Shown piece by piece: positions 1 through 64,000 of a stretch of DNA of 64,000 nt. Under the pieces are notes generated by a model. That model ran no database searches. It saw only the letters and a program-made list of their open reading frames with translations, and was not told where the DNA came from. Positions within the stretch are counted from its first letter, which is position 1; every line of letters starts with the position of its first letter. This stretch comes from Gammaproteobacteria bacterium (lineage in GTDB: Bacteria > Pseudomonadota > Gammaproteobacteria > JBCCGL01): assembly GCA_965277715.1 (NCBI GenBank), contig OZ255836.1:416001-480000 (forward strand). Reading direction: 5' to 3'. A program made the position numbers and the translations under genes.

Positions 1-618
1 ATGTCGTTGTGTGCACACAAAGTGTACGGTCCTAAAGGCATTGGTGCACTGTATGTACAGCGTAAACCGCGTGTGCGCCTGGAGGCGCAAATTCACGGTG
101 GTGGGCATGAACGGGGTATGCGTTCCGGCACACTGGCCACGCATCAAATTGTTGGTATGGGGGAGGCATTTCGCATCGCTCACGAAGAGATGGAATTTGA
201 AAACGCACGGATTAAATCCCTGCGCGACCGGTTGTGGAATGGTTTCAAAGATATGGAGGAGGTGTACTTAAACGGCGATCTTAAACAGCGTGTGCCCGGC
301 AATTTAAATGTCAGCTTTAACTTCGTCGAAGGTGAGAGCTTAATTATGGCGATGAAGAATTTTGCCGTCTCCAGTGGCTCGGCCTGTACCAGTGCCAGCC
401 TCGAACCCTCTTATGTATTGCGTGCATTGGGCCGCAACGATGAGCTTGCGCACAGCTCGATCCGCTTCACACTGGGGCGCTACAGCACCGAGGCAGAAGT
501 GGACTTTACCATTAGCGAAGTGCGTACTGCGGTGGAAAAACTGCGGGCACTTTCACCGCTTTGGGATATGTATAAAGACGGCATCGATCTCGATACCGTC
601 GAATGGGCGCAGCACTAG
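1..618 (+). CDS. iscS: Cysteine desulfurase IscS (5' partial)
   Basis: PLP lysine motif AHKVYGPKG, catalytic SSGSACTS, C-terminal [14 protein letters not shown]; upstream of iscU. Confidence 0.97.
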
Positions 619-729
619 CGCGGAAAAAGGCCGAAATCAGGCTGTGAAGAGGATTGAGAGCACCCCTTAATACGACTGACAAACAATTGTTCCACTATTA
701 TTTTTTGATACACATTCTGGAGAAGACCA

Positions 730-1134
730 ATGGCTTACAGTGACAAAGTACTCGACCATTACGAAAACCCTCGCAACGTCGGCACAATGGATAACAGCGA
801 CCCCAATGTTGGCACTGGCATGGTCGGTGCACCCGCTTGCGGTGATGTGATGCGCCTGCAAATTAAAGTAGGTGACGACGGCGTTATCGAAGACGCAAAA
901 TTTAAAACCTATGGCTGTGGTTCTGCCATCGCCTCTTCATCGCTATTGACCGAATGGGTGCGCGGCAAAACGCTTGAAGAAGCCTCTTTAATTAAAAATA
1001 AAGACATTGCCGAAGAGCTGGCGCTACCGCCGGTCAAGATTCACTGTTCGGTACTAGCTGAAGACGCTATCTCTGCGGCCATTGCCGATGTTAAGGAAAA
1101 GCGCGGGAAAACCGTCGACAGTGCGGCTGCGTAA
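730..1134 (+). CDS. iscU: Fe-S scaffold IscU
   Basis: MAYSDKVLDHYENPRNVG, GAPACGD, LPPVKIHC motifs. Confidence 0.98.
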   Translation: MAYSDKVLDHYENPRNVGTMDNSDPNVGTGMVGAPACGDVMRLQIKVGDDGVIEDAKFKTYGCGSAIASSSLLTEWVRGKTLEEASLIKNKDIAEELALPPVKIHCSVLAEDAISAAIADVKEKRGKTVDSAAA

Positions 1135-1147
1135 AGGGTAACAGTCT

Positions 1148-1471
1148 ATGGCCATTACACTGACAGATGCTGCGGCAAACCGGGTGTCGCAGTTTATTGC
1201 CAATCGGGGAAAGGGGCTGGGGTTGCGACTGGGTGTGCGCACAACAGGTTGTTCCGGTATGGCTTACATCGTCGAATTTGCCGATGAAATTGCAGACAGT
1301 GACGTTGTCTTTGATGACAACAACATTAAAGTGGTTATCGACCCAAAAAGCCTGATTTACCTTGATGGCACTGAATTGGATTTTGCCAAGGAAGGATTAA
1401 ACGAAGGGTTTAAGTTTAATAACCCCAATGTCAAAGATGAATGCGGCTGTGGTGAGAGTTTTACTATCTAG
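1148..1471 (+). CDS. iscA: Fe-S carrier IscA
   Basis: GCSGMAY and CGCGESF motifs; isc operon order. Confidence 0.97.
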
Positions 1472-1520
1472 TGATCCGCTCTATAGATCATTCCCAGAAA
1501 TAACCAGGTGACCTTCAAAC

Positions 1521-1562
1521 ACCCCCCCGACCCCCGCTTTGCGAAAGAGGGGGCGGGGTTTT
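1521..1562 (+). terminator. GC-rich hairpin between iscA and hscB (terminator or REP-like palindrome)
   Basis: ACCCCCCCGACCCCCGCTTT-GCG-AAAGAGGGGGCGGGGT imperfect stem followed by a short T run. Confidence 0.4.
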
Positions 1563-1670
1563 CACTGTGAATGGCAGCATACTTAAGCAAATGCAGATCT
1601 AATGGTCTTTTAAGACCCTCTCTATAACCTTATAGAGGCGGCAGGAACAATAACCTTCACTGGATTTTTT

Positions 1671-2210
1671 GTGCTCGATTTAAAACAAAATTATTTTGAT
1701 TTATTTTCGCTACCGGTCAGTTTTGCGGTGGAAGCGGCGGTGTTGACAAACAACTACCGCGCTTTGCAGCAAGTGGTACACCCCGATAAATTTGCCAACG
1801 GTACAGCACAACAAAAACGATTTTCCATTCAAGCCGCTGCCTATATCAATGAGGCCTACCAGGTATTGGGTGATGGGCTGAAAAGAGCCGCTTACTTACT
1901 GTCACTACAAGGTATCGACCTGAATGCAGAAACTGACACGCAGGTTGATCCCGCTTTTTTGATGGCACAAATCGAATATCGCGAACAATTAGAGGCAGTT
2001 TCTACCAGCGAGGATCCGTTTTCTGCCGCAGACAGTTTACGCCGTGCGATCACCGCAGACGTGGCCGCTTTGCAACGGGACGTTAGCCAGCAGTTGTTTG
2101 AACAGGCGTTTGATGCGGCGCGTGATACGGTGCGAAAATGGCAGTTTCTGGCAAAACTGACCCACGAACTGAGTGAAACGGAATACCAGCTCGAAGAGAG
2201 CGGTGGCTGA
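1671..2210 (+). CDS. hscB: Co-chaperone HscB
   Basis: J-domain HPDKF, NYFDLF start; GTG start; operon position. Confidence 0.95.
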   Translation: MLDLKQNYFDLFSLPVSFAVEAAVLTNNYRALQQVVHPDKFANGTAQQKRFSIQAAAYINEAYQVLGDGLKRAAYLLSLQGIDLNAETDTQVDPAFLMAQIEYREQLEAVSTSEDPFSAADSLRRAITADVAALQRDVSQQLFEQAFDAARDTVRKWQFLAKLTHELSETEYQLEESGG

Positions 2211-2213
2211 TCT

Positions 2214-4106
2214 ATGGCACTTTTACAAATAGCAGAACCGGGACAATCGACCGTACCGCATCAACGGCGGCTGGCTGTCGGCATCGATTTAGGCACCACC
2301 AATTCGCTGGTTGCCAGTGTGCGCAGTGGCACAGCAGAAGTGCTGCCCGATGAACAGGGCAGGGTGTTACTGCCCTCGGTGGTGCGCTACCTGGAAACCA
2401 GTGAACGCATTGTTGGCAGTGAGGCAAAACAACAGGCGGTCAACGATCCATTGAATACAATCAGTTCAGTGAAGCGCTTGATTGGCCGCAGTTATAGCGA
2501 GGTGACTGAAAGTGCCGTTGCAAGCGGCCATACACACTATCGGTTTTCACCAGGCCCATCGGGCCTGCCGTGTATCGATACCGTTGCGGGCAGTTTTAAC
2601 CCGATAGACATCTCTGCCGATATTCTCTCCAGCCTGCGCGCACGTGCTGAAGCCACGTTAGGTGGTGAGCTGGTCGGTGCGGTGATTACTGTGCCCGCTT
2701 ATTTCGATGATGCGCAACGACAATCGACAAAAGATGCCGCGCAATTGGCTGGCCTGCATGTGTTGCGCTTGATTAACGAACCGACAGCCGCAGCCATTGC
2801 CTATGGGTTGGATAAAGCCTCTGAAGGCATTACAGTAATCTACGATTTTGGTGGAGGCACTTTTGATGTGTCTGTGCTGCGCTTGAACAAAGGGTTGTTT
2901 GAAGTCATGGCGACGGCGGGTGACACAGCGCTCGGCGGTGATGATATCGATGCCTGCCTGGCGCGTTGGTTAGCGCAGCAAATGGGTGTGGTGTTTGGCA
3001 GCACAGCAGCGACTGATCGCGCATTATTGGATACGGCGCGTGCAACAAAACAATCACTGAGTGATGCCGAAACGGTATCGATTGCTGTTCCCAGTGAGTT
3101 GGGGGTTGCAACGTTGCGCCAGCCAAGCCTGTCACGGCAGCAGTTTGACGCATTAATTGAGCCCTTAATACGTCGCACCCTGAGCCCGTGTCGGCGCGCA
3201 CTGCGCGATGCCGGTGTCGATAAAGACCAGGTATGTGCCGTGGTGATGGTCGGCGGCTCAACGCGTATACCATTGGTGCGCACAACGATCAGCACATTCT
3301 TTAACCGCCAGGTGTTGACGCATATCGACCCCGACAAAGTCGTTGCCGTTGGTGCCGCGATTCAGGCCGATGTGCTCGCGGGCAATAAAACCGACGATGA
3401 AATGCTGTTGCTGGATGTAACACCGCTGTCACTCGGTGTGGAAATGATGGGCGGGCTCACCGAAAAAGTCATTCCCCGCAACACCACAATACCGGTTGCC
3501 CGCGCCCAGGAATTTACCACGTATGAAGATGGGCAAACGGCCATGGCATTGCACGTTGTTCAGGGTGAGCGGGAGCTGGTCGAAGACTGTCGCTCGCTGG
3601 CGCGCTTTGAATTGCGCGGGTTTCCACCGATGGTGGCGGGCGCAGCGCGGATTCAGGTGACGTTTCAAGTGGATGCCGATGGCTTACTCACCGTAACCGC
3701 AAACGAGAAAAACAGCGGTGTGCAGGCCAGCATCGACGTTAAGCCCTCCTTTGGGCTGGCAGACGGTGAAATTGAAACCATGTTGCGTGAGTCGATGGAC
3801 CTGGCCAGCGACGATATACAGGCACGCCGCCTGCGCGAGCAACAGGTAGAAGCCGACCGCGTGATTGAGGCACTGGACTCAGCGCTGCAAAAAGACGCTG
3901 AACAGTTTCTCGATGAAAATGAGAGAAACCAAATTGATGCAGCGCGCAATACCTTACTGACAGCGAGACAAAGCAGCGATGTCAGCGCAATCAAAACCGC
4001 TATTTCCACACTTGAAAAAGCCAGCGAAGGCTATGTCGCCAAACGTATGAACGCGAGCGTTGATGCAGCGATGTCGGGTCATCATATTGACGAGTATCAG
4101 GCTTAG
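2214..4106 (+). CDS. hscA: Hsp70 chaperone HscA
   Basis: [10 protein letters not shown] start, GIDLGTTNS and DFGGGTFD Hsp70 motifs. Confidence 0.97.
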
Positions 4107-4148
4107 AAACCTGTCGGTCAGGTTTGTTAACAACGAGTATTAATCCAT

Positions 4149-4487
4149 ATGCCGCAAATAGTTGTACTACCCCATGAAGAAATGTGCCCCGACGGGGTCG
4201 TGCTCGATGTTGAATCAGGCATTTCAATTTGTGATGCCCTGTTGAAAAACGGTGTTGATATTGAGCACGCCTGTGAAAAGTCCTGCGCGTGTACAACCTG
4301 CCACGTTTACATACGGGAGGGTTACGATTCACTTGAAGAGGCGACCGAACTGGAAGACGATTATCTCGATAAAGCCTGGGGGCTGGACACCGAATCGCGA
4401 TTGAGTTGCCAGGCACTGGTCGCCAGTGACGACCTCATTGTCGAAATCCCCAAATACACGATTAACATGGTCTCTGAAAATCACTGA
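4149..4487 (+). CDS. fdx: ISC [2Fe-2S] ferredoxin
   Basis: HACEKSCACTTCH...RLSCQ motif. Confidence 0.97.
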   Translation: MPQIVVLPHEEMCPDGVVLDVESGISICDALLKNGVDIEHACEKSCACTTCHVYIREGYDSLEEATELEDDYLDKAWGLDTESRLSCQALVASDDLIVEIPKYTINMVSENH

Positions 4488-4497
4488 GGATCCTACT

Positions 4498-4692
4498 ATG
4501 CAGTGGACTGATACATTAGAAATTGCCATTCAACTCGATGAAGCACACCCGGATATCGATCCACAATATGTGCGTTTTACCGATCTGCATGCCTGGGTCT
4601 GCGCGCTGGATGAGTTTGCCGACGACGCTGAACGGTCTAACGAAAAAATCCTCGAAGCCATTCAAATGGCCTGGATCGATGAACGCGACTGA
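4498..4692 (+). CDS. iscX: IscX
   Basis: MQWTDTLEIAIQL...RFTDL...EKILEAIQMAW; ATG at 4498 after a GAGGA RBS. Confidence 0.93.
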   Translation: MQWTDTLEIAIQLDEAHPDIDPQYVRFTDLHAWVCALDEFADDAERSNEKILEAIQMAWIDERD

Positions 4693-4943
4693 TGTAAGGG
4701 GTATCCTAAAAACGCCACGAGTGAAAATAAGATAGGGCGGAAATTGACAAAAAAGCGCAGTTTGCACAGAGTAAATGAACATTTTTTGTCCGCTTCCAGC
4801 ACTGCATCACCGGGCGCAGTCGTTTTAAAATACCCTTTTTATGCGGTAAGGCAGGGCGTATCAGCCATACTGTGCGCTTTATAAGCATAGGGAACCCCAG
4901 TACAATAGCCTGTTTACCCACGTAAATCTGGAGTCCATTATAA

Positions 4944-5372
4944 ATGGCTATTGAGCAAACCTTTTCCATCGTTAAACCCGACGCAGTGGCAAAAAATGTC
5001 ATTGGTGAAATTTACAGTCGCTTTGAAAAAGCGGGCCTGAAAATTGTCGCTTCACGTATGTTGCATATGAGTGAGCAGCAGGCACAGGCTTTTTACGCCG
5101 TCCATAAAGAGCGTCCTTTTTATAGTGATCTGGTGGCTTTTATGACCTCAGGCCCGGTAATGGTACAAGTGCTGGAAGGCGAAAATGCCATTGCGCGCAA
5201 TCGTGAAATTATGGGGGCGACTAACCCTGCGGATGCCGATGCCGGTACTATTCGTGCAGATTTTGCCAGCAACGTGGAAGAAAACGCCGTACACGGTTCC
5301 GACGCGGTAGAAACTGCGCGTGAAGAGATTGCATTCTTCTTTCCCGATGGGGTTTGCCAGCGCACCCGCTAA
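4944..5372 (+). CDS. ndk: Nucleoside diphosphate kinase
   Basis: KPDAV, GATNP, NAVHGSD motifs. Confidence 0.98.
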
Positions 5373-5379
5373 GCTCACT

Positions 5380-6576
5380 ATGCCAAGACAAACTGCTAAA
5401 ACAAAGTTTAACCTGCTGGATTACGACCGGCAGGGTTTGCAGGATCTGTTTGTCTCGCTGGAAGAAAAACCCTTTCGTGCCACCCAGTTGATGAAATGGG
5501 TATACCAGGCGGGTGAAGATGATTTCACCCGCATGAGCAACCTCAGCAAAGTGTTAAGGGAAAAACTGTCGCGCCTTGCCGAAGTGCGTATGCCCGAGGT
5601 GGCGTTGGCACATAAATCCACCGACGGCACCTGGAAATGGCTGTTCAGGCTCGACAGTGGCAATAGCATCGAATGCGTATATATCCCCGAAACCAACCGT
5701 GGCACATTGTGTATTTCCACACAGGTCGGCTGTGCACTCGATTGCTCATTTTGTGCCACCGCGAGAGAAGGCTTTAATCGCAACCTGAGCACGGCAGAAA
5801 TCATTGGTCAGTTGCGTTTAGCGAATCAGCTATTAGCGCAGGATGCGGCCCAGGACGCAACCCGGAGCACGAGCCAGGGCACGGTTCAGGATACTGCGGC
5901 CCAAAGTGTTTTGGAAAAGGGCAGCCCCCATGGTCCACCACGCATTAGCAATATCGTGTTGATGGGCATGGGTGAACCTCTGGCAAACTTTGATAATGTT
6001 GTCAAAGCATTGCGTTTGATGATGGATGATTTTGCCTATGGCCTCAGCAAACGGCGGGTAACCCTAAGTACCTCTGGTATTGTACCGGCCATGTATCGCC
6101 TTTACGATGCGGTTGACGTTGCCCTGGCGGTTTCACTGCACGCCCCCAACGATGCATTGCGTGATCAACTAGTGCCCATTAACCGCAAATACCCTATTGA
6201 TCAATTGATGCAGGCGTGCCACCGTTATGTACAGGGAGACCGTAAAAAACACGTTACCTTTGAATACGTTATGTTGGCGGGAGTTAATGACCAGGCGGAG
6301 CACGCCCGTGAACTATTGGCGCTGGTGCGCAATATGCCGGCAAAGGTTAATCTGATTCCATTTAACCCATTTGCCGCATCTGGCTACCGTTGTTCGAGCC
6401 GTGAAGTGATCGATCAGTTTCGAAAAATACTCAGTGATGGCGGACTAATCGCCGTGACGAGAAAGACCCGGGGCGATGATATCAGCGCAGCCTGTGGGCA
6501 GTTGGCGGGAAAAATTGAAGATAAAAGCCGTCGACAGCTAAAGTTTTCCCAACTCAGATTTGGCGAGCAGGCATGA
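5380..6576 (+). CDS. rlmN: 23S rRNA/tRNA methyltransferase RlmN
   Basis: Radical [23 protein letters not shown]; ATG at 5380. Confidence 0.96.
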
Positions 6577-7328
6577 CAAAAAAAGTAATATATATGCTAT
6601 TACTGATGGTGTTATTGCCCGCTTGCACGACGACGACATCCTCACCAAATACCGGCAATCTGAAAAAAGCGGCAGAATATAACGCCAGCCTGGGTTCCCA
6701 ATACCTGAATGCCGGTGAATTAAAAAAAGCCCGCGCCAAATTGCTAAAGGCACTCGATCAGGATAGCGAAAATGCCGAGGCAAATTTTTCCTACGGCTTG
6801 CTATTATCCCGTGTTAAGCAGGCCCCACAGGCCGAGACTTACTTTCTCAAGGCAATCAAACTGGCCCCGGATGAAACGTACTATCAGGATACGTTTGGTA
6901 TATTTCTATGCCGCCTCGATCGTTTTGATGAGGCCAATACGTGGTTTATCCAAGCGGCCAACAACCCATACAATGAAACCCCCGAATACGCTTACAATAA
7001 CGCCGGAAGCTGTGCATTGAGCCAGGGAAAACGATTGGAGGCAGAAGAGAGTATCCGCCAGGCACTGCGCAAAAATCCGCGCTTTGCACCCGCTTTATTG
7101 AATATGGCTGAACTCTCTCTCGATCTGAAAAAATACCGTATCGCCAAAGCCTATTATTCACGCGCATTGAAATACACCAAACAAACAGCCGATAGTTTGT
7201 GGTTAGGCGTTAAAATCAACAGATTATTAGGTGATCGACGAGCAGTGGACAACTACGGTTTGATGCTGAAGCGGGATTTCCCACAATCCCAGGAAACCTT
7301 GTTATACCTGGAATCAAAACAGCTATGA
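6573..7328 (+). CDS. pilW: Type IV pilus biogenesis TPR lipoprotein PilW/PilF
   Basis: Lipobox LPAC, TPR repeats, position between rlmN and rodZ. Confidence 0.88.
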
Positions 7329-8356
7329 GCGAAGAGATACAAATAGAAAGTGTTGGTAGCCAGTTACGCAAAGCACGCGAACAGCAACAATTAGCCCAGG
7401 AATTGGTGGCAGGCCGGTTAAACCTGAGCGTACAAACTATTGACGCATTGGAAACAGACGATTTAGATAAATTGCCCCCTCCATCCTTTACGCGTGGGTA
7501 TCTGCGTGCCTATGCAAAATTGCTCGCTATGGACTCAGATGACCTCATCGTTGCCTATAACAAACACGCACCGATCGAGCCGGAGTTGATGCCTAAAAGC
7601 CAAATGATCAATGAGAACAAAAAGCGATCTCCGGTAATGGCCTGGGCAACGTTAGCGATTATATTGATTATATTGACACTGCTGGGAATGTGGTGGTATG
7701 GCGTGTCTAACCCGGAAAGTGGTATCGGTGGGTTTGAGCTTTTGTCTGGCCAAACCGATGACGAGGGTGGCGATGAAACAGAAAAAGAGGCAACAGTGTC
7801 ACTGCGCACGATAGACATAGCACCTGAAAATACCGGGCAATCTGATGGTGAGCCATTGCCGGATGGTACGCTGAAATTACCCACTCAAACGCAACCCGAA
7901 GACAATACATCTGAAAACACACCACCAAATAATCCAACGGATGAAGCCGCAGCGGGTGGGAATACCACTAACACGGATGATTCAAACGAGGTGGGGTTTA
8001 TAGGTCAATCGCCTGCCAAATTAACCTCTATTGATGATGTAGTGACTACGCGTGACGATACACAGAAGCAGGCAACCCTGTCTTCACCCAAGAAGGTGGA
8101 TGTACTGGAAATCCAAAGTGAAAACGACTCCTGGGTGGAGGTTGTCGATGCCAATGGCGCCCGCTTAATGTACGATATGTTAGCCAAAACACAAAAACGC
8201 GAATTGCGTGGCACAGCGCCCTTTCTGATTTTTCTTGGTCACGCGCCCGGTATTTCAATGACAATGAATGGCATAGCAGTGAAAGCGCCAGAGTATAGTC
8301 AAAGCAGTAAAACCTCACGTTTTATCGTCTATTCGGACGGTAGCCAAAATCTCTGA
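7325..8356 (+). CDS. rodZ: RodZ-family cytoskeleton protein
   Basis: N-terminal HTH (RGYLRAYAKLL), single TM, C-terminal SWVEVVDANG domain. Confidence 0.9.
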   Translation: MSEEIQIESVGSQLRKAREQQQLAQELVAGRLNLSVQTIDALETDDLDKLPPPSFTRGYLRAYAKLLAMDSDDLIVAYNKHAPIEPELMPKSQMINENKKRSPVMAWATLAIILIILTLLGMWWYGVSNPESGIGGFELLSGQTDDEGGDETEKEATVSLRTIDIAPENTGQSDGEPLPDGTLKLPTQTQPEDNTSENTPPNNPTDEAAAGGNTTNTDDSNEVGFIGQSPAKLTSIDDVVTTRDDTQKQATLSSPKKVDVLEIQSENDSWVEVVDANGARLMYDMLAKTQKRELRGTAPFLIFLGHAPGISMTMNGIAVKAPEYSQSSKTSRFIVYSDGSQNL

Positions 8357-8392
8357 TGCCCTCCTCAGCACCCTCTTGTACACACTGATTCC

Positions 8393-9673
8393 ATGAGCCA
8401 GACAATTAACAGTATCCGCGGGATGCACGACATCCTGCCAGTGCACAATGATGCCTGGCATTTTCTCGAAGAAAAAGTACGCCAGCTAATGGTGGGGTAT
8501 AACTACGCGGAAATTCGCACCCCGATTATTGAAAAAACAGCACTATTTTGCCGCTCGATTGGTGAGGTAACCGATATTGTTGAAAAGGAAATGTACACAT
8601 TTGCCGACCGTAACGGCGACAGTTTGAGCCTGCGTCCGGAAAATACCGCCAGTTGTGTACGCGCAGGTATAGAGCACGGTTTGTTGTACAACAATATCCA
8701 GCGCCTATGGTATAGCGGCCCGATGTTTCGCCACGAGCGCCCACAAAAAGGGCGGTACCGTCAGTTTCACCAAATTGGCGCTGAGGTTTTTGGTGTTGCC
8801 GGCCCCTATATCGAAGTGGAACTAATACTGATGAGTGCACGCCTATGGCGTCTGTTAGGCATTGATAGTGAAATACAATTGGAGATCAATAGCCTGGGTG
8901 ACAGTGAAGACCGCCAGCGCTACCGTGCCTGCCTGGTCGCTTATTTTGAGCAGCACAAAGACGTGCTTGACGACGATAGCCTGCGCCGGTTGCACAGTAA
9001 TCCACTGCGTATTCTGGACAGTAAAAACCCTGCGCTGCAGGCGCTGATCGAAGCGGCACCACGCCTGATGGATGAATTGAGCGATGCATCCCGTCAGCAC
9101 TTCCAGACATTGACAGAATTGCTCGACTGTAACGGTATTCCCTACCGCATAAACCACCGTCTGGTGCGCGGATTGGATTACTATAGCCATACAGTCTTTG
9201 AATGGGTAACGCAGCAACTGGGCGCTCAGGGTACGGTGTGTGCAGGCGGGCGTTACGATGGCTTAATTGAACAACTCGGTGGTAAGCCGACACCGGGCGC
9301 CGGGTGGGCAAGCGGTATTGAACGCTTGTTGGCACTTATCGACGTGAGGCAAAAACGGGTACCGGTGTGCTCACCACATGCTTATTTAGTGTTGTCTGGC
9401 GCGCGCGCGCGCACAGATGGCCTACCGCTGGCTGAGTACTTGCGTGATCAGGTGGATGCTTTGTGTTTGCAGGTCGATTGTTCGGGTGGCAGTATCAAAA
9501 GCCAGTTTAAACGGGCCGATAAAAGCGGGGCCGAGTTGGCGTTGGTGCTCGGTGACGAGGAAATCGATGCGCAGACAATTACCGTTAAACCATTGCGGGG
9601 CGGCGGTGAACAGCAACCACTCGACCGACTGGCTTTGTGTGAATTATTGAAAAAAACGACGGGATGTACCTAA
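8393..9673 (+). CDS. hisS: Histidine-tRNA ligase
   Basis: [39 protein letters not shown]. Confidence 0.98.
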
Positions 9674-9807
9674 GTTAATCAGCTTAATTAATCAAACCGA
9701 TGAATCAACCGATGAACCCAGAGGCATTATCACGGGTGCAAAAAAGTGCCTGTTTGCAGGGTTGTTGGGTTAACAATTGCTATTGATAGTGATAGTGGAG
9801 TTTTGCG

Positions 9808-10443
9808 ATGAACGATACAGAAGAAGAACAAATTGAATCCATAAAAAAATGGTGGGCCGAAAATGGGCGTGCCATTATTATCGGCGTCATCATTGGCGCG
9901 GGGGGCATATTCGGCTGGCGTTTCTGGGAGGGACACCAACAGGGACAGGCCCAGGTGGCATCACTGGCCTACGAGGCCTTAGTCAGTGAATTTAATAAGG
10001 GGGATGCCGAACAAGTCGATACCCTTACCGAATCATTGAAGGACGAGCACGCATCGACGCCTTATGCGGCACTGGCATCCCTGTTAAACGCAAAGCTTGC
10101 CGTGGATAACAGCGAGCTGGACAAGGCGGCCAGTGCATTGCGCTGGGCCGTGGAAAACACACCGGAAGAAGGTGTGCGCAGCATTGCAAGGTTGCGTTTG
10201 TCACGGGTGCTGAGTGCACAGGATAACCACGATGATGCGCTCAGTGTGCTGAATAATAGTTTCCCGGATGCATACACGGCGTTGGTCGAAGAACTCAAAG
10301 GCGATGTGTTGGTGGCTCAAGGTAACCCGAGTCTGGCCCGCGAAGCGTATTCACGCGCCATGCTTACGGATCAGTCGCAAGGGAGCACCGCCCTGTTAAA
10401 AATGAAACTGGATGATCTATCTACCGTGGCAGATGAGTCATAA
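9808..10443 (+). CDS. yfgM: YfgM ancillary SecYEG TPR protein
   Basis: TEEEQIESIKKWWAENG start, TM, LRLSRV; between hisS and bamB. Confidence 0.92.
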   Translation: MNDTEEEQIESIKKWWAENGRAIIIGVIIGAGGIFGWRFWEGHQQGQAQVASLAYEALVSEFNKGDAEQVDTLTESLKDEHASTPYAALASLLNAKLAVDNSELDKAASALRWAVENTPEEGVRSIARLRLSRVLSAQDNHDDALSVLNNSFPDAYTALVEELKGDVLVAQGNPSLAREAYSRAMLTDQSQGSTALLKMKLDDLSTVADES

Positions 10444-10445
10444 TC

Positions 10446-11603
10446 ATGCGTTTGTTCAAAGTGCCCCGCTATTTATCTGCGTTACTGGTTGTCGGTGTAT
10501 TGGCGGCCTGCTCGGCCACCGATAACGCTGAACCGCCGACGCCATTGACCTCATTTCCCGCTACGGCCCGCGTGGTCAGCGTGTGGACATCGCGTATCAG
10601 TGGTGAGGCTAATTCTTTTGCCTACACACTCGTGCCGTATGTGCAGGGTGAAGCGGTTTATGTTGTCGATGACAAGGGCACTGTATTGGCGCTGTCTCAG
10701 GAAAGTGGTGAAACCTTATGGAAACAGTCACTTGATCTGAATGTATCAGCGGGTATCAGCGGTGATGGCAACAACCTTTACTTTGGCACACTACAGGGCG
10801 AGCTTGTCGCGCTCAATCAAGCCGATGGCAGTGAGTTGTGGCGCAATCAAATGACCACTGAAATCGTGGCGCCTCCCACTGCAGGTGATGGTGTGGTCGT
10901 TGCGCGCAGTATCAATGGCAGAGTATCCCTGTTTTCTGCCGATGACGGTGACGAACAGTGGACCTATAACCACAATGTGCCTGCGTTGACCATCCGTGGC
11001 AATAGCCCTGCTTTTTTAATGTCGAATGGCGTGTTGGTCGGGCTGGATAATGGCCGATTGTTAGCGCTTGACCTTGAGCGTGGCCAACCATTTTGGCAGG
11101 TAACGCTTTCTGAACCTTCCGGTCGTTCCGAAATTGAGCGGCTCAGCGATATTGACGCGAGTATCCAGACCGATAATGAATTTATCTATGCCGCTGGGTT
11201 TCAGGGGAAGCTGGCACAAATCAGCCCGGACAAAGGGCGCATTATATGGGCGCGTGAGGTATCCACTATCGCGGGTTTTCGCGTTACAGGTGACGCCATT
11301 TATGTCTCTGACACCGACAGCAATGTATGGTCTATCGACCGCAATACCGGTGCGGCACTGTGGAAACAGGAAAAACTGCGGGCGCGCCAGCTTACCGCTC
11401 CCGTGCCGATAGGCGAATATGTCGTGGTGGGGGATCTGGAAGGTTATGTGCACTGGCTTTCACGGATTGATGGCAGCTTGGCTGCACGCAAACGCATCGA
11501 TAGCAGCCGGATTGTCACTGCCGCTGCCGTGGCAGAGGGCACCTTGTTTGTGCAAACAGGTAATGGGGCGATTGCCGCTTTGCAAATTATTCCTGAGGAG
11601 TGA
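10446..11603 (+). CDS. bamB: Outer membrane assembly lipoprotein BamB
   Basis: Lipobox LAAC, PQQ-like WD repeats, SEIERLSDID, GDLEGYVHWL. Confidence 0.94.
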   Translation: MRLFKVPRYLSALLVVGVLAACSATDNAEPPTPLTSFPATARVVSVWTSRISGEANSFAYTLVPYVQGEAVYVVDDKGTVLALSQESGETLWKQSLDLNVSAGISGDGNNLYFGTLQGELVALNQADGSELWRNQMTTEIVAPPTAGDGVVVARSINGRVSLFSADDGDEQWTYNHNVPALTIRGNSPAFLMSNGVLVGLDNGRLLALDLERGQPFWQVTLSEPSGRSEIERLSDIDASIQTDNEFIYAAGFQGKLAQISPDKGRIIWAREVSTIAGFRVTGDAIYVSDTDSNVWSIDRNTGAALWKQEKLRARQLTAPVPIGEYVVVGDLEGYVHWLSRIDGSLAARKRIDSSRIVTAAAVAEGTLFVQTGNGAIAALQIIPEE

Positions 11604-11714
11604 TTTATAATTTGGATTAAACACGCATCATACAGGCATGTTTTTTGTGCTACAAAAAACGATCAAAAAAGATACCACCTGAGACGTTATTTACGTTTTT
11701 AACCCTAACACAAT

Positions 11715-13103
11715 ATGAGTAACAAACCAGGCAGAAAAATAGCGTGGCTTATGGCGCTTATATGTTTCTTTCTGGGGGCATTACTATTAATCGTGGCGCC
11801 TTTTTTTACGGGTATTTGGGTTGAAAAAAATATCCGCCAGCAGATTGCTGCGCTTAATCAATCGTCGCCATTGGCCATTTCGATTAATTATTACCAACGG
11901 AGTTGGTGGAACAGTGTGGTATTTTCCAGTGTGGCACTCCCATCGCTAAATTTAACCTTTAACTTTTTGCATGAAATTCAACACGGCCCTATAAACAGCA
12001 GGCACTTTGCTGAAAATACACCCTTGTTTTTCTTGGCTGGCGTTTATAGCCAGGCTGTCTTACAGCAACAAACAACAGCGCAACCCACCACCCCTTTACT
12101 GTTCTCATCGATTGCGTTCAACGGTGATATTGAATCATCGGCGATACCCACTGATAAACAATTATTAATTGATGATACTGCTGATTTATCGATAAATGTA
12201 GATCTGGTGTATGCGCAAGCACGCAATCAACGACAATCTCAGCTAATTAAAATACGTGCGCAAATGAACGGGTTAAGTATTCTTACCAATAGCGCTGAAA
12301 TTGAAAACAGCAACGTATCTTTTAGCATTGATCGGGAGCAAAAAGATAAGCGTTTAATAAGCGAGTTGAAATTGAAAATTGAGCAACTTGACTACAACAG
12401 CAGTGGGTTGCAGTTGTCATTTTCTGATAATGTGATAGAAACCCATTTTCATGTCAATAATGCACAATCAGAAATACAACTGATAGGCACAACGGGATTA
12501 CTTGAAGGGCTGGCGTCGTCTTTTACCGATATAGAGTACCACCTGATGATCAGCCAACTCTCACCCGGTCTGTCTGAGTGGAATAAGAACACACGATCTT
12601 TCAGCGAGTTTTTTGCAGGCAGTAAAAATGGGGCGCAGTCGGGTAAACCTGTTTATGAACAATGGATAATGAGCCTGCCACCCGGCATCAAAATCCAATT
12701 GAGCAACCTGTCGTTCAAATATCAGGGGCGGGAAATGAAGCTCTGGGTTGAAGCGACGATACCCGCAGCACCCGACGATGGTGCGTTGGATTTTGTGGGC
12801 CGTTTACACGCAATCACACTGCAGGCGAGATGGACAGTTGACGAATCAATTATCTTCGATCTTATGGAAAGCCGCACCCGCGATGTTATAAATCGAACGG
12901 ATGAATTTGGTCAAATGGAAAAATTTAGCGATGCCGAAGCGGCACCCCTGGTCGTGGGGTCGGTGGAATCACAGTTAAAAATATTGCTCAGAGAAGGTTA
13001 TCTGGATTTCCATAACGGTTTTTACTCTGCGCATCTATCGGTGCAGGATGGCCGTGTAAGCATTAATGGAAAACCCTTTCTTTTGGGTGTTGGAAAACAA
13101 TAG
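11715..13103 (+). CDS. YdgA/DUF945-like membrane-anchored protein
   Basis: N-terminal TM with PFFTG, YQRSWWNS, HEIQHGP and C-terminal INGKP resemble YdgA-family hallmarks. Confidence 0.6.
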   Translation: MSNKPGRKIAWLMALICFFLGALLLIVAPFFTGIWVEKNIRQQIAALNQSSPLAISINYYQRSWWNSVVFSSVALPSLNLTFNFLHEIQHGPINSRHFAENTPLFFLAGVYSQAVLQQQTTAQPTTPLLFSSIAFNGDIESSAIPTDKQLLIDDTADLSINVDLVYAQARNQRQSQLIKIRAQMNGLSILTNSAEIENSNVSFSIDREQKDKRLISELKLKIEQLDYNSSGLQLSFSDNVIETHFHVNNAQSEIQLIGTTGLLEGLASSFTDIEYHLMISQLSPGLSEWNKNTRSFSEFFAGSKNGAQSGKPVYEQWIMSLPPGIKIQLSNLSFKYQGREMKLWVEATIPAAPDDGALDFVGRLHAITLQARWTVDESIIFDLMESRTRDVINRTDEFGQMEKFSDAEAAPLVVGSVESQLKILLREGYLDFHNGFYSAHLSVQDGRVSINGKPFLLGVGKQ

Positions 13104-13230
13104 ATTTACGCACATTTTGTGTGGGCACTTGATGACGTGGCATTATCCGTTGGGGTTTTGCTACGCTTTCATGCGATAATCTCCAACAGTTAATTCTTTC
13201 TCTCACGTGCTTTCCACAGTAAACCTTTCT

Positions 13231-14619
13231 ATGAAACCCGTTTTTGCCCTGGTCGGTCGTCCCAATGTCGGCAAGTCGACCCTGTTTAATAAATTAACCC
13301 GCACACGCGATGCGCTGGTAGCCGATATGCCGGGTCTTACCCGTGATCGGCAGTACGGCGATGGAAAAGTGGGGGAGGGGGAATACATCGTTGTCGATAC
13401 CGGTGGGCTGAGTGGTGAAAAAGAAGCGCTCGACGTCAGCATGGCACGGCAGACACTCACGGCGATTGCCGATGCCGATATTATTTTTTTTATTGTCGAT
13501 GCGCGTGGTGGGCTAAGTCCGGTAGATGCCGACCTGGCGAATGCCATGCGCCGTTTCAACAAACCGATATTGCTGGTTGTCAATAAAGTCGACGGCCTTG
13601 ATGTTGATCGCGCCAGCAGTGATTTTTTTAGTTTGGGGTTCAGTGCCTTAGCGGCGACTTCTGCGGCACACAACCGTGGCATTGTGCAATTGGTTGAGCA
13701 GGCTTTTACCCTGCTGCCAGACGATGACAGTGAGGCAACTGAGGCTGATGAAGACGACGAGCAGCGTGTACGTATCGCTATTGTAGGTCGTCCCAATGCG
13801 GGAAAATCCACGCTGATTAACCGCCTGGTGGGTGAGGAACGCGTTGTCGCCAGCGCGCTGCCCGGCACGACGCGGGACAGTGTCAACGTGCCCTTTGAAC
13901 GCGATAAAGTGCTGTATACCCTGATTGATACAGCGGGGGTGCGCCGTCGTGGCAAGGTCAGAGAGACGGTGGAAAAATTTAGTGTAATTAAGACGTTACA
14001 ATCTATTGAGGCGGCGCATGTTGCCGTATTGATGTTGGATGCCAAAGAGGGTATTGCCGATCAGGATCTGCACTTGCTCGATTATATTATCAGCAGTGGC
14101 CGGGGTTTGGTGATTGCGATTAATAAGTGCGATGGGCTGAGCAGTGAAGCCAGGCAGGATATCAAGCACGAAATTGACCGGCGGCTGGCGTTTGCGCAGT
14201 TTGCACGCATCCACTTTATCTCTGCGCTGCAGGGTACCAGCGTCGGTAAGTTGATAAAATCGGTTCACTCGGCGTACCGCTCGTCGATGGTGGATATGTC
14301 GACGCCGGAGCTGACGCGTATGCTTGAGTACGCAGTACAGCAACACCAACCACCGCTGGCAAATGGGCGGCGTATCAAATTGCGCTATGCTCACCAGGGT
14401 GGCTCCAACCCGCCGTTGATCATTATTCACGGCACTAAAACGGATAAAGTGCCTACAAGCTATCAGCGTTATTTGAGTAATTTCTTTATTGATGCACTGA
14501 AACTGCAAGGTACGCCATTGCGTATGGCATTTAAGTCATCAGAAAATCCTTTTAAGGGGCGGCAGGTCGGGCGTTCTGCCAAAGAAGGCCGTGTGCGTGA
14601 GCATCGGCGTAACCGTTAG
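13231..14619 (+). CDS. der: Ribosome biogenesis GTPase Der/EngA
   Basis: Two G-domains (GRPNVGKS, GRPNAGKS), KLRYAHQGG KH-like tail. Confidence 0.97.
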   Translation: MKPVFALVGRPNVGKSTLFNKLTRTRDALVADMPGLTRDRQYGDGKVGEGEYIVVDTGGLSGEKEALDVSMARQTLTAIADADIIFFIVDARGGLSPVDADLANAMRRFNKPILLVVNKVDGLDVDRASSDFFSLGFSALAATSAAHNRGIVQLVEQAFTLLPDDDSEATEADEDDEQRVRIAIVGRPNAGKSTLINRLVGEERVVASALPGTTRDSVNVPFERDKVLYTLIDTAGVRRRGKVRETVEKFSVIKTLQSIEAAHVAVLMLDAKEGIADQDLHLLDYIISSGRGLVIAINKCDGLSSEARQDIKHEIDRRLAFAQFARIHFISALQGTSVGKLIKSVHSAYRSSMVDMSTPELTRMLEYAVQQHQPPLANGRRIKLRYAHQGGSNPPLIIIHGTKTDKVPTSYQRYLSNFFIDALKLQGTPLRMAFKSSENPFKGRQVGRSAKEGRVREHRRNR

Positions 14620-14901
14620 TTCACTGTTGATTTTTAATTGATGGGATTATGTGAGGAATGTAATCGTTGGCGGTTGTAAAAAAACCTCAATGTATTCAAA
14701 AATAGCTTGTCTGACCTCCTCTCGGGTTGACCAGCTTTGCTGGTAAATTAATGCTGTTTTCAGTGTGTGGAAAAAGCTTTCTGCAACACTATTAACACTC
14801 GGGGAACACCAATACTGATCGACAGGTCAACGCAAAGGCAAAAAAGCCAATCCCAGCACGGGTCAGATCAGCAGGGTATTCTCAAGCATAGTAGACTGAG
14901 T

Positions 14902-14943
14902 ATCCCAGCAATTGCCTTTGCGGCTCATACTTTGAATGATCTG
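14902..14943 (-). pseudogene. Tiny IS3-family transposase scrap
   Basis: Minus strand reads QIIQSMSRKGNCWD, the SxxGNCWDN motif of IS3 integrase cores. Confidence 0.55.
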
Positions 14944-15014
14944 GTGACAGAGAGCCGTTATCGAGCGGTACGCAGCATTCGAGAATCACGCCAGTACGCT
15001 GTTACTTCCGCTGG

Positions 15015-15495
15015 TTGGCCCGAGAGAATTATATTCTGTACAACTCGGCGAGTGATTTAGCGTTACCGCGTTTAGGGCAACGGCTACCGAGAACGGTACT
15101 GACACCGAGGGAAGTGGAACAGGTTATGGGGCAAGTGGACGTCAGTACAGCGCAGGGCATCCGAGGTCGAGCGATCCTGGAGACGTTATACAGTACGGGT
15201 TTGCGGTGTTCGGAGTTGGCGAATCTGGGGCTTTGGGATATAGACGCAGCGCGTGGCACGGTATTGGTGAGAGAGGGAAAGGGGAATAAAGACCGTATAG
15301 TGCCGATAGGGGAAAGCGCGTTGTACTGGGTACGTCGTTATCGCGATGAAGTGCGTGCGGGGCTTGTGATTGTTGAGAGAGAGGAAACTTTATTCCTGTC
15401 AGCGTATAGTCGAGGATTTAAAGGGAATGTGCTATCGGCTTTGGTGGGTGGTTATGTTGATTGCGCGAAGTTAGGCAAGCGGGGCAGTTGCCATG
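15015..15495 (+). pseudogene. Truncated XerC/D-like tyrosine recombinase
   Basis: AILETLYSTGLRCSEL, GKGNKDRIVP, ends at GSCH just before HxxRH would complete; cut by IS66 remnant. Confidence 0.85.
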
Positions 15496-15862
15496 TTAGC
15501 AGAGGTAATGCCAGAAATGACGCTACCATTGGCCAGCTTAAAACACAAACCCGGATCACCCCTTTGAGTGTCGGCCACCACGATATTAGCAAAGCCTGCC
15601 AAAGGGGTTTTATTCTGTCTTGATTGAATAGTTTTACGGGAACATTTACGGTGCCAATAGTAAAACTGCTTCAAGTTGATGCCGTTATCCTGGCAAAACT
15701 GCGCACCACTCAAACCGGATGCTTGCCATTGTTCAATTTGATTGCGCCAGTACGACGCACGTTCTTTATTGCTCATATTACACCTAGCGGGTATTGGGTT
15801 GCTGTGGTGCAGTGTGAAGGGCGATCAGAGTAATTGGTAGACGCCTATTCTTTGGCGCTTAC
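15493..15862 (-). mobile_element. IS66 remnant (left end plus truncated tnpA)
   Basis: Near-copy of ~40912-41284, ends in GGCGCTTAC (GTAAGCGCC terminal repeat); tnpA start at 15776. Confidence 0.88.
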
Positions 15863-15937
15863 GTTTGTTCTGAATCATTTTATATTTTCGAATATTGCGA
15901 ATATAATAGCGTTATTCAAAATACTGAGTTCTCCTAT

Positions 15938-16393
15938 ATGAGCACTTCACTCACGATATTACCTTCTCCAGAAGAAGCAGCTTTGGCGCGTAAGAGTAGC
16001 CGTGAACTGTCGGCGTTTTTATCTGCACACAAGCCTATACAGCAACTGAGCATCACCGATACTACGGGGGCGACCCATACCGTAGAGGTACCGGTTACCG
16101 CTTTGCGGCTATTGGTGGAATCGCTGGCCTGTCTAGGCGGTGGTCACGGCGTTAACCTGGCACCGGTCAGTGCAGAACTGACAACCCAGGAGGCGGCGGA
16201 CATTTTACAGATGTCGCGGCCGACCTGTATCAAGTTATTGGAAACAGGCGCTATAGCGTATCACCGGGTCGGTAACCGGCGTAAGGTACGCTATGCGGAT
16301 GTGGTGGAATATAAGACGACTCAGGAGGCCAAACGCCGGGATGCCTTGGAACAATTATCAGCGCTGGATCAGGAACTGGGTTTGGGGTATTGA
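15938..16393 (+). CDS. Excisionase-like HTH protein (partner of PIN protein)
   Basis: ELTTQEAADILQMSRPTCIKLLETG...HRVGNRRKV, ends DQELGLGY. Confidence 0.85.
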   Translation: MSTSLTILPSPEEAALARKSSRELSAFLSAHKPIQQLSITDTTGATHTVEVPVTALRLLVESLACLGGGHGVNLAPVSAELTTQEAADILQMSRPTCIKLLETGAIAYHRVGNRRKVRYADVVEYKTTQEAKRRDALEQLSALDQELGLGY

Positions 16394-16965
16394 TGTCCGC
16401 ACCGCCCACAGTGGTGTACGACGCCTGTGTGTTATACCCTGCGCCGTTGCGCAGCCTGCTGATGTATATCGCTCTGGCGGGTCTGTGTCGTGCTCGCTGG
16501 ACAGACACCATCCACGAGGAGTGGATACGCAGTGTGCTTAAAAATCGCCCGGATTTACATCGACAACAACTACTTCGGGTACGAGACTTAATGAACCGAC
16601 ATGCCCCGGACGCACTGGTAGAGGGATATGAACCGCACATTTCGACGCTAACCTTACCCGACCCGGAAGACCGGCACGTACTGGCTTGTGCATTACAATC
16701 GGAGGCGGAGTTTATCGTCACCTTTAATGGCAAAGATTTTCCCGCGCAGGCGCTACAACCCCACCACGTTCGAGCCGTGCATCCTGATGATTTTCTGTTG
16801 GATCTTCTGCAGCGCTACACCGATGCAGTCTTAGATGCTGCGCGAGTGCACCGGGCCGGTTTGAAAAATCTGCCGATGGACGGTGAGGCCTACCTGGGTT
16901 GTCTACTAAGACAACGGTTGCCGCAAACCGTTGCCCGGTTGCGGCTCCACGCATCTGCTATATAA
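16393..16965 (+). CDS. PIN-domain (PIN_3-type) protein
   Basis: VVYDACVLY, LPDPEDRHVLACA, IVTFNGKDFP; overlaps the HTH gene stop. Confidence 0.87.
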   Translation: MSAPPTVVYDACVLYPAPLRSLLMYIALAGLCRARWTDTIHEEWIRSVLKNRPDLHRQQLLRVRDLMNRHAPDALVEGYEPHISTLTLPDPEDRHVLACALQSEAEFIVTFNGKDFPAQALQPHHVRAVHPDDFLLDLLQRYTDAVLDAARVHRAGLKNLPMDGEAYLGCLLRQRLPQTVARLRLHASAI

Positions 16966-17017
16966 ATGATAAGCACCACAAGACAAAGGTTTTCATCGAC
17001 ACATTGCCGGAGGGTGT

Positions 17018-17404
17018 TCAAAGGCCGGATACCACAGCCTCAATAGCCGGAATAGCGATATTCCATACCGTTTGACCCGGTGCTACCAAAGGCAAGGTCG
17101 CCGACATCACACTCTCAATCACGGTAGGCGTGTTGTACAACCCCATACCACCGCCCACACCAAGCGCAAACCCCATTAAACTCTGTCGGGCGATACCAGC
17201 CACCAGACCGACAATCACCATCGCCCCGGCGATAATCCGTCCCAGGGTTCCCTGAGTCCAGTCTTTCAAGGTGTTCCATACGGCATCAAAGGCCGTTCCG
17301 CCCGTACCCGCCAGGGCCGGATCGGTTATCAAAAGCCCGATAACACCGATGGCACTAATAAGCACCATTTGCTGAGTGGATAAGGTTACAGGTAATTTCA
17401 TCAT
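17018..17404 (-). CDS. traA: F-type conjugative pilin TraA
   Basis: AGTGGTAFDAVWNTLKDWTQGTLGRII, typical of SXT/IncC pilins. Confidence 0.88.
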   Translation of the reverse strand: MMKLPVTLSTQQMVLISAIGVIGLLITDPALAGTGGTAFDAVWNTLKDWTQGTLGRIIAGAMVIVGLVAGIARQSLMGFALGVGGGMGLYNTPTVIESVMSATLPLVAPGQTVWNIAIPAIEAVVSGL

Positions 17405-17895
17405 TCGCGGTTTTCTCCGTACAGGTTAAGTTCAGGCCGCCGGACGGGTTTATTGTCCGTAACGGCAGGGTTTTGCAAAGGCCGCAACCCCGGCTGGGGA
17501 TTGCGGGATATAGGTTCACCTAAACGCCAACGGCGGGAGGTGATTTCGGTAACGATGGTGCCAGGCAGGTGCAGATCGCCTTGATCATCCTCCCAGGGTA
17601 CGACCCATATCCGCAGGATGCGGGGAACCGTACGTAGCGGCCGGGTTTCCAGTGCTGGCGATGAAACCGTCTCGGATATAGCGATACGCAGTATGACAGC
17701 CGCTTTACGTGCCAACGCGACCATAGCAACATCACTGCCGCTTATCTGCTGATACACGTCCCGCGCCGACTGGCAACGCACCCCGATGGGCAGACCGGAA
17801 CAACCGTATTCGGTGTTACCCACATCCCAGGCGTCGCAACCGCTTAAGCCTCCTAACGGAAGCGCCAAAAACCATAAAAAAACCAAACGGTGCAT
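17401..17895 (-). CDS. traV: Conjugative lipoprotein TraV
   Basis: Lipobox LSGC, YGC...CQSARDVY, PLRTVPRILRIWVVPWED. Confidence 0.85.
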   Translation of the reverse strand: MHRLVFLWFLALPLGGLSGCDAWDVGNTEYGCSGLPIGVRCQSARDVYQQISGSDVAMVALARKAAVILRIAISETVSSPALETRPLRTVPRILRIWVVPWEDDQGDLHLPGTIVTEITSRRWRLGEPISRNPQPGLRPLQNPAVTDNKPVRRPELNLYGENRE

Positions 17896-17968
17896 AGGTA
17901 TACCTCGATAGATATTCAGCATAATGTCAGTTGTAGGCTATCAGCGGTGGGCAAGATGCCATTTTTCG

Positions 17969-19270
17969 TCAACTTTCACGCCCGGTAGGAGGCAAGGCTA
18001 ATGCTGTATCACGGGTAACAACCACCTCCACCCGTCGCGCTGCATCGATCTCAATCACTGGAAACAGCTTTTCCGCTAAATCCAGATAAAGCTGCGCAAC
18101 CCGCTCCAACGCCGTACTGGCACCTTTAATCGAAGCACCTTGTACTGCCTGCGCACTCAATACCTGTTGGTAGCGTTGGGTTTCATCCGCCACACCGGTT
18201 TGAATAACGGGCACGGGATTCACATCAAAAGCCCCGGCCAGTCCCTGTAAAAATCCAGCAGTGAGGGATTTGGCGATCAACTACCCCTGCTTGGTAACCA
18301 ACCGATCTCGCAGACCGGCTTTACCGTCTTCGCCGACCGCATAGCTGTCTAAGCGGGTTTCCATTACCCCACCGTCATCGCGGATACAAGAGAGGGTTTC
18401 CCCGCGCAGATAAGCACGTTCGGAACTTAAGTCGCCATAACCGGCAGCCAGCAAAAAGCAGGCGCGGATATCGGCGCGAAAACGGTTAGGTAGGATGGCG
18501 GCTTGATCCAGACGGATTAATACTGGAAACGGTTCACGCTGGGCAGCGTCGTGGGTAGGCGCGTCGAGGCCGGTAATCAATGCGCCGGAAAGTATACTCC
18601 CGGTGGGTAGATACAGCGGCGGCGGTTCGCTCACCATAACGTCCGACTCCGCTATCGGTTCCGGTTCCGGCTCAATCATCCGTATTGCAGTAGGGGGCGA
18701 TACGCTCGCAGAGGGTTTACCGTCAGGGTAGGGTGGTGTCACCACCGGCAAAGGCGCGGTGGCAAAATACGTGGTCGCCGGGATAGAAACGGTGTCTACC
18801 TCTTCGGATAAAGACGTGAGAGAAAGCGCCATTGGCTTTGTACCTTCGCCCGCTTCCTGTACCAGCATTTCCAGAACAAAGCTCTCCTCCGTAACCGTAG
18901 TACCGGCTGATGATGCCTCCAGTTCGGTACGCAACTGCTGTAACGCATCCTCCCAAGCCGGTGGAACGCCTGCTACGCCATCTTGCCGCCGAGCCTGATC
19001 TACATCACGTCGCAAGGTATCGATTTGCTGTTGCAAGGTGGTGTTTTTGGCATTCAGCATCTTGACCTGGGCGGCCAGACTGTCCACCACGACAGCGCGA
19101 GTATTGGCGTCGGTCAGAATATGCCGGATAGGTTCCGGGGCGCGGCGGTCATTATCATCGCTATCAACTGGCGCGAATAACGCTACCAACACCGCAAATA
19201 CCCCGGCGATTCCGGTCAGCGTCAGCCCCCGCTTAACGGTAGGGTGCAGGGATTCCCAGGCAGTTTGCAT
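17969..19270 (-). pseudogene. traB: TraB pilus assembly protein with in-frame nonsense codon
   Basis: GDLSSERAYLR, GEDGKAGLR, FPVIEIDA; TAG at 18281-18283 splits KQG*LIAKSL in one frame. Confidence 0.87.
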
Positions 19271-20168
19271 TACGGCTGCCCTCCAGGTAACAGTGAGGGC
19301 CGCGTAACGGTAGCGTCCGCCTCTTTTGCCTTACGCATTACGATAAAGACTTCGGTTTGTTCGCCCGGTAAAAGCGTTTCTTTTGGCCAGAATGCACCTG
19401 CCGCCATACTGGGGCTATGACAGGAGACCGCTTTTAGCGCAAGCAACCGTTCGGCAAAGCTGCGGACAACTCCGACATAAGCCGTAAAGTGATGACCAGT
19501 AAGCACTTGACCGCCAGTAAAATCAAACCGGGAACCCGGTTGAAAACAGTGTGGAATATGTTCCCCTGTCTGTACCGGGCGCAGGCCATAACCGGGGGGT
19601 AAGACGTTTAAAGCCAATGCACGAAACAATGCCCGTAGTGTATCTGTGTAAGTATCAGCGGTTTCCCAGCGCGCTGCTTTGGCGGTGGTGATACGTACTG
19701 GCTGATAACCTTCTGCCAGCCGTAAAGTTAGCTCACGTGGCGGTATCCGTTTGGGCACAAGCGTTAATGATAACGCCGGTTGTTCGGTATCGGCCGGGGT
19801 AATATAAAGCGCCACCGGGGTGTCATTATCCGTTGCCAGGTACACCACGTTATCGACGATTTGGGTTTGCGCATCGTTGGTAGTACGAATACGCGGGCCA
19901 TCAAATGGGGTGACAATACGGTTTAAGTGACCGAGGGCAATAGGTGCCAGCTCATTCACACCGGGTATTAATATCAGTGGTGTGGATGCTGCCGACTCTA
20001 CTGAGGTATGGGAGTTGGATACCGTAGCATCCCCTGTGTTCGCTGGACGCATAATATCGGCCGGAACGGCAGGTAACTCGACTTCACCAGCTACCGACAA
20101 TAGAGGCCAGACTAAAAAAAACCTGTAAGCAGCCAGCGACGGATAAAACGGGAAATTACGCTAGGCAT
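19270..20168 (-). pseudogene. traK: TraK; signal peptide out of frame at a T8 tract
   Basis: HLNRIVTPF, LTLVPKRIPPRE; upstream ATG at 20168 joins the ORF only if the T8 run (20114-20121) has one extra T. Confidence 0.75.
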
Positions 20169-20778
20169 CATTTGCCCTCCGTTGCGTTTTAAGGTTCTGT
20201 TGTGCGCGTACTTTTTGTGTACGGGCCTGACCTTCGTAGGTGTCCATCCAGGTCAACAAAGGCCGGTAATGATCGATCTCCAGTACAAACTCGTAGGTGC
20301 GCGTTTGACGCTCGGCGTCCCCGGCAGGCCCAGCGATGCGTGAGTAGCCCGTAATAAAGACTTTGCCGCTCACCGCCTCAAACTGCACCAAACGTGGCTG
20401 AAAACGCAAGGTAATACGATCCTCCCGAATCTGCTGGGCTTGAGATTCCAATACCCGCATCACATCGGCGTAAACCGTGGGTGACAATAAAGGCTCTAAT
20501 GTTTCACGGATAAAACGCAGATTACCGGGGGTTACATTGCCGATCAGTTCCGCCAGACATAGCCCCCAGGCTTCCAGGTACGACTGAGAGGCGTGACTGC
20601 GGGCGACTTCCGCCGAAGCGGACAGGCCCGGCGGTTGTAATACCACCACCGTGTTGCGGGAGAAGGTGGCCACGGCTAGCAGCAGATTGGCTACTACCAG
20701 TATGGCCAATGCAGCCCGCTGCCAGCGGTTTTCCATCAGAACCCCTTGCCAGGTCTGTAAAAAGGCTGCGAGCTTCAT
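20161..20778 (-). CDS. traE: Conjugative protein TraE
   Basis: TVVVLQPP, YLEAWG, GNVTPGN; ATGA overlap with traL. Confidence 0.87.
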   Translation of the reverse strand: MKLAAFLQTWQGVLMENRWQRAALAILVVANLLLAVATFSRNTVVVLQPPGLSASAEVARSHASQSYLEAWGLCLAELIGNVTPGNLRFIRETLEPLLSPTVYADVMRVLESQAQQIREDRITLRFQPRLVQFEAVSGKVFITGYSRIAGPAGDAERQTRTYEFVLEIDHYRPLLTWMDTYEGQARTQKVRAQQNLKTQRRANDA

Positions 20779-21056
20779 GGGAAATATACCCGGATAAACG
20801 GATTGGGAATGGTACGCGCCTTGGTTGGTAACAGACCCGCCCAATAGAGGGCGTGCAATAAATACCCATCGGGATGGCCGTCACGAAAACGGCGGTACAA
20901 GCGGGTCACGGCAAGGCCCAACAAACACAATAAAAGTGCCTGGCCGGTGAGAATGCCGATCACCAGACCGAGCATCAATGGGGCGATTTCATCAGCGCTC
21001 CAGAGTAGAAAATGGGGTGGATCGTCTATATACGACGGGATGGATACCGGCTCCAT
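20775..21056 (-). CDS. traL: Conjugative protein TraL
   Basis: IPSYIDDPPHFLLWSADE...PDGYLLHALYW. Confidence 0.9.
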   Translation of the reverse strand: MEPVSIPSYIDDPPHFLLWSADEIAPLMLGLVIGILTGQALLLCLLGLAVTRLYRRFRDGHPDGYLLHALYWAGLLPTKARTIPNPFIRVYFP

Positions 21057-21229
21057 GTTGACCTCAAGTTAATTAGAGGTGAGTAGGATGCCGCTTTTTG
21101 GGTTTGCTCAGCAGTGGGTTAAGTGCAAGTTTTTGTCACCTTTTGCGGGTTCGGTGCGGACACCGAATTTCGATACATAATTACCATCTGCACCATTAAC
21201 CCCTTTACCTTTAATAACATCCGGGTATA

Positions 21230-22111
21230 TTGGCAAGTATGAATGACAACATCGCCCACCTACCGGAATCCAAACAGGACGAGCTAAGACGTATTGCTGA
21301 AGTAATGCGCAAAGAATGCGATAGCGTGGAAATGGTTGTTCTATTTGGCTCCTATGCGCGTGGCGACTGGAAGGACGGCCCGCACGAACAGGGTCGGGGC
21401 CGATTGGTTATTCATAAAAAAAGTGACTACGATATTCTTGCTATTACCCGCCACGAATACATTGCAAAAGATGTGACGCTTTGGCACAAGATCAAAGATG
21501 AATGCACCAAACTGAACGTCAGCGCCTACGTTCGCATTCTTGCCCGTGATATTGAGTTTATTAATTACAAGCTTCATCAGGGACAGTACTTTTTTACCGA
21601 GATCATACAACAAGGTATCGCGCTTTATAACAGTGGAAATGTAGAGTTGGATGAAAAGCGACCGCTTGATCCTGCTGAGGAAAAGCGGATTATCCAAGAA
21701 GATTTGGATGAGATATTTTCATCAGCTAAAGCTTTTTATGAGGGCTGCGAGTGGAATATGACAAAGGAATATTTCAAGATAGCAGCTTTCAATCTTCATC
21801 AGGCATGCGAACATGCCTACAAAACCATTTTGCTGGTTTTTGCAGGTGAAAGTCCTCAAGAACATCATCTGGATGTTTTGGGTGATATGGCGGCTGACTA
21901 TTGCCCGGAATTGGCAAGTGTACTGCCGAGAGAAAAACCGGAGCAAAAAGCGCTATTCGAGTTATTGGATTATGCATATATTGGCGCTCGTTATGACCGG
22001 AGTTATAAAATTACCCAAGAGCAGTTGTTAGTTTTGATTCCCTGCGTGAAAAAACTGCATGAAGTGGTCGAAAAATGTAGCAGTGAGCGTATGGCGGGTT
22101 TTAAGGATTAA
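21230..22111 (+). CDS. MNT (nucleotidyltransferase)-HEPN fusion protein
   Basis: LFGSYARG...SDYDIL MNT motif; AFNLHQACE...AYIGARY HEPN motifs. Confidence 0.87.
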   Translation: MASMNDNIAHLPESKQDELRRIAEVMRKECDSVEMVVLFGSYARGDWKDGPHEQGRGRLVIHKKSDYDILAITRHEYIAKDVTLWHKIKDECTKLNVSAYVRILARDIEFINYKLHQGQYFFTEIIQQGIALYNSGNVELDEKRPLDPAEEKRIIQEDLDEIFSSAKAFYEGCEWNMTKEYFKIAAFNLHQACEHAYKTILLVFAGESPQEHHLDVLGDMAADYCPELASVLPREKPEQKALFELLDYAYIGARYDRSYKITQEQLLVLIPCVKKLHEVVEKCSSERMAGFKD

Positions 22112-22150
22112 AGAATTGCGAATCTACGCAATGCAAAGTGACTACATTCG

Positions 22151-22213
22151 GCAGAAATGGCTTTGTACCAGGCGAAGCAAAATGGCAGAAACTGCATCCA
22201 TGCGGAGATGAAG
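22151..22213 (+). pseudogene. GGDEF domain C-terminal scrap
   Basis: Reads AEMALYQAKQNGRNCI, matching the ADxALYxAKxxGRN consensus. Confidence 0.6.
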
Positions 22214-22255
22214 GGCATCGCTCACGGAGAATCTACCTTACGCTGAATTCAGGTA

Positions 22256-23050
22256 TTACAAAGTAGACAACATCTTCATCGCACTTTCACTACCGGCCCA
22301 ATATTTTCCATAACATCGCCAATACTCATACGCCTGATCGGCTCCACCCCAGGTAATCCCGCCCGACCAGCTTGATTTTGGCCGGGTGTGTCGTTTCTTT
22401 TTCAGTTCTTTAGCTACCAATGGAAGCGTATTGGTTGCCGAGACTAACAGCGGTTTAGCTTTATCGACTTCCCCCAGCAGTATCAACGCCAACGGATAGG
22501 TATAGGCAATTTCAGGGCCGCCGTCATCAGCATATGCTTTGCAGTGACGCACTATGGATAACACATCACCTTTTTCCAACCACAGTTCAGGAAGCAGATA
22601 ACGTACGCCTAAATTGTCGTTGGGACAAACCGCCAGAAGCCGGGAGTACACGGTTATGGCGGCATCCAGCTCACTTCGTTTTATGTACCACAGTCCCAGA
22701 TTATGATAGGCGCGCATAAAGGGGCGGTTTTCCAGAGCAAGCCATTCAATACGGGATTTTTTCCAGTTAAACTTTTCGGGCAGGGCCGAGAGGCCGATGC
22801 GGGTGGCTTCGCGGCAGCACAGATACGCCTCTAGCTCACGGGAGGTTTCTTCAAACAGCAACGAGAGGTGATGAAAGGCATCGATATGCCGGGGGTTTTT
22901 GTCGATGAAACTCCGAAGGAGTATTTCTGCTTGATCAAATTGCCCTTTGCGCCAATATTCCAGTGCGTTATCGAATGCCTCGCTTGTTTCCTGCGTAATA
23001 GTCGGATCACAAAAGACCCATTCGCCTTTTTCCCATTCTTCCCATTGCAT
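22256..23050 (-). CDS. TPR-repeat protein
   Basis: Helical repeats, ENRPFMRA and PNDNLGVRY motifs. Confidence 0.7.
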   Translation of the reverse strand: MQWEEWEKGEWVFCDPTITQETSEAFDNALEYWRKGQFDQAEILLRSFIDKNPRHIDAFHHLSLLFEETSRELEAYLCCREATRIGLSALPEKFNWKKSRIEWLALENRPFMRAYHNLGLWYIKRSELDAAITVYSRLLAVCPNDNLGVRYLLPELWLEKGDVLSIVRHCKAYADDGGPEIAYTYPLALILLGEVDKAKPLLVSATNTLPLVAKELKKKRHTRPKSSWSGGITWGGADQAYEYWRCYGKYWAGSESAMKMLSTL

Positions 23051-23156
23051 ATTTTCTACCGCTTACTATGTGATGTTACTTTTATATTATTCTATAAAAT
23101 TTTCTACGGCGCTATCGTAAACGCCGATGTTAAAAACCGATTTAACACTCAACAAC

Positions 23157-23696
23157 TTACACCCGCTTCTGCACATGACTAAGCGCAAGCCCCGCCAGCA
23201 AGGCCAGCCCCATAATAAATCCCGGCAACACCCAGGGGGGTATTGCTACTGGCATCCACAGGGCCATCCGCAGCAACAGGACACCGTAACCCAGCCCAAC
23301 CATACTAAACCGATGAATTACAGGGCTGGTGTAGTCAAAATTAGTCAGTCTAATCCGCCGAGTCATCCCGCCATCCCACAGGGCCGGTAGCATTAATAGC
23401 AAAGCAAACGGTAGCCAGGCCCGTAACAGCGCTAGGCGCACCAGCATTTGCTGTACGGTAGCGAAGAGTGCGGTGATGCGTCCCTCCACCCAATTAAACC
23501 ATTGCACACCCAGGTTTTCTAACTCGGTCGAGTTTTGGCGTTGTGTCTCCGTGGGAACCATAAAACGGTATACGGCTTGTTCTGCGCCGGTGTCCGTAAC
23601 CCATTGCCGATACCAATCTTTCGCGTGTTGGTTTATCCATTGTTGGGTATCCGGCCCCAGTTGCGATTGTATATAGCCCTGTTCTTTTCTAATCAC
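23157..23696 (-). pseudogene. DUF4400 (SXT s043/TraJ-like) protein, N-terminally truncated
   Basis: DGGMTRRIRLTNFDYTSP, ends HVQKRV; N-terminal TM missing, abuts an AbiEii fragment. Confidence 0.7.
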
Positions 23697-23896
23697 TTTG
23701 CCTGTCCAGTCGCCGCTCGATTAGCCGATGGGCTTTTGAGAGCGCTTATCAATGTTCCGCCCTTAAACACAATATCTGATTGGTACGCTGATTCGTGCAA
23801 GCGCTTTAGTACACGCGTCACCCAATAATCCTTTTCCACGTATACCGCCGGGATACGTTGGTACTTTGCTGTGGCTTGAATTAGCTCGCGAAACAC
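23693..23896 (-). pseudogene. AbiEii-type nucleotidyltransferase N-terminal fragment
   Basis: VEKDYWV and VFKGGT motifs, then homology is lost. Confidence 0.75.
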
Positions 23897-23904
23897 GTCA
23901 GTCT

Positions 23905-24159
23905 ATGGCAACCAGCACTAACCATTTTGTCGATAATAAAATCACCATTGATCCTGATATTTGCAATGGAAAACCGACGATCCGTGGCAAACGGATAGCT
24001 GTACAAATGATTATAGAATTTTTGAGTGTCGGTGAATCGCCAGCAGAAATATTACGTCAATACCTCTCATTAGATGCTAGTGATATAGATCAAATGGTCG
24101 CCCTCACGAAAGGCAATGTGATAGATGGCTCCATTGCTGAATCACTGCAATGCCCCTAA
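23905..24159 (+). CDS. DUF433 antitoxin-like protein (possibly degenerate)
   Basis: ITIDPDICNGKPTIRGKRI motif. Confidence 0.75.
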   Translation: MATSTNHFVDNKITIDPDICNGKPTIRGKRIAVQMIIEFLSVGESPAEILRQYLSLDASDIDQMVALTKGNVIDGSIAESLQCP

Positions 24160-24263
24160 GAAGTTTATAAATAACCAAAAAATTATACTATTAATGTAAC
24201 TATAGAGATATTTATAAACTCATAGTTTATTATATAGGGTATATAGATACTTTTAGTTTCACT

Positions 24264-25037
24264 ATGCCATCAAAACTAAACTGGTTACTCAGCAATACAA
24301 TGCCCGGTACACTCGTACTTCAAGCGTGGTTGAGTAAACATGGCATCAGCCCCTCACTTACCCAAAAATATGCCGCCAGCAATTGGCTGCAAAAAAGACG
24401 GGCGGGTGTGTATACCCGCACCGGCCGCTCGTCAGAATGGCTCGATGCGGTTCATTGCCTGCAAACGCAATGCGCACTTTCGGTTCACTTGGCCGGTATT
24501 TCCAGCCTGGCGTATCAAGGGCGCACGCATTACTTATCCCTGGGTGAGGAAACGGTATGGTTGGCACTGGAAGAAAAGGTGCACCTGCCCGCCTGGTTCA
24601 TGTACTTTGCCGACGAGCAATGGTATCGAATATCCAACGTCAAACTGACGCACTTTACTGAAGAGGACTTCTGCCACTTAACGATAAAACATACCGAAAT
24701 AAAGGCGAGTAATATGGAGCTGGCGGCTCTGGAAACGCTCGCCACAGTGTCAAATTCATTGTCGTTTGAACATGCGGCAAAGTTGTTCCAGGGTTTGGTC
24801 AACCTCAGCCCAATTAAGGTTCAGTCGCTGTTGGAGCGAAGCCGCTCTGTGCAAGTCAACCGATTGTTTCTATTTTTTGCCCACTACTACAAACACGCAT
24901 GGTTGAGCCGACTGGACGAAAGTAAAATAAATATCGGTTCGGGTAAACGGCAAATTGTCAAAGGCGGCAAGCTGGAGAAGCGCTATCAGATTACCGTGCC
25001 GGAAAATTACGCTAAAGATACAATAAACGGTGGATAA
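24264..25037 (+). CDS. Type IV TA antitoxin AbiEi
   Basis: SKLNWLL, GRTHYL, SVQVNRLFLFFA, GSGKRQIVKGG...YQITVP. Confidence 0.87.
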   Translation: MPSKLNWLLSNTMPGTLVLQAWLSKHGISPSLTQKYAASNWLQKRRAGVYTRTGRSSEWLDAVHCLQTQCALSVHLAGISSLAYQGRTHYLSLGEETVWLALEEKVHLPAWFMYFADEQWYRISNVKLTHFTEEDFCHLTIKHTEIKASNMELAALETLATVSNSLSFEHAAKLFQGLVNLSPIKVQSLLERSRSVQVNRLFLFFAHYYKHAWLSRLDESKINIGSGKRQIVKGGKLEKRYQITVPENYAKDTINGG

Positions 25038-25944
25038 AAACTCTTCACATTACAAGCAAGTTTCACTGCTGGTGCAAACACTCCCCTATATTGCGCGGGA
25101 GTCTTGTTTCGCCCTCAAAGGTGGCACGGCAATTAACTTATTTGTCCGGGATTTTCCACGATTATCCGTGGATATAGATCTGGTCTACCTGCCGTTTGAA
25201 CCGAGGGATAGTGCGCTAGTGCATATTAAGGAGGGGCTGCGGAGAATTAGCGATCAACTTAACCAGCAACTTGCACTATCGGCGGTGCTGCAAGATGTCA
25301 AACCTGACGAAATGCGCATTATTGTTGAATCCAGTGAAGCACAAATAAAGATTGAAGTTTCCCCTGTAGCTAGAGGCACACTTTACCCACCGGTAGCAAT
25401 GGATATTGTCAAATCTGCTGAAAGGGAGTTTGGGTTTGCCTCCCTGCCTGTCGTCTCTATGGCCGACTTATATGGCGGAAAACTGTGTGCTGCTTTGGAT
25501 AGGCAACACCCCAGAGACTTATTTGATATCAAGTTATTGCTTGAGGCGACGGGTGTTGAACGGGACGTATTTGACGGGTTCATTACCTATGCGCTTTGTC
25601 ATAGCAGGCCAATAGCGGAAATATTCGCCCCGAATTGGCGGGATATAAGCGAGGATTTTTATAGCTAATTTTACGGAATGGCGAAGCAGGCAATAACGGC
25701 GAAAGAATTGGCTGACGTACCCTTCCAAATGCTCAAGGCGTTGAAGGCAAATTTTACTCCGAGGGATCACCACTTTATAATGTCGTTCAAAAGTGGAAAA
25801 CCCGACTGGGAGTATGCGCCGAATGAACGTATCTAAGATTTACCTGCTATAAAGTGAAAACTAATGAATATTCAAAAAATGCCTGCGGATAAGCACCAAA
25901 AACCGGTAGAAAAACTGAAAATGGTATTGGATACATGGCTGTGA
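25030..25944 (+). pseudogene. Type IV TA toxin AbiEii with three nonsense codons
   Basis: FALKGGTAINLF...RLSVDIDL, DRQHPRDLFD; in-frame stops at 25666, 25834, 25855; frame continues to TGA 25944. Confidence 0.87.
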
Positions 25945-26232
25945 ATCACCAACCATAGTAAAACCTATAGGCAGCGCCTGATAGTTTCGTACCAGATGAC
26001 AAGGAAAATTAAGAACATCCAATAACAATCTTCACCGCTTATTGGCAGTGAGCGACAATCAGTACTTGAAGGCATACCTAACCTAATGGATGATGTCTCT
26101 GTGTTTCCCGTTATAGTCGTGTTAGTAGTCTTTCTCCTGCAACTGATTATGTAAAGAGTGGGCTGTCAGACGGCAGTTTGAAGAGTGTGTTTGAGCAGGT
26201 TTGTAATTTTTTAGAAAATATTAAATATGACT

Positions 26233-26316
26233 GACCCCTTGGGTTGTCAGCATAATTTTGATTATAATGGGGATAATCCCTTGGGTTTAAGAAGCGGCCA
26301 TTTACCGATTGAATGA
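26233..26316 (+). other. Start-less toxin-tail-like ORF 1 (DPLGCQ...LPIE*)
   Basis: Open from TGACCCC in the Asp-Pro frame; stop overlaps the next gene as ATGA. Confidence 0.55.
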
Positions 26317-26756
26317 GTGAAATTATGGATTGGATGCGTCTAGATAAATATGAGGAAGCAAATAATGTTCTTGCGGATATAGATTGGCCACACTCTTTCA
26401 TTAGAGAAGCCCATATTGTATCGCCAAGTTACATTTTACCTGATAGCTTAGGAACAGTCGCACCTGATTATTTGCCATCTGCAAGAGTGTTTATTAGTAG
26501 TGCTTCTAGAAAAATTCCAGGGTTAGAATTATTATTTGTAGAAACAGAGGAATTTTCTGCTTGGTTTAATGGTGAATTAGAACCAGATATTTCAATTTTT
26601 GAAGATAGAGTTAAATGGAAATTCTATAAATTTCATGCCTCGATAGTATCTAAGCGTTTGTATTATAGATTTTTGGAAGTTAATTCTTGGGGTAGAAATT
26701 TGCACTATGGCTGGGAAGATGTTTACAGCGAAAAAGGGGAGTTAGTCATTTTATGA
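26313..26756 (+). CDS. Hypothetical protein, immunity-like
   Basis: AT-rich 147-aa ORF translationally coupled to tail 1. Confidence 0.65.
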   Translation: MSEIMDWMRLDKYEEANNVLADIDWPHSFIREAHIVSPSYILPDSLGTVAPDYLPSARVFISSASRKIPGLELLFVETEEFSAWFNGELEPDISIFEDRVKWKFYKFHASIVSKRLYYRFLEVNSWGRNLHYGWEDVYSEKGELVIL

Positions 26757-26768
26757 ATATTGTAGCGT

Positions 26769-26818
26769 TGTAGCGTGCCATTTTCTGGTAGTATAAATTC
26801 CCAAATTATCGATCATAA
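26769..26818 (+). repeat. 50-bp repeat, copy 1
   Basis: TGTAGCGTGCCATTTTCTGGTAGTATAAATTCCCAAATTATCGATCATAA; 47/50 identical to 28731-28780. Confidence 0.9.
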
Positions 26819-26887
26819 GGGAATATAAAGCGCGAATTCAAGTAGTAAGTGCAATTCCTTCTAAATTAACGGTACAAATTGTTTATG

Positions 26888-27693
26888 ATAAAAGGGTCAA
26901 GTATACTATTGCATAATTTTGGTGTACTGCTATACTCCTTAAATGCCAAGACCTCTACGCATAGAGTATGAAAACGCCTACTACCACGTAACGTACCGAT
27001 GCACCGTTATTGCAGAGGCGTTACAAAGCGATCTGCATTGAAGAAAATAGTTATCAGCTTCAACTCTCTCGCTATATTCACCGAAACCCGCTGGAAGCTA
27101 GGTTAGTAAAGAATTTGGCGGATTACCCCTGGTCCAGTTACAACGATTATGCAAATGGTCGTTCATCACAGGAGTGGCTTTACCAGGGGGATATCCAGGC
27201 TCAGCTCGGTGTGCCTCATCAGCGGTATTTTGCGCAACGATACTGAGTTTATGTGGAGCAAGGCATTGATGAAGAAATCAGGCGATTCTACGGACGGGGA
27301 AATCAAATGCCTTATTTGGGCAGTGAGGATTTCCGCAGTTGGGCCTACGAGCAACGTGAAACTATAGATAGTGCAGTTAACCGTAGTGACTTACAGCAGT
27401 TTAGACCTATGGTAGGTGAATGGATTATTCGGGTGTCGAAATCGTTGAAGATTGAGCGTGAAGATATCCTCCGACCGTCAAGGGGAGGGTTGAAAGCGAA
27501 AGTAGCGAGAGATTTATGTATGTACCTGTGTCGAGAAGAGGGTGGGCATAAGTTGGTAGATATTGCCGAAGTCTTCGGTTTCAAGCGATACGGTAGTGTA
27601 TCAACAGCTATTAGGCACTTTTAAACTCAATTGGCAGGTGATTTAACGTTGCAAAAATTACTTAAAAAACTTATATGATACATGACCCTTTTA
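26888..27693 (+). mobile_element. Y1/RAYT-like transposase element copy 1 (defective)
   Basis: Near-identical to copy 2 but lacks about 224 bp including the HYH motif and has stops at 27244 and 27622; ends ATAAAAGGGTCAAGTA and TACATGACCCTTTTA. Confidence 0.88.
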
Positions 27694-27734
27694 CTGATAG
27701 AAGGGGTGGTTCTCGGAGGGGGGGCTGTGATTAG
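27684..27734 (+). other. Start-less toxin-tail-like ORF 2 (DPFTDRRGGSRRGGCD*)
   Basis: Open from TGACCC in the Asp-Pro frame; stop overlaps GTG at 27727. Confidence 0.45.
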
Positions 27735-28092
27735 AAATTTTCTTGTTGTATTTTTTTTAATTATATTATATTCATTTTCATTGTTTTTTTCGGAATTAAT
27801 TTTTTGGTTTTACGCAATAATTAGCCCTATAATAGTTAGTACTCTGGGATATAGTGCCTTATTGCTATCTCCTATAGTGAAAAGATTTATCCTCTCATTT
27901 GTGCCTTTAGTATCACTGCCAGTTACAGTATTTTTTCCAAATTTAGAAAATAACCAAATAATTATCTTTTTACATTTTTTTGTAATTGGTTTTGCTTTAA
28001 CTCAATTGTATGAGGCAACTTTGTGGATTTTTGAGTTGGTTTTTTCTATTTTTATAAAAATAAAAAACCACGTTCTTAGAACGTGGTTTTGA
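27727..28092 (+). CDS. Small multi-TM hypothetical protein, immunity-like
   Basis: Very AT-rich hydrophobic ORF; GTG start overlapping tail 2. Confidence 0.6.
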   Translation: MIRNFLVVFFLIILYSFSLFFSELIFWFYAIISPIIVSTLGYSALLLSPIVKRFILSFVPLVSLPVTVFFPNLENNQIIIFLHFFVIGFALTQLYEATLWIFELVFSIFIKIKNHVLRTWF

Positions 28093-28394
28093 CTTCATAG
28101 TATTTTGGGTTTTCAAAGAGCTTTCTTATTTGTGAGAAAAGCCGTATTGGGATAACCAGCTTTAGATGAAAGGGGTATTGTGTAGGTGCAGCAGGAGTGG
28201 GAGCAGAGATAATACGGGGTATCAAGAGAAAGTGGAAAGAAGCTTAGAACTAAATTTTTAGATCTATTTATAGCCGAAGCGCGATGACGGGTAGCCTGTC
28301 TTCTATGAAAGCTGGCTTTATACGCTCTTCTAGAGCGTGAATTTTTACTTAAACCATTGTTACTATCGATGATGACTAGCTGGTGAATTTAATT

Positions 28395-28859
28395 ATGCAT
28401 AATTTTCATTATATTTTTTATTTGTTACTTTTTATATTCGCAATTATAGGTCTTTTATTTCAAATTAAATTAAAACGTTTATTACTTGAAAAAGAGAAAA
28501 TTTTCTGTGAATCGATTTCTTTAACAAATAGTTTTCTAACAGATAGTCCAAGAGCGTCATGGAAATTTTTGATGCTGATAGTTTTTGATACTAATAGAGA
28601 ATCTTTATCAAATGGTGAAGTTCTAGTTAAATTGAAAAAGGCGAAAATATTTTTTTATATATACATTGTAATTTTTTTTATCTACGTGGCTTTTTTTTTA
28701 GCTGTGGCGAGCGGTGTTTGTCAAGGTAATTGTGGCGTGCCATTTTCTGATCGTATAAATTCCCAAATTATCGATCATAATATTTTTCAGCTTTCCAACG
28801 TTTTTGCCACACTCTGTGTCATAACAAAAAATATTTTTACCATCACTGCTGTCTCGTGA
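28395..28859 (+). CDS. Two-TM hypothetical protein (3' end probably read-through into repeat)
   Basis: AT-rich ORF with two hydrophobic segments; the last ~40 codons run through the 50-bp repeat. Confidence 0.55.
   Translation: MHNFHYIFYLLLFIFAIIGLLFQIKLKRLLLEKEKIFCESISLTNSFLTDSPRASWKFLMLIVFDTNRESLSNGEVLVKLKKAKIFFYIYIVIFFIYVAFFLAVASGVCQGNCGVPFSDRINSQIIDHNIFQLSNVFATLCVITKNIFTITAVS
28731..28780 (+). repeat. 50-bp repeat, copy 2
   Basis: TGTGGCGTGCCATTTTCTGATCGTATAAATTCCCAAATTATCGATCATAA. Confidence 0.9.
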
Positions 28860-28882
28860 AGATAAAGGGGCCAAGAATAAGA

Positions 28883-29917
28883 AAATAAAGGGGTCAAGTA
28901 TACTATTGCATAATTTTGGTGTGCTGCTATACTCCTCAAATGCCAAGACCTCTACGCATAGAGTACGAAAATGCCTACTATCACGTAATGAACCGAGGTA
29001 GGGGAAGGCAGCGTATATTTCCTGACGATGAGTACTACTCGCTTTTTCTTGAACTCCTTGCGCAGGCTTATAGACGTTTTGGCCTACAGGTTCTTTGCTA
29101 TTGCTTGATGAGTAACCACTATCACTTATTGGTGAAGACACCGGAAGCTAATTTGGGACGGTGTATGCGGCACATCAATGGGCTTTATACACAGCGGTAC
29201 AATAAACAGAAACGTACCGATGGGCCGTTATTTCAGGGGCGTTACAAAGCGATCTGCATTGAAGAAGATAGCTATCAGCTTCAACTCTCTCGCTATATTC
29301 ATCGAAACCCATTGGAAGCCAGGTTAGTAAAGGATTTGGCAGATTACCCTTGGTCCAGTTACAACGATTATGCAAATGGTCGTTCATCACAGGAGTGGCT
29401 TTACCAGGGGGATATCCAGGCTCAGCTCGGTGTGCCTCATCAGCGGTATTTTGCGCAACGATACCGGGCTTATGTGGAGCAAGGCATTGATGAAGAAATC
29501 AGGCGATTCTACGGACGGGGAAATCAAATGCCTTATTTGGGCAGTGAGGATTTCCGCAGTTGGGCCTACGAGCAACGTGAAACTATAGATAGTGCAGTTA
29601 ACCGTAGTGACTTACAGCAGTTTAGACCTACGGTAGATGAATGGATTATTCGGGTGTCGAAATCGTTGAAGATTGAGCGTGAAGATATCCTCCGACCATC
29701 AAGGGGAGAGTTGAAAGCGAAAGTAGCGAGAGATTTATGTATGTACCTGTGTCGGGAAGAGGGTGGGCATAAGTTGGTAGATATTGCCGAAGTCTTCGGT
29801 TTCAAGCGATATGGTAGTGTATCAACAGCTATTAGGCACTTTGAAACTCAATTGGCAGGTGATTTAACGTTACAAAAATTACTTAAAAAACTTATATGGT
29901 ACTTGACCCCTTTATTT
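28883..29917 (+). mobile_element. Y1/RAYT-like transposase element copy 2 (intact) with perfect 18-bp inverted ends
   Basis: AAATAAAGGGGTCAAGTA at 28883-28900 and TACTTGACCCCTTTATTT at 29900-29917. Confidence 0.9.
28906..28933 (+). promoter_or_regulatory. Sigma70-like promoter of the Y1 transposase (likely leaderless mRNA)
   Basis: TTGCAT-16 nt-TATACT with TGn extension, 6 nt before the ATG, no RBS; present in all three copies. Confidence 0.55.
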
Positions 29918-29923
29918 ATGTAA
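28940..29923 (+). CDS. HUH Y1 (RAYT-like) transposase with C-terminal DnaA-like HTH
   Basis: YHVMNRG, MSNHYHLL (HUH), FQGRYK, RYIHRNP (catalytic Y), YPWSSY; C-terminal ARDLCMYLCR...DIAEVFG...SVSTA. Confidence 0.9.
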   Translation: MPRPLRIEYENAYYHVMNRGRGRQRIFPDDEYYSLFLELLAQAYRRFGLQVLCYCLMSNHYHLLVKTPEANLGRCMRHINGLYTQRYNKQKRTDGPLFQGRYKAICIEEDSYQLQLSRYIHRNPLEARLVKDLADYPWSSYNDYANGRSSQEWLYQGDIQAQLGVPHQRYFAQRYRAYVEQGIDEEIRRFYGRGNQMPYLGSEDFRSWAYEQRETIDSAVNRSDLQQFRPTVDEWIIRVSKSLKIEREDILRPSRGELKAKVARDLCMYLCREEGGHKLVDIAEVFGFKRYGSVSTAIRHFETQLAGDLTLQKLLKKLIWYLTPLFM

Positions 29924-30075
29924 AAACAGTTGATGAAGCACCTGCTTTGGCTCTTGGTGTGACCCGTGCACGTAATTTTACTAAATTGTCTGTTACAAAT
30001 TTTGGTAAGTTATCAATTGCGGCTGAAGTTTTATCCGATATAGATCGAGGTTATGAGGCTTATTTCGGTGATTAA
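29905..30075 (+). other. Start-less toxin-tail-like ORF 3 (DPFIYVK...AYFGD*, 56 aa)
   Basis: 56 open codons in AT-rich DNA in the Asp-Pro frame of TGACCCC, no ATG; stop 38 nt before the next gene. Confidence 0.55.
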
Positions 30076-30113
30076 AGAGAGATGAGTTCGATAGTTTTTA
30101 ATTAAAATTATTT

Positions 30114-30581
30114 ATGAAATATACAATTTCTAAAAAATATATAAAGCGAGTAAAAAGAAGTCCTGTCTCCTATACAGTATTAGGGGTGGTATTAGGTAGT
30201 ATTCCACTTTTAGGCAAGGAAGTTCCTGTATATATAGGTGTATCTGTCACTATTAGTGTCGCTATCTTAATGGGAGGGGCTCGCTGGCTTTGGGTGAAAA
30301 AGCGAGTTAAGTTATATTATGAGCATAAACTTGAGGTGTCTCAAGGGAATTTAACCCTTGAAAATGAGGGAATGAAATCAACGTTACAATTATCTTTTGT
30401 GCATAAAATTATATTATATAAAAAAGGAAATTCTGTACATTTAATAGCTATTGAGAACACTAAAGGTTATAAAGAATGGTTATATCAATATGAAAATATG
30501 AGTGAATTGGCTGATAGTTTACAAAAATATGTTCCACTAGAAAAGATTAAAGTGAAAAGTTGGCTTTATTTATATTTGTAG
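30114..30581 (+). CDS. Two-TM hypothetical protein, immunity-like
   Basis: AT-rich 155-aa ORF following tail 3. Confidence 0.65.
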   Translation: MKYTISKKYIKRVKRSPVSYTVLGVVLGSIPLLGKEVPVYIGVSVTISVAILMGGARWLWVKKRVKLYYEHKLEVSQGNLTLENEGMKSTLQLSFVHKIILYKKGNSVHLIAIENTKGYKEWLYQYENMSELADSLQKYVPLEKIKVKSWLYLYL

Positions 30582-30638
30582 TATAACACTGCTGTCCCGT
30601 TAAGAAGAGATAAGGAGGCCTGATAAAGGAAGATAAAG

Positions 30639-30793
30639 AAATAAAGGGGTCAAGTATACTATTGCATGATTTTGGTGTGCTGCTATACTCCTTAAATGCC
30701 AAGACCTCTACGCATAGAGTATGAAAACGCCTACTACCACGTAATGAACCGAGGTAGGGGAAGACAGCGTATATTTCCTGGCGATGAGTACTA
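30639..30793 (+). mobile_element. Y1/RAYT-like element copy 3 (left end plus first ~32 codons)
   Basis: AAATAAAGGGGTCAAGTA at 30639; similarity to copy 2 ends at GATGAGTACTA. Confidence 0.88.
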
Positions 30794-31464
30794 TTAAAAA
30801 CACTGCCGGGTGTAGGGCCTCTGGTCGCCACTACCTTGTTTACAGCAATGGGCGATCCGGGTTTTTATAAAAACGGGCGTGAGTTTTCCGCCTTTTTAGG
30901 TCTCGTTCCTCGTCAATATAGTTCGGGGGGCAAAACACAACTCAAAGGTATCAGTAAACGCGGGGACGAACACGTGCGCACTTTGTTGATACAGGGGGCG
31001 CAAGCGGCATTAAGTCGAATGCCTAAACACGATGATGGGCTAAGTCGTTGGGCCTGTCGTGTCAAAGCACGTCGGGGCCATTGTGTGGCGGCGGTGGCAT
31101 TGGCCAATAAGCTCGCCAGAATTAGCTGGGCGGTAGCGGCTAATAATACAACTTACGCGCATAAAACAGCTTAATAACGTCGTTGGATATTTCTTACCAC
31201 GAGGTAGCGAAAGAGCAGTAAAGGGTATAACAGGTTAAACCGGCTCAGACAGAACCTGGAGGGGTCATGGTCTTCACAGACCGATTGCTTGATGAGGTGT
31301 CTGAGCACGGTTCCCATTATGGCTCTGGACGGATAAACAAATACAATCCGTCCTATCGAGAAGCCGGATATATGACTGCTAACCTTATTTACTGTGACTG
31401 CACTGAACGCTAAAAAATGAATGAACGATTAAAAAATTGTTGAATTTAACTGCGGGTCCATATA
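30794..31464 (+). mobile_element. IS110-family (IS1111-type) remnant: transposase 3' part plus non-coding right end
   Basis: TLPGVGP, FKNGR-like YKNGREFSAFLGLVPRQYSSGGK, AVALANKLARI (stop 31174); about 290-bp 3' non-coding region ending GGTCCATATA. Confidence 0.87.
31230..31380 (+). ncRNA. Putative IS1111 seekRNA/bridge-type RNA
   Basis: Stem GCTCAGACA/TGTCTGAGC enclosing an internal loop with GGGGTCA and TTGCTTGA around a GGTC-TTCACA-GACC hairpin; boundaries approximate. Confidence 0.6.
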
Positions 31465-31509
31465 TGACCCCTTTATACTGGCTACACCAAACTGCGCCAA
31501 GATATAATC

Positions 31510-31681
31510 TACGCTAAAGATACGACAAACGATGGATAAAAACTCCTCATACTACAAGCAAATTTCACTGCCAGTGCAAACACTCCTCTATATTGCGCGG
31601 GAGTCTTGTTTCGCCCTCAAAGGTGGTACGGCAATGAACTTATTTGTCCGAGATTTTCCACGATTATCCGTGGATATAGAT
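31510..31681 (+). repeat. Diverged 172-bp duplicate of the abiEi/abiEii junction (25008-25179)
   Basis: TACGCTAAAGATAC...CCGTGGATATAGAT colinear with substitutions. Confidence 0.9.
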
Positions 31682-31911
31682 TATGACTAATATGTTTCTA
31701 TGAATGAGCAACATATCCCGTTTTCTCGCCAATTTGCTTCACCAACAGAGGAAATGCTTCGTGACCCTGAATATCTATCGATGTGTGGACACAAACTTGA
31801 CAAAACCCTCAGTTGGAAAGACATCTTGCAGGCCCTGTGTGTCAACCTCACCTCAAGCCACTATGATTTAAGTTAACATCTAAATCAGGGCAGCTATCGA
31901 GAGTGAGAACA

Positions 31912-32325
31912 ATGCCAAAACCAATGTTAGATAAACCACAACCTGAGTCATGTGAGATCAAGCCTGATCGGACACTTGAGAAAAAGACTCGCCGCACTTT
32001 TACAGCAGCCTATAAGCTAAAGATGATCAATCAAGCTGATGCTTGCCAGCATGGACAGCTTGGCGCTTTGCTACGCCGTGAGAAGCTTTACTCCAATCAA
32101 TTGTCTCAGTGGCGAAGAGAACTGGCCGAAGGCGGTTTGTCAGGGCTATCAAAAAGCGCGCCCGGCCCTGCACCGCAAATGACGTCTGAGCAGCGCCGGA
32201 TAGCGCAGCTTGAAAAACAAGTAAACCGTCTGGAAAAACAAATCGCCCTTAAGGATGACTGTCTGGAACTCCAAAAAAAAGCCTTGGCGATGCTCGACCG
32301 ATTGAACAGCGGGATCGAGCAGTGA
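31912..32325 (+). CDS. IS3-family OrfA
   Basis: RRTFTAAYKL HTH, LLRREKLYS, coiled coil. Confidence 0.85.
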   Translation: MPKPMLDKPQPESCEIKPDRTLEKKTRRTFTAAYKLKMINQADACQHGQLGALLRREKLYSNQLSQWRRELAEGGLSGLSKSAPGPAPQMTSEQRRIAQLEKQVNRLEKQIALKDDCLELQKKALAMLDRLNSGIEQ

Positions 32326-33401
32326 ATACCGCGTTGACTGACCGCCCACCCTCAGTGTCCCAACGTCTGGCTTGTAAGGTATTGGCATTGTCACGGTCAC
32401 ACGTCCGGGCCAAGCAAAGCCGCCGCCATTTCTGTGGCCCTCCCAAACCAGCAGGAACCGTGCGAATCACTTGCCATCAGCCACGCCAACTGAGTGAAGA
32501 AGAATGCTCTGTGGTATTGAATACGCTCAATAGTGAAGCGTTCTATGATCAACCACCGGCGCAGGTTTACCATACCTTGCTGAGTCGCCGTATTTACCTC
32601 TGCTCCATCAGCACCATGCACCGCCTGCTGCGTCAGTCCGATCAGTCGGGGGAACGCCGAAAACAGCGTCCTGGGCAAACCAACGCAGTGCCAAGGCTTT
32701 CGGCCAGTCAGCCTAATGAGGTCTGGACATGGGATATTACAAAATTGGCCACCGTTAAGCGCGGCGTTTATTTATCGCTCTATGTGGTGATGGATTTATT
32801 CAGTCGCTACATCGTGGCCTGGATGCTTTCCCATAAAGAAAACAGTGCACTGGCACAGCAGCTCATTCAGGAGGCCAGTACACGTTACGCGATTAGACCC
32901 GACCAGCTGACGCTGCATCAGGATCGAGGGGCACCGATGACCGCACATTGCTACCTTGACTTACTGGGCGAGTTGGCGGTCACCGCTAGCCACAGCAGAC
33001 CCCGCGTGAGTAATGACAATCCTCATAGTGAAAGCCAATTTCGAACACTGAAGTATCAGCCTGACTACCCGCGTCGCTTTGATAGCTATAGCCATGCCAA
33101 TGGATGGTGCACTGAGTATATTGATTGGTATAACCATCAGCACTGTCACAGTGCGTTGGAGGGCTTCACACCTTGTCAGGTGTTTACTGGGCAGTACATA
33201 CCACTCAGTGAGGTTCGTCAGCAGGCACTCAATGAAAAGTATGTCCAACATGCAGAGCGATTTGTCAATCAGCGGCCTGTTGTCAGGATGCCGCCTGCGA
33301 AGGTCTACATTAATCCCGTGCGCGATGAACTGGGTAATATAGATCACGATGCACCCGTCAACTTCCCAACACTAAATCGGGCTAAATATATGGTAACTTG
33401 A
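32322..33401 (+). CDS. IS3-family OrfB DDE transposase
   Basis: WTWDIT, HQDRG, SNDNPHSESQF integrase core. Confidence 0.88.
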   Translation: MNTALTDRPPSVSQRLACKVLALSRSHVRAKQSRRHFCGPPKPAGTVRITCHQPRQLSEEECSVVLNTLNSEAFYDQPPAQVYHTLLSRRIYLCSISTMHRLLRQSDQSGERRKQRPGQTNAVPRLSASQPNEVWTWDITKLATVKRGVYLSLYVVMDLFSRYIVAWMLSHKENSALAQQLIQEASTRYAIRPDQLTLHQDRGAPMTAHCYLDLLGELAVTASHSRPRVSNDNPHSESQFRTLKYQPDYPRRFDSYSHANGWCTEYIDWYNHQHCHSALEGFTPCQVFTGQYIPLSEVRQQALNEKYVQHAERFVNQRPVVRMPPAKVYINPVRDELGNIDHDAPVNFPTLNRAKYMVT

Positions 33402-36400
33402 GTAACTGTGGCTTGAAACAGGTTGACACCTTCCGCAGGAACGCTGTGTTGTCGTACTGGGAGAAGGTAAATCTGGAAAAACCCATGAGTTCAAACAACA
33501 GGTAAAAGAACTGAGTTCCCAAGGCAAGCCTGCCATCTTTCTGCCACTCGAACTGCTCCACGACAATGTAATTGAGGACGTCTTGGGAGCCGAGGATAAC
33601 CGAATATTCCAGAACTGGCTAAACTCGGAATATGGGGATGCCTATTTCTTTTTAGACGCTGTCGATGAATTGAAGCTTCGCAAAGGTTCGTGGCGAGTCA
33701 CGCTAAACAAACTTCAACGCCTCATAGGGCCAAATATTGATCGAGTACGTCTTTTTGTTTCGTGCCGTCCTTTGGACTGGAATGACGAAATCGACATAGA
33801 GGAACTCAAGTCTTGGCTAACCCAAGGTATAGAAGTACAAGAGAGAAAGCACACAAACACTATATCTACATCAGGTGAAGATGTTTTTTTATCGGCGATC
33901 AAGCAAGCAGCCGATTCAAATACCGAGTCGAGCGATACGACGAATAAACCTGCCAAGAGACAAGTGAAAACCCTTGCTTTGTTGCCACTAAGCCAGAGTG
34001 AAATTACCGAGTTTGCAAGCTTATATCGCCCTACGTATGTTGAAAAACTCAAACAGGTGTTCGAAAAAAACGAACTTTGGCATCTTTATCAAGCGCCCGC
34101 CGATATTATGGATGCGCTGGATCTATTACACGCAAACGGGCAACTGGGAAGCCTCGAAGAACAATTGCGATTTGGCATTGAAAGCAAACTTAAAGAAACT
34201 TCAAACAAGAAACGTAACGCGCTTTCAATAGCGAAAGCAAAGGAAGGTGCGGAGCGTATTGCATTGGCGTTATTCCTGATAAAACAGAGGTCAATTCAAC
34301 TTCACGGAAACCAGAACGAGGGGTTTGACGTCGCCAAATTACTCACTGATTGGGCGCAAACAGATATAGAAGAGCTTCTGGGACGACCAATATTCGACCC
34401 AACAGGTGTTGGCTCGGTTCGTTTCCATCATCGCTCTACGCAGGAATTTCTTGCGGCAAGTCGGCTTAAGTTGTTGCTTGAAAATGGTCTATCTCGCGCC
34501 GATTTAAATGGCTTGCTCTTCAACGAGGTAAGTGGCGAGCGTGTGACTATTCCCAGCATGGAACCCATTACAGCGTGGCTTGCTCTATGGGATAGCGATA
34601 TCTTACGGGAAGTCGTAGAGCGAAAGCCCACCTTACTATTTCGCGAAGGTTTGCCTGCATCCATGAATGTTGATCTGCGTGCCAAACTCCTGCGTCGGTA
34701 CGTTGAACTTTACGCCAATAGTGAATGGCGTGGCGTGGGTGTTGGCCACTCAGAATTGAAACGGGTAGCTTCACCAGAGCTGGGTGCAGTGGTGCGCGAA
34801 CTCTGGTCAACCGCCTATACCGGTGAAGATACGCGTGAAATTTTTCTGGAATTGATTTGGCTAACGCCATTACGTGACTGCCTTGATTTGGCTTATCAGG
34901 CTGCCTTTGATAAACAACTGCCACCGCATCATCGCGTCTATGCCTGCTGGTCTATTACACAGTTTGGCAGCAGCGAACAAAAAAAGGCGCTTGGTACTTC
35001 AATATTAAAACAGCATTGGCCTGAACGAGTTGTCTGGGATGTAATGCCTTATCTATTACCAGAGTCGCTTACCGTTGAGCAGTTTGCAAGGCTTTCTCTG
35101 GCTCAACAGGAAACACCGAATACTGTATATGATTTGAGCTACTCACTTTATCAAACCATGAAGTCTGACGATATCTCAGATGCCATAAAAGTTGAATTAC
35201 GTAACCGTTTCACTAATGCGGTTTGGGAAAATCGCAGGCCTGAAAGCAAAATTTATCAGGCCCATTCAAATTTTCACCACCTAAACGATGCAATATTGAC
35301 CTGCTGTAACGCGATCAGACCACACTCAGATAAAGAAATTGCAGTTTGGACATGGTCGCTTTGTGTAGCGTTTCATTTTAGCAAGCGGCACTCAAGCACT
35401 ATTGCTATAGATGACACAAATGCTCTACGTAAGTTGCTGAATACCAATACCGCATTCAAAGAAGCTTTCTATTGGGCTTGCTTTGAATTTGCTGAACAGA
35501 TTGAAGACTCGGGAAATGACTGGGAACGCTTTATTAACACTGACTACGAAACTATTAGGCCTCTCAAGTTAAACGATATACCGTGGTTACTAACCGCACT
35601 TGGCAATGTGAATCAAGAAGAACGGCGTGGCACGGCGTTCTATGCTCTGTCAGGTTTTATTAGAGCTGGTGAAAAACCGGATTTATCTGCTGAAATTAAA
35701 TCGAATATTTCTGATCGCCTCGATTTACTTCAAGAGTTAGAAAAAGCACTGAACCCACCGAAACGCGAACCACAAGACTATGAGGTCGAACGTATTAGAC
35801 GAAAAAAAAAAAACAAAAACGTAAAGAAAAAAAGCGGATCGAACAGTGGCTGGAATGGCGCCGAGAGGTTTTGAATGCGCCAAATTTTCTGTTGGATGAA
35901 AAAGAACGAGAACACACTCTTTACAATTTCCATAAAGTGTTACGAGGACATAGTGACGGGCGCTCCTCTTGGGGAAACTGGGATGCAGGTTTTATTTCAG
36001 ATGCATTTTCCAGTGACTTTTTACTTAGCTTGCGCACCGCACTGCAACTATTTTGGCGAGGCCAGAAGGTTCAGCTTTGGAGTGAGCGTCCACCAGACAA
36101 ACGAAACTCATTTTGCGACTCTTGGTTGTTATCCCTTATCGCTGTAAAAAGTGAAGCCGGGCAAAGGGGCTGGGCAGATAAACTGACTGAAAGCGAAACC
36201 AGATTGGCCGCTAGAATTTCCACACTTGAATTGAACGGTTTTGCAGGTTTTCTCCCTAGCCTTGAGCAGACCCATCCAAGCATAGTCTACGACGTTATGG
36301 GAACAGAGTTGGGAAGCCAGTTGCGCGGCTTTACAAGCAATGAAACGGCGCCATTACTACATGACCTTTTGTATCACGGCAGTATAGGTATACAGCGATC

Positions 36401-37840
36401 CGTCGCCGGCGTTATTACGGATAATTATCATTACTTACCCACAAACCTTTCCGGCAATGTGAAGAACGAGGTGAAATACGCTTTTAAGATAGTAGCCTTA
36501 CACGGCACCTGCGAAGAAAAACATGCAGCATTGCGGTTAATCCAACATCGCCTTGACGCACTAAATTCGCAGGGGAGTGAAATTGAAGCTATTTGGATTA
36601 GCCTAATGGCAAAGCTGGATTTGCGACTTGCCTGCAAGCGCATACTAAGTAAAACAAACAACCTGAATACCGGAGACGAACAGGATTGGGCCATTACTCT
36701 ATTCGCCGAAATTTTTGGTGATCGACATACTGACGCCAGACCTGGTTTTGACCAAATACCCATGTCGGAGCGGGGACAAATATTGAAGGATATGGTTATA
36801 CGCGCCTACGCCACTGTTCGCGTGGAAGACGATATACACCACGATGGGTGCTACACACCTGGGAAACGTGATCATGCTGAAACAGCCCGAAGCTATCTGT
36901 TTAGCTCACTGATTGAAACTAAGTCACCGCATACCCTGTTGACCTTATATGAATTCTCGGAAATGCCTGAATTTGCTCATATGAAGGATCGTCTTAAACA
37001 AATAGCAACAGAAGTGGCTGCTCAAATATGCGAACCAGTCCCCATGCCGCTCGATACATATCGTCGGTTCGATCAACAACAATCATATTCACCGTACGAC
37101 AAACCGTCACTATTTATGGTGATGAATAACCGAATAGCGGACTTCCGTCATCATCTATTAAAAGATGAGTTTTCTACTATTGACACATTAAGGAAGATTG
37201 ATAGTGAAACCGAGCTAAGGCGTTTTATTGCCAATTGGCTCAATCAGAATAGTCACGGTGCTTACACCATCACTCAAGAAGCAGTGAAAGTAAGTGAAAA
37301 CCGGACAGATATTCGTCTTCAACCTTATAGTGGTGATTTCCACGCGACCATAGAGCTAAAACTCGTTGGAAAGAACAAACCATACTGGAGTGGAGTTGAT
37401 CTGAAAAATGCATTGATTGATCAGTTAATAGAAAAATACCTCAGCGATGATCGCTGCACGGTCGGATGCTTGCTGATCTGCATGCGTGAGCCACGGCAGT
37501 GGCAAAACCCCGAAACAAAGAAAAAGATGAATCTAAAGCAGACAGTCGATTGGTTGCAAAGTATTGCAGATAAATTAACGGAAAATACCCCCAATTTGTG
37601 GGTTTCTGTCAAAGGTATCGATTATTCTCGCCAAGAAATTCGCCAATCCCACTAGGCTAGGCTATAACGTCTATGCTACCTGTTGATCATATACCCAATT
37701 CAAAACGGGTAGCTCTCACTAAATCAAGCTCGCTACGCTTGCCTGATTTAGTCGTGTGTCAGATTAGATCTAAACTTATACCACTTGGTACGAAAATACT
37801 TGACCACTACACTACCTGGCCACTATACGAATTCTTTTAC

Positions 37841-38737
37841 CTAAATTAAATGGTCACTGCTGAGACTCTCAATCTTCCTCAAACAAAGCCTTTCCACCAT
37901 CCCCTGCAAGCACACCACGCGCTCGGCCAACCACTCAAGCTCTTCCGCCGTAATTTCATAGTGCTCAGAATAACGGGCGTCTACATAGGCTTTTTTCAAC
38001 AACTGAAACCGGCGGCGTTGTATTTTGGTATCTTGCGGAAAAACCCCGGCAATGCCTTCATGTTGCAAAATAGCCAGGGAGTTAAGTTGTTGCAAATTGT
38101 GGGTATTGGGTTTGTAGTTGGTTAATACCAATAGGAAGCAGGAATATAGTCTTTCCGTCGCCTGATGAAGTTCAAAAGCCGCTTTTTTATAACGATTTTT
38201 TCGCAAGTCATCGTGGAAGGTATCGAAGAATTCACCAGCACTCTCAAACCATTGCCTATAATACTTTTCCGCAATAGCCTTATATTGCGTTGGCGATAAA
38301 TTACCCTCTTGCACCAACTCAGTTTTGTCAAATTCATACAGCAAAACGCCCTGCTGTTTAATATCAGAAAAAAAATACTGCCCCTCCATTAAGGCATTAT
38401 TCACTTCCTTCAGGGTATGTACCAGAATATTGATAGGGGGCCGCACACGCAGGGCGACCCGCTCATCAACGGCATTCCAGAGTTTGTAGTCCTCCACCAG
38501 TTCGGCTTTATTAAGAATCACCAGAATATCGTAATCGCTGACATAACCGTGGGCCGGGTCATTCACCCACTTACCCGTGGCAAAACTGCCAAACAGAATA
38601 ATCTTGGCGATACGGCTGTGCTTTTTCTTGCCGTTGGCAAAGCCGGTTACTTGCTCAAATTCGTCACGTATTACTGAAACGATATGGGCAATATCATTTT
38701 GCTTGGAGGTGGGTAAATGATCGAGGGATCGCTGCAT
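37841..38737 (-). CDS. MNT-HEPN fusion protein
   Basis: ILFGSFATG...SDYDIL; AAFELHQATE...THNL...AYVDARY. Confidence 0.88.
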   Translation of the reverse strand: MQRSLDHLPTSKQNDIAHIVSVIRDEFEQVTGFANGKKKHSRIAKIILFGSFATGKWVNDPAHGYVSDYDILVILNKAELVEDYKLWNAVDERVALRVRPPINILVHTLKEVNNALMEGQYFFSDIKQQGVLLYEFDKTELVQEGNLSPTQYKAIAEKYYRQWFESAGEFFDTFHDDLRKNRYKKAAFELHQATERLYSCFLLVLTNYKPNTHNLQQLNSLAILQHEGIAGVFPQDTKIQRRRFQLLKKAYVDARYSEHYEITAEELEWLAERVVCLQGMVERLCLRKIESLSSDHLI

Positions 38738-38839
38738 AAGGGCATTATACCCGCGTAATGTAATGATGGGAAAACGCTTCGTATTACCGTGTCCTATGCG
38801 TGAATTAACGTACTAACGTAAGCGCCCTTAAATCAACCT

Positions 38840-40447
38840 CTATTCCAAGGTAATGTCCAAACCGACATGCCAAGGTAGCAAGGCCTCTATCTTTTCAAGA
38901 GTATCGGCACTACCGATATGATTAAGGACGTGCAGTATGTACGCATAGGGTTCAAGACCATTAGCTTTGGCCGTTTCGATCAATGAGTAACATGTGGCAC
39001 TGGCATGGGCGCCACGGGTTGAATCGGCAAACAACCAGGCTTTTCTACCCACGGCAAAAGGCCTAATGGCATTTTCAGCCAGCACGTTGCTGATGTGTAA
39101 CCGTCCATCATCACAGTAGCCTGTGAGGGTATGCCATTGATTCAGTGCATAGTCCATGGCGTTACGCGTAAGGGACTTTTTAGCCACCTTAGTAATATGC
39201 TTATCCAGCCATTGTTTGAATTCTTCCAACACCGGTTGGCTAAGTTTTTGGCGAAACCTTTGTTTTTCTGCGGGTTCAAGCGCTTGTATCTTTTTCTCAA
39301 TGAGATAGAGCTTGCGGATTTTACCGATGGCGGCATCGGCTTTCGAGGCACGGGGGTTTTTCGTGTTTGCTTTATCGGCAGCTTTAATGGCATCAATGAA
39401 TTTTCGGCGCACATGATCCCAGCAACCGATACGTGTCAGATTTTGCTGCTCGCACACCCCGTTATACCCTGAATAGCCATCGACTTGCAGAGTGCCTTGA
39501 AAACCTTCCAGTAAGCGTTGTGGGACTTCGCCCGAACGAGAGGGGTCGTATTCAAACAACACACTGGGCTGGTCTGGAGGGCCACCGCGCGTTAGCCACA
39601 TCCATTTATCGGATTGGGCGGTTTTGCCATTTTCTTTGAGTACCTGGATACGTGTTTCGTCCATTTGCACATAATCACCGTCATTTTGACTTTCCCGCAG
39701 CAAGGTCATCAGGGGTTTAAAAACCGCTTCCAGGCGAATCATCCAGTTGGCCATGTTGGTGCGGCTCACGGCATGTCCATAACGCTTTAAAATGCTTTCC
39801 TGGCGATACAAGGGCAACCCATCGGCGTATTTGGACACCATGATGTTGGCGAGCAGAGCCGTGCTGGCAAAGCACTTACCCAAAGGGTGTATGGGGCGTT
39901 GCGCGGCGATGATGTGGTCATCACCTGCGTAGCTGAAGACGGCCTTTTCTTGCCAGTACTCTAAAACGTTGAGTTGTGCGGGAATGTATTGGAGTTCTTC
40001 TTTGACTTTCACAAAGAAAGTACGTGTAGCGCCTGATTTTTCCTCATCGCTTAAGGCTAGCTCAACGCGCACACGGGGTAAGTGGTTGGAGAAGCCGCGT
40101 TGACGTTTTTTCTTGTTCGTGACCGTAGGCTGAGGTAGCAACTCATCCGGTAGCTGGCTATCAATGTCGACAATGGCTTGTTCGAGTTCCGCTTCATCAA
40201 ACAAGTCAATCTGGAAGGCAAGCTTTTCGCTGTTAGCGCCGAACCTCTGAACCTTGGAAAGACGCAACCGTTCTTCCAGCAAACGAATGTAGTGATCGCG
40301 GTTTTTAATGGTGTTTTTGTGACGTTGAATAATTTGGTTATGGTGCGCTAATTCGGCTTCTTTTTCTGCCAGCACGGTCACTAATTCAGCCGCCGTTAAG
40401 CCGGTGTAATTGCGTTGTTTTTGTTGAATTTCCGATGCCAAAACCAT
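38840..40447 (-). CDS. IS66 transposase TnpC
   Basis: KYADGLPLYRQ, MDET, VDGYSGY, CWDHVRRKF, SNVLAENAIRP. Confidence 0.93.
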   Translation of the reverse strand: MVLASEIQQKQRNYTGLTAAELVTVLAEKEAELAHHNQIIQRHKNTIKNRDHYIRLLEERLRLSKVQRFGANSEKLAFQIDLFDEAELEQAIVDIDSQLPDELLPQPTVTNKKKRQRGFSNHLPRVRVELALSDEEKSGATRTFFVKVKEELQYIPAQLNVLEYWQEKAVFSYAGDDHIIAAQRPIHPLGKCFASTALLANIMVSKYADGLPLYRQESILKRYGHAVSRTNMANWMIRLEAVFKPLMTLLRESQNDGDYVQMDETRIQVLKENGKTAQSDKWMWLTRGGPPDQPSVLFEYDPSRSGEVPQRLLEGFQGTLQVDGYSGYNGVCEQQNLTRIGCWDHVRRKFIDAIKAADKANTKNPRASKADAAIGKIRKLYLIEKKIQALEPAEKQRFRQKLSQPVLEEFKQWLDKHITKVAKKSLTRNAMDYALNQWHTLTGYCDDGRLHISNVLAENAIRPFAVGRKAWLFADSTRGAHASATCYSLIETAKANGLEPYAYILHVLNHIGSADTLEKIEALLPWHVGLDITLE

Positions 40448-40514
40448 CGCGTAATAATACCAAATAGCCGTCTAAAAATCACTAAAATCAAACACTTTTT
40501 CACCCTTTAGCGAG

Positions 40515-40883
40515 CTAAAAAACAGACTCGTAATGCAATACTTTGTGGCCTCTCATTGCGGCTAAATCATAGCCATCAAGCAACCCGTTTATTTGCGTTC
40601 CGGTAAGTGATATGACTTCCTCATCGAGGTCAGGCCACTTAAACTGCTCTTCGGCCAAGGCTTTGTAATACAGTACAAAACCGTTGTCCTCCCACATCAG
40701 ACACTTGATTTTGTTGCGGTGGCGATTGGTGAACACGTATAAGCCACCCTCAAACAGGTTGTGACCCAGCTCTCGCTCAACAATGGCCGCAAGGCCATTG
40801 CTTTGCTTACGAAAGTCCACCGCCTCTCGGTATAAAAACACCTTTGGAATATCGAGCGATGGCCGTAAATAACGGGCCGTCAT
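40515..40883 (-). CDS. IS66 accessory protein TnpB
   Basis: VDFRKQSNGL, VFTNRHRNKIK, WEDNGFVLYYK. Confidence 0.92.
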   Translation of the reverse strand: MTARYLRPSLDIPKVFLYREAVDFRKQSNGLAAIVERELGHNLFEGGLYVFTNRHRNKIKCLMWEDNGFVLYYKALAEEQFKWPDLDEEVISLTGTQINGLLDGYDLAAMRGHKVLHYESVF

Positions 40884-41197
40884 AACTGCGCCAGTAACGC
40901 GCTAACTAACGTCACGTTAGCGGCGGTAATGCCAGAAATGGCACAGCCATTGGCCAGCGTAAAACACAAACCTGAATCAGCCCTTTGCCTATCAGCCACC
41001 ATCACTTGGGTAAAGCCTGCTACAGGCATGTTACTCTGCACTGCTTGAATAGTTTTACGCGAACATTTACGGCTCCAATAGTAAAACTGCTTCAAGTGGA
41101 TGCCGTTATCCTGGCAAAACTGCGCACCACTCAAACCGGATGCTTGCCATTGTTCAATTTGATTGCGCCAGTACGACGCGCGTTCTTTATTACTCAT
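40880..41197 (-). CDS. IS66 accessory protein TnpA
   Basis: WQASGLSGAQFC...FYYW HTH. Confidence 0.9.
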   Translation of the reverse strand: MSNKERASYWRNQIEQWQASGLSGAQFCQDNGIHLKQFYYWSRKCSRKTIQAVQSNMPVAGFTQVMVADRQRADSGLCFTLANGCAISGITAANVTLVSALLAQL

Positions 41198-41330
41198 ATT
41201 ACACCTATGCGGGTATTGGGTTGATGTGGTGCAGTGTGAGGACCAACCCGAGTAATTGGTAGACGCCTATTCTTTGGCGCTTACGTACTAACGACCATCA
41301 ATTAGCACTTGCCTCCTCTATATCTCCTGT

Positions 41331-41630
41331 TTATGACGCTAAGGGCGCAGAATTTTGCCCAATACCATTACGGTTTTCCCCAGGGGAACGGTATTTTTTA
41401 TTCAACACCTTTTCCACGTCTTGTATGGCATGGGCAAGCAGCGTGACAATATAGCCACCCCCCGCCTCAGCACCATCAAAATCACTTAACTGTGGATTGG
41501 TATCCAGTGACTTACCGATAAAGTGCAATGAGCTGGCGATAAACGACAAGGTGTCGATGGGGTTGTCTTCTACTACGACTAAAATAGAGCGTTGTATTTC
41601 ACGCGTGGTGGGCGGGAGAGTATTGGGCAT
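41331..41630 (-). CDS. Hypothetical protein downstream of the C4 RNA
   Basis: GAGGAA RBS then ATG at 41630 (MPNTLPP...), 99 aa. Confidence 0.6.
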   Translation of the reverse strand: MPNTLPPTTREIQRSILVVVEDNPIDTLSFIASSLHFIGKSLDTNPQLSDFDGAEAGGGYIVTLLAHAIQDVEKVLNKKYRSPGENRNGIGQNSAPLAS

Positions 41631-41683
41631 AATGGTTTCCTCTTCGGTATGTTTAACCACCAAAGAGGTCTCAATCTCCAATT

Positions 41684-41759
41684 GGTGGCAAGCCAACAGG
41701 GTTGAGACTACCGGCCCAAAGAACGGCCCACCTAAAGGCGGCCCCGTTGACCTGCCATA
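41684..41759 (-). ncRNA. C4 antisense RNA (P1/P7 c4, P4 CI-like)
   Basis: TATGGCAGGTCAAC...GTTGGCTTGCCACC closing stem with GTCTCAA, complementary to TTGAGAC sites on both sides (41814-41820, 41668-41674). Confidence 0.75.
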
Positions 41760-41851
41760 ACAATAAACTCGACTAAAAGGCATCTATCCGCCTTTTAATC
41801 GCTTCGAGCCAGGGTCTCAATCCTGACACCGGATTTTGCCGATGCCAACAC

Positions 41852-41879
41852 AGAATAACGTGGTGGGTATTATTGTCAA
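41852..41879 (-). promoter_or_regulatory. Sigma70 promoter of the C4 operon
   Basis: TTGACA-16 nt-TATTCT on the minus strand. Confidence 0.6.
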
Positions 41880-42294
41880 TCGACAAATGACGCGATGAGA
41901 ACGAGGCAAAATAAAACACTACCCAACATGTCCATCGAGGAAAGAGAGCGCTGGCAGTTTTTCAAAGTAATGCTAAAACCACGCAAAAATACCTGGACAG
42001 GCAAATCGATTGGGTATTTTACAGCCAATACTGAAGTTGCGATGTTGAATTCCACGTTGCGCAATGCTGGAACCACCAGTGGAATAGCACGATAATTCTG
42101 AGCAATTAGCGAATTGGCGGCTTTTGCATTCCATAGAATAACTCCCTATTGACTCTATCAATATCTGGATACCAAAGAGAGTCCCTAAAGCTTTCATTAA
42201 TTTTCGCTCGAAGAGAGTTACCGTGCTCGCGAGTAGCACGAATTTTACTTCGGCTTACTTCATTAGGATTTACTGAGCCAGAAAGGACTTCGCT

Positions 42295-42718
42295 ATGAGC
42301 AAATCGCCATTTCTCACGTCTATATCTGAATTTATGCAGGTGCGTCATACAGCAAGCGCACTATAAGCACTTACATTTTCTGGATTAAGGCGTTCATCAT
42401 TTTCAATGATAAAAAACACCCTAAAAACTTGGGTGACGCGGAAGTCGAATCATTTTTAACTTACCTGGCCGTCAAGCGAAAGGTTGCGGCTAGCACTCAA
42501 TCGCTGGCATTGAATGCGATTGCCTTCCTTTATAATAAATTCCTTGATTCACCTATCGGTGATTTGAGCAATATCACCGGTCTTACAGACAGCGCAAACT
42601 ACCTACCATCCTTACAGCCAGCGAAATCAAGCTGCTGTTTTCCCACCTCGAAACAAAGCATCGGTTGATGGCTTGCGTTATGTACGGATCCGGTTTACGC
42701 CGTATTGAGCTGGTAGAA
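42295..42718 (+). pseudogene. Integron integrase (IntI-like) 5' fragment, frameshifted
   Basis: MSKSPFL..SKRTISTY..HPKNLG..EVESFLTYLA..ASTQSLALNA..KLPTILT..MYGSGLR; truncated before the C-terminal catalytic residues. Confidence 0.8.
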
Positions 42719-42773
42719 ATGGACTTTAAGGGATAATGCTTCCGTGTAAGCACATGAAAAACATGAGAAAAGT

Positions 42774-42850
42774 TGGTAGGCGCGGAGGAACTCGAATCCC
42801 CGACCCCCACCATGTCAAGGTGGTGCTCTAACCAACTGAGCTACGCGCCT
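42774..42850 (-). tRNA. tRNA-Val(GAC)
   Basis: AGGCGCGTAGCTCAGTTGGTTAGAGCACCACCTTGACATGGTGG...TTCGAG...CGCGCCTACCA cloverleaf. Confidence 0.96.
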
Positions 42851-42998
42851 GCCGAGGGGGCGCAAGGTATCATGCGGCTACTTTCAACGTCAAGAAGGAT
42901 GCGTTAAAAAAACGTGGGGTTAAGACCAAACGGGTAACATCACAGCACTAAAAACAAAGCATGGTACGCCGCCCAACTGTATAATTTGCGCGCTTTGA

Positions 42999-44444
<1,446 letters not shown>

Positions 44445-44451
44445 ATAAAGG

Positions 44452-45609
44452 ATGGAAATCCATTGGCCAATTGGGTTGAACGAGGCGCAATTCATCCACG
44501 ATTATTGGCAAAAACAGCCTTTGCTCATTCGCCAGGCGTTTCCCTGTTTTGAAAACCCATTACCCCCGGAAGAGTTAGCCGGGTTAGCCTGTGAAGAGGG
44601 CATTGCAGCCCGGCTGATAAGCCATCAGGCCGACCGTGGCTGGCAATGCAAACACGGCCCTTTCTGTGAGCATGACTTTGCTGAATTGCCAGACAGTGAC
44701 TGGTCACTATTGGTCACGGATATCGAAAAGCACTTACCGGATTTTATCGCCTACCTACAGCCTTTTCGCTTTATCCCCGACTGGCGCATCGATGATTTAA
44801 TGATAAGCCTGGCACCACCGGGTGGCTCAGTAGGCCCGCACGTTGATCAATATGATGTGTTCCTGCTCCAGGCAGAGGGGAGCCGTCGCTGGTCGATCAC
44901 AACGAATCCTGATGCCCTGCAAACAACAGCCAATACAAACCAAAACAGTCGATTAAAAATGTTGGATGGTTTTATTGCCGAGCAGGAATGGGTGTTACAA
45001 CCCGGTGATATGCTCTACTTGCCACCGGGTGTTGCGCATCACGGTGTTGCAATTGATCAGTGTATGACGTGGTCTATCGGTTTTCGTGCCCCCTCTATTC
45101 GCCAGCTTGTAACGGCGTGGTTTGAGCACTTTATTGATACATTGCCGGACGATGAACGGTTTCACGATGCACTGAAATCACCACAAACAGTGCGGGGAAG
45201 GATTGATGCCAGGACCCTGGAAAACATTGATTCGATACTCCAACCTTTATTGACCCAGGCAATGATTAACGCCAAAGACTGGTTCGGTGCCTCCATTACA
45301 GAAGCGCCGCTGGTATTGGAAGGTGGAGAGGAAAAAATTCAGGCGGACGAGCTTGTTGCGTTAATCCAGCAGGGCGCTGTGATTGAACGGCGTACCGATT
45401 GCCGTTTTGCGTTTATCGAGACCCAGAACACCTGCCTGCTATATGTTAACGGTGAGTCGTTTGTAAGTACCCCTGAGTTGGCGGCATTGCTCTGTGATGG
45501 GTATGGTTATTTGTCTATGCAGTTGGTGCCCTATATTTCAAACACGCACGATTGTGAGTTGCTTTGTTGTCTCGTCAATAATGGGGCGTTGTTTGTAACA
45601 GCTTCGTAG
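44452..45609 (+). CDS. roxA: JmjC ribosomal protein uL16 hydroxylase RoxA/YcfD
   Basis: WQKQPLLIRQ, WRIDDLMIS, GPHVDQYDVF, GDMLYLPPGVAH; follows purB. Confidence 0.88.
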   Translation: MEIHWPIGLNEAQFIHDYWQKQPLLIRQAFPCFENPLPPEELAGLACEEGIAARLISHQADRGWQCKHGPFCEHDFAELPDSDWSLLVTDIEKHLPDFIAYLQPFRFIPDWRIDDLMISLAPPGGSVGPHVDQYDVFLLQAEGSRRWSITTNPDALQTTANTNQNSRLKMLDGFIAEQEWVLQPGDMLYLPPGVAHHGVAIDQCMTWSIGFRAPSIRQLVTAWFEHFIDTLPDDERFHDALKSPQTVRGRIDARTLENIDSILQPLLTQAMINAKDWFGASITEAPLVLEGGEEKIQADELVALIQQGAVIERRTDCRFAFIETQNTCLLYVNGESFVSTPELAALLCDGYGYLSMQLVPYISNTHDCELLCCLVNNGALFVTAS

Positions 45610-45648
45610 TAACTGATAGGTTTATGTATTACTGGTTATATACGCTCT

Positions 45649-46896
45649 TTAGGTAAATCTACTCGCAGAAAACGCGGAAATATCAATATCAGGTGATGCC
45701 CCGCAGGTTATATCGCTGATGATTTTCCCTGTAATGCCGCCCAGCGTTAACCCTATATGGTGATGCCCATAGGCAAACAGGATGTTACTGGAGACAGGCG
45801 AGGCGCCAATGACTGGCAGCGCATCCGGCAGGGTGGGACGAAAACCAATCCAATCCTGTTCGGGTTTGCCAATATCACCAAACATATGGTGTGACATGCG
45901 GGTTAGGTAATCGATTCGCCGCTGGTTTTTTGGTTTATCCAGCCCGGCGATTTCAACCGTGCCAGCAATGCGCAAACCAGCATCCATGGGCGTGCTGTAG
46001 AAACCGGCATCTGCCCAGCCCACGGGCCTGCTCAATAAACCCCTGTGTTGTGGGTATTGAATATGGTAGCCCCGCTCAGTGCCGAGCGGGGTGTGTGCCG
46101 CACCACAACCCGCAATGCGCTGTGAATGCGCGCCTGCGGCGATAACACAAAAACGCGCTGCCACTGTTTCACCGCTGTCGAGGTGTACGGATACTCCATC
46201 AGTGCTGGCTGTGGTGTGCATTGCCGACCGTGCTACATATTCACCGCCTACAGCAGTGAACTGCGCAACAAAACGCTCAACCAGTGTTTGTGGGTTAGTG
46301 ATGTAGCGTGCGCCTTTGTAGAGAAACCCTTTGTAAAGCGGCAACTTTAAGTGGGGTTCCAGCGCGAGAATATCATCGGCGTCGAGCGTCTCCATCACGT
46401 TACCATTGCGCCGCCGGGTTTCATAACCGGCGCCCGCATTGTCAAACGATTGTTTGCGTGAATAGACATACAGGCAATCGTTGGCGACCACGAGGTCTTG
46501 TGCCGCTGCCGCTTTAATTAACGGATCTAACCCGGCATTGCTGTGGCTCAACAGCCCACCTAAACTATCACTGATATGGCGGACACGTGCTTTAGTACAG
46601 TTGCGCAGGAATGCCAGTATCCACGGCATGTGCTGGATGGCATAACGCCAATCAAACGACAGAGGGCTGTCTTTGGCAAACAGCAGTGAGGGCAGTTGGC
46701 AAAATAGGGCTGGGTCGTTAATCGGCACACACCCGTAGGTTGCGATGGTGCAGGCGTTGCCGTAGGAAGTACCACTACCCGGCGGGTTTTTGTCGATTAA
46801 TAACACCTTCAGCCCCCGCATCTGCGACCATAATGCGCAACAGGCGCCAACGATGCCTGCGCCGATAATAACGACATCATAGGGTTGTTTGTTCAT
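45649..46896 (-). CDS. D-amino acid dehydrogenase-like FAD oxidoreductase
   Basis: GAGIVG, TSYGNA, ERGYH, GFRPTLPD, GHHHIGLT. Confidence 0.85.
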   Translation of the reverse strand: MNKQPYDVVIIGAGIVGACCALWSQMRGLKVLLIDKNPPGSGTSYGNACTIATYGCVPINDPALFCQLPSLLFAKDSPLSFDWRYAIQHMPWILAFLRNCTKARVRHISDSLGGLLSHSNAGLDPLIKAAAAQDLVVANDCLYVYSRKQSFDNAGAGYETRRRNGNVMETLDADDILALEPHLKLPLYKGFLYKGARYITNPQTLVERFVAQFTAVGGEYVARSAMHTTASTDGVSVHLDSGETVAARFCVIAAGAHSQRIAGCGAAHTPLGTERGYHIQYPQHRGLLSRPVGWADAGFYSTPMDAGLRIAGTVEIAGLDKPKNQRRIDYLTRMSHHMFGDIGKPEQDWIGFRPTLPDALPVIGASPVSSNILFAYGHHHIGLTLGGITGKIISDITCGASPDIDISAFSASRFT

Positions 46897-47028
46897 TGTT
46901 GGCCTCGTAGGGGCGATGCCCTAATGCGTTAAAAATAGAAAGCGGGTGTTGATGGGGATTTCACGTGTTATCGTTTAACAGTTAATAGTATCAAAATTAA
47001 AACACTAAATTTGAAGGTTCAATAAATA

Positions 47029-48156
47029 ATGAATAACCCTGCTACTTACGATGTGATTGTTATTGGGGCCGGTGTCGTCGGTATCGCTGTCGCCTCGGTG
47101 CTCTCCAATGATTTGCGCGTACTGATATTGGAGCGTGAAACGGTACCAATGTACCACTCGACCAGCCGCTCGGCGGCTATGTTGATCGAAAGTTACGGGG
47201 GAAGCGCGATGGAGCAGTTTATTCGCGGTAGCCGCCCGTTCTTTGTCAACCCGCCCGCTGGTTTCTGTGATGCGCCTCTGGCCAGCCCACGCGGTATTGT
47301 TACCCTCGCCAAAATCGGCCAGGAAGCGTTACTCAAACAGGCATTTGCAGGGCAGACAGGCAGTGATTTAATGTCGATAGCGGCACTGCAACAGCGCATC
47401 CCCGCTATTCGGGCGGGAAAATTTACGGGTGGTCTGCTCGATGAAAACGCCATGGATTTGGATGTCGATCAATTGTGCCAGGGGTATCTGCGCCAATTTA
47501 AGCAATTGGGTGGTGAGTTGGTTTGTGGGGCGGAGGTGAAACAAATACAGCGACGGCAGGGGCTGTGGACGGTAGGGTCGTCGGCAGGTGATTACTCTGC
47601 ACCACGCCTGATCAATGCTGCGGGAGCCTGGGCTGACGATGTTGCGAAAATGGCGCAGCTTACCGGGCTGGGCTTGCTACCGCATCGACGCACCGCCGCT
47701 ATTGTGGCATTTGAACAGCCCGCTGGGCGTGACTGGCCAATGATCGGTGATTTTGATGAAACCTGGTACGGGCGCCCGGAAGGCGAGTGGATGATGGTGT
47801 CGCTCGCCGAGGAAACGCCGATGCAGGCGTGTGATGCCTGGCCTGATGATATTGATGTGGCGACGGGTATCGATAACTTTCAACAGGCGCTGGATTTGGG
47901 TGAAGTAACCAAAGTAGTACGTAGCTGGGCGGGCTTGCGCACGTTTTCGCCAGACCGGCACCCGGTTGTGGGCTTCGACCCGCGCCAAGAAGGTTTCTTT
48001 TGGTTGGCAGGGCAGGGGGGAAGCGGTATTCACTCAGCGCCCGCTTTAACCCATGCGGCGGCGAGCTTAATTACAGGCAATACCTTTCCTGAATGGCTAA
48101 AGGTTGATACAGCGTTAATAACGTCCTTATCGCCACGCCGGTTTATGGACAAGTGA
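47029..48156 (+). CDS. DAO-family FAD-dependent oxidoreductase
   Basis: GAGVVG, HSTSRSAA, NAAGAWAD, WAGLRTF, GQGGSG. Confidence 0.85.
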   Translation: MNNPATYDVIVIGAGVVGIAVASVLSNDLRVLILERETVPMYHSTSRSAAMLIESYGGSAMEQFIRGSRPFFVNPPAGFCDAPLASPRGIVTLAKIGQEALLKQAFAGQTGSDLMSIAALQQRIPAIRAGKFTGGLLDENAMDLDVDQLCQGYLRQFKQLGGELVCGAEVKQIQRRQGLWTVGSSAGDYSAPRLINAAGAWADDVAKMAQLTGLGLLPHRRTAAIVAFEQPAGRDWPMIGDFDETWYGRPEGEWMMVSLAEETPMQACDAWPDDIDVATGIDNFQQALDLGEVTKVVRSWAGLRTFSPDRHPVVGFDPRQEGFFWLAGQGGSGIHSAPALTHAAASLITGNTFPEWLKVDTALITSLSPRRFMDK

Positions 48157-48201
48157 TAGTAGAATGACACAGTTAGGTTTACGTCGACGGGGGGTAAATA
48201 A

Positions 48202-48774
48202 ATGACGGCATGGATAAAAATGATCGGCGACGACGAGGCCGATAGCACGTTACTGGCGGTGCTGGATCGGGCGCGCACGCCTCACGGTACGGTTGATAAT
48301 GTGATGCGTGTGCATAGCCTGCGCCCGCATACGATGGATGGGCATGTAGCGCTTTACCGGGCGGCTCTGCACAATGATAACAACACACTGCCGCTGTGGT
48401 TTCTGGAGTTGGTGGGCAGTTACACCAGCTTACTTAATCGCTGCGACTATAGTTACACCAACCACGCCACGAACTTTAAGGTGCAACTGGGGGATGAACA
48501 GCGCGGCGATGAAATACTCGACGCCTTACACCAGCGCGCACCTGAGCGGGTGATGCAGGGCGCGCAGCTTGCCCTGCTACGCTACACTGAAAAGCTCACC
48601 CTACACCCCGGTGATATGGTTGAGGAGGATATAGTAAAGCTGCGTGACGCCGGTGCCAGCGATGGTGAAATACTCGAAGTGAATCAGGTCTGTGGTTATT
48701 TTAGTTATGCCAATCGGTTGTTAAATGGCCTGGGCGTGTCGTTGCAGGGTGATCATGTTGGGTATTATCGTTGA
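48202..48774 (+). CDS. AhpD/CMD-like peroxidase-related protein
   Basis: VHSLRP, NRCDYSYTNH, YANRLLNGLG. Confidence 0.75.
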   Translation: MTAWIKMIGDDEADSTLLAVLDRARTPHGTVDNVMRVHSLRPHTMDGHVALYRAALHNDNNTLPLWFLELVGSYTSLLNRCDYSYTNHATNFKVQLGDEQRGDEILDALHQRAPERVMQGAQLALLRYTEKLTLHPGDMVEEDIVKLRDAGASDGEILEVNQVCGYFSYANRLLNGLGVSLQGDHVGYYR

Positions 48775-48793
48775 ATTATGAAGCGGTTAATCC

Positions 48794-49828
48794 ATGAATA
48801 TTGACTGGCACAAAACCAGGCTTAGCTGTGATATTGACCTGTCAAAACCAGGGCGGCAGATAGGTGATTTGCGGTTGCCATTTTCAGATAACAATACGCC
48901 CTTGGGTTATTACCCCATGCCTATTATCTCGCTGGCAAACGGTGAGGGGCCAACACTGTTGTTGTGCGGGGGCACACACGGCGATGAATACGAAGGCCCG
49001 GCGGCCATTATGGATCTTGTGCACTCACTCGATCTGCGCCAGTTGCACGGGCGCATCATTGCACTGCCCGCCAGTAATGCCCCTGCATTTGCCGGTATAT
49101 CGCGCTGTTCGCCGCTGGATGGCGGCAACCTTAACCGGGCGTATCCCGGTGATGTCGACGGCGGGCCTACGGCGATGATTGCCCATTTTATTGAGTCCTT
49201 ATTATTGCCACAATGCGATGCGGCAATTGATTTTCACGCGGGGGGCAAGGCGAGTATTTATTCGGTGTTGGCGATGATCTGTTGTAGTGATGGCGCATTG
49301 TATCGGCAGAATTTACAACTGGCCCGCGCATTTGCCCCCGATTTTATCTGGCTATTAAACGGCCCGCGAACCGGCGGCTCGGTTAATGATGCGGCAAACC
49401 GGCAGGGTGTGCCGATGTTTGCCAGTGAGTTGTTTGGTGGTGGCCGGGTGTCCAGAGAGAGCTTTCGCAGAACCAAAGAAGGCGTTTACCGGGTAATGCG
49501 GTCGCTGGGTATGTTGGCAGGTGAGATGTCTGAACCCACTACAGTGGCACTGCTGATTGAAGGCATCGAAAACGGTGGCGTGTTTGCGCGCCGCGCCGGT
49601 GTATTTGTACCCAGTATTGACCTTAATGAGGTCGTTGCCAGGGGCGATAAAGTCGGGACGCTATACAGTGTGTTGGAACCGGAGCGTGCCCCCTTGCCTT
49701 TGTACAGCCCGGTGGCGGGAACACTGATCTCGATGGTGCACCGTGGAGCGGTGGAGCGGGGCGAACGTTTGTTGTTATTTGCGCAGGTTTCGGCGCACGA
49801 ACCCTTGCCAACATTGGACAGCGTTTGA
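48794..49828 (+). CDS. Succinylglutamate desuccinylase/aspartoacylase family deacylase (DoeB-like)
   Basis: GGTHGDEYEG, NLNRAYPG, IDFHAGG zinc motifs. Confidence 0.82.
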   Translation: MNIDWHKTRLSCDIDLSKPGRQIGDLRLPFSDNNTPLGYYPMPIISLANGEGPTLLLCGGTHGDEYEGPAAIMDLVHSLDLRQLHGRIIALPASNAPAFAGISRCSPLDGGNLNRAYPGDVDGGPTAMIAHFIESLLLPQCDAAIDFHAGGKASIYSVLAMICCSDGALYRQNLQLARAFAPDFIWLLNGPRTGGSVNDAANRQGVPMFASELFGGGRVSRESFRRTKEGVYRVMRSLGMLAGEMSEPTTVALLIEGIENGGVFARRAGVFVPSIDLNEVVARGDKVGTLYSVLEPERAPLPLYSPVAGTLISMVHRGAVERGERLLLFAQVSAHEPLPTLDSV

Positions 49829-49903
49829 CACAATTTGATGCTAACCATCACAGTGGTGAGCCGGTGCAGGTTGATAAGGCACCTGGGGTTGGGTAGTAGC
49901 AGG

Positions 49904-52702
49904 CTATTGTACATAATCACATGATGGCCGCACAAAATCGGCAATCCGCCGCATGGTATAGGTATCGTAAGTTGCCGGATTGTCCGCATAGCCATCGGCG
50001 AGCCGATAGGCGGTTACCCCGTTTGGCACCATAATCACATAGTTTCCCCCCACGCCGTGCATGGTGGGCGCGACGATCCAGCAATCGTCGTCAACCTGGT
50101 ACGGTATTAACCACAGCGATGTCGCGTAGTGTGCCTGGCCACCCCGCCGGTAATACCAGCCACTCGGCAAGCCGGTCTCTCTATCGACCTCCATCAGCTT
50201 GCGGGTCAGTGCCTTGTGCAGCACTTGTTCACTTTTGTAACGCCCCTGGTTTCTGATCAGTTTTACCACTTTGGCAATATCATCGACGGTGGCAAACATT
50301 TGCCAGCCCAGCTCGGGCACGCGCCTGCGCGGGTCTGGATCATGGGCGTATGCCACCGGTAGATGGCGAATGCCGATGGGCCGGTAAACCTCGCTTAGCA
50401 TCATCTCCCACAACTGGGCATCGTCACCTTCGCGTGTCTTAAGGAAACGATCCATCGCTGCGCTCAACACAAAGGTATCGACAGTGCGGTAGCGCAATAC
50501 CTCGCCGGGTTGCCAGGGGTAACGCCCAAACGCGCCGATAGCGCGTAGCTTATCGTCGACGGTACGCGCTGCAAAAACCGCTTGCCCGAGCGGTGAGTTG
50601 TCAGCGTCGACGTAGGTGTTGACGCGCTCGGGAACGACGTTGCCAATACCGGTTGCCATGTCGATAGCATGGCGAAAGCGCACACCCTGCCAGCCGTCGT
50701 GATCGGCGGGTATATCGATATAGTCGAGGATTTTTTCGTCCAGCACATCGACACCGTATTTTTCTGCCAGGCGCAACAGGGCCAGTGCGGCTCCCATCGA
50801 CTTGGCCACCGAATACACCGAGTGGCGCATGGCATCGCAATAGGGGTAGTCGCCGTAGCGCGTATGGCAACCCCGGCTGTAGATCACGCCATCGATAATC
50901 ATACCGCTGCTGGTAATGTGCTCTTTACCGCCCTGGCTATCGAAGTAGTCGAGCAGCGCCGGATTGATGCTGTCGTATAGCACCGACCAGGGCTTGACCG
51001 GTTCGCGCCGGGCGGCGAACGCCAGGTAGTCATCGATAAGGTGTTGCGTATCGGGGGGGTGTGTTGCAACCCTTTGTGCGTTGAGCTGCCCCCAGGCGTC
51101 GAATTTATACCAGGGCGAAGACTCCTGCACGATCTGGTAGCGGAGGTTGGATATCGTCTGTTCATCGAAGGTAAACATGGCCAGACCATTGCGTGCGCTG
51201 CCATCGCGTTTACCGATCAGGGCGAAGGGAAATGAAGCACGCGAATAACCTGCATCACCGGCCTCAGACCAGATTCGGCCAGCCCCTACCAGGAGCGACC
51301 AGTTGGGGTTGTCGGTTTCCATTAACCCCGGCTCAACGGGAATCAATTGGCCCTGGTGCGAGACAAAATGAATAGTCACGGCGGGGAAGCTACCAAACCC
51401 GGTGCGCGGTACCCCACCGGCGCGTTGGCCAATAATCTCACTCGTGTCGATTTTTACACCTGCATTAAAGGCGTGAAGGGCTGCACTGTGCTCACCTACG
51501 GGTAAAAACTGACTATTCTGCAAGGGTGCCTGTAGGCTGGCGGTGTCGTCCATCAGCCCGGTGTGCCTGGCGTGTACTCGCCCGTGTGCCTTATTGGTTG
51601 TATTAGTATTGGCGGCAGTGGGGGGTGGTGCAGCAAACCTGACCACGGGCGACCGGCTGCTCAGTTCGGTGGCAATATAGATTCCCAAACCGGCCACACC
51701 TGCCGCGATAGCTATTTTGTAACCGGCGCGCAAGTGCCCAGGGGTGATGTAGGCCATTGCCTGCCTGCTGACCAGGCGGGGGTTGGCAGCTATCGATACA
51801 ATATCTGCCAGGAGTATCAAAACCACATAAATACTGGCAAAGATAACCCCACAGGCCTGAATAACCGGCACATCGCGGGCCGATACGGCATCGACAAACA
51901 AGGTGCCTAAACCGGGGTAAACGAAGATTATTTCAATAATCACCACGCCGGTAATCAACACCGCGAAGCCGAGCGAAACCGCGTTGGCAATGGTGCCGAT
52001 ATTATTGGGGATAACATGGTGCAACATAATGCGCGCTGGCGTCAGGCCTTTTAATTCGGCCATTTGCACATAGGGGGCCGACAGCGTATTAATCAGCGCG
52101 GCACGCACAATACGCATTACCGGTGGAATGGTGATAATCGCCAGGGTCAGGATCGGCAGTATCGCGGCGTGGAGTTTTTCCAACAGTGGCGCTGAGTCCT
52201 CGACCAATGCCAGGCTGGGCAACCAGCCTAGGCCAACGGCCAACATCCCCATCAGCGCATAACCGACCAGAAACTCCGGTGTCGAGATCATCACCGCCGA
52301 GCTGCCAAGCAACACCCGGTCTGTCCTTGAGTAGCGCCGCAATGCTGTGAATACCCCTAGCGCAATAGCGATGGGAAAAGACACCAGCGCGACGAAAAAT
52401 GCCAGCCACAAGGTGCGCAGCAGGCGCCTGCTGACAACCGGTTCAATGGCATAACCGGCCCAGGCACTACCAAAGTCGAACCGTACCATGCGCACCAGCC
52501 ATTGCGCATAACGCTCTGGCAGTGAGTGGTAGAGGCCGAGTTTTTCGCGGATAACATCGCCGGTCTGTTGCGAGTATTCACGCCCCAGCAGTTCTGAGGC
52601 GAAATCACCAGGCATCGCCTCGGTGCCGAGAAAAATCAGCAGAGAGGTGGCAATCAGGGTTACCAGGCCATAGAGAAATCGCTTGATAATAAGCCTGGTC
52701 AT
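49904..52702 (-). CDS. Fusion: DppB-like ABC permease plus beta-lactamase-fold serine hydrolase
   Basis: N-terminal MPGD, DFGSAW, EAA-like loop AELKGL, RDVPVIQ, ANPR; C-terminal YSVAKS (SxxK), YRT, HGVGGN in one 932-aa frame. Confidence 0.75.
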   Translation of the reverse strand: MTRLIIKRFLYGLVTLIATSLLIFLGTEAMPGDFASELLGREYSQQTGDVIREKLGLYHSLPERYAQWLVRMVRFDFGSAWAGYAIEPVVSRRLLRTLWLAFFVALVSFPIAIALGVFTALRRYSRTDRVLLGSSAVMISTPEFLVGYALMGMLAVGLGWLPSLALVEDSAPLLEKLHAAILPILTLAIITIPPVMRIVRAALINTLSAPYVQMAELKGLTPARIMLHHVIPNNIGTIANAVSLGFAVLITGVVIIEIIFVYPGLGTLFVDAVSARDVPVIQACGVIFASIYVVLILLADIVSIAANPRLVSRQAMAYITPGHLRAGYKIAIAAGVAGLGIYIATELSSRSPVVRFAAPPPTAANTNTTNKAHGRVHARHTGLMDDTASLQAPLQNSQFLPVGEHSAALHAFNAGVKIDTSEIIGQRAGGVPRTGFGSFPAVTIHFVSHQGQLIPVEPGLMETDNPNWSLLVGAGRIWSEAGDAGYSRASFPFALIGKRDGSARNGLAMFTFDEQTISNLRYQIVQESSPWYKFDAWGQLNAQRVATHPPDTQHLIDDYLAFAARREPVKPWSVLYDSINPALLDYFDSQGGKEHITSSGMIIDGVIYSRGCHTRYGDYPYCDAMRHSVYSVAKSMGAALALLRLAEKYGVDVLDEKILDYIDIPADHDGWQGVRFRHAIDMATGIGNVVPERVNTYVDADNSPLGQAVFAARTVDDKLRAIGAFGRYPWQPGEVLRYRTVDTFVLSAAMDRFLKTREGDDAQLWEMMLSEVYRPIGIRHLPVAYAHDPDPRRRVPELGWQMFATVDDIAKVVKLIRNQGRYKSEQVLHKALTRKLMEVDRETGLPSGWYYRRGGQAHYATSLWLIPYQVDDDCWIVAPTMHGVGGNYVIMVPNGVTAYRLADGYADNPATYDTYTMRRIADFVRPSCDYVQ

Positions 52703-52715
52703 GGCATTTTAAGGC

Positions 52716-54788
52716 TTAACCTCCGGCGGCTACCAACGGTATTTCCCGACGAAACAAGTGTGCGTATTGATCCGCCCCCGATTCAAATAAGCGTGCCGCC
52801 TCGTGCCCGGCATACACGGCGGTGGCCACTGTACCGGGCACTTCACAATCGCCAATTGCCTGGAGTGTTTTAAACTGTGTGGGGCTTTCTATCAACGCCT
52901 GATACAAGGCATCGTTTGACGTTTTCGATGTCACCACAACCAACGTATCCGCCGCTAAGGATTGTGTTTGCCGGGTGTCATTCACGGTGTCAAACACATT
53001 GTAAACCGTCAGCTCAGCAGGGTTGACCCCGGCGATGGCGTGCGAGGTGATCAGCCTGACGCCTATACCTAACAACCTGGCTTGAATTTTATCTTGCTCC
53101 AGCGTGTTAACCGTCCAGCTCGACACCAGTGGTTCCGGGGTGAGCAGGGTGACATCGATGCCGCTTTCGCGCAGCTTTTCAGCCAGTGCGCCCCCCATAA
53201 AGTAGTGATCGTCATCGTAAATAACCACCCGGCCACGGGTTTCTGCGCCATTGAAAATATCGTCGGGTGTCAGTACGTGTGCGCTGTCGAGGCCATCAAT
53301 CGGCTGGTGATGGTAGCGACCAACGCCATCGCGCCGCCACTGCGCTCCGGTAGCGATAAACACATGGGGAATATCCAGCGCGCAAATCTCGCTGGCACTG
53401 AGTGCATTGCCGGGGAAAATCTGTACATTTGGGTGCCGTTGCAATTGGGTAACGCGGTAGTCACGCACACGGATAAAGCTGGATAAGCCGGGCAGGGTAC
53501 TCTCTGGGACGACACGCCCGCCCAGCGTTTCCCTGGTTTCTGCCAGCATCACCGGGTAGCCACGGTTGGCCATTTGCAGCGCGCACTCCAGCCCGGCCGG
53601 GCCAGCACCGACTACCAACACCGCATCATCACTGGCGGCAGGGGCGATGTGCTCCGGGTGCCAGTTGCGTTTCCACTCCTCGCCCTGCGTTGGGTTTTGT
53701 GTACAGCGAATCGGCCCGCCCATATTGTCTTGCGCCACGCAAATATTACAGCCGATGCACTCGCGGATTTCATCGATGCGGTCTTCTCGAATTTTATTAG
53801 GCAAAAACGGGTCGGCGATTGAGGGCCGTGCCGCGCCAATAAAGTCCAGCACACCACGGGTAATTTGCGACACCATCGCATCGGCTGAGGTAAACCGGCC
53901 AACACCGACCACGGGTTTGGTGGTCAGGGATTTGACAAACGCGGTGTATTTTTCCTGGTAACCTTCGTTCGGTTCAAAGCGTGCAGTGGCGGAATCGTTG
54001 CCCCAGTCGGAGACATTGACATCCCATAAGTCGGGGATTTCGGCGAGCATTGCCACCACATCGTGGCCTTCGCCGTGCGCCTGTAAACCGTGTTCGCCAA
54101 GCAGTTCGTCAACCGCAAAGCGCAGGGCGATGGCACAACTATCACCGACGGCTTCTTTAACATCGGTCAATGTCTCGCGCAGAAAACGCACGCGATTTTC
54201 CAGTGAACCCCCATATTCGTCGATGCGCTGGTTCATCTGCGGTTTTAAAAAGTGCATCAACGTGACCATATCGTGCCCGGCGTAGACATAGACAATATCG
54301 TAGCCCGCACGTCTGGCACGCTTTGCCGATTCAACGTGCCAGCGGCGTACATTGTGGATATCCGCTTTCGTCATGCCACGCGCCTGGATTGGCATATTGC
54401 CGTGGACGATGGTTGGGCTGGGCGCCATCGGTGCCAAACGACTGTACAGATTGCTGGCGTGATGGCCGTTGTAGGCCAACTCAATGCCCGCCAGTGCGCC
54501 GTGCGCATGCACCGCATCGGTCATAAGCTGGTGTTGGGGGATGTCATCGTCGTCCCACAGGCGCCCCTCAACATAGGGAGTTAGCTCCGAGCTGGGGTGG
54601 ATTTCGACCTCCTGTGTACATACCACCCCCCAGCCGCCTTCCGCTTTAACGCCACGGTTGTGTGCCTCTGCGCGTGGTCGCGCATGGCCCAGGACATTGC
54701 AATGAGGTACCTGGTAAAAACGGTTTTTTGCCGTTACCGGGCCAATTTGTACGGGTTCAAACAGAATGTCATAGCGTGATTGGGTCAT
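52716..54788 (-). CDS. Trimethylamine/histamine dehydrogenase-like flavo-iron-sulfur protein
   Basis: NRFYQVPHC, VYVYAGH, ECIGCNIC...CTQN cluster, GAGPAG. Confidence 0.87.
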   Translation of the reverse strand: MTQSRYDILFEPVQIGPVTAKNRFYQVPHCNVLGHARPRAEAHNRGVKAEGGWGVVCTQEVEIHPSSELTPYVEGRLWDDDDIPQHQLMTDAVHAHGALAGIELAYNGHHASNLYSRLAPMAPSPTIVHGNMPIQARGMTKADIHNVRRWHVESAKRARRAGYDIVYVYAGHDMVTLMHFLKPQMNQRIDEYGGSLENRVRFLRETLTDVKEAVGDSCAIALRFAVDELLGEHGLQAHGEGHDVVAMLAEIPDLWDVNVSDWGNDSATARFEPNEGYQEKYTAFVKSLTTKPVVGVGRFTSADAMVSQITRGVLDFIGAARPSIADPFLPNKIREDRIDEIRECIGCNICVAQDNMGGPIRCTQNPTQGEEWKRNWHPEHIAPAASDDAVLVVGAGPAGLECALQMANRGYPVMLAETRETLGGRVVPESTLPGLSSFIRVRDYRVTQLQRHPNVQIFPGNALSASEICALDIPHVFIATGAQWRRDGVGRYHHQPIDGLDSAHVLTPDDIFNGAETRGRVVIYDDDHYFMGGALAEKLRESGIDVTLLTPEPLVSSWTVNTLEQDKIQARLLGIGVRLITSHAIAGVNPAELTVYNVFDTVNDTRQTQSLAADTLVVVTSKTSNDALYQALIESPTQFKTLQAIGDCEVPGTVATAVYAGHEAARLFESGADQYAHLFRREIPLVAAGG

Positions 54789-54939
54789 GGCGATACAATA
54801 CCGAAGCGTTGCGAACAAAGCGCCACTGTAGCAGACAGTCGGCCTGTCTGAAAACACAATAGAGTAGCGCTGTGCGGCAATGTCCTATAGTCTCGCGGCT
54901 CACCAGATAACCGGTAAAACGGATTGACTAATAGAGTAG

Positions 54940-55806
54940 GTGCAATTGCACAATAATAATATTAAGGCCGCTATGCTGGTGGTGTTGGCAACCACGATGA
55001 TCACCACAAATGACGCACTGTTTAAGCACCTCTCGCAGATGTTTAGTGTGGGGCAGATTATGTTTATTCGCGGTGTGCTGGTGTGCGCAATTTTTACCGT
55101 GGTGCTGCTCGCCTCAAAGCAGGCGGTGTTTAATAAACGGGCATTACACCGTTGGAATATTATTCGGGCGCTATTGGAATTGGCGGCGACACTGGTTTTT
55201 CTGACCGGCTTATCACTGCTACCCCTGGCAATTGCCTCAACGCTGGCGTTTTCCTCGCCCATTGTCCTGGCCATACTGGCAGCGGTTTTTTTGCGAGAGC
55301 AGGTTGATTGGGTACGTTGGGTGGCGATTATCGCCGGTTTCATCGGCGTGGCGATGATCGCTAATCCATTTGCCGATGAGGTTAACTGGGCAGTGTTGTT
55401 TCCGATAGCCTGCGCCATACTTGTCGCTCTGCGCGATCTGGCGATTCGCTATGTTCCCGATGATATTCCCTCATTGCACGTGGCATTTACCAACGCCTGG
55501 ATGGTGATGCTGGGCGGTGGTCTATTGTGTTTGTTTCAGGGTTGGCGCCCCGTCGATATTACCTGGTATTTTTGGTTTGCTGGCCTGGCGGTGGCTATTC
55601 TCGGTGGTTACACCTGCTATGTGATGGGTACGCGGCTGGGCGAGTTATCATTCTTGGCGCCGTTTAAATACGTCAGTGTATTGCTGGCTATTGCCATCGG
55701 TTACTTTGTGTGGAGTGATGTTCCCACTGTGCTAATGCTGTCGGGTGCGGCAGTGATTGTGGGTGCGGGCATCGTATTGCTGGTGGGGGAGAAGAGAAGA
55801 CTATGA
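54940..55806 (+). CDS. DMT/EamA transporter
   Basis: About 10 TM, FSSPI..LA.VFLRE, APFKY motifs. Confidence 0.85.
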   Translation: MQLHNNNIKAAMLVVLATTMITTNDALFKHLSQMFSVGQIMFIRGVLVCAIFTVVLLASKQAVFNKRALHRWNIIRALLELAATLVFLTGLSLLPLAIASTLAFSSPIVLAILAAVFLREQVDWVRWVAIIAGFIGVAMIANPFADEVNWAVLFPIACAILVALRDLAIRYVPDDIPSLHVAFTNAWMVMLGGGLLCLFQGWRPVDITWYFWFAGLAVAILGGYTCYVMGTRLGELSFLAPFKYVSVLLAIAIGYFVWSDVPTVLMLSGAAVIVGAGIVLLVGEKRRL

Positions 55807-56990
55807 CTGACACCGTGAAACATAACCGCTTTTTGCTTGGCTCACTTGCGCTTGGCCACCTGACCAATGATTGGGTGGCTGGCACCTTATGGCTATTGGC
55901 ACCGGCTATTGCCGCCAGTATGGGGTTGGGGCCAACGGAAGTGGGTCTACTGCTGACAATAAACGGCATCGGTGCGGGTTTGGTGTATATCCCCGCCGGT
56001 ATCCTGACAGACCGCGCTACACGCCCTGGGTGGTTAATGGTGATTACTTTCTGGTGGGTGGCGATTGGTTATTTTTGTGCCACCCTGGCACCGGGTTTTT
56101 GGGCGGTTACCTTATTGCTGGCATTCGGTGTTATGGGTGATGCATTTTGGCATCCAGTTGCCACTGGCGTGCTGGTCAAACGCATGCCCGGGCGGCGCGC
56201 ACAAGTACTGGGTATCCACGCGATGGGTGGCAGTATTGGCGCGGAGGTGTTGGGGCCGATAACGGCGGGGTTTCTGCTCGGTTATTTTGACTGGCAAACC
56301 AGCCTGCAGATTCTGGTGATCCCGGCAGTTGTGATGGGGGTTTTATTTATTCCGGTAGCCAGGCGGATTGGCACCTTCACGCAAAAGAAAATGTCGGCGC
56401 TCGACTTTAAAAACCTGATTGTGCGCTGGCGGTCTGTGCGGGGTATACAACTGGTATTGCTAATGATTCTTTACAATATGTCATTGATGGCTATTTTGGC
56501 GATGACTCCCTTGTATTTGCAAACCAAACACGCCCTGGAACCATTCGCGACCAGTGTTATCTTTGCCGCCATGCTCTTGGTCGGCACGGCTTTTCAGCCC
56601 TTTATAGGGCAGTTCTCGGATCATATCGGGCGCAAATCGATCATTCTCTGTGTGTTGCTTACCGCCACCGTTTTTTCATTAATGGCTGGGTTTGCCGACA
56701 GTTTGCTGCTTTTTATCAGTTTGATATTCGTGTCGGCTGCGCTGCTAACGGCTGTACGACCTGTCGTGTTGGCGGCTGCGGTGGATTTTTCTGCCGAGTC
56801 AGAGGCGACCACACTCGGCATCGTGTTTGCCACACTCGATGGCGTAGGTGCCTTTGGTGCGCTTTGCGCGGGCTATGCCGGTGAGTTTGATTTGAGTTAT
56901 GCCTACGCCCTATCGGCGGCGTTGTCGTTGGCCTCGGCGGTATTGTGCAGTCAATTTGTATTTGCCGCTTCGACAAAAAATGCAGAATAG
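55803..56990 (+). CDS. MFS transporter
   Basis: About 12 TM, GILTDR, GQFSDHIGRK motif A. Confidence 0.87.
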   Translation: MTDTVKHNRFLLGSLALGHLTNDWVAGTLWLLAPAIAASMGLGPTEVGLLLTINGIGAGLVYIPAGILTDRATRPGWLMVITFWWVAIGYFCATLAPGFWAVTLLLAFGVMGDAFWHPVATGVLVKRMPGRRAQVLGIHAMGGSIGAEVLGPITAGFLLGYFDWQTSLQILVIPAVVMGVLFIPVARRIGTFTQKKMSALDFKNLIVRWRSVRGIQLVLLMILYNMSLMAILAMTPLYLQTKHALEPFATSVIFAAMLLVGTAFQPFIGQFSDHIGRKSIILCVLLTATVFSLMAGFADSLLLFISLIFVSAALLTAVRPVVLAAAVDFSAESEATTLGIVFATLDGVGAFGALCAGYAGEFDLSYAYALSAALSLASAVLCSQFVFAASTKNAE

Positions 56991-57046
56991 GCGTTGCTCT
57001 TTATTTTAAATAACAACGTGAGAAAACTACCCAGAGGAGAAGTGAT

Positions 57047-58204
57047 ATGTTGGCACTGACAAAAAAACGCACATTGGCATTTCAGTCGAGGTTGCGCGAC
57101 GCGGGTATCGACCTTGCGATCCTGGCCGATGAAGACAGTATTGCCTACTACGGCGGATTTTGGGGGTATCTCGGTGTGGAGTTTGGCCGCCCCACGATGA
57201 TGTTAGTGCCCGCAGAAGGTGAGTGCAGCGTTATCACACCGTTAATGGAATCCGAGATGGTCACCGCTATGACCTGGGTAGAGAAGGTCATTCCCTGGCA
57301 GGATGCCGGTACCGAACGCTGGGAGAACGTGCTACGACGCGCCTTACCCAGGCAAGGTTCACAGGCGGTGATTGGCTGGGAGGCGATGAAAACCCCGACG
57401 CTGGTGAGTGAGTGCATTGATGAATTGATCGGGCGGGAAAAAATCCGCGAAGTCAGCGGTATCGTCGGTGATATGCGCATGATTAAATCGGCAGAGGAAA
57501 TCGAGATTATGCATCAGGCCGGGCAGGTGGCAATAGCCATGCTCGACGCCGGTAAAGCGGCACTCGGTGAAGGTGTCCCGGAATACGAAGTGGCACTGGC
57601 TGTGCTCGGCGGCGGCACCCGCAAGGCCGCCAGCTTCCTCACAGATAAAGGCTGGGAGGCATTTGTATCGCCGACCGTGCACAACCTGCAAGTGCTGCAA
57701 TCCGGGCACGATACTTCGATGGTGCATCGCCGTTCAAATGTGCGGGAATTGCAACGCGGTGACCCTATCTACTTCTGCTTTTGCGGGATGGTGAATTTTA
57801 AACAGTACAAGCTGGGGTTTGATCGTGAGATTTTTATTGGTGAGGCGACCGACGAGCAAACCCACGTATACGAAACTACCATCAAAGCCCAGTTGGCGGC
57901 CCTTGCAGAAGTGCGCCCTGGTGTATTGGCAGAGGAGGTGCACAATGCGGCCAATGACGTCTATCGGTCTGCTGGGTTTAGTCCCGGCTACCGCACGGGC
58001 AGAGCGATAGGGTGCTCTTTTCTGGAAATGCCAGAAATCAAAGAAGGGGACAAAACACCGCTGCAAGCGGGCATGACCTTCGCCATCGATGGGGGGATTA
58101 CACTGCCCGGCAAGTTTGGTGGCCGGGTCGGTGATTCGATTGTAGTGACAGAGGACGGTTTTGAATACTTCACGCCCTATGCGAAAGACTTGTGTATTGT
58201 GTAA
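57047..58204 (+). CDS. M24-fold hydrolase (creatinase/Xaa-Pro peptidase family)
   Basis: RMIKSAEEI, GDSIVVTEDG; metal ligands appear substituted. Confidence 0.8.
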   Translation: MLALTKKRTLAFQSRLRDAGIDLAILADEDSIAYYGGFWGYLGVEFGRPTMMLVPAEGECSVITPLMESEMVTAMTWVEKVIPWQDAGTERWENVLRRALPRQGSQAVIGWEAMKTPTLVSECIDELIGREKIREVSGIVGDMRMIKSAEEIEIMHQAGQVAIAMLDAGKAALGEGVPEYEVALAVLGGGTRKAASFLTDKGWEAFVSPTVHNLQVLQSGHDTSMVHRRSNVRELQRGDPIYFCFCGMVNFKQYKLGFDREIFIGEATDEQTHVYETTIKAQLAALAEVRPGVLAEEVHNAANDVYRSAGFSPGYRTGRAIGCSFLEMPEIKEGDKTPLQAGMTFAIDGGITLPGKFGGRVGDSIVVTEDGFEYFTPYAKDLCIV

Positions 58205-58236
58205 GTTATTGATTGTTTGTAAAGGTATAAAAACGC

Positions 58237-59448
58237 GTGGTTGAAGAAATACAGGCAACACAAAACGGCACAACCTGTGACTGGGCGCTGGACCCGATTA
58301 TTCAGTGGTTATTTAAACACGCCCGGCTGATAGACGACCAAACCGAATTTGTACACGAACTGTCGCAACGTATCCTGCAGGCAGGCGCGCCAATCGACCG
58401 GCTGACGGTTACCTTTCTCACCATAAACCCACTGGTGCTGGTGACTACGGCCACCTGGTCAAGCGATACTGGAAAAACCATCCCCGCTCAGGCACGGCAT
58501 GGAGTGCGGGAAAGTGAGCGCTATATTGGCAGCCCGATGCAGCAAGTGAACGAAACCAAACGCAGCCTTCGCCAGTCACTGCTTACATTGCCGGAAGATG
58601 CACATTTGGCTTTTACCGAACTGGCTGGTGATGGGTATATCGATTACTACGCGATGCCAATCAGTTTCAGTAACGGGCTGGGTAGCATATTTATCGTTGT
58701 CACCAAAGCCAAGCAGGGGTTTTCCGCGTGTGATGTGAAAAATTTAAAACGCCTGCGCGATTACTTTGCGCCTATTCTTGAAGTATTTTCATTGCGGCAT
58801 ACGTCCCTGTCGTTGATGAATACTTATCTGGGCAGGCGCACCAGCCAAAAAGTGTTGTCGGGTATGATTAAGCGTGGTGATGCCGATGTGATTAATGCCG
58901 CGCTGTGGTTTAGTGATCTGCGTGATTTCACCCATCTGACAGAAATACTGCCCGCCCAGCAGATACTGGACATGCTCAATGAATATTTTGAGTTTATTGC
59001 CGCAGCGGTAACTGCATATGGCGGTGAGATCCTGCGGTTTATTGGTGATGCCATGCTGATTGTTTTCCCCATTGATGAAAAAGTCAGCAAAAAATCGGCT
59101 TGCACCGCAGCGCTTAATGCGGCCAGAGATGCACAGCAGACACTGGCTGTGCTGAACTATCGACGGCGGCGCAATGCACAGGCAGAAATCTGTTTCGGCG
59201 TGGGCCTGAACGTCGGTGAAGTGATTTATGGCAATGTCGGGGCGCCAGACAGGCTGGATTTTACCGTTATGGGGCCTGCCGTTAACCGTACTGCCCGGCT
59301 GGAATCGCTAACCAAAACCGTCGGTGAAAATATACTCGTTTCAGAGGCGTTTGCCGAAACAGTGGATTGCCCCATGCGCGCCTTTGGTAAACACGCTATG
59401 AAGGGTATTGCGCAGCCACAGGCAGTATTTGCCCCGGATAATGGGTAG
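58237..59448 (+). CDS. Class III adenylate/guanylate cyclase
   Basis: FSDLRDFT, RFIGDA, GNVG..RLDFTVMGPAVNRTARLE. Confidence 0.9.
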   Translation: MVEEIQATQNGTTCDWALDPIIQWLFKHARLIDDQTEFVHELSQRILQAGAPIDRLTVTFLTINPLVLVTTATWSSDTGKTIPAQARHGVRESERYIGSPMQQVNETKRSLRQSLLTLPEDAHLAFTELAGDGYIDYYAMPISFSNGLGSIFIVVTKAKQGFSACDVKNLKRLRDYFAPILEVFSLRHTSLSLMNTYLGRRTSQKVLSGMIKRGDADVINAALWFSDLRDFTHLTEILPAQQILDMLNEYFEFIAAAVTAYGGEILRFIGDAMLIVFPIDEKVSKKSACTAALNAARDAQQTLAVLNYRRRRNAQAEICFGVGLNVGEVIYGNVGAPDRLDFTVMGPAVNRTARLESLTKTVGENILVSEAFAETVDCPMRAFGKHAMKGIAQPQAVFAPDNG

Positions 59449-59491
59449 CGTTAAAAATGCATTATCTTTAGCACTGCCTTAACGCGTGTGC

Positions 59492-59671
59492 TTAAACAAT
59501 AGCCATCAATAAGACAACAAACCCAACAACCGCAGCGATAGGTAAAACCACACCGCCCCAATCACCTTTTTCGGCTTTTGGACTGTTTGTTAACATTTGT
59601 TTTGCACGGGGAAAGACCATCACAATCATCATTACTAACAGCAGTGCTGAGCCAATTTTGAACCAGTCCAT
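59492..59671 (-). CDS. Small two-TM protein (59 aa, not in ORF track)
   Basis: GAGGGG RBS, MDWFKIGSALLLVMMIVMVFPRAKQMLTNSPKAEKGDWGGVVLPIAAVVGFVVLLMAIV*. Confidence 0.75.
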   Translation of the reverse strand: MDWFKIGSALLLVMMIVMVFPRAKQMLTNSPKAEKGDWGGVVLPIAAVVGFVVLLMAIV

Positions 59672-59682
59672 ACCTACCCCTC

Positions 59683-59711
59683 AAAAAAACCCCGGGCAAG
59701 CCGGGGTTTTT
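59683..59711. terminator. Bidirectional-type intrinsic terminator after yccA
   Basis: AAAAAAACCCCGG-GCAAG-CCGGGGTTTTT. Confidence 0.8.
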
Positions 59712-59739
59712 GTTGTTTCACAGTGTAAAAAAGCAAAGA

Positions 59740-60405
59740 TCAGTCGTCACTATTGGCAAAACCGAGGATGTGTAGCAGAGAGGTGAATATATTAAACATA
59801 TTGATATACAGGCTAACGGTCATCATTATGTAATTTTCGCCCTGACCATGCACCATACGGCTGGTGTCATACAGGATAAACCCACTCATCAACATAATAA
59901 CCACAGCAGAAATAGCCAGTGACAGCGCGGGTATATTCAGAAAAATATTGGCCAGCGCAATGAACAATACCATCAGTATGCCCGCGAACAGGAAGCCGCC
60001 CATGAAATTGAAGTTTTTGCGGGTGGTGAGTGCATACCCGGACAAGCCCAGAAAAATGGTGCCGGTGCCGCCAAATGCAGTCGCGACCAGTTGTGGGCCA
60101 TTGGGTAGCGCGAGATAGGCTTGCAGCAATGGCCCCAGTGCGAAGCCCATCAGGCCGGTAATAGCAAAAACGACCCAAAGACCAGATGCTGAATTGGCTG
60201 TTTTGGGCAGTACAAAAAACATCAATAGAAAAGCGCCACCGATACCCAGCAGATAGGTCATGGGTGGCATATTCAGCATAACCGACACACCTGCCATGAT
60301 GGCGCTAAAAAACAGCGTAACCGAGAGCAGGGTATAGGTATTTTTAATCAGCTTGTTCGTCGCAAGGGTTGCTGTATTCGCAGACTGAACACTATAGGTA
60401 GACAT
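59740..60405 (-). CDS. yccA: Bax inhibitor-1/YccA protein
   Basis: NTYTLLS, ILYDTS, NYIMMTVSLY; adjacent to tRNA-Ser(TGA). Confidence 0.9.
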   Translation of the reverse strand: MSTYSVQSANTATLATNKLIKNTYTLLSVTLFFSAIMAGVSVMLNMPPMTYLLGIGGAFLLMFFVLPKTANSASGLWVVFAITGLMGFALGPLLQAYLALPNGPQLVATAFGGTGTIFLGLSGYALTTRKNFNFMGGFLFAGILMVLFIALANIFLNIPALSLAISAVVIMLMSGFILYDTSRMVHGQGENYIMMTVSLYINMFNIFTSLLHILGFANSDD

Positions 60406-60617
60406 TGTCTTTCTCCAAATCAGTTAAATGGTCAAACGGTGATTTTTGGCAGCCCTATTGAACAAAACCGCCCACAATCGCCGATGGCGCTATCTTACGA
60501 TACTACAATCTTGTGTCAATTAAGCCTGTTTCAAGTGTAATACAACTTAATGTTATTTATCCTGATACAAACGGTAGCATATTCCCTGTCGATTAAGTAT
60601 TATGCCCCGCGTTTACA

Positions 60618-60736
60618 GGGGCGCTGGCTGAGTGGTCTGAAAAATCGTCTGGAACGATTTTTCACCGAGCGAAGCGAAGGCCCCGAAGGGGTGAGGGCAC
60701 GGACAGCCCGAATAAAGCGGCGCGCCGCTTGAGACC
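60618..60736 (+). other. Pseudo-tRNA-Ser 5' half with 76-nt structured insert in the D-loop
   Basis: GGGGCGCTGGCTGAGTGGTC[insert 60638-60713]AAAGCGGCG versus real tRNA GGAGAGCTGGCTGAGTGGTCGAAAGCGGCG. Confidence 0.75.
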
Positions 60737-60789
60737 TTACGGAGTTGGATTGAGTACAGAAGCTAAGTGCACATGATGTAGTAAAGACG

Positions 60790-60877
60790 GGAGAGCTGGC
60801 TGAGTGGTCGAAAGCGGCGGTCTTGAAAACCGTTGAACCGTGAGGTTCCGGGGGTTCGAATCCCTCGCTCTCCGCCA
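60790..60877 (+). tRNA. tRNA-Ser(TGA)
   Basis: GGAGAGC/GCTCTCC acceptor, CTTGAAA anticodon loop, long variable arm, GGTTCGAATCC, GCCA end. Confidence 0.97.
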
Positions 60878-61020
60878 AATTAAACTTATTAAGATATTGT
60901 TTTTAAAGGAAAAAATATGAAAAACATGCCTAATACCTGAAAGAGATAGACCCGCAAAAACTAATAATATACTCTTACACATTCCTTACACAAAACTTCA
61001 CATTTTGGAGGAATGTTCAA

Positions 61021-62175
61021 GTGGCGGAAAAGCACTCAATTCTTGGTGGAAAAGTCCACGTCTACAAGCGAACGGGAAGCCCTGTATGGCAATGTTCAGC
61101 CTATTTAGCGGGTAAAAATCACCGAGTAAGTTCAAAAGAAGAGAGTTTGGCAGCAGCCAAGGATTTTGCTGAAGACTGGTATTTAACACTTCAGGATAAA
61201 AACCGCCGTGGAGAATTGCTCACAGAGAAAACGTTCCGGCACGCCGCTGAGCGTTTCAAACTTGAATATGAAGTTTTAACCGAAGGTGAGCGAAACGCCG
61301 TGTGGGTGAGAGATCACTATCGGCGCATTGATAAGCATTTGACTCCTTTCTTTGGCAAGATGGGACTTTCAACTATCACATCTGGAACAGTTCAAGATTA
61401 TCGGATTAGCCGTTTAAAGCCGGAAGATGGGAAACATATACCCTCCAGAAGCACCCTGCATCACGAAATGGTAACGCTACGTATGGTAATGAAGGCGGCA
61501 GTGAGGCATGGGTGGCTTCAATACCTGCCTGATCTCTCTGAACCATATCGTGTTTCAAATAAAGTGGTTCACCGTGCGTGGTTTTCGCCAAGCGAATATC
61601 AGCTATTGTATAAAACCACTCGTAAGAAATTAAAGGAGAAAAAAGACGACAAATATGGGTATATCTGGGCGAATCTCCACGACAAGATATTATTTATGGC
61701 CAATACCGGTATTCGTCCTGATGAAGCCAACTGCCTTGAATATCGGGATGTCGAGATTGTCAAAGACGACGCCACCGGCGAGACAATTCTCGAAATAGAG
61801 GTGCGCGGTAAGCGCGGTGTAGGATATTGCAAAAGCACCACCGGTGCTGTTAGACCTTTTGAAAGAATGAAGGAGCGAAATCAGCCAGAATCGACCGACC
61901 GTCTCTTTCCGACTGATAACCATAGACACTTTAATGAAGTGTTGACAGAAATTGATTTAAAATTTGATCGGCAGGGGAACCGCAGAACACTCTATTCTCT
62001 CCGCCATAGTTATATTTCATTTAGGTTGCTGGAAGGCGCTGATATATATCAGATCGCAAAAAACTGCCGTACCAGTGTTGAGATGATTGAGAAGCACTAT
62101 GCTGTGCATTTAAAGAACAATCTGGATACAGCGGCAATCAATGTAAGGAAAGGCCGTTTGTTTCATCCTGCTTAA
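61021..62175 (+). CDS. Tyrosine recombinase/phage-type integrase
   Basis: NTGIRPDE, YSLRHSY, IEKHY catalytic motifs; directly downstream of tRNA-Ser. Confidence 0.88.
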   Translation: MAEKHSILGGKVHVYKRTGSPVWQCSAYLAGKNHRVSSKEESLAAAKDFAEDWYLTLQDKNRRGELLTEKTFRHAAERFKLEYEVLTEGERNAVWVRDHYRRIDKHLTPFFGKMGLSTITSGTVQDYRISRLKPEDGKHIPSRSTLHHEMVTLRMVMKAAVRHGWLQYLPDLSEPYRVSNKVVHRAWFSPSEYQLLYKTTRKKLKEKKDDKYGYIWANLHDKILFMANTGIRPDEANCLEYRDVEIVKDDATGETILEIEVRGKRGVGYCKSTTGAVRPFERMKERNQPESTDRLFPTDNHRHFNEVLTEIDLKFDRQGNRRTLYSLRHSYISFRLLEGADIYQIAKNCRTSVEMIEKHYAVHLKNNLDTAAINVRKGRLFHPA

Positions 62176-62492
62176 CCTGTGCTATTTCGTTTAATTTTTT
62201 GTAGCTAATGGACGAAATTTAAAGTAATAATACCCTCCTAAGTGTCAGTTTTTTGCTCTAAGTAGACACTGGAAAAGCTCACTACTTGCAGACTTATCGG
62301 TAATCTGGTGAGATAAATACTTAAACAAAATAGAGCTACTTGGAAGTTAGCGAGAATAGACTTGCATTCAGCATTTAAATTAGTACCCTGAATACTGACC
62401 CGTAGGTCACCGAGAGAAATAATTTTCTTGGGTTGCGAGCACATGCTTAATTCAATGATAGAGCGAAATTTGCCGTTAATATCGGGAAGAAA

Positions 62493-62541
62493 CGGGCTCA
62501 TAACCCGAAGGTCGTTGGTTCGAATCCAGCCTCCGCGACCA
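62493..62541 (+). other. 3' half of initiator tRNA-Met (att-site-like remnant)
   Basis: CGGGCTCATAACCCGAAGGTCGTTGGTTCGAATCCAGCCTCCGCGACCA with no 5' acceptor or D arm upstream. Confidence 0.85.
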
Positions 62542-62632
62542 AGTTTCTAGATTATCAGTGGTATAATGGGTTTTCAAACCAGTAAAAAAGCGCTCTCAGT
62601 GACCTATGGGCTAAGCCCTAACCCCACAGAGA

Positions 62633-63544
62633 ATGTCAGAAATTTACCACCAGCTTCACGCCTTCTGCGAGTACTCTCTCGTTTTTAAAGGTAACACCGA
62701 GCGTTCCGTTGACACCTACCGTCGCGAACTAAGTGCTTATATCAAGTTTAGCGATGCACAAACCGTCGCCGATATAGACCAGTCGCAAATACAAAAATAC
62801 ATAATGCGTGGCAAGCTAGAACTTAACTGGTCGGCCAAGACGATTCGCAATAGAATTATCTCTCTTAGAATATTTTTAGATTGGTGTCTCAAACAAGGGT
62901 TAGTGACAGATAATCCTGCACGTACCATTGACCTTCCTCGACTACCCAAAACTCTCCCTCGTTCGTTGTCTAAAAACGATGCTTTTACCTTGCTCGAATG
63001 GGCGGCAAACTATCGATATACCTATAAATTCGAGCAGACGCGAGCTATTGCCATTCTCTCTTTGTTTATCTTCACCGGTATTCGCTTAAAAGAGCTGTAC
63101 GGCCTCAAAATGCAGGATATTAGGCTGACCGAAAGAAGTGTGTTTGTCTGTTCGGGTAAAGGACAAAAAGACCGCCTAATTCCGATGAACCACGATTTAG
63201 CGATTGCACTACAAGCCTACATTAAAGAGCGTGATCGTCGTAAACGCCATTGCCCTTACTTATTCGTTTCTCTCAAGCACGATATTCGTATGGGTGACAA
63301 AGTTGTGCCTCGTTTAGTTAACAAATTGCGCGAATGTAGCGACATCTATTTTTATCCACATATGCTGAGACATACCTTTGCGACTCTCATGTTAGAAGGC
63401 GGGGCGGATATTTTTGCCATCAGCAAAATGATGGGGCACAGCGATATCAAAACGACCACTATTTATCTATCGGTCACCACCGCTCACCTTCAAGCGGAAG
63501 TGGCCAAACACCCTCTTGGCACTATAAAAGCCTTATCTCACTAA
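62633..63544 (+). CDS. XerC/D-like tyrosine recombinase
   Basis: SAM-like N-terminus, TGIRLKEL, GKGQKDR, HMLRH, GHSDIKTTTIY. Confidence 0.9.
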   Translation: MSEIYHQLHAFCEYSLVFKGNTERSVDTYRRELSAYIKFSDAQTVADIDQSQIQKYIMRGKLELNWSAKTIRNRIISLRIFLDWCLKQGLVTDNPARTIDLPRLPKTLPRSLSKNDAFTLLEWAANYRYTYKFEQTRAIAILSLFIFTGIRLKELYGLKMQDIRLTERSVFVCSGKGQKDRLIPMNHDLAIALQAYIKERDRRKRHCPYLFVSLKHDIRMGDKVVPRLVNKLRECSDIYFYPHMLRHTFATLMLEGGADIFAISKMMGHSDIKTTTIYLSVTTAHLQAEVAKHPLGTIKALSH

Positions 63545-64000
63545 TGCTACTCTTTAAGCTCTCAGTCGAAACGGAAAGGTAGGTCAATGTAGTGGTAATG
63601 CAGGAATGCCCCAATATTTCTTTAATTTTAAACACATCAACGTTGGCTTCAACCAGCAGCCGAGCACAAGTGTGCCGCAACATATGCGGCGTAAAATAAA
63701 TCCCTGTTTCGTGTGATAGTTTTTGGCAAACAGTACGCACATTTTTTCCCGAAATTGGTTTTTCAGATTGAGCGCCTGTGAAAAAATACCGGCTATAGTT
63801 TCGGCGAGATTTACGTTCTGCAAGGTAATTTTTTAGGATGGGTAACAACCGAGGATGAATAGGGACGATGCGATCTTTCTGCCCTTTTCCTTGACGTACC
63901 AGAATTTCTCGACTGACTAAATTTACATCTGGCACTTCTAAATCCAACATTTCTTGCAACCGGAGGCCGGTGTAAACTAATAGATAAAGCATCGTTTCGT
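63522..64000 (-). CDS. XerC/D-like tyrosine recombinase (5' part outside window)
   Basis: TGLRLQEM, GKGQKDR, HMLRH, GHSCITTTLTY; convergent and overlapping with the previous gene. Confidence 0.88.
   Translation of the reverse strand, partial: ETMLYLLVYTGLRLQEMLDLEVPDVNLVSREILVRQGKGQKDRIVPIHPRLLPILKNYLAERKSRRNYSRYFFTGAQSEKPISGKNVRTVCQKLSHETGIYFTPHMLRHTCARLLVEANVDVFKIKEILGHSCITTTLTYLSVSTESLKSSISEIRLL

Follow-up and report, generated by a model that had tools for sequence, protein, structure and literature searches.

The window, by which we mean the whole 64,000-nucleotide stretch analysed, carries what is probably an array of orphan immunity genes, assembled by end-directed joining in which TIRtrons took part. 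TIR-flanked Y1/HTH transposase genes and short derivatives of them closely follow toxin-immunity pairs, with the left end nearer the pair, and right ends join truncated toxin-gene copies at variable points over a few filler bases. The initial annotation had proposed that Y1 HUH transposases with a DnaA-like HTH punctuate arrays of toxin tails and immunity genes; this held, and in another genome truncated rhs genes are found fused to the right ends. The unit it described (right end, tail, one or more small genes, next left end) is real and repeated, and the features are as follows.

26112..26238, + strand: second multicopy element, 3' end ending in TGACCCC; high read depth over 26112-26203
26227..26316, + strand: tail T1 (MT-DPLG...LPIE, 27 aa counted from D); stop overlaps the following ATG
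26313..26756, + strand: imm1, soluble protein of 143-147 aa with a likely role in Rhs immunity
26768..26818, + strand: copy 1 of a 51-nt repeat, a fragment of another multicopy element; copy 2 at 28730-28780
26889..27693, + strand: TIRYT copy 1, both ends present; internal deletion of ~214 nt and nonsense codon at 27622-27624
27675..27734, + strand: tail T2 (MIH-DPF...GGCD, 16 aa counted from D); stop overlaps GTG 27730
27730..28092, + strand: imm2, small membrane protein, 120 aa; alternative start ATG 27682 gives 136 aa
28395..28859, + strand: imm2b, small membrane protein; frame continues through the 51-nt repeat
28858..28900, + strand: left end 2 (AAATAAAGGGGTCAAGTA); degenerate outward tandem copy at 28858-28879
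28940..29923, + strand: intact TIRYT transposase, 327 aa; Y1_Tnp and Bac_DnaA_C
29896..30075, + strand: right end 2 (29900-29917) and tail T3 (MVL-DPFI..., 56 aa counted from D)
30114..30581, + strand: imm3, 155 aa; membrane segment at N-terminus
30634..30793, + strand: left end 3 and transposase copy 3, which stops after the gene's first ~98 nt
30793..31466, + strand: IS1111-type IS110 remnant; right non-coding end folds
31465..31474, + strand: "fourth end", the outer half (TG/ACCCCTTT) of a TIRYT end, IS1111 target
31510..31681, + strand: orphan duplicate of abiEi 3' end/abiEii 5' end, 92% identical to 25008-25179; begins 45 nt past the last end

TGACCC cores lie at 26232, 27683, 29904, and 31465 and GGGTCA left ends at 26894, 28891, and 30647, and the ORFs of 27, 16, 56, and 13 aa in the Asp-Pro (DP) frame were re-found at the four cores. 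The first tail indeed reads DPLG, the stop of T1 overlaps ATG 26313 (as ATGA), that of T2 overlaps GTG 27730, and that of T3 lies 38 nt 5' of 30114. The tails are not strictly "start-less," as had been supposed: an ATG in frame with each tail lies within the element end (26227 MTDPLG, 27675 MIHDPF, 29896 MVLDPF), in no case with an evident Shine-Dalgarno sequence, and the 59-aa MVLDP product of T3 is present in the protein database (P0009). The description of a Y1 copy in each unit stands in part, with one copy intact (28940-29923), copy 1 internally deleted (93-96% identical to copy 2), and copy 3 reduced to a ~98-nt fragment. The end at 26232 has no upstream copy of the TIRYT transposase and closes a different, multicopy sequence, whose stretch 26112-26203 has the same loose 5' end in all four read runs; its frame ...ENIKYD* uses the TGA of TGACCC as its stop, as in many TIRYTs, and it may be another TIRYT. 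ORF scans confirmed the earlier caution that the window has no Rhs core, and neither a PxxxxDPxG core nor a parent rhs gene was seen within it.

The cassettes have a GC content of 31.5-34.7% against 50-54% for the host. A degraded stretch (28100-28390) precedes imm2b, and the region as a whole is a decayed, IS-rich conjugative island. The promoter scan returned 13 sites (16.6 expected). Read cover of cassette 1 is almost nil in X1, X5, and X7 and low in X4, and that of cassette 2 is low in X5 and X7, which need not mean that the cassettes are missing there; record 18 of X5 covers 28982-30767. No circular or cassette-skipping joints appeared in the contig sets of the four read runs, a form of data that loses rare forms.

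The "new system" claim does not hold for the enzyme, as TIR-flanked Y1 transposases with Bac_DnaA_C are the TIRYTs of the TIRtrons described in 2013 (Di Nocera, PMC3733652) and 2018 (Quentin, 10.1101/279083, as TnpA-REP subclass 2.1.2). Judged by its domains and ends, the window transposase is a TIRYT/TIRtron of TnpA-REP subclass 2.1 (2.1.2) with GGGGTCA inverted ends. It has a Y1 HUH core (PF01797, E 1.9e-13) with the HUH motif at H60-Y61-H62 (NHYHLL) and YIHRNP at 119, a C-terminal Bac_DnaA_C domain (PF08299, E 5.2e-8, residues 238-299), and an NF047646 score of 75.8 bits, slightly below the cut-off of 80. A perfect 18-nt inverted repeat (28883-28900/29900-29917) includes GGGGTCAA, which agrees with the consensus GGGG[AT][CG]A[CG] in seven of eight letters. 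The accessible text on TIRtrons (PMC3733652, 10.1101/279083, and PMC5581495 for RAYT group 1) describes the same Y1 HUH core with Bac_DnaA_C tail, inverted ends of this consensus, lack of REP hairpins, and short TIR pairs elsewhere in the genomes; the portions available of PMC3733652 and 10.1101/279083 differ from our data in containing no mention of Rhs, junction analysis, or nick site. Subterminal hairpins were not found, as five stretches from left end 2 and right ends 1 and 2 showed no folding advantage over shuffled sequence (z -0.09 to +2.37). We rejected membership in IS200/IS605, given the absence of end hairpins, the presence of inverted ends, and an NF033573 score of just 16 bits.

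A common end core was found at 189 ends; C occupies +6 in 78-84% of them, and T occupies +7/+8 in 64-72%. Because tandem end copies occur at 41 of these ends (1.9 expected), we propose a nick just before TGACCC; 42 of 57 tandem copies start at most 2 nt from the core. Related TnpA-REP enzymes cut between C and T and retain the T side, according to the available text of PMC8266576. IS200/IS605 and REP/RAYT elements share the Y1 HUH chemistry, with a 5'-phosphotyrosine described for theirs in that text, whereas the window ends are inverted, have no subterminal hairpin, and accompany an enzyme with an extra HTH. An HUH enzyme acting on hairpin-free inverted ends would represent a distinct mode for Y1 transposases.

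The link to Rhs toxins comes from other genomes. Flanks of transposase homologs are enriched for Rhs loci: among 73 matches in other genomes of Exilibacterium's order, eight have an Rhs core no more than 5 kb away, against 0.43 expected, and in all eight cases rhs is upstream on the same strand. In the Exilibacterium genome (G001, found via locus L023), the corresponding count is seven of nine Y1 matches (0.53 expected), and the order rhs, immunity gene, left end, element, right end, truncated rhs is repeated. All junction data come from this single genome, in which an rhs parent was identified for seven of nine junctions examined; at seven junctions the rhs fragments start 5-18 nt past the TGACCC core, and two junctions in L192 have nearly identical filler and lie ~10 codons apart. 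Left ends were also present in 5 of 20 Rhs regions chosen by Rhs alone, with 7/7 in array orientation (background rate, 3 matches per 4.46 million strand-bases). The closest homolog locus (L001) has an end, a 46-aa tail in the DP frame, and a small gene. Of the 80 closest homolog loci, just two were positive in a pattern search for the Rhs motif. The literature search, confined to openly accessible text, returned no report linking TIRYT or RAYT to Rhs arrays.

An account in which TIRYTs are IS-like elements that insert in AT-rich dispensable DNA, Rhs arrays arise through homologous C-terminal displacement, and host deletions end near the repeats by chance is, in our assessment, fairly unlikely. 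T-rich DNA flanks the ends, the window lies in an IS-filled island, RAYT group 1 is the most IS-like group in the accessible text of PMC5581495, and the TIRYT family is not toxin-specific, most homologs being in unrelated contexts. Other IS are enriched near Rhs too (4/26, versus 8/14 for Y1; Fisher p 0.011 in five Rhs-rich genomes, three of which were picked with prior knowledge of a Y1-Rhs pair), but three of these four are on the opposite strand, whereas TIRYT placement is strictly downstream on the same strand (8/8 and 7/7). The 5-18 nt spacing at the seven junctions also speaks against a passive hotspot, as do the tandem end copies, which imply that the activity is located at the end. Counting against a TIRtron-built array, on the other hand, upstream DNA is duplicated behind the right end in only 1 of 35 general loci (3 of 38 rows were dropped as slicing artefacts).

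The initial annotation had further proposed that GAC-CCx codons resembling the element end serve the enzyme as recombination sites, with toxin tips swapped at DPxG in an integron-like manner; we now regard this as very unlikely. The three window tails and that of L001 are in the DP frame and T1 reads DPLG, one junction (L192:4105) lies ~5 codons past DPTG in frame, and rhs cores may naturally hold TGACCC at S-D-P (L225:13806). Yet GAC-CCC, and the F in the DPF of T2 and T3, are encoded by the element's own end, and the window's 3/3, which has a chance of 1/27 for one named frame, does not generalise elsewhere. TGACCC was expected to keep the DP frame more often than one time in three, but the longest frame is DP in 13 of 47 homologous right ends, the other frames accounting for 21 and 13. 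Nor is there a fixed crossover: the Exilibacterium Rhs-array junctions (n=8) range from ~355 codons before to 40 after DPxG, a span of ~400 codons, and use all three frames (DP 3, TP 1, TGA 4), and none of the seven with a known parent falls on DP codons. At 16-56 aa, the tails also fall below the usual length of the tips that follow cores (85-366 aa, with one exception in 27).

The small genes connect the window to toxin loci through imm1, which has six homologs at 55-66%. In L177, a distant relative of imm1 (hhalign 96%, E 4.7e-9) immediately follows an Rhs toxin, and the upstream ORF there carries TIGR03696. By sequence comparison, imm1 is likely an Rhs immunity protein, and it alone of the window's tails and genes matched any fetched locus (L177, L178), giving one of four small genes an Rhs-linked relative. 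Its family was not found in 399 sampled genomes of Exilibacterium's class, in viral contigs, or in plasmids, and the Atlas yielded no usable match. No family was assigned to imm2 (which has no Pfam or NCBIfam match), imm2b, or imm3; a single near-identical protein was found for imm3, whose feature look-alikes are unnamed, with DUF5381 at rank 26 as a lead only. No toxin match was found for the tails in the T3 database searches or the comparison of T1 with the L177 toxin end. T3 was contained in none of 94 longer candidate proteins, and 1.84 billion representatives returned T3 itself and one tandem-repeat protein (P0010, rejected as a repeat-protein artefact) and no toxin homolog. T1 scored p ~0.08 against the L177 toxin end (410 of 5,000 shuffles did as well), with 2 of 39 control tips higher. 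T2 is too short for a comparison of this kind.

With three of the four small genes lacking an assignable function, the cassettes need not be toxin-derived, and TIRtron ends might capture small genes, or mark their limits, whatever their kind. Left ends do recur between small secreted-protein genes (L163, L167, L114), in G394 an LPS locus contains a TIRYT array together with toxin-antitoxin genes, and another array (G067) adjoins what we take to be a GMP-synthase-like gene. We judge such a general platform unlikely, since imm1 has an Rhs-linked relative and the stop/start overlaps and low GC suit toxin-immunity pairs; it is partly compatible with a TIRtron-built immunity array, not exclusive of it. 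The same subclass is found as full and truncated TnpA-REP copies interspersed in fixed-orientation prochlorosin arrays (Laurenceau, 10.1101/2020.03.09.984088), for which diversifying recombination was proposed and its causality later qualified by the authors. The likeness lies in subclass 2.1 and in full and truncated copies among variable genes; there the genes face each other and no inverted repeats were found, whereas here they are co-oriented with junctions at TIR ends.

For the end-directed joining that we favour, we infer the following chemistry. The HTH would bind the inner part of each repeat, and the HUH domain would nick just 5' of TGACCC, keeping TGACCC on its tyrosine. The free 3' end could extend and rejoin, leaving short tandem end copies, or switch to a distant site while extending, which would either delete adjacent DNA or integrate incoming DNA by joining at the end, with homology at the left and an element end at the right. 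Over repeated rounds, toxin genes would be cut back to tails of whatever length or frame while selection retained intact immunity genes. The window tails would then be leftovers too short for active toxins, and the small genes retained immunity genes.

A stronger version, possible but on balance doubtful, casts TIRYTs as dedicated HUH recombinases of polymorphic-toxin loci, in which the nick before TGACCC primes outward copying and a tail-immunity-element unit becomes a circle or is joined one-endedly into a resident rhs. If so, the non-homologous joint in Rhs C-terminal displacement would come from TIRYTs, which would also stack immunity genes and thereby act as a TIR-based, rolling-circle-like counterpart to integrons. 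In orphan Rhs/CDI arrays, a full toxin and an immunity gene are followed by truncated toxin fragments, each accompanied by its own immunity gene, and C-terminal displacement is usually credited to homologous recombination; here, by contrast, the fragments begin at transposon ends and the window has no rhs core. IS26 translocatable units, one-ended capture by ISCR/IS91, and integrons use enzymes different from TIRYT. They resemble the array in that direct-oriented element copies alternate with cargo and one end is joined to variable points, but the cargo here has no attC-like site or fixed crossover. The data bear on how orphan toxin-immunity arrays are built and on what the large TIRYT subclass does. 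They provide a candidate enzyme, a candidate nick site (x/TGACCC), and, in Exilibacterium tricleocarpae R142, a strain in culture that has many junctions, so that both questions can now be put to the test with an available assay for cleavage and strand transfer.

The fourth end (31466) offers only a 13-aa frame, as first noted; it is the target half of an IS1111 insertion, corresponding to the right half of the target site. Judged from its IS110 transposase and long right non-coding end with target and donor words, 30793-31466 belongs to the IS1111 group. Two words in this remnant match the TIRYT end (AGGGGTCA at 31260 and TGCTTG at 31286) and one matches its own end (ATATATG at 31368). IS4321/IS5075, of the IS1111 group, target Tn21 repeats, going by titles cited in PMC11208160. 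The remnant resembles them in its right-end putative non-coding RNA with target-matching words and differs in its target, which is a TIRYT repeat both in the window and in L148, a second case of IS1111 in a TIRYT end.

The 327-aa transposase of the window combines Y1_Tnp and Bac_DnaA_C domains, and a perfect 18-nt inverted repeat lies on both sides of its gene. The initial annotation had proposed a new system, a claim we withdraw: in domains and inverted ends the element matches published Y1 HUH transposase elements, named TIRtrons or TIRYTs and given a GGGGWSAS motif in the portion of Di Nocera 2013 available (PMC3733652), and placed in subclass 2.1, with Bac_DnaA_C tails, in that of Quentin 2018 (10.1101/279083). 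Judged from sequence, the window's transposon is thus of an already known class. IS200/IS605 elements have hairpin ends, whereas the TIRYT ends in the window form no hairpin. The word 'rhs' is absent from the available portions of both texts (PMC3733652; 10.1101/279083).

The repeated unit described initially is present, with these end cores:

TIRYT end cores in the window
26232, right-end core TGACCC
26894, left-end core GGGTCA
27683, right-end core TGACCC
28891, left-end core GGGTCA
29904, right-end core TGACCC
30647, left-end core GGGTCA
31465, right-end core TGACCC

The Asp-Pro (DP)-frame ORFs of 27, 16, 56 and 13 aa, two stop/start overlaps and a 38-nt gap were all re-found. The ORFs are not strictly 'start-less', each of the three tails having an in-frame ATG within the element end, and of the three transposase copies only copy 2 is whole; copy 1 carries a deletion and a stop, and copy 3 is a 5' stub. 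Cassette GC is 31.5-34.7%, against 50-54% in the host. The end of imm2, one of the small genes behind the tails, forms a perfect, terminator-like hairpin (28064-28090). A 51-nt repeat stands behind two small genes (26768-26818 and 28730-28841); read contigs place it within a multicopy element, which runs on into a TGAC-like end elsewhere.

The array sits in a decayed conjugative island with tra genes, an integrase, AbiE, HEPN, and IS3-like and IS66 transposases, and sponge metagenome runs are listed as containing near-identical DNA. The island (15015-23696 and 31833-41783) encodes the integrase, a PIN gene, traV/traB/traK/traE-like genes, the IS3-like and IS66 elements, two HEPN-nucleotidyltransferase-like genes (21230, by Pfam; 37841, by resemblance), and two large ORFs without assignment (33583-37655). 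On either side of the whole array, the abiEi/abiEii junction is duplicated at 92% (25008-25179 and 31510-31681), and the upstream abiEii contains in-frame stops.

The cassettes are putative toxin tails and immunity genes. The small gene imm1 has six homologs and a distant relative in one metagenome locus (hhalign 96%, E 4.7e-9, a score somewhat inflated as the relative was picked via a shared motif), where the relative's gene overlaps the stop of an Rhs toxin gene. The other metagenome match of imm1 has no clear toxin upstream, the similarity of the first tail to the end of that Rhs toxin is not significant, and homolog searches found no toxin for the third tail. The genes imm2, imm2b and imm3 contain hydrophobic segments and have no family match. 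Among the genes, imm1 is the one on which the putative assignment rests, along with the stop/start overlaps, the GC-poor composition and the layout seen in other genomes, including the homolog locus L001.

The link between TIRYTs and toxin loci holds in other genomes. Exilibacterium tricleocarpae R142 (G001) has 42 Rhs cores and nine Y1 matches; seven of these matches have a core within 5 kb, against 0.53 expected, and further Rhs arrays are punctuated by end pairs of 100-270 nt. We sampled 401 genomes of its order, 58 of which have a Y1 match; the 57 besides G001 contain 73 matches, of which 8 are no more than 5 kb from an Rhs core (0.43 expected), and in each of the 8 the rhs gene stands upstream on the same strand. 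Left ends occur in 5 of 20 regions picked by Rhs cores alone, with 7 of 7 in the rhs-upstream, same-strand orientation. Other IS gather near Rhs too, but less than Y1 (4/26 vs 8/14, Fisher 0.011; five genomes, three already known positives, distances from tables). Against an exclusive association with toxins, the Rhs pattern occurs in only 2 of the 80 closest homolog loci, and TIRYT arrays are also seen at other sites, among them an LPS locus that has toxin-antitoxin genes. No description of a TIRYT role at Rhs arrays was found in the literature searched, whose reach stopped short of subscription papers and supplements. A precedent is the interspersion of prochlorosin genes with the same TnpA-REP subclass, the causality of which was later qualified (10.1101/2020.03.09.984088).

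In the LPS locus (L150-L151, G394:C1:4510000-4531000), TIRYT is present in four copies along with additional left ends, and toxin-antitoxin-like gene pairs lie between them. At L153:9238-9710, right ends are fused to a C-terminal piece of a different Y1 gene, and also to a 96% copy of the last part of a small gene that lies further downstream, so TIRYT junctions are not restricted to toxin genes. Behind Rhs loci, genes of similar build encoding signal-peptide proteins of ~110 aa occur in runs next to Y1 genes, with repeated left ends between some, and look like a second cassette type:

Runs of small signal-peptide genes behind Rhs loci
L163:5855-6783
L167:5064-9691
L166:6438-8377
L162:9108-9854
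L114:1205-1552

Recombination at DP codons mimicking the Rhs DPxG motif, as first envisaged, is contradicted by both junction sets. From 80 homolog loci, 47 right ends with >400 nt downstream were compared: DP gave the longest frame at 13 of them, +1 at 21 and +2 at 13, so DP is not kept more often than 1 in 3. An rhs parent was identified for seven of nine right-end junctions in G001, and positions scatter from about 355, 122, 120 and 80 codons ahead of the core motif to about 5, 15 and 40 codons past DPxG. Frames scatter likewise (DP 3, TP 1, TGA 4; n = 8, the seven with an rhs parent and one parentless 141-aa tail, the ninth, L194:4515, being excluded as it runs into an immunity-like gene), and the frame is open from the DP codons in only one of the three DP junctions. 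The transposase gene stops at the TGA of TGACCC in many homologs. Conservation of C at +6 and of T at +7/+8 across 189 ends makes DP and DPF features of the element end.

Outward repeats of the core, which take along a few flanking bases, are present at 41 of 189 ends (1.9 expected). Of 57 tandem copies, 42 start no more than 2 nt from the T of TGACCC, and the units measure 8-43 nt. Left end 2 of the window has a degenerate outward copy, and L001:1024-1103 is one example alongside 40 other ends. These copies are possibly the footprint of nicking, extension and rejoining. Related TnpA-REP enzymes cut between C and T and keep the T side as a phosphotyrosine, according to the part of the source available (PMC8266576). 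The TIRYT enzyme would nick directly 5' of TGACCC, and the element-side 3' end would be extended and then rejoined; a switch of the extending end to a distant site would yield end-filler-rhs junctions. At such junctions rhs sequence begins 5-18 nt past the core, and two in the Rhs locus L192, with nearly identical filler and ~10 codons apart, would fit stepwise trimming. Systems for comparison are Rhs displacement models, IS26 units, ISCR and integrons. One-ended displacement matches the arrays of G001 and also the abiE duplicate that starts 45 nt past the last end in the window; the displacement pattern occurs in only 1 of 35 general loci (three rows left out as slicing artefacts). Contigs of four runs contained no circle. 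A bolder reading, in which the enzyme is a HUH recombinase dedicated to toxin-immunity arrays, is less likely than not.

The fourth end (31465), which has the 13-aa frame noted initially, does not represent a failed cassette. An IS110 remnant (30793-31466) has a right end of 290 nt, as is typical of the IS1111 group in the portion of the source available (PMC11208160). This right end folds (z -3.3 and -2.5). Among its words, AGGGGTCA and TGCTTG match one side each of the TIRYT end, and ATATATG matches the end of the remnant itself. In homolog locus L148, a whole IS110 homolog lies inside a TIRYT left end and likewise ends TATATG/ACCCC (slash, junction). Past position 31474 of the window, two contigs of read set X7 continue differently. 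Because of these word matches, the parallel and the diverging contigs, the fourth end is, on sequence grounds, half of an IS1111 target site in a TIRYT end. IS1111-type elements at TG/ACCCC of TIRYT ends, with a predicted right-end RNA carrying end-matching words, occur at 30793-31474 of the window and at L148:327-1403 plus flanks (two genomes).

Follow-up and report, generated by a model that had tools for sequence, protein, structure and literature searches.

At positions 30794 to 31464 of a 64,000-nucleotide stretch of gammaproteobacterial DNA, the whole of which is referred to here as the window, the end of an IS1111-type insertion sequence (IS) is joined directly to the terminal inverted repeat (TIR) of an element encoding a Y1 transposase. 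The junction raises the question of whether the IS was directed to this repeat by an RNA encoded in its own non-coding end, as had been proposed from the letters alone (the sequence-only reading). The question was addressed by defining what remains of the IS and of the Y1 element, by modelling the non-coding region as RNA, and by comparing guide segments with flanking DNA across relatives of the IS. The parts of the IS remnant and of Y1 copies 2 and 3 are given on the plus strand.

The IS remnant and the Y1 element beside it

The IS at 30794-31464 is a 3' remnant, in which 126 transposase codons are followed by 290 nt of non-coding sequence ending in the right subterminal repeat. The codons and their stop (30794-31174) encode the C-terminus, residues 216-341 of about 341, of an IS110/IS1111-family transposase. 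The ORF fragment at 30797-31174 matches Pfam PF02371 (Transposase_20) with an E value of 1.5e-22 and contains the GL-P----S/TG motif of that domain in the form GLVPRQYSSGG, scores 137 bits with NCBIfam transpos_IS110 (cut-off 140), and aligns with residues 216-341 of the 341-aa metagenomic transposase P0001 at 81 % identity. These matches, together with the end structure of the family, bear out the assignment of the element to IS1111 in the sequence-only reading; its description as a whole IS has to be given up, as homology to an intact Y1 element extends to 30793 and the transposase frame then follows from residue 216. No DEDD (RuvC-like) N-terminal domain was found in the window. Since the frame starts at residue 216 and full-length relatives carry both PF01548 and PF02371, the window is without the catalytic N-terminal domain and the left end of the IS, and since the missing domain was lost by deletion, the copy is a remnant of an IS1111 member and not a working member. 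It is a dead fragment, and an ordinary member of a known RNA-guided family.

The non-coding region (31175-31464) lies downstream of tnp, as does the same region in relatives, and encodes the putative guide (seek/bridge) RNA; a long non-coding region in this position is given as typical of IS1111 in the account of PMC11187229. IS1111 elements have subterminal inverted repeats 11-13 bp long, beyond which the element extends by 7 bp on the left and 3 bp on the right. In the window, the right subterminal inverted repeat GCGGGTCCAT and a 3-bp terminal extension, ATA, form the IS right end (31452-31464) and align with the ends of relatives, whereas the left end is deleted. The aligned right ends of the relatives diverge directly after CCAT plus 3 bp, in keeping with the 3-bp right extension described as the rule for IS1111 (PMC11187229); a right extension of CCAT-NNA form is present in 133 of 135 relatives with both ends defined, and a left extension of NAATGNN form in most of them. 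The last base of GGTCCATATA is 31464 and TGACCCCTTTAT follows directly at 31465-31476, which is where the junction had been placed from the sequence alone.

Both covariance models described below found no second IS copy in the 64-kb window, and an exact 20-mer of the IS right end had no match in the genome contigs. Transposase proteins at 70-82 % identity to the fragment exist, and DNA scans with the fragment, the alignment and P0049 as queries gave relatives at about 61 % identity or less among the matches listed. The 17-mer CCATATATGACCCCTTT gave 69 matches in the genome contigs, approximately the chance number by our estimate, about 12 of which were judged by eye to be true IS ends; the RNA module lay within reach in 5 of 20 loci chosen from these matches.

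The segment TGACCCCTTTAT at 31465-31476 is the outer 12 nt of the 16-nt right TIR of a truncated Y1 element, copy 3, and forms the right half of the IS target. It is identical to 29904-29915 and to the reverse complements of 28885-28896 and 30641-30652, and the window has six occurrences of it with at most one mismatch, where 0.25 would be expected, a count reached in none of 100 shuffles. The 7-mer TGACCCC by itself shows no enrichment, with 7 occurrences in the window for an expected 6.5. Copy 2 of the Y1 element is intact (28885-29923), with a left TIR ATAAAGGGGTCAAGTA (28885-28900), a TIRYT gene (28940-29923) and a right TIR TACTTGACCCCTTTAT (29900-29915) that overlaps the 3' end of the gene, and it carries the target TACT|TGACCCC uninterrupted. 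The left part of copy 3 (30641-30793) is made up of the left TIR (30641-30656) and the first 33 codons (ATG at 30696), is 94 % identical to copy 2 over 161 nt, and ends where the IS transposase frame begins.

The protein of the Y1 element contains the domains Y1_Tnp (PF01797, E 2e-13) and Bac_DnaA_C (PF08299, E 5.4e-8), and scores 75.8 bits with NCBIfam REP_Tyr_transpos, just below the cut-off of 80. Its TIR holds GGGGTCAA, which agrees with GGGGWSAS at 7 of 8 positions. TIRYTs are described as Y1 enzymes similar to RAYTs whose tail is of DnaA-C-like or HTH type, and TIRtrons as TIRYT genes between terminal inverted repeats that often contain GGGGWSAS (PMC6006769, PMC3733652). Because both the protein domains and the repeats match the published TIRYTs, the element belongs to this described family and is a TIRtron with a TIRYT transposase. 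The sequence-only reading had named the target the recombination site of a cassette system; that it is a Y1 terminal repeat stands, and it is better named the TIR of a TIRtron. As in the descriptions of Di Nocera et al. 2013 (PMC3733652) and Quentin et al. 2018 (PMC6006769, subclass 2.1.2), a Y1 HUH domain is combined with a C-terminal Bac_DnaA_C-like domain, the inverted repeats contain GGGGTCAA, and the right repeat overlaps the 3' end of the gene; the window differs from the TIRtrons described there in having three tandem copies with small membrane-protein ORFs between them.

The tandem array occupies 26884-31476. Only copy 2 is intact; copy 1 (about 26945-27660) carries stops and an internal deletion, and copy 3 is truncated. 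The small predicted membrane-protein ORFs between the copies (27682-28092, 28383-28859 and 30114-30581) had no Pfam match, and an additional degenerate repeat unit lies at 28862-28873.

The RNA module and its guide segments

The region 31175-31470 (296 nt, comprising the non-coding region and 6 nt of flank) gave a folding z score of -5.1, and its minimum-energy fold contains an outer stem, 31243-31251 with 31298-31306, exactly where the sequence-only reading had drawn it, together with an inner hairpin and a large internal loop. For covariance modelling, transposase relatives were taken from metagenome and genome contigs (about 44-61 % identity, among the matches listed), and the equivalent regions of 32 of them were aligned with that of the window as model R1. 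Covariation of the two helices in this alignment was 0.555, whereas shuffles gave 0.187 and sliding the partners gave no more than 0.167. R1 scored 71 bits on the window and gave 95 matches in 100 loci, and 88 in 99 loci, of the relatives. Model R2 was built from the 95 matches with the window left out; covariation in these 95 sequences was 0.675 compared with 0.172 in shuffles, and R2 recovered 31235-31316 of the window with 64 bits (E 6.5e-17). A search of the region against Rfam gave no family at gathering score, and noise alone at E values up to 10. The fold and covariance check proposed for this region thus came out in favour of a guide RNA module in the 3' non-coding region. On these models, the stem-loop at 31235-31316 is the target-binding module of an IS1111-type guide RNA, with an outer stem (31240-31251 with 31298-31310) and an inner hairpin (31269-31273 with 31278-31282) as placed by the covariance models.

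The internal loop holds two candidate guides. The top-strand (5') guide GAGGGGTCA (31259-31267) is complementary to the right flank TGACCCCT(T) at 8 of 9 positions, or at all 9 if a G.T wobble is allowed, a comparison that uses window sequence only; the loop segment to which the sequence-only reading had drawn attention, AGGGGTCAT, is present at 31260-31268. The bottom-strand (3') guide TTGCTTGA lies downstream of it (31285-31292), in the same position as the 3' guide of relatives, and predicts a left flank of TTGCT followed by TGA. These last three bases are nearly constant in the family and are covered by both guides. This is the order of IS1111 seekRNAs according to PMC11187229, the top-strand match coming first in the 5' to 3' direction, then the bottom-strand match, with an overlap of both at the insertion point.

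Whether such segments act as guides can be judged from how well they fit the flanks of the elements that carry them. All 183 model hits were used, guides being read from fixed model positions independently of any match, and element ends being set from the subterminal repeats alone (the right end at CAT plus 3 bp, the left end 7 bp before ATG, with at least 10 of 12 repeat positions paired). Both ends and enough flank were available for 144 hits, 135 of which were non-redundant; removal of rows containing N or of a size outside 1300-1700 bp left 131, with 118 distinct guide pairs. The 5' guide fitted its own right flank at 7 or more of 9 positions in 86 of the 118 pairs, compared with 2.05 % of non-cognate pairs, the remaining 32 falling below 7 of 9, and 8 or more of 9 was reached by 0.34 % of non-cognate pairs. 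The 3' guide fitted its own left flank at 4 or more of 5 positions in 105 of 118, compared with 3.35 % of non-cognate pairs; 13 cognate pairs had 3 of 5 or fewer, and 3 or more of 5 was reached by 15.2 % of non-cognate pairs. Because cognate matches lie so far above non-cognate ones, the loop segments of this family are, on comparative grounds, guides that differ with the target, covarying with the flanks of the elements that carry them. The sequence-only reading had named a loop that is invariant among homologs with different targets as the observation that would speak against it; the loops vary among the 118 guide pairs.

For the window itself the two halves differ in strength. With 8 of 9 positions matched against 0.34 % of non-cognate pairs, the right-half match is solid, and the proposal that the 5' segment of the loop guides the element to the Y1 TIR stands. 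With its left junction gone, the copy shows no left flank of its own; TTGCT matches the inferred left half GTACT at 3 of 5 positions, which is no better than chance. The likeness of TTGCTTGA to the TACTTGA half of the target, which had also been pointed out, therefore holds as regards its position, and beyond the constant TGA amounts to the 3 of 5 that 15.2 % of non-cognate pairs attain. Allowing wobble raises the score to 4 of 5, a value found for 27 of 118 cognate pairs and equalled or exceeded by 11 % of non-cognate pairs. The left-half resemblance is weak and by itself no evidence. A joint score of at least 8 for the top-strand guide and at least 3 for the bottom-strand guide was found in 34 of 13806 non-cognate pairs, and a 14-mer made from both guides met the TIRs of the window only at 3 mismatches, where 5 sites were found against 4.9 expected.

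A second, donor-side loop was recognized by inspection of relatives at 31311-31374, with a 5' segment TTCCCATTA (31311-31319), a hairpin (31327-31334 with 31346-31353) and a 3' segment ATATATG (31368-31374). The 3' segment corresponds to the element right end plus two bases, a 7-mer agreement seen in 101 of 116 relatives compared with 2.4 % of non-cognate 7-mers, and the 5' segment is complementary to the start of the left end in 59 of 116 relatives compared with 10 %. Sought downstream of the module as a perfect complement to the 7-bp left extension, the loop gave no match; the shifted definition worked. In 109 of 116 elements (L003-L248; T/T in 85, C/C in 23, A/A in 1) the left end begins with the same base that directly follows the right end, and the 3' segments of both loops follow this shared base, an arrangement that fits a single shared 'core' base at the crossover.

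Relatives at TIRYT repeats in other genomes

The sequence-only reading had also named insertion of other copies at sites other than TGACCCC as an observation that would speak against it. Of the relatives closest in this stretch of DNA among the matches listed, most adjoin TGACCCC (L286, L248, L167 and seven copies in the metagenome-assembled genome (MAG) G001), the exception being L247, a remnant whose flank does not fit its own guide. Among the 118 guide pairs, right flanks start with TGACCCC in 6 and with TG[AT]CCC in 12. Relatives share the TGACCCC flank because they sit in TIRYT repeats: when resident TIRYT genes were checked, three of four other genomes with a TGACCC-flanked IS had IS1111 relatives at the same position of the TIR, and GGGGTCAG is found in the repeats of TIRtron relatives in G001, G027 and G244-G247.

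In Gilvimarinus agarilyticus JEA5 (G244) one IS lies inside the left TIR of a TIRYT gene, in the order GGGGTCA, reversed IS, AGTCTTGAATTGTGA and gene, and a second (L103) lies in the right TIR of another TIRYT copy; the 3' guide is AGACTTGA. The fit of TIR to IS guide is 8 of 8 in one case and 7 of 8 in the other, so one mismatch is tolerated. The TIR of the resident TIRYT gene in G246 and in G247 equals the IS left flank plus TGACCCC; of G245, two resident repeats were seen, neither of which matches the IS flank. All seven related IS copies of G001 lie at AGCTGG(C/T)|TGACCCC, and this genome has eight uninterrupted AGCTGGCTGACCCC sites compared with none for the reversed control. The TIRYT genes of G001 and G027 are flanked by GGGGTCAGGTCT..., and the right TIR in G027 shares 16 identical nt with the left flank of L006. 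A Competibacteraceae MAG contains ACTTGACCCCTTTAT uninterrupted as well as IS copies with the 3' guide CGACTTGA. The remnant L286, shorter than that of the window and 69 % identical to it over 194 nt, adjoins TGACCCCTTTAA and has ATTGCTC-TGA at the 3' guide position. When three Y1 proteins were compared by tblastn with the IS loci up to L248, Y1 sequence was found beside the IS only in L006 and L089, most flanks being too short.

Three further arrangements were noted among these loci. At L250 (positions 1500-2414; G001:C6) two inverted copies of the target repeat (ATCAAGCTGGCTGACCCC...) surround a 189-aa membrane-type ORF, with no Y1 gene, and a stub resembling the IS right end lies beside AAGGGGTCA between the two repeats; the unit could be repeat-bounded cargo like the inter-element ORFs of the window. 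At L324 (about 1960-2020), CCATATA|TGACCCCTTTAT stands 5 nt after an uninterrupted ACTTGACCCCTTTAT, with the rest of the IS missing, which may be a stub left by IS loss or a native repeat arrangement. L257 (2340-2500; G001:C38) has three tandem copies of a TIRYT element's right end (ATGCTATAAAGATAGACCTGACCC, spaced by 76 and 50 nt).

Origin of the junction and comparison with known systems

The history that we consider very probable is that an IS1111-type IS inserted at TACT|TGACCCC in the right TIR of the Y1 (TIRYT) element with its own 3' RNA as guide, and that a deletion followed. The RNA, transcribed from the 3' non-coding region in a two-loop layout, would pair through the 5' segment of its first loop with the top strand of the right flank and through the 3' segment with the bottom strand of the left flank and the first bases of the right flank, while the second loop would match the ends of the element itself. 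The subsequent deletion would have removed the remaining Y1 gene, the left junction and the first 215 transposase codons. The present order, left TIR, 5' end of the Y1 gene, 3' part of the IS and outer 12 nt of the right TIR, is explained by one internal deletion after insertion. In this account the original left junction, the deletion history, the production of the RNA and its binding by the transposase are what we infer. The remnant is immobile by itself, and its RNA could act only with a transposase from another copy.

It is possible, though we hold it for the lesser alternative, that the guide was meant for a variant of the repeat with TTGCT or GCTC as its left half and TGACCCC as its right half, the IS having landed off-target in a look-alike repeat or the guide having drifted after the element died. 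The 3 of 5 fit of the 3' guide agrees with this, as does L286, whose ATTGCTC-TGA lies beside a repeat unit GGGGTCAGAGCCC that on the complementary strand gives GGCTC|TGACCCC; the mismatch tolerated in G244 also points to some latitude in landing. Against it, the flank agrees with the local TIR in the right half and in four more bases, the left half attains with wobble the 4 of 5 seen in a good number of cognate pairs, and the search with the 14-mer of both guides found no better-fitting site in the window. The complementarity between loop and flank might, in turn, be a coincidence, with TGACCCC belonging to the IS end or reflecting a preference of the enzyme; the chance-level frequency of the 7-mer in the window and its presence beside several unrelated-looking relatives would allow for this. 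The ends of the relatives, however, diverge directly after CCAT plus 3 bp, and so few non-cognate pairs reach 8 of 9 that we regard coincidence as extremely unlikely.

A different kind of explanation dispenses with insertion at this place: the remnant and its flank would have been moved beside the Y1 fragment by recombination or deletion between repeat copies, and the local junction would then be uninformative on targeting by the copy in the window. The region is indeed heavily rearranged: it has three Y1 copies, of which one is degenerate, a second copy of part of AbiEii (31510-31681) and, starting at 31903, an IS3-type element. The IS end is nevertheless still joined to half of a Y1 TIR, which requires insertion in some copy of the repeat, and one internal deletion already accounts for the observed order, so that relocation appears improbable.

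The RNA-guided recombination of IS110/IS1111 elements is already known and the copy in the window is dead, and the locus itself is accordingly ordinary. Its likeness to the seekRNA elements ISEc11, ISPa11, ISKpn4 and ISPst6 described by Siddiquee et al. 2024 (PMC11187229) extends to PF02371, the long non-coding region downstream of tnp, the subterminal inverted repeat with a 3-bp right extension, and a top-strand match 5' of a bottom-strand match with overlap in the target. The targets described there are a short linear site, attC sites and REP, whereas the target here is the TIR of a TIRYT Y1 element, and the window copy is a remnant. The bridge RNA of IS621/IS110 (Durrant et al. 2024, PMC11208160) likewise has two internal loops, one for the target and one for the element's own ends, and in the same report 93 % of IS1111 elements are predicted to carry a bridge RNA in their right end; the IS621 RNA differs in lying in the left end with the order of the guides reversed (PMC11187229). 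Other IS also land in repeats of mobile elements (PMC12288879, PMC8450116), namely IS4321/IS5075 in the inverted repeats of the Tn21 family, and ISPa11, ISPpu9, ISPpu10 and IS621 in REP. They resemble the present case in that they insert at a specific site and in one orientation, and in that the short repeat which they enter is owned or mobilized by a different transposase. The RAYT Y1 enzymes, whose partner repeats are the REP sequences, are related to the TIRYT in the window; the repeat in the window is a GGGGWSAS-type TIRtron TIR, unlike a GTAG-tagged REP or a Tn3-family end. No link between IS110/IS1111 and TIRYT repeats was found in the papers searched; such sites may already be listed in the supplementary target tables of PMC11187229 and PMC11208160. 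The text of PMC3733652 contains neither IS110 nor IS1111, and the TIRtron passages of PMC6006769 likewise make no mention of IS110/IS1111 insertions.

What is added here is the target class, the terminal repeats of TIRYT Y1 elements, struck at the same base in several unrelated genomes. The guide-target pairs also provide a comparative set for guide re-programming and a marker for TIRtron repeats. We lean slightly towards a broader reading, in which a widespread IS1111 lineage is parasitic on TIRYT/TIRtron elements, keeping a GGGGUCA-type guide for the conserved GGGGWSAS tip of their terminal repeats and having its second guide re-programmed for the repeat of each host; the second guides observed include AGACC/AGACT, GAGTC, CTGGC, CGACT and TTGCT. 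If so, nature would offer a series of guides re-programmed on a single target family, from which it could be seen how such RNAs track a moving target, and TIRtron ends would be accessible, recurrent landing pads across many Proteobacteria.

Several features of the wider window were also recorded. An AbiEi-like/AbiEii gene pair is located at 24264-25668, and a second copy of the AbiEii 5' end with its upstream region (31510-31681, 92 % identical, cut off at 31681) follows the IS remnant; the IS3-type element, with HTH_Tnp_1 and rve ORFs, extends from 31903 to 33401. Direct repeats of about 373 nt (87-91 % identity; 15492-15864 and 40913-41286), 25.4 kb apart, bracket conjugation-like genes, the Y1 array and the IS remnants, and could mark the two ends of an integrated element. 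Beyond the second repeat lie a match to C4 antisense RNA (41681-41762) and a tRNA (42777-42850).
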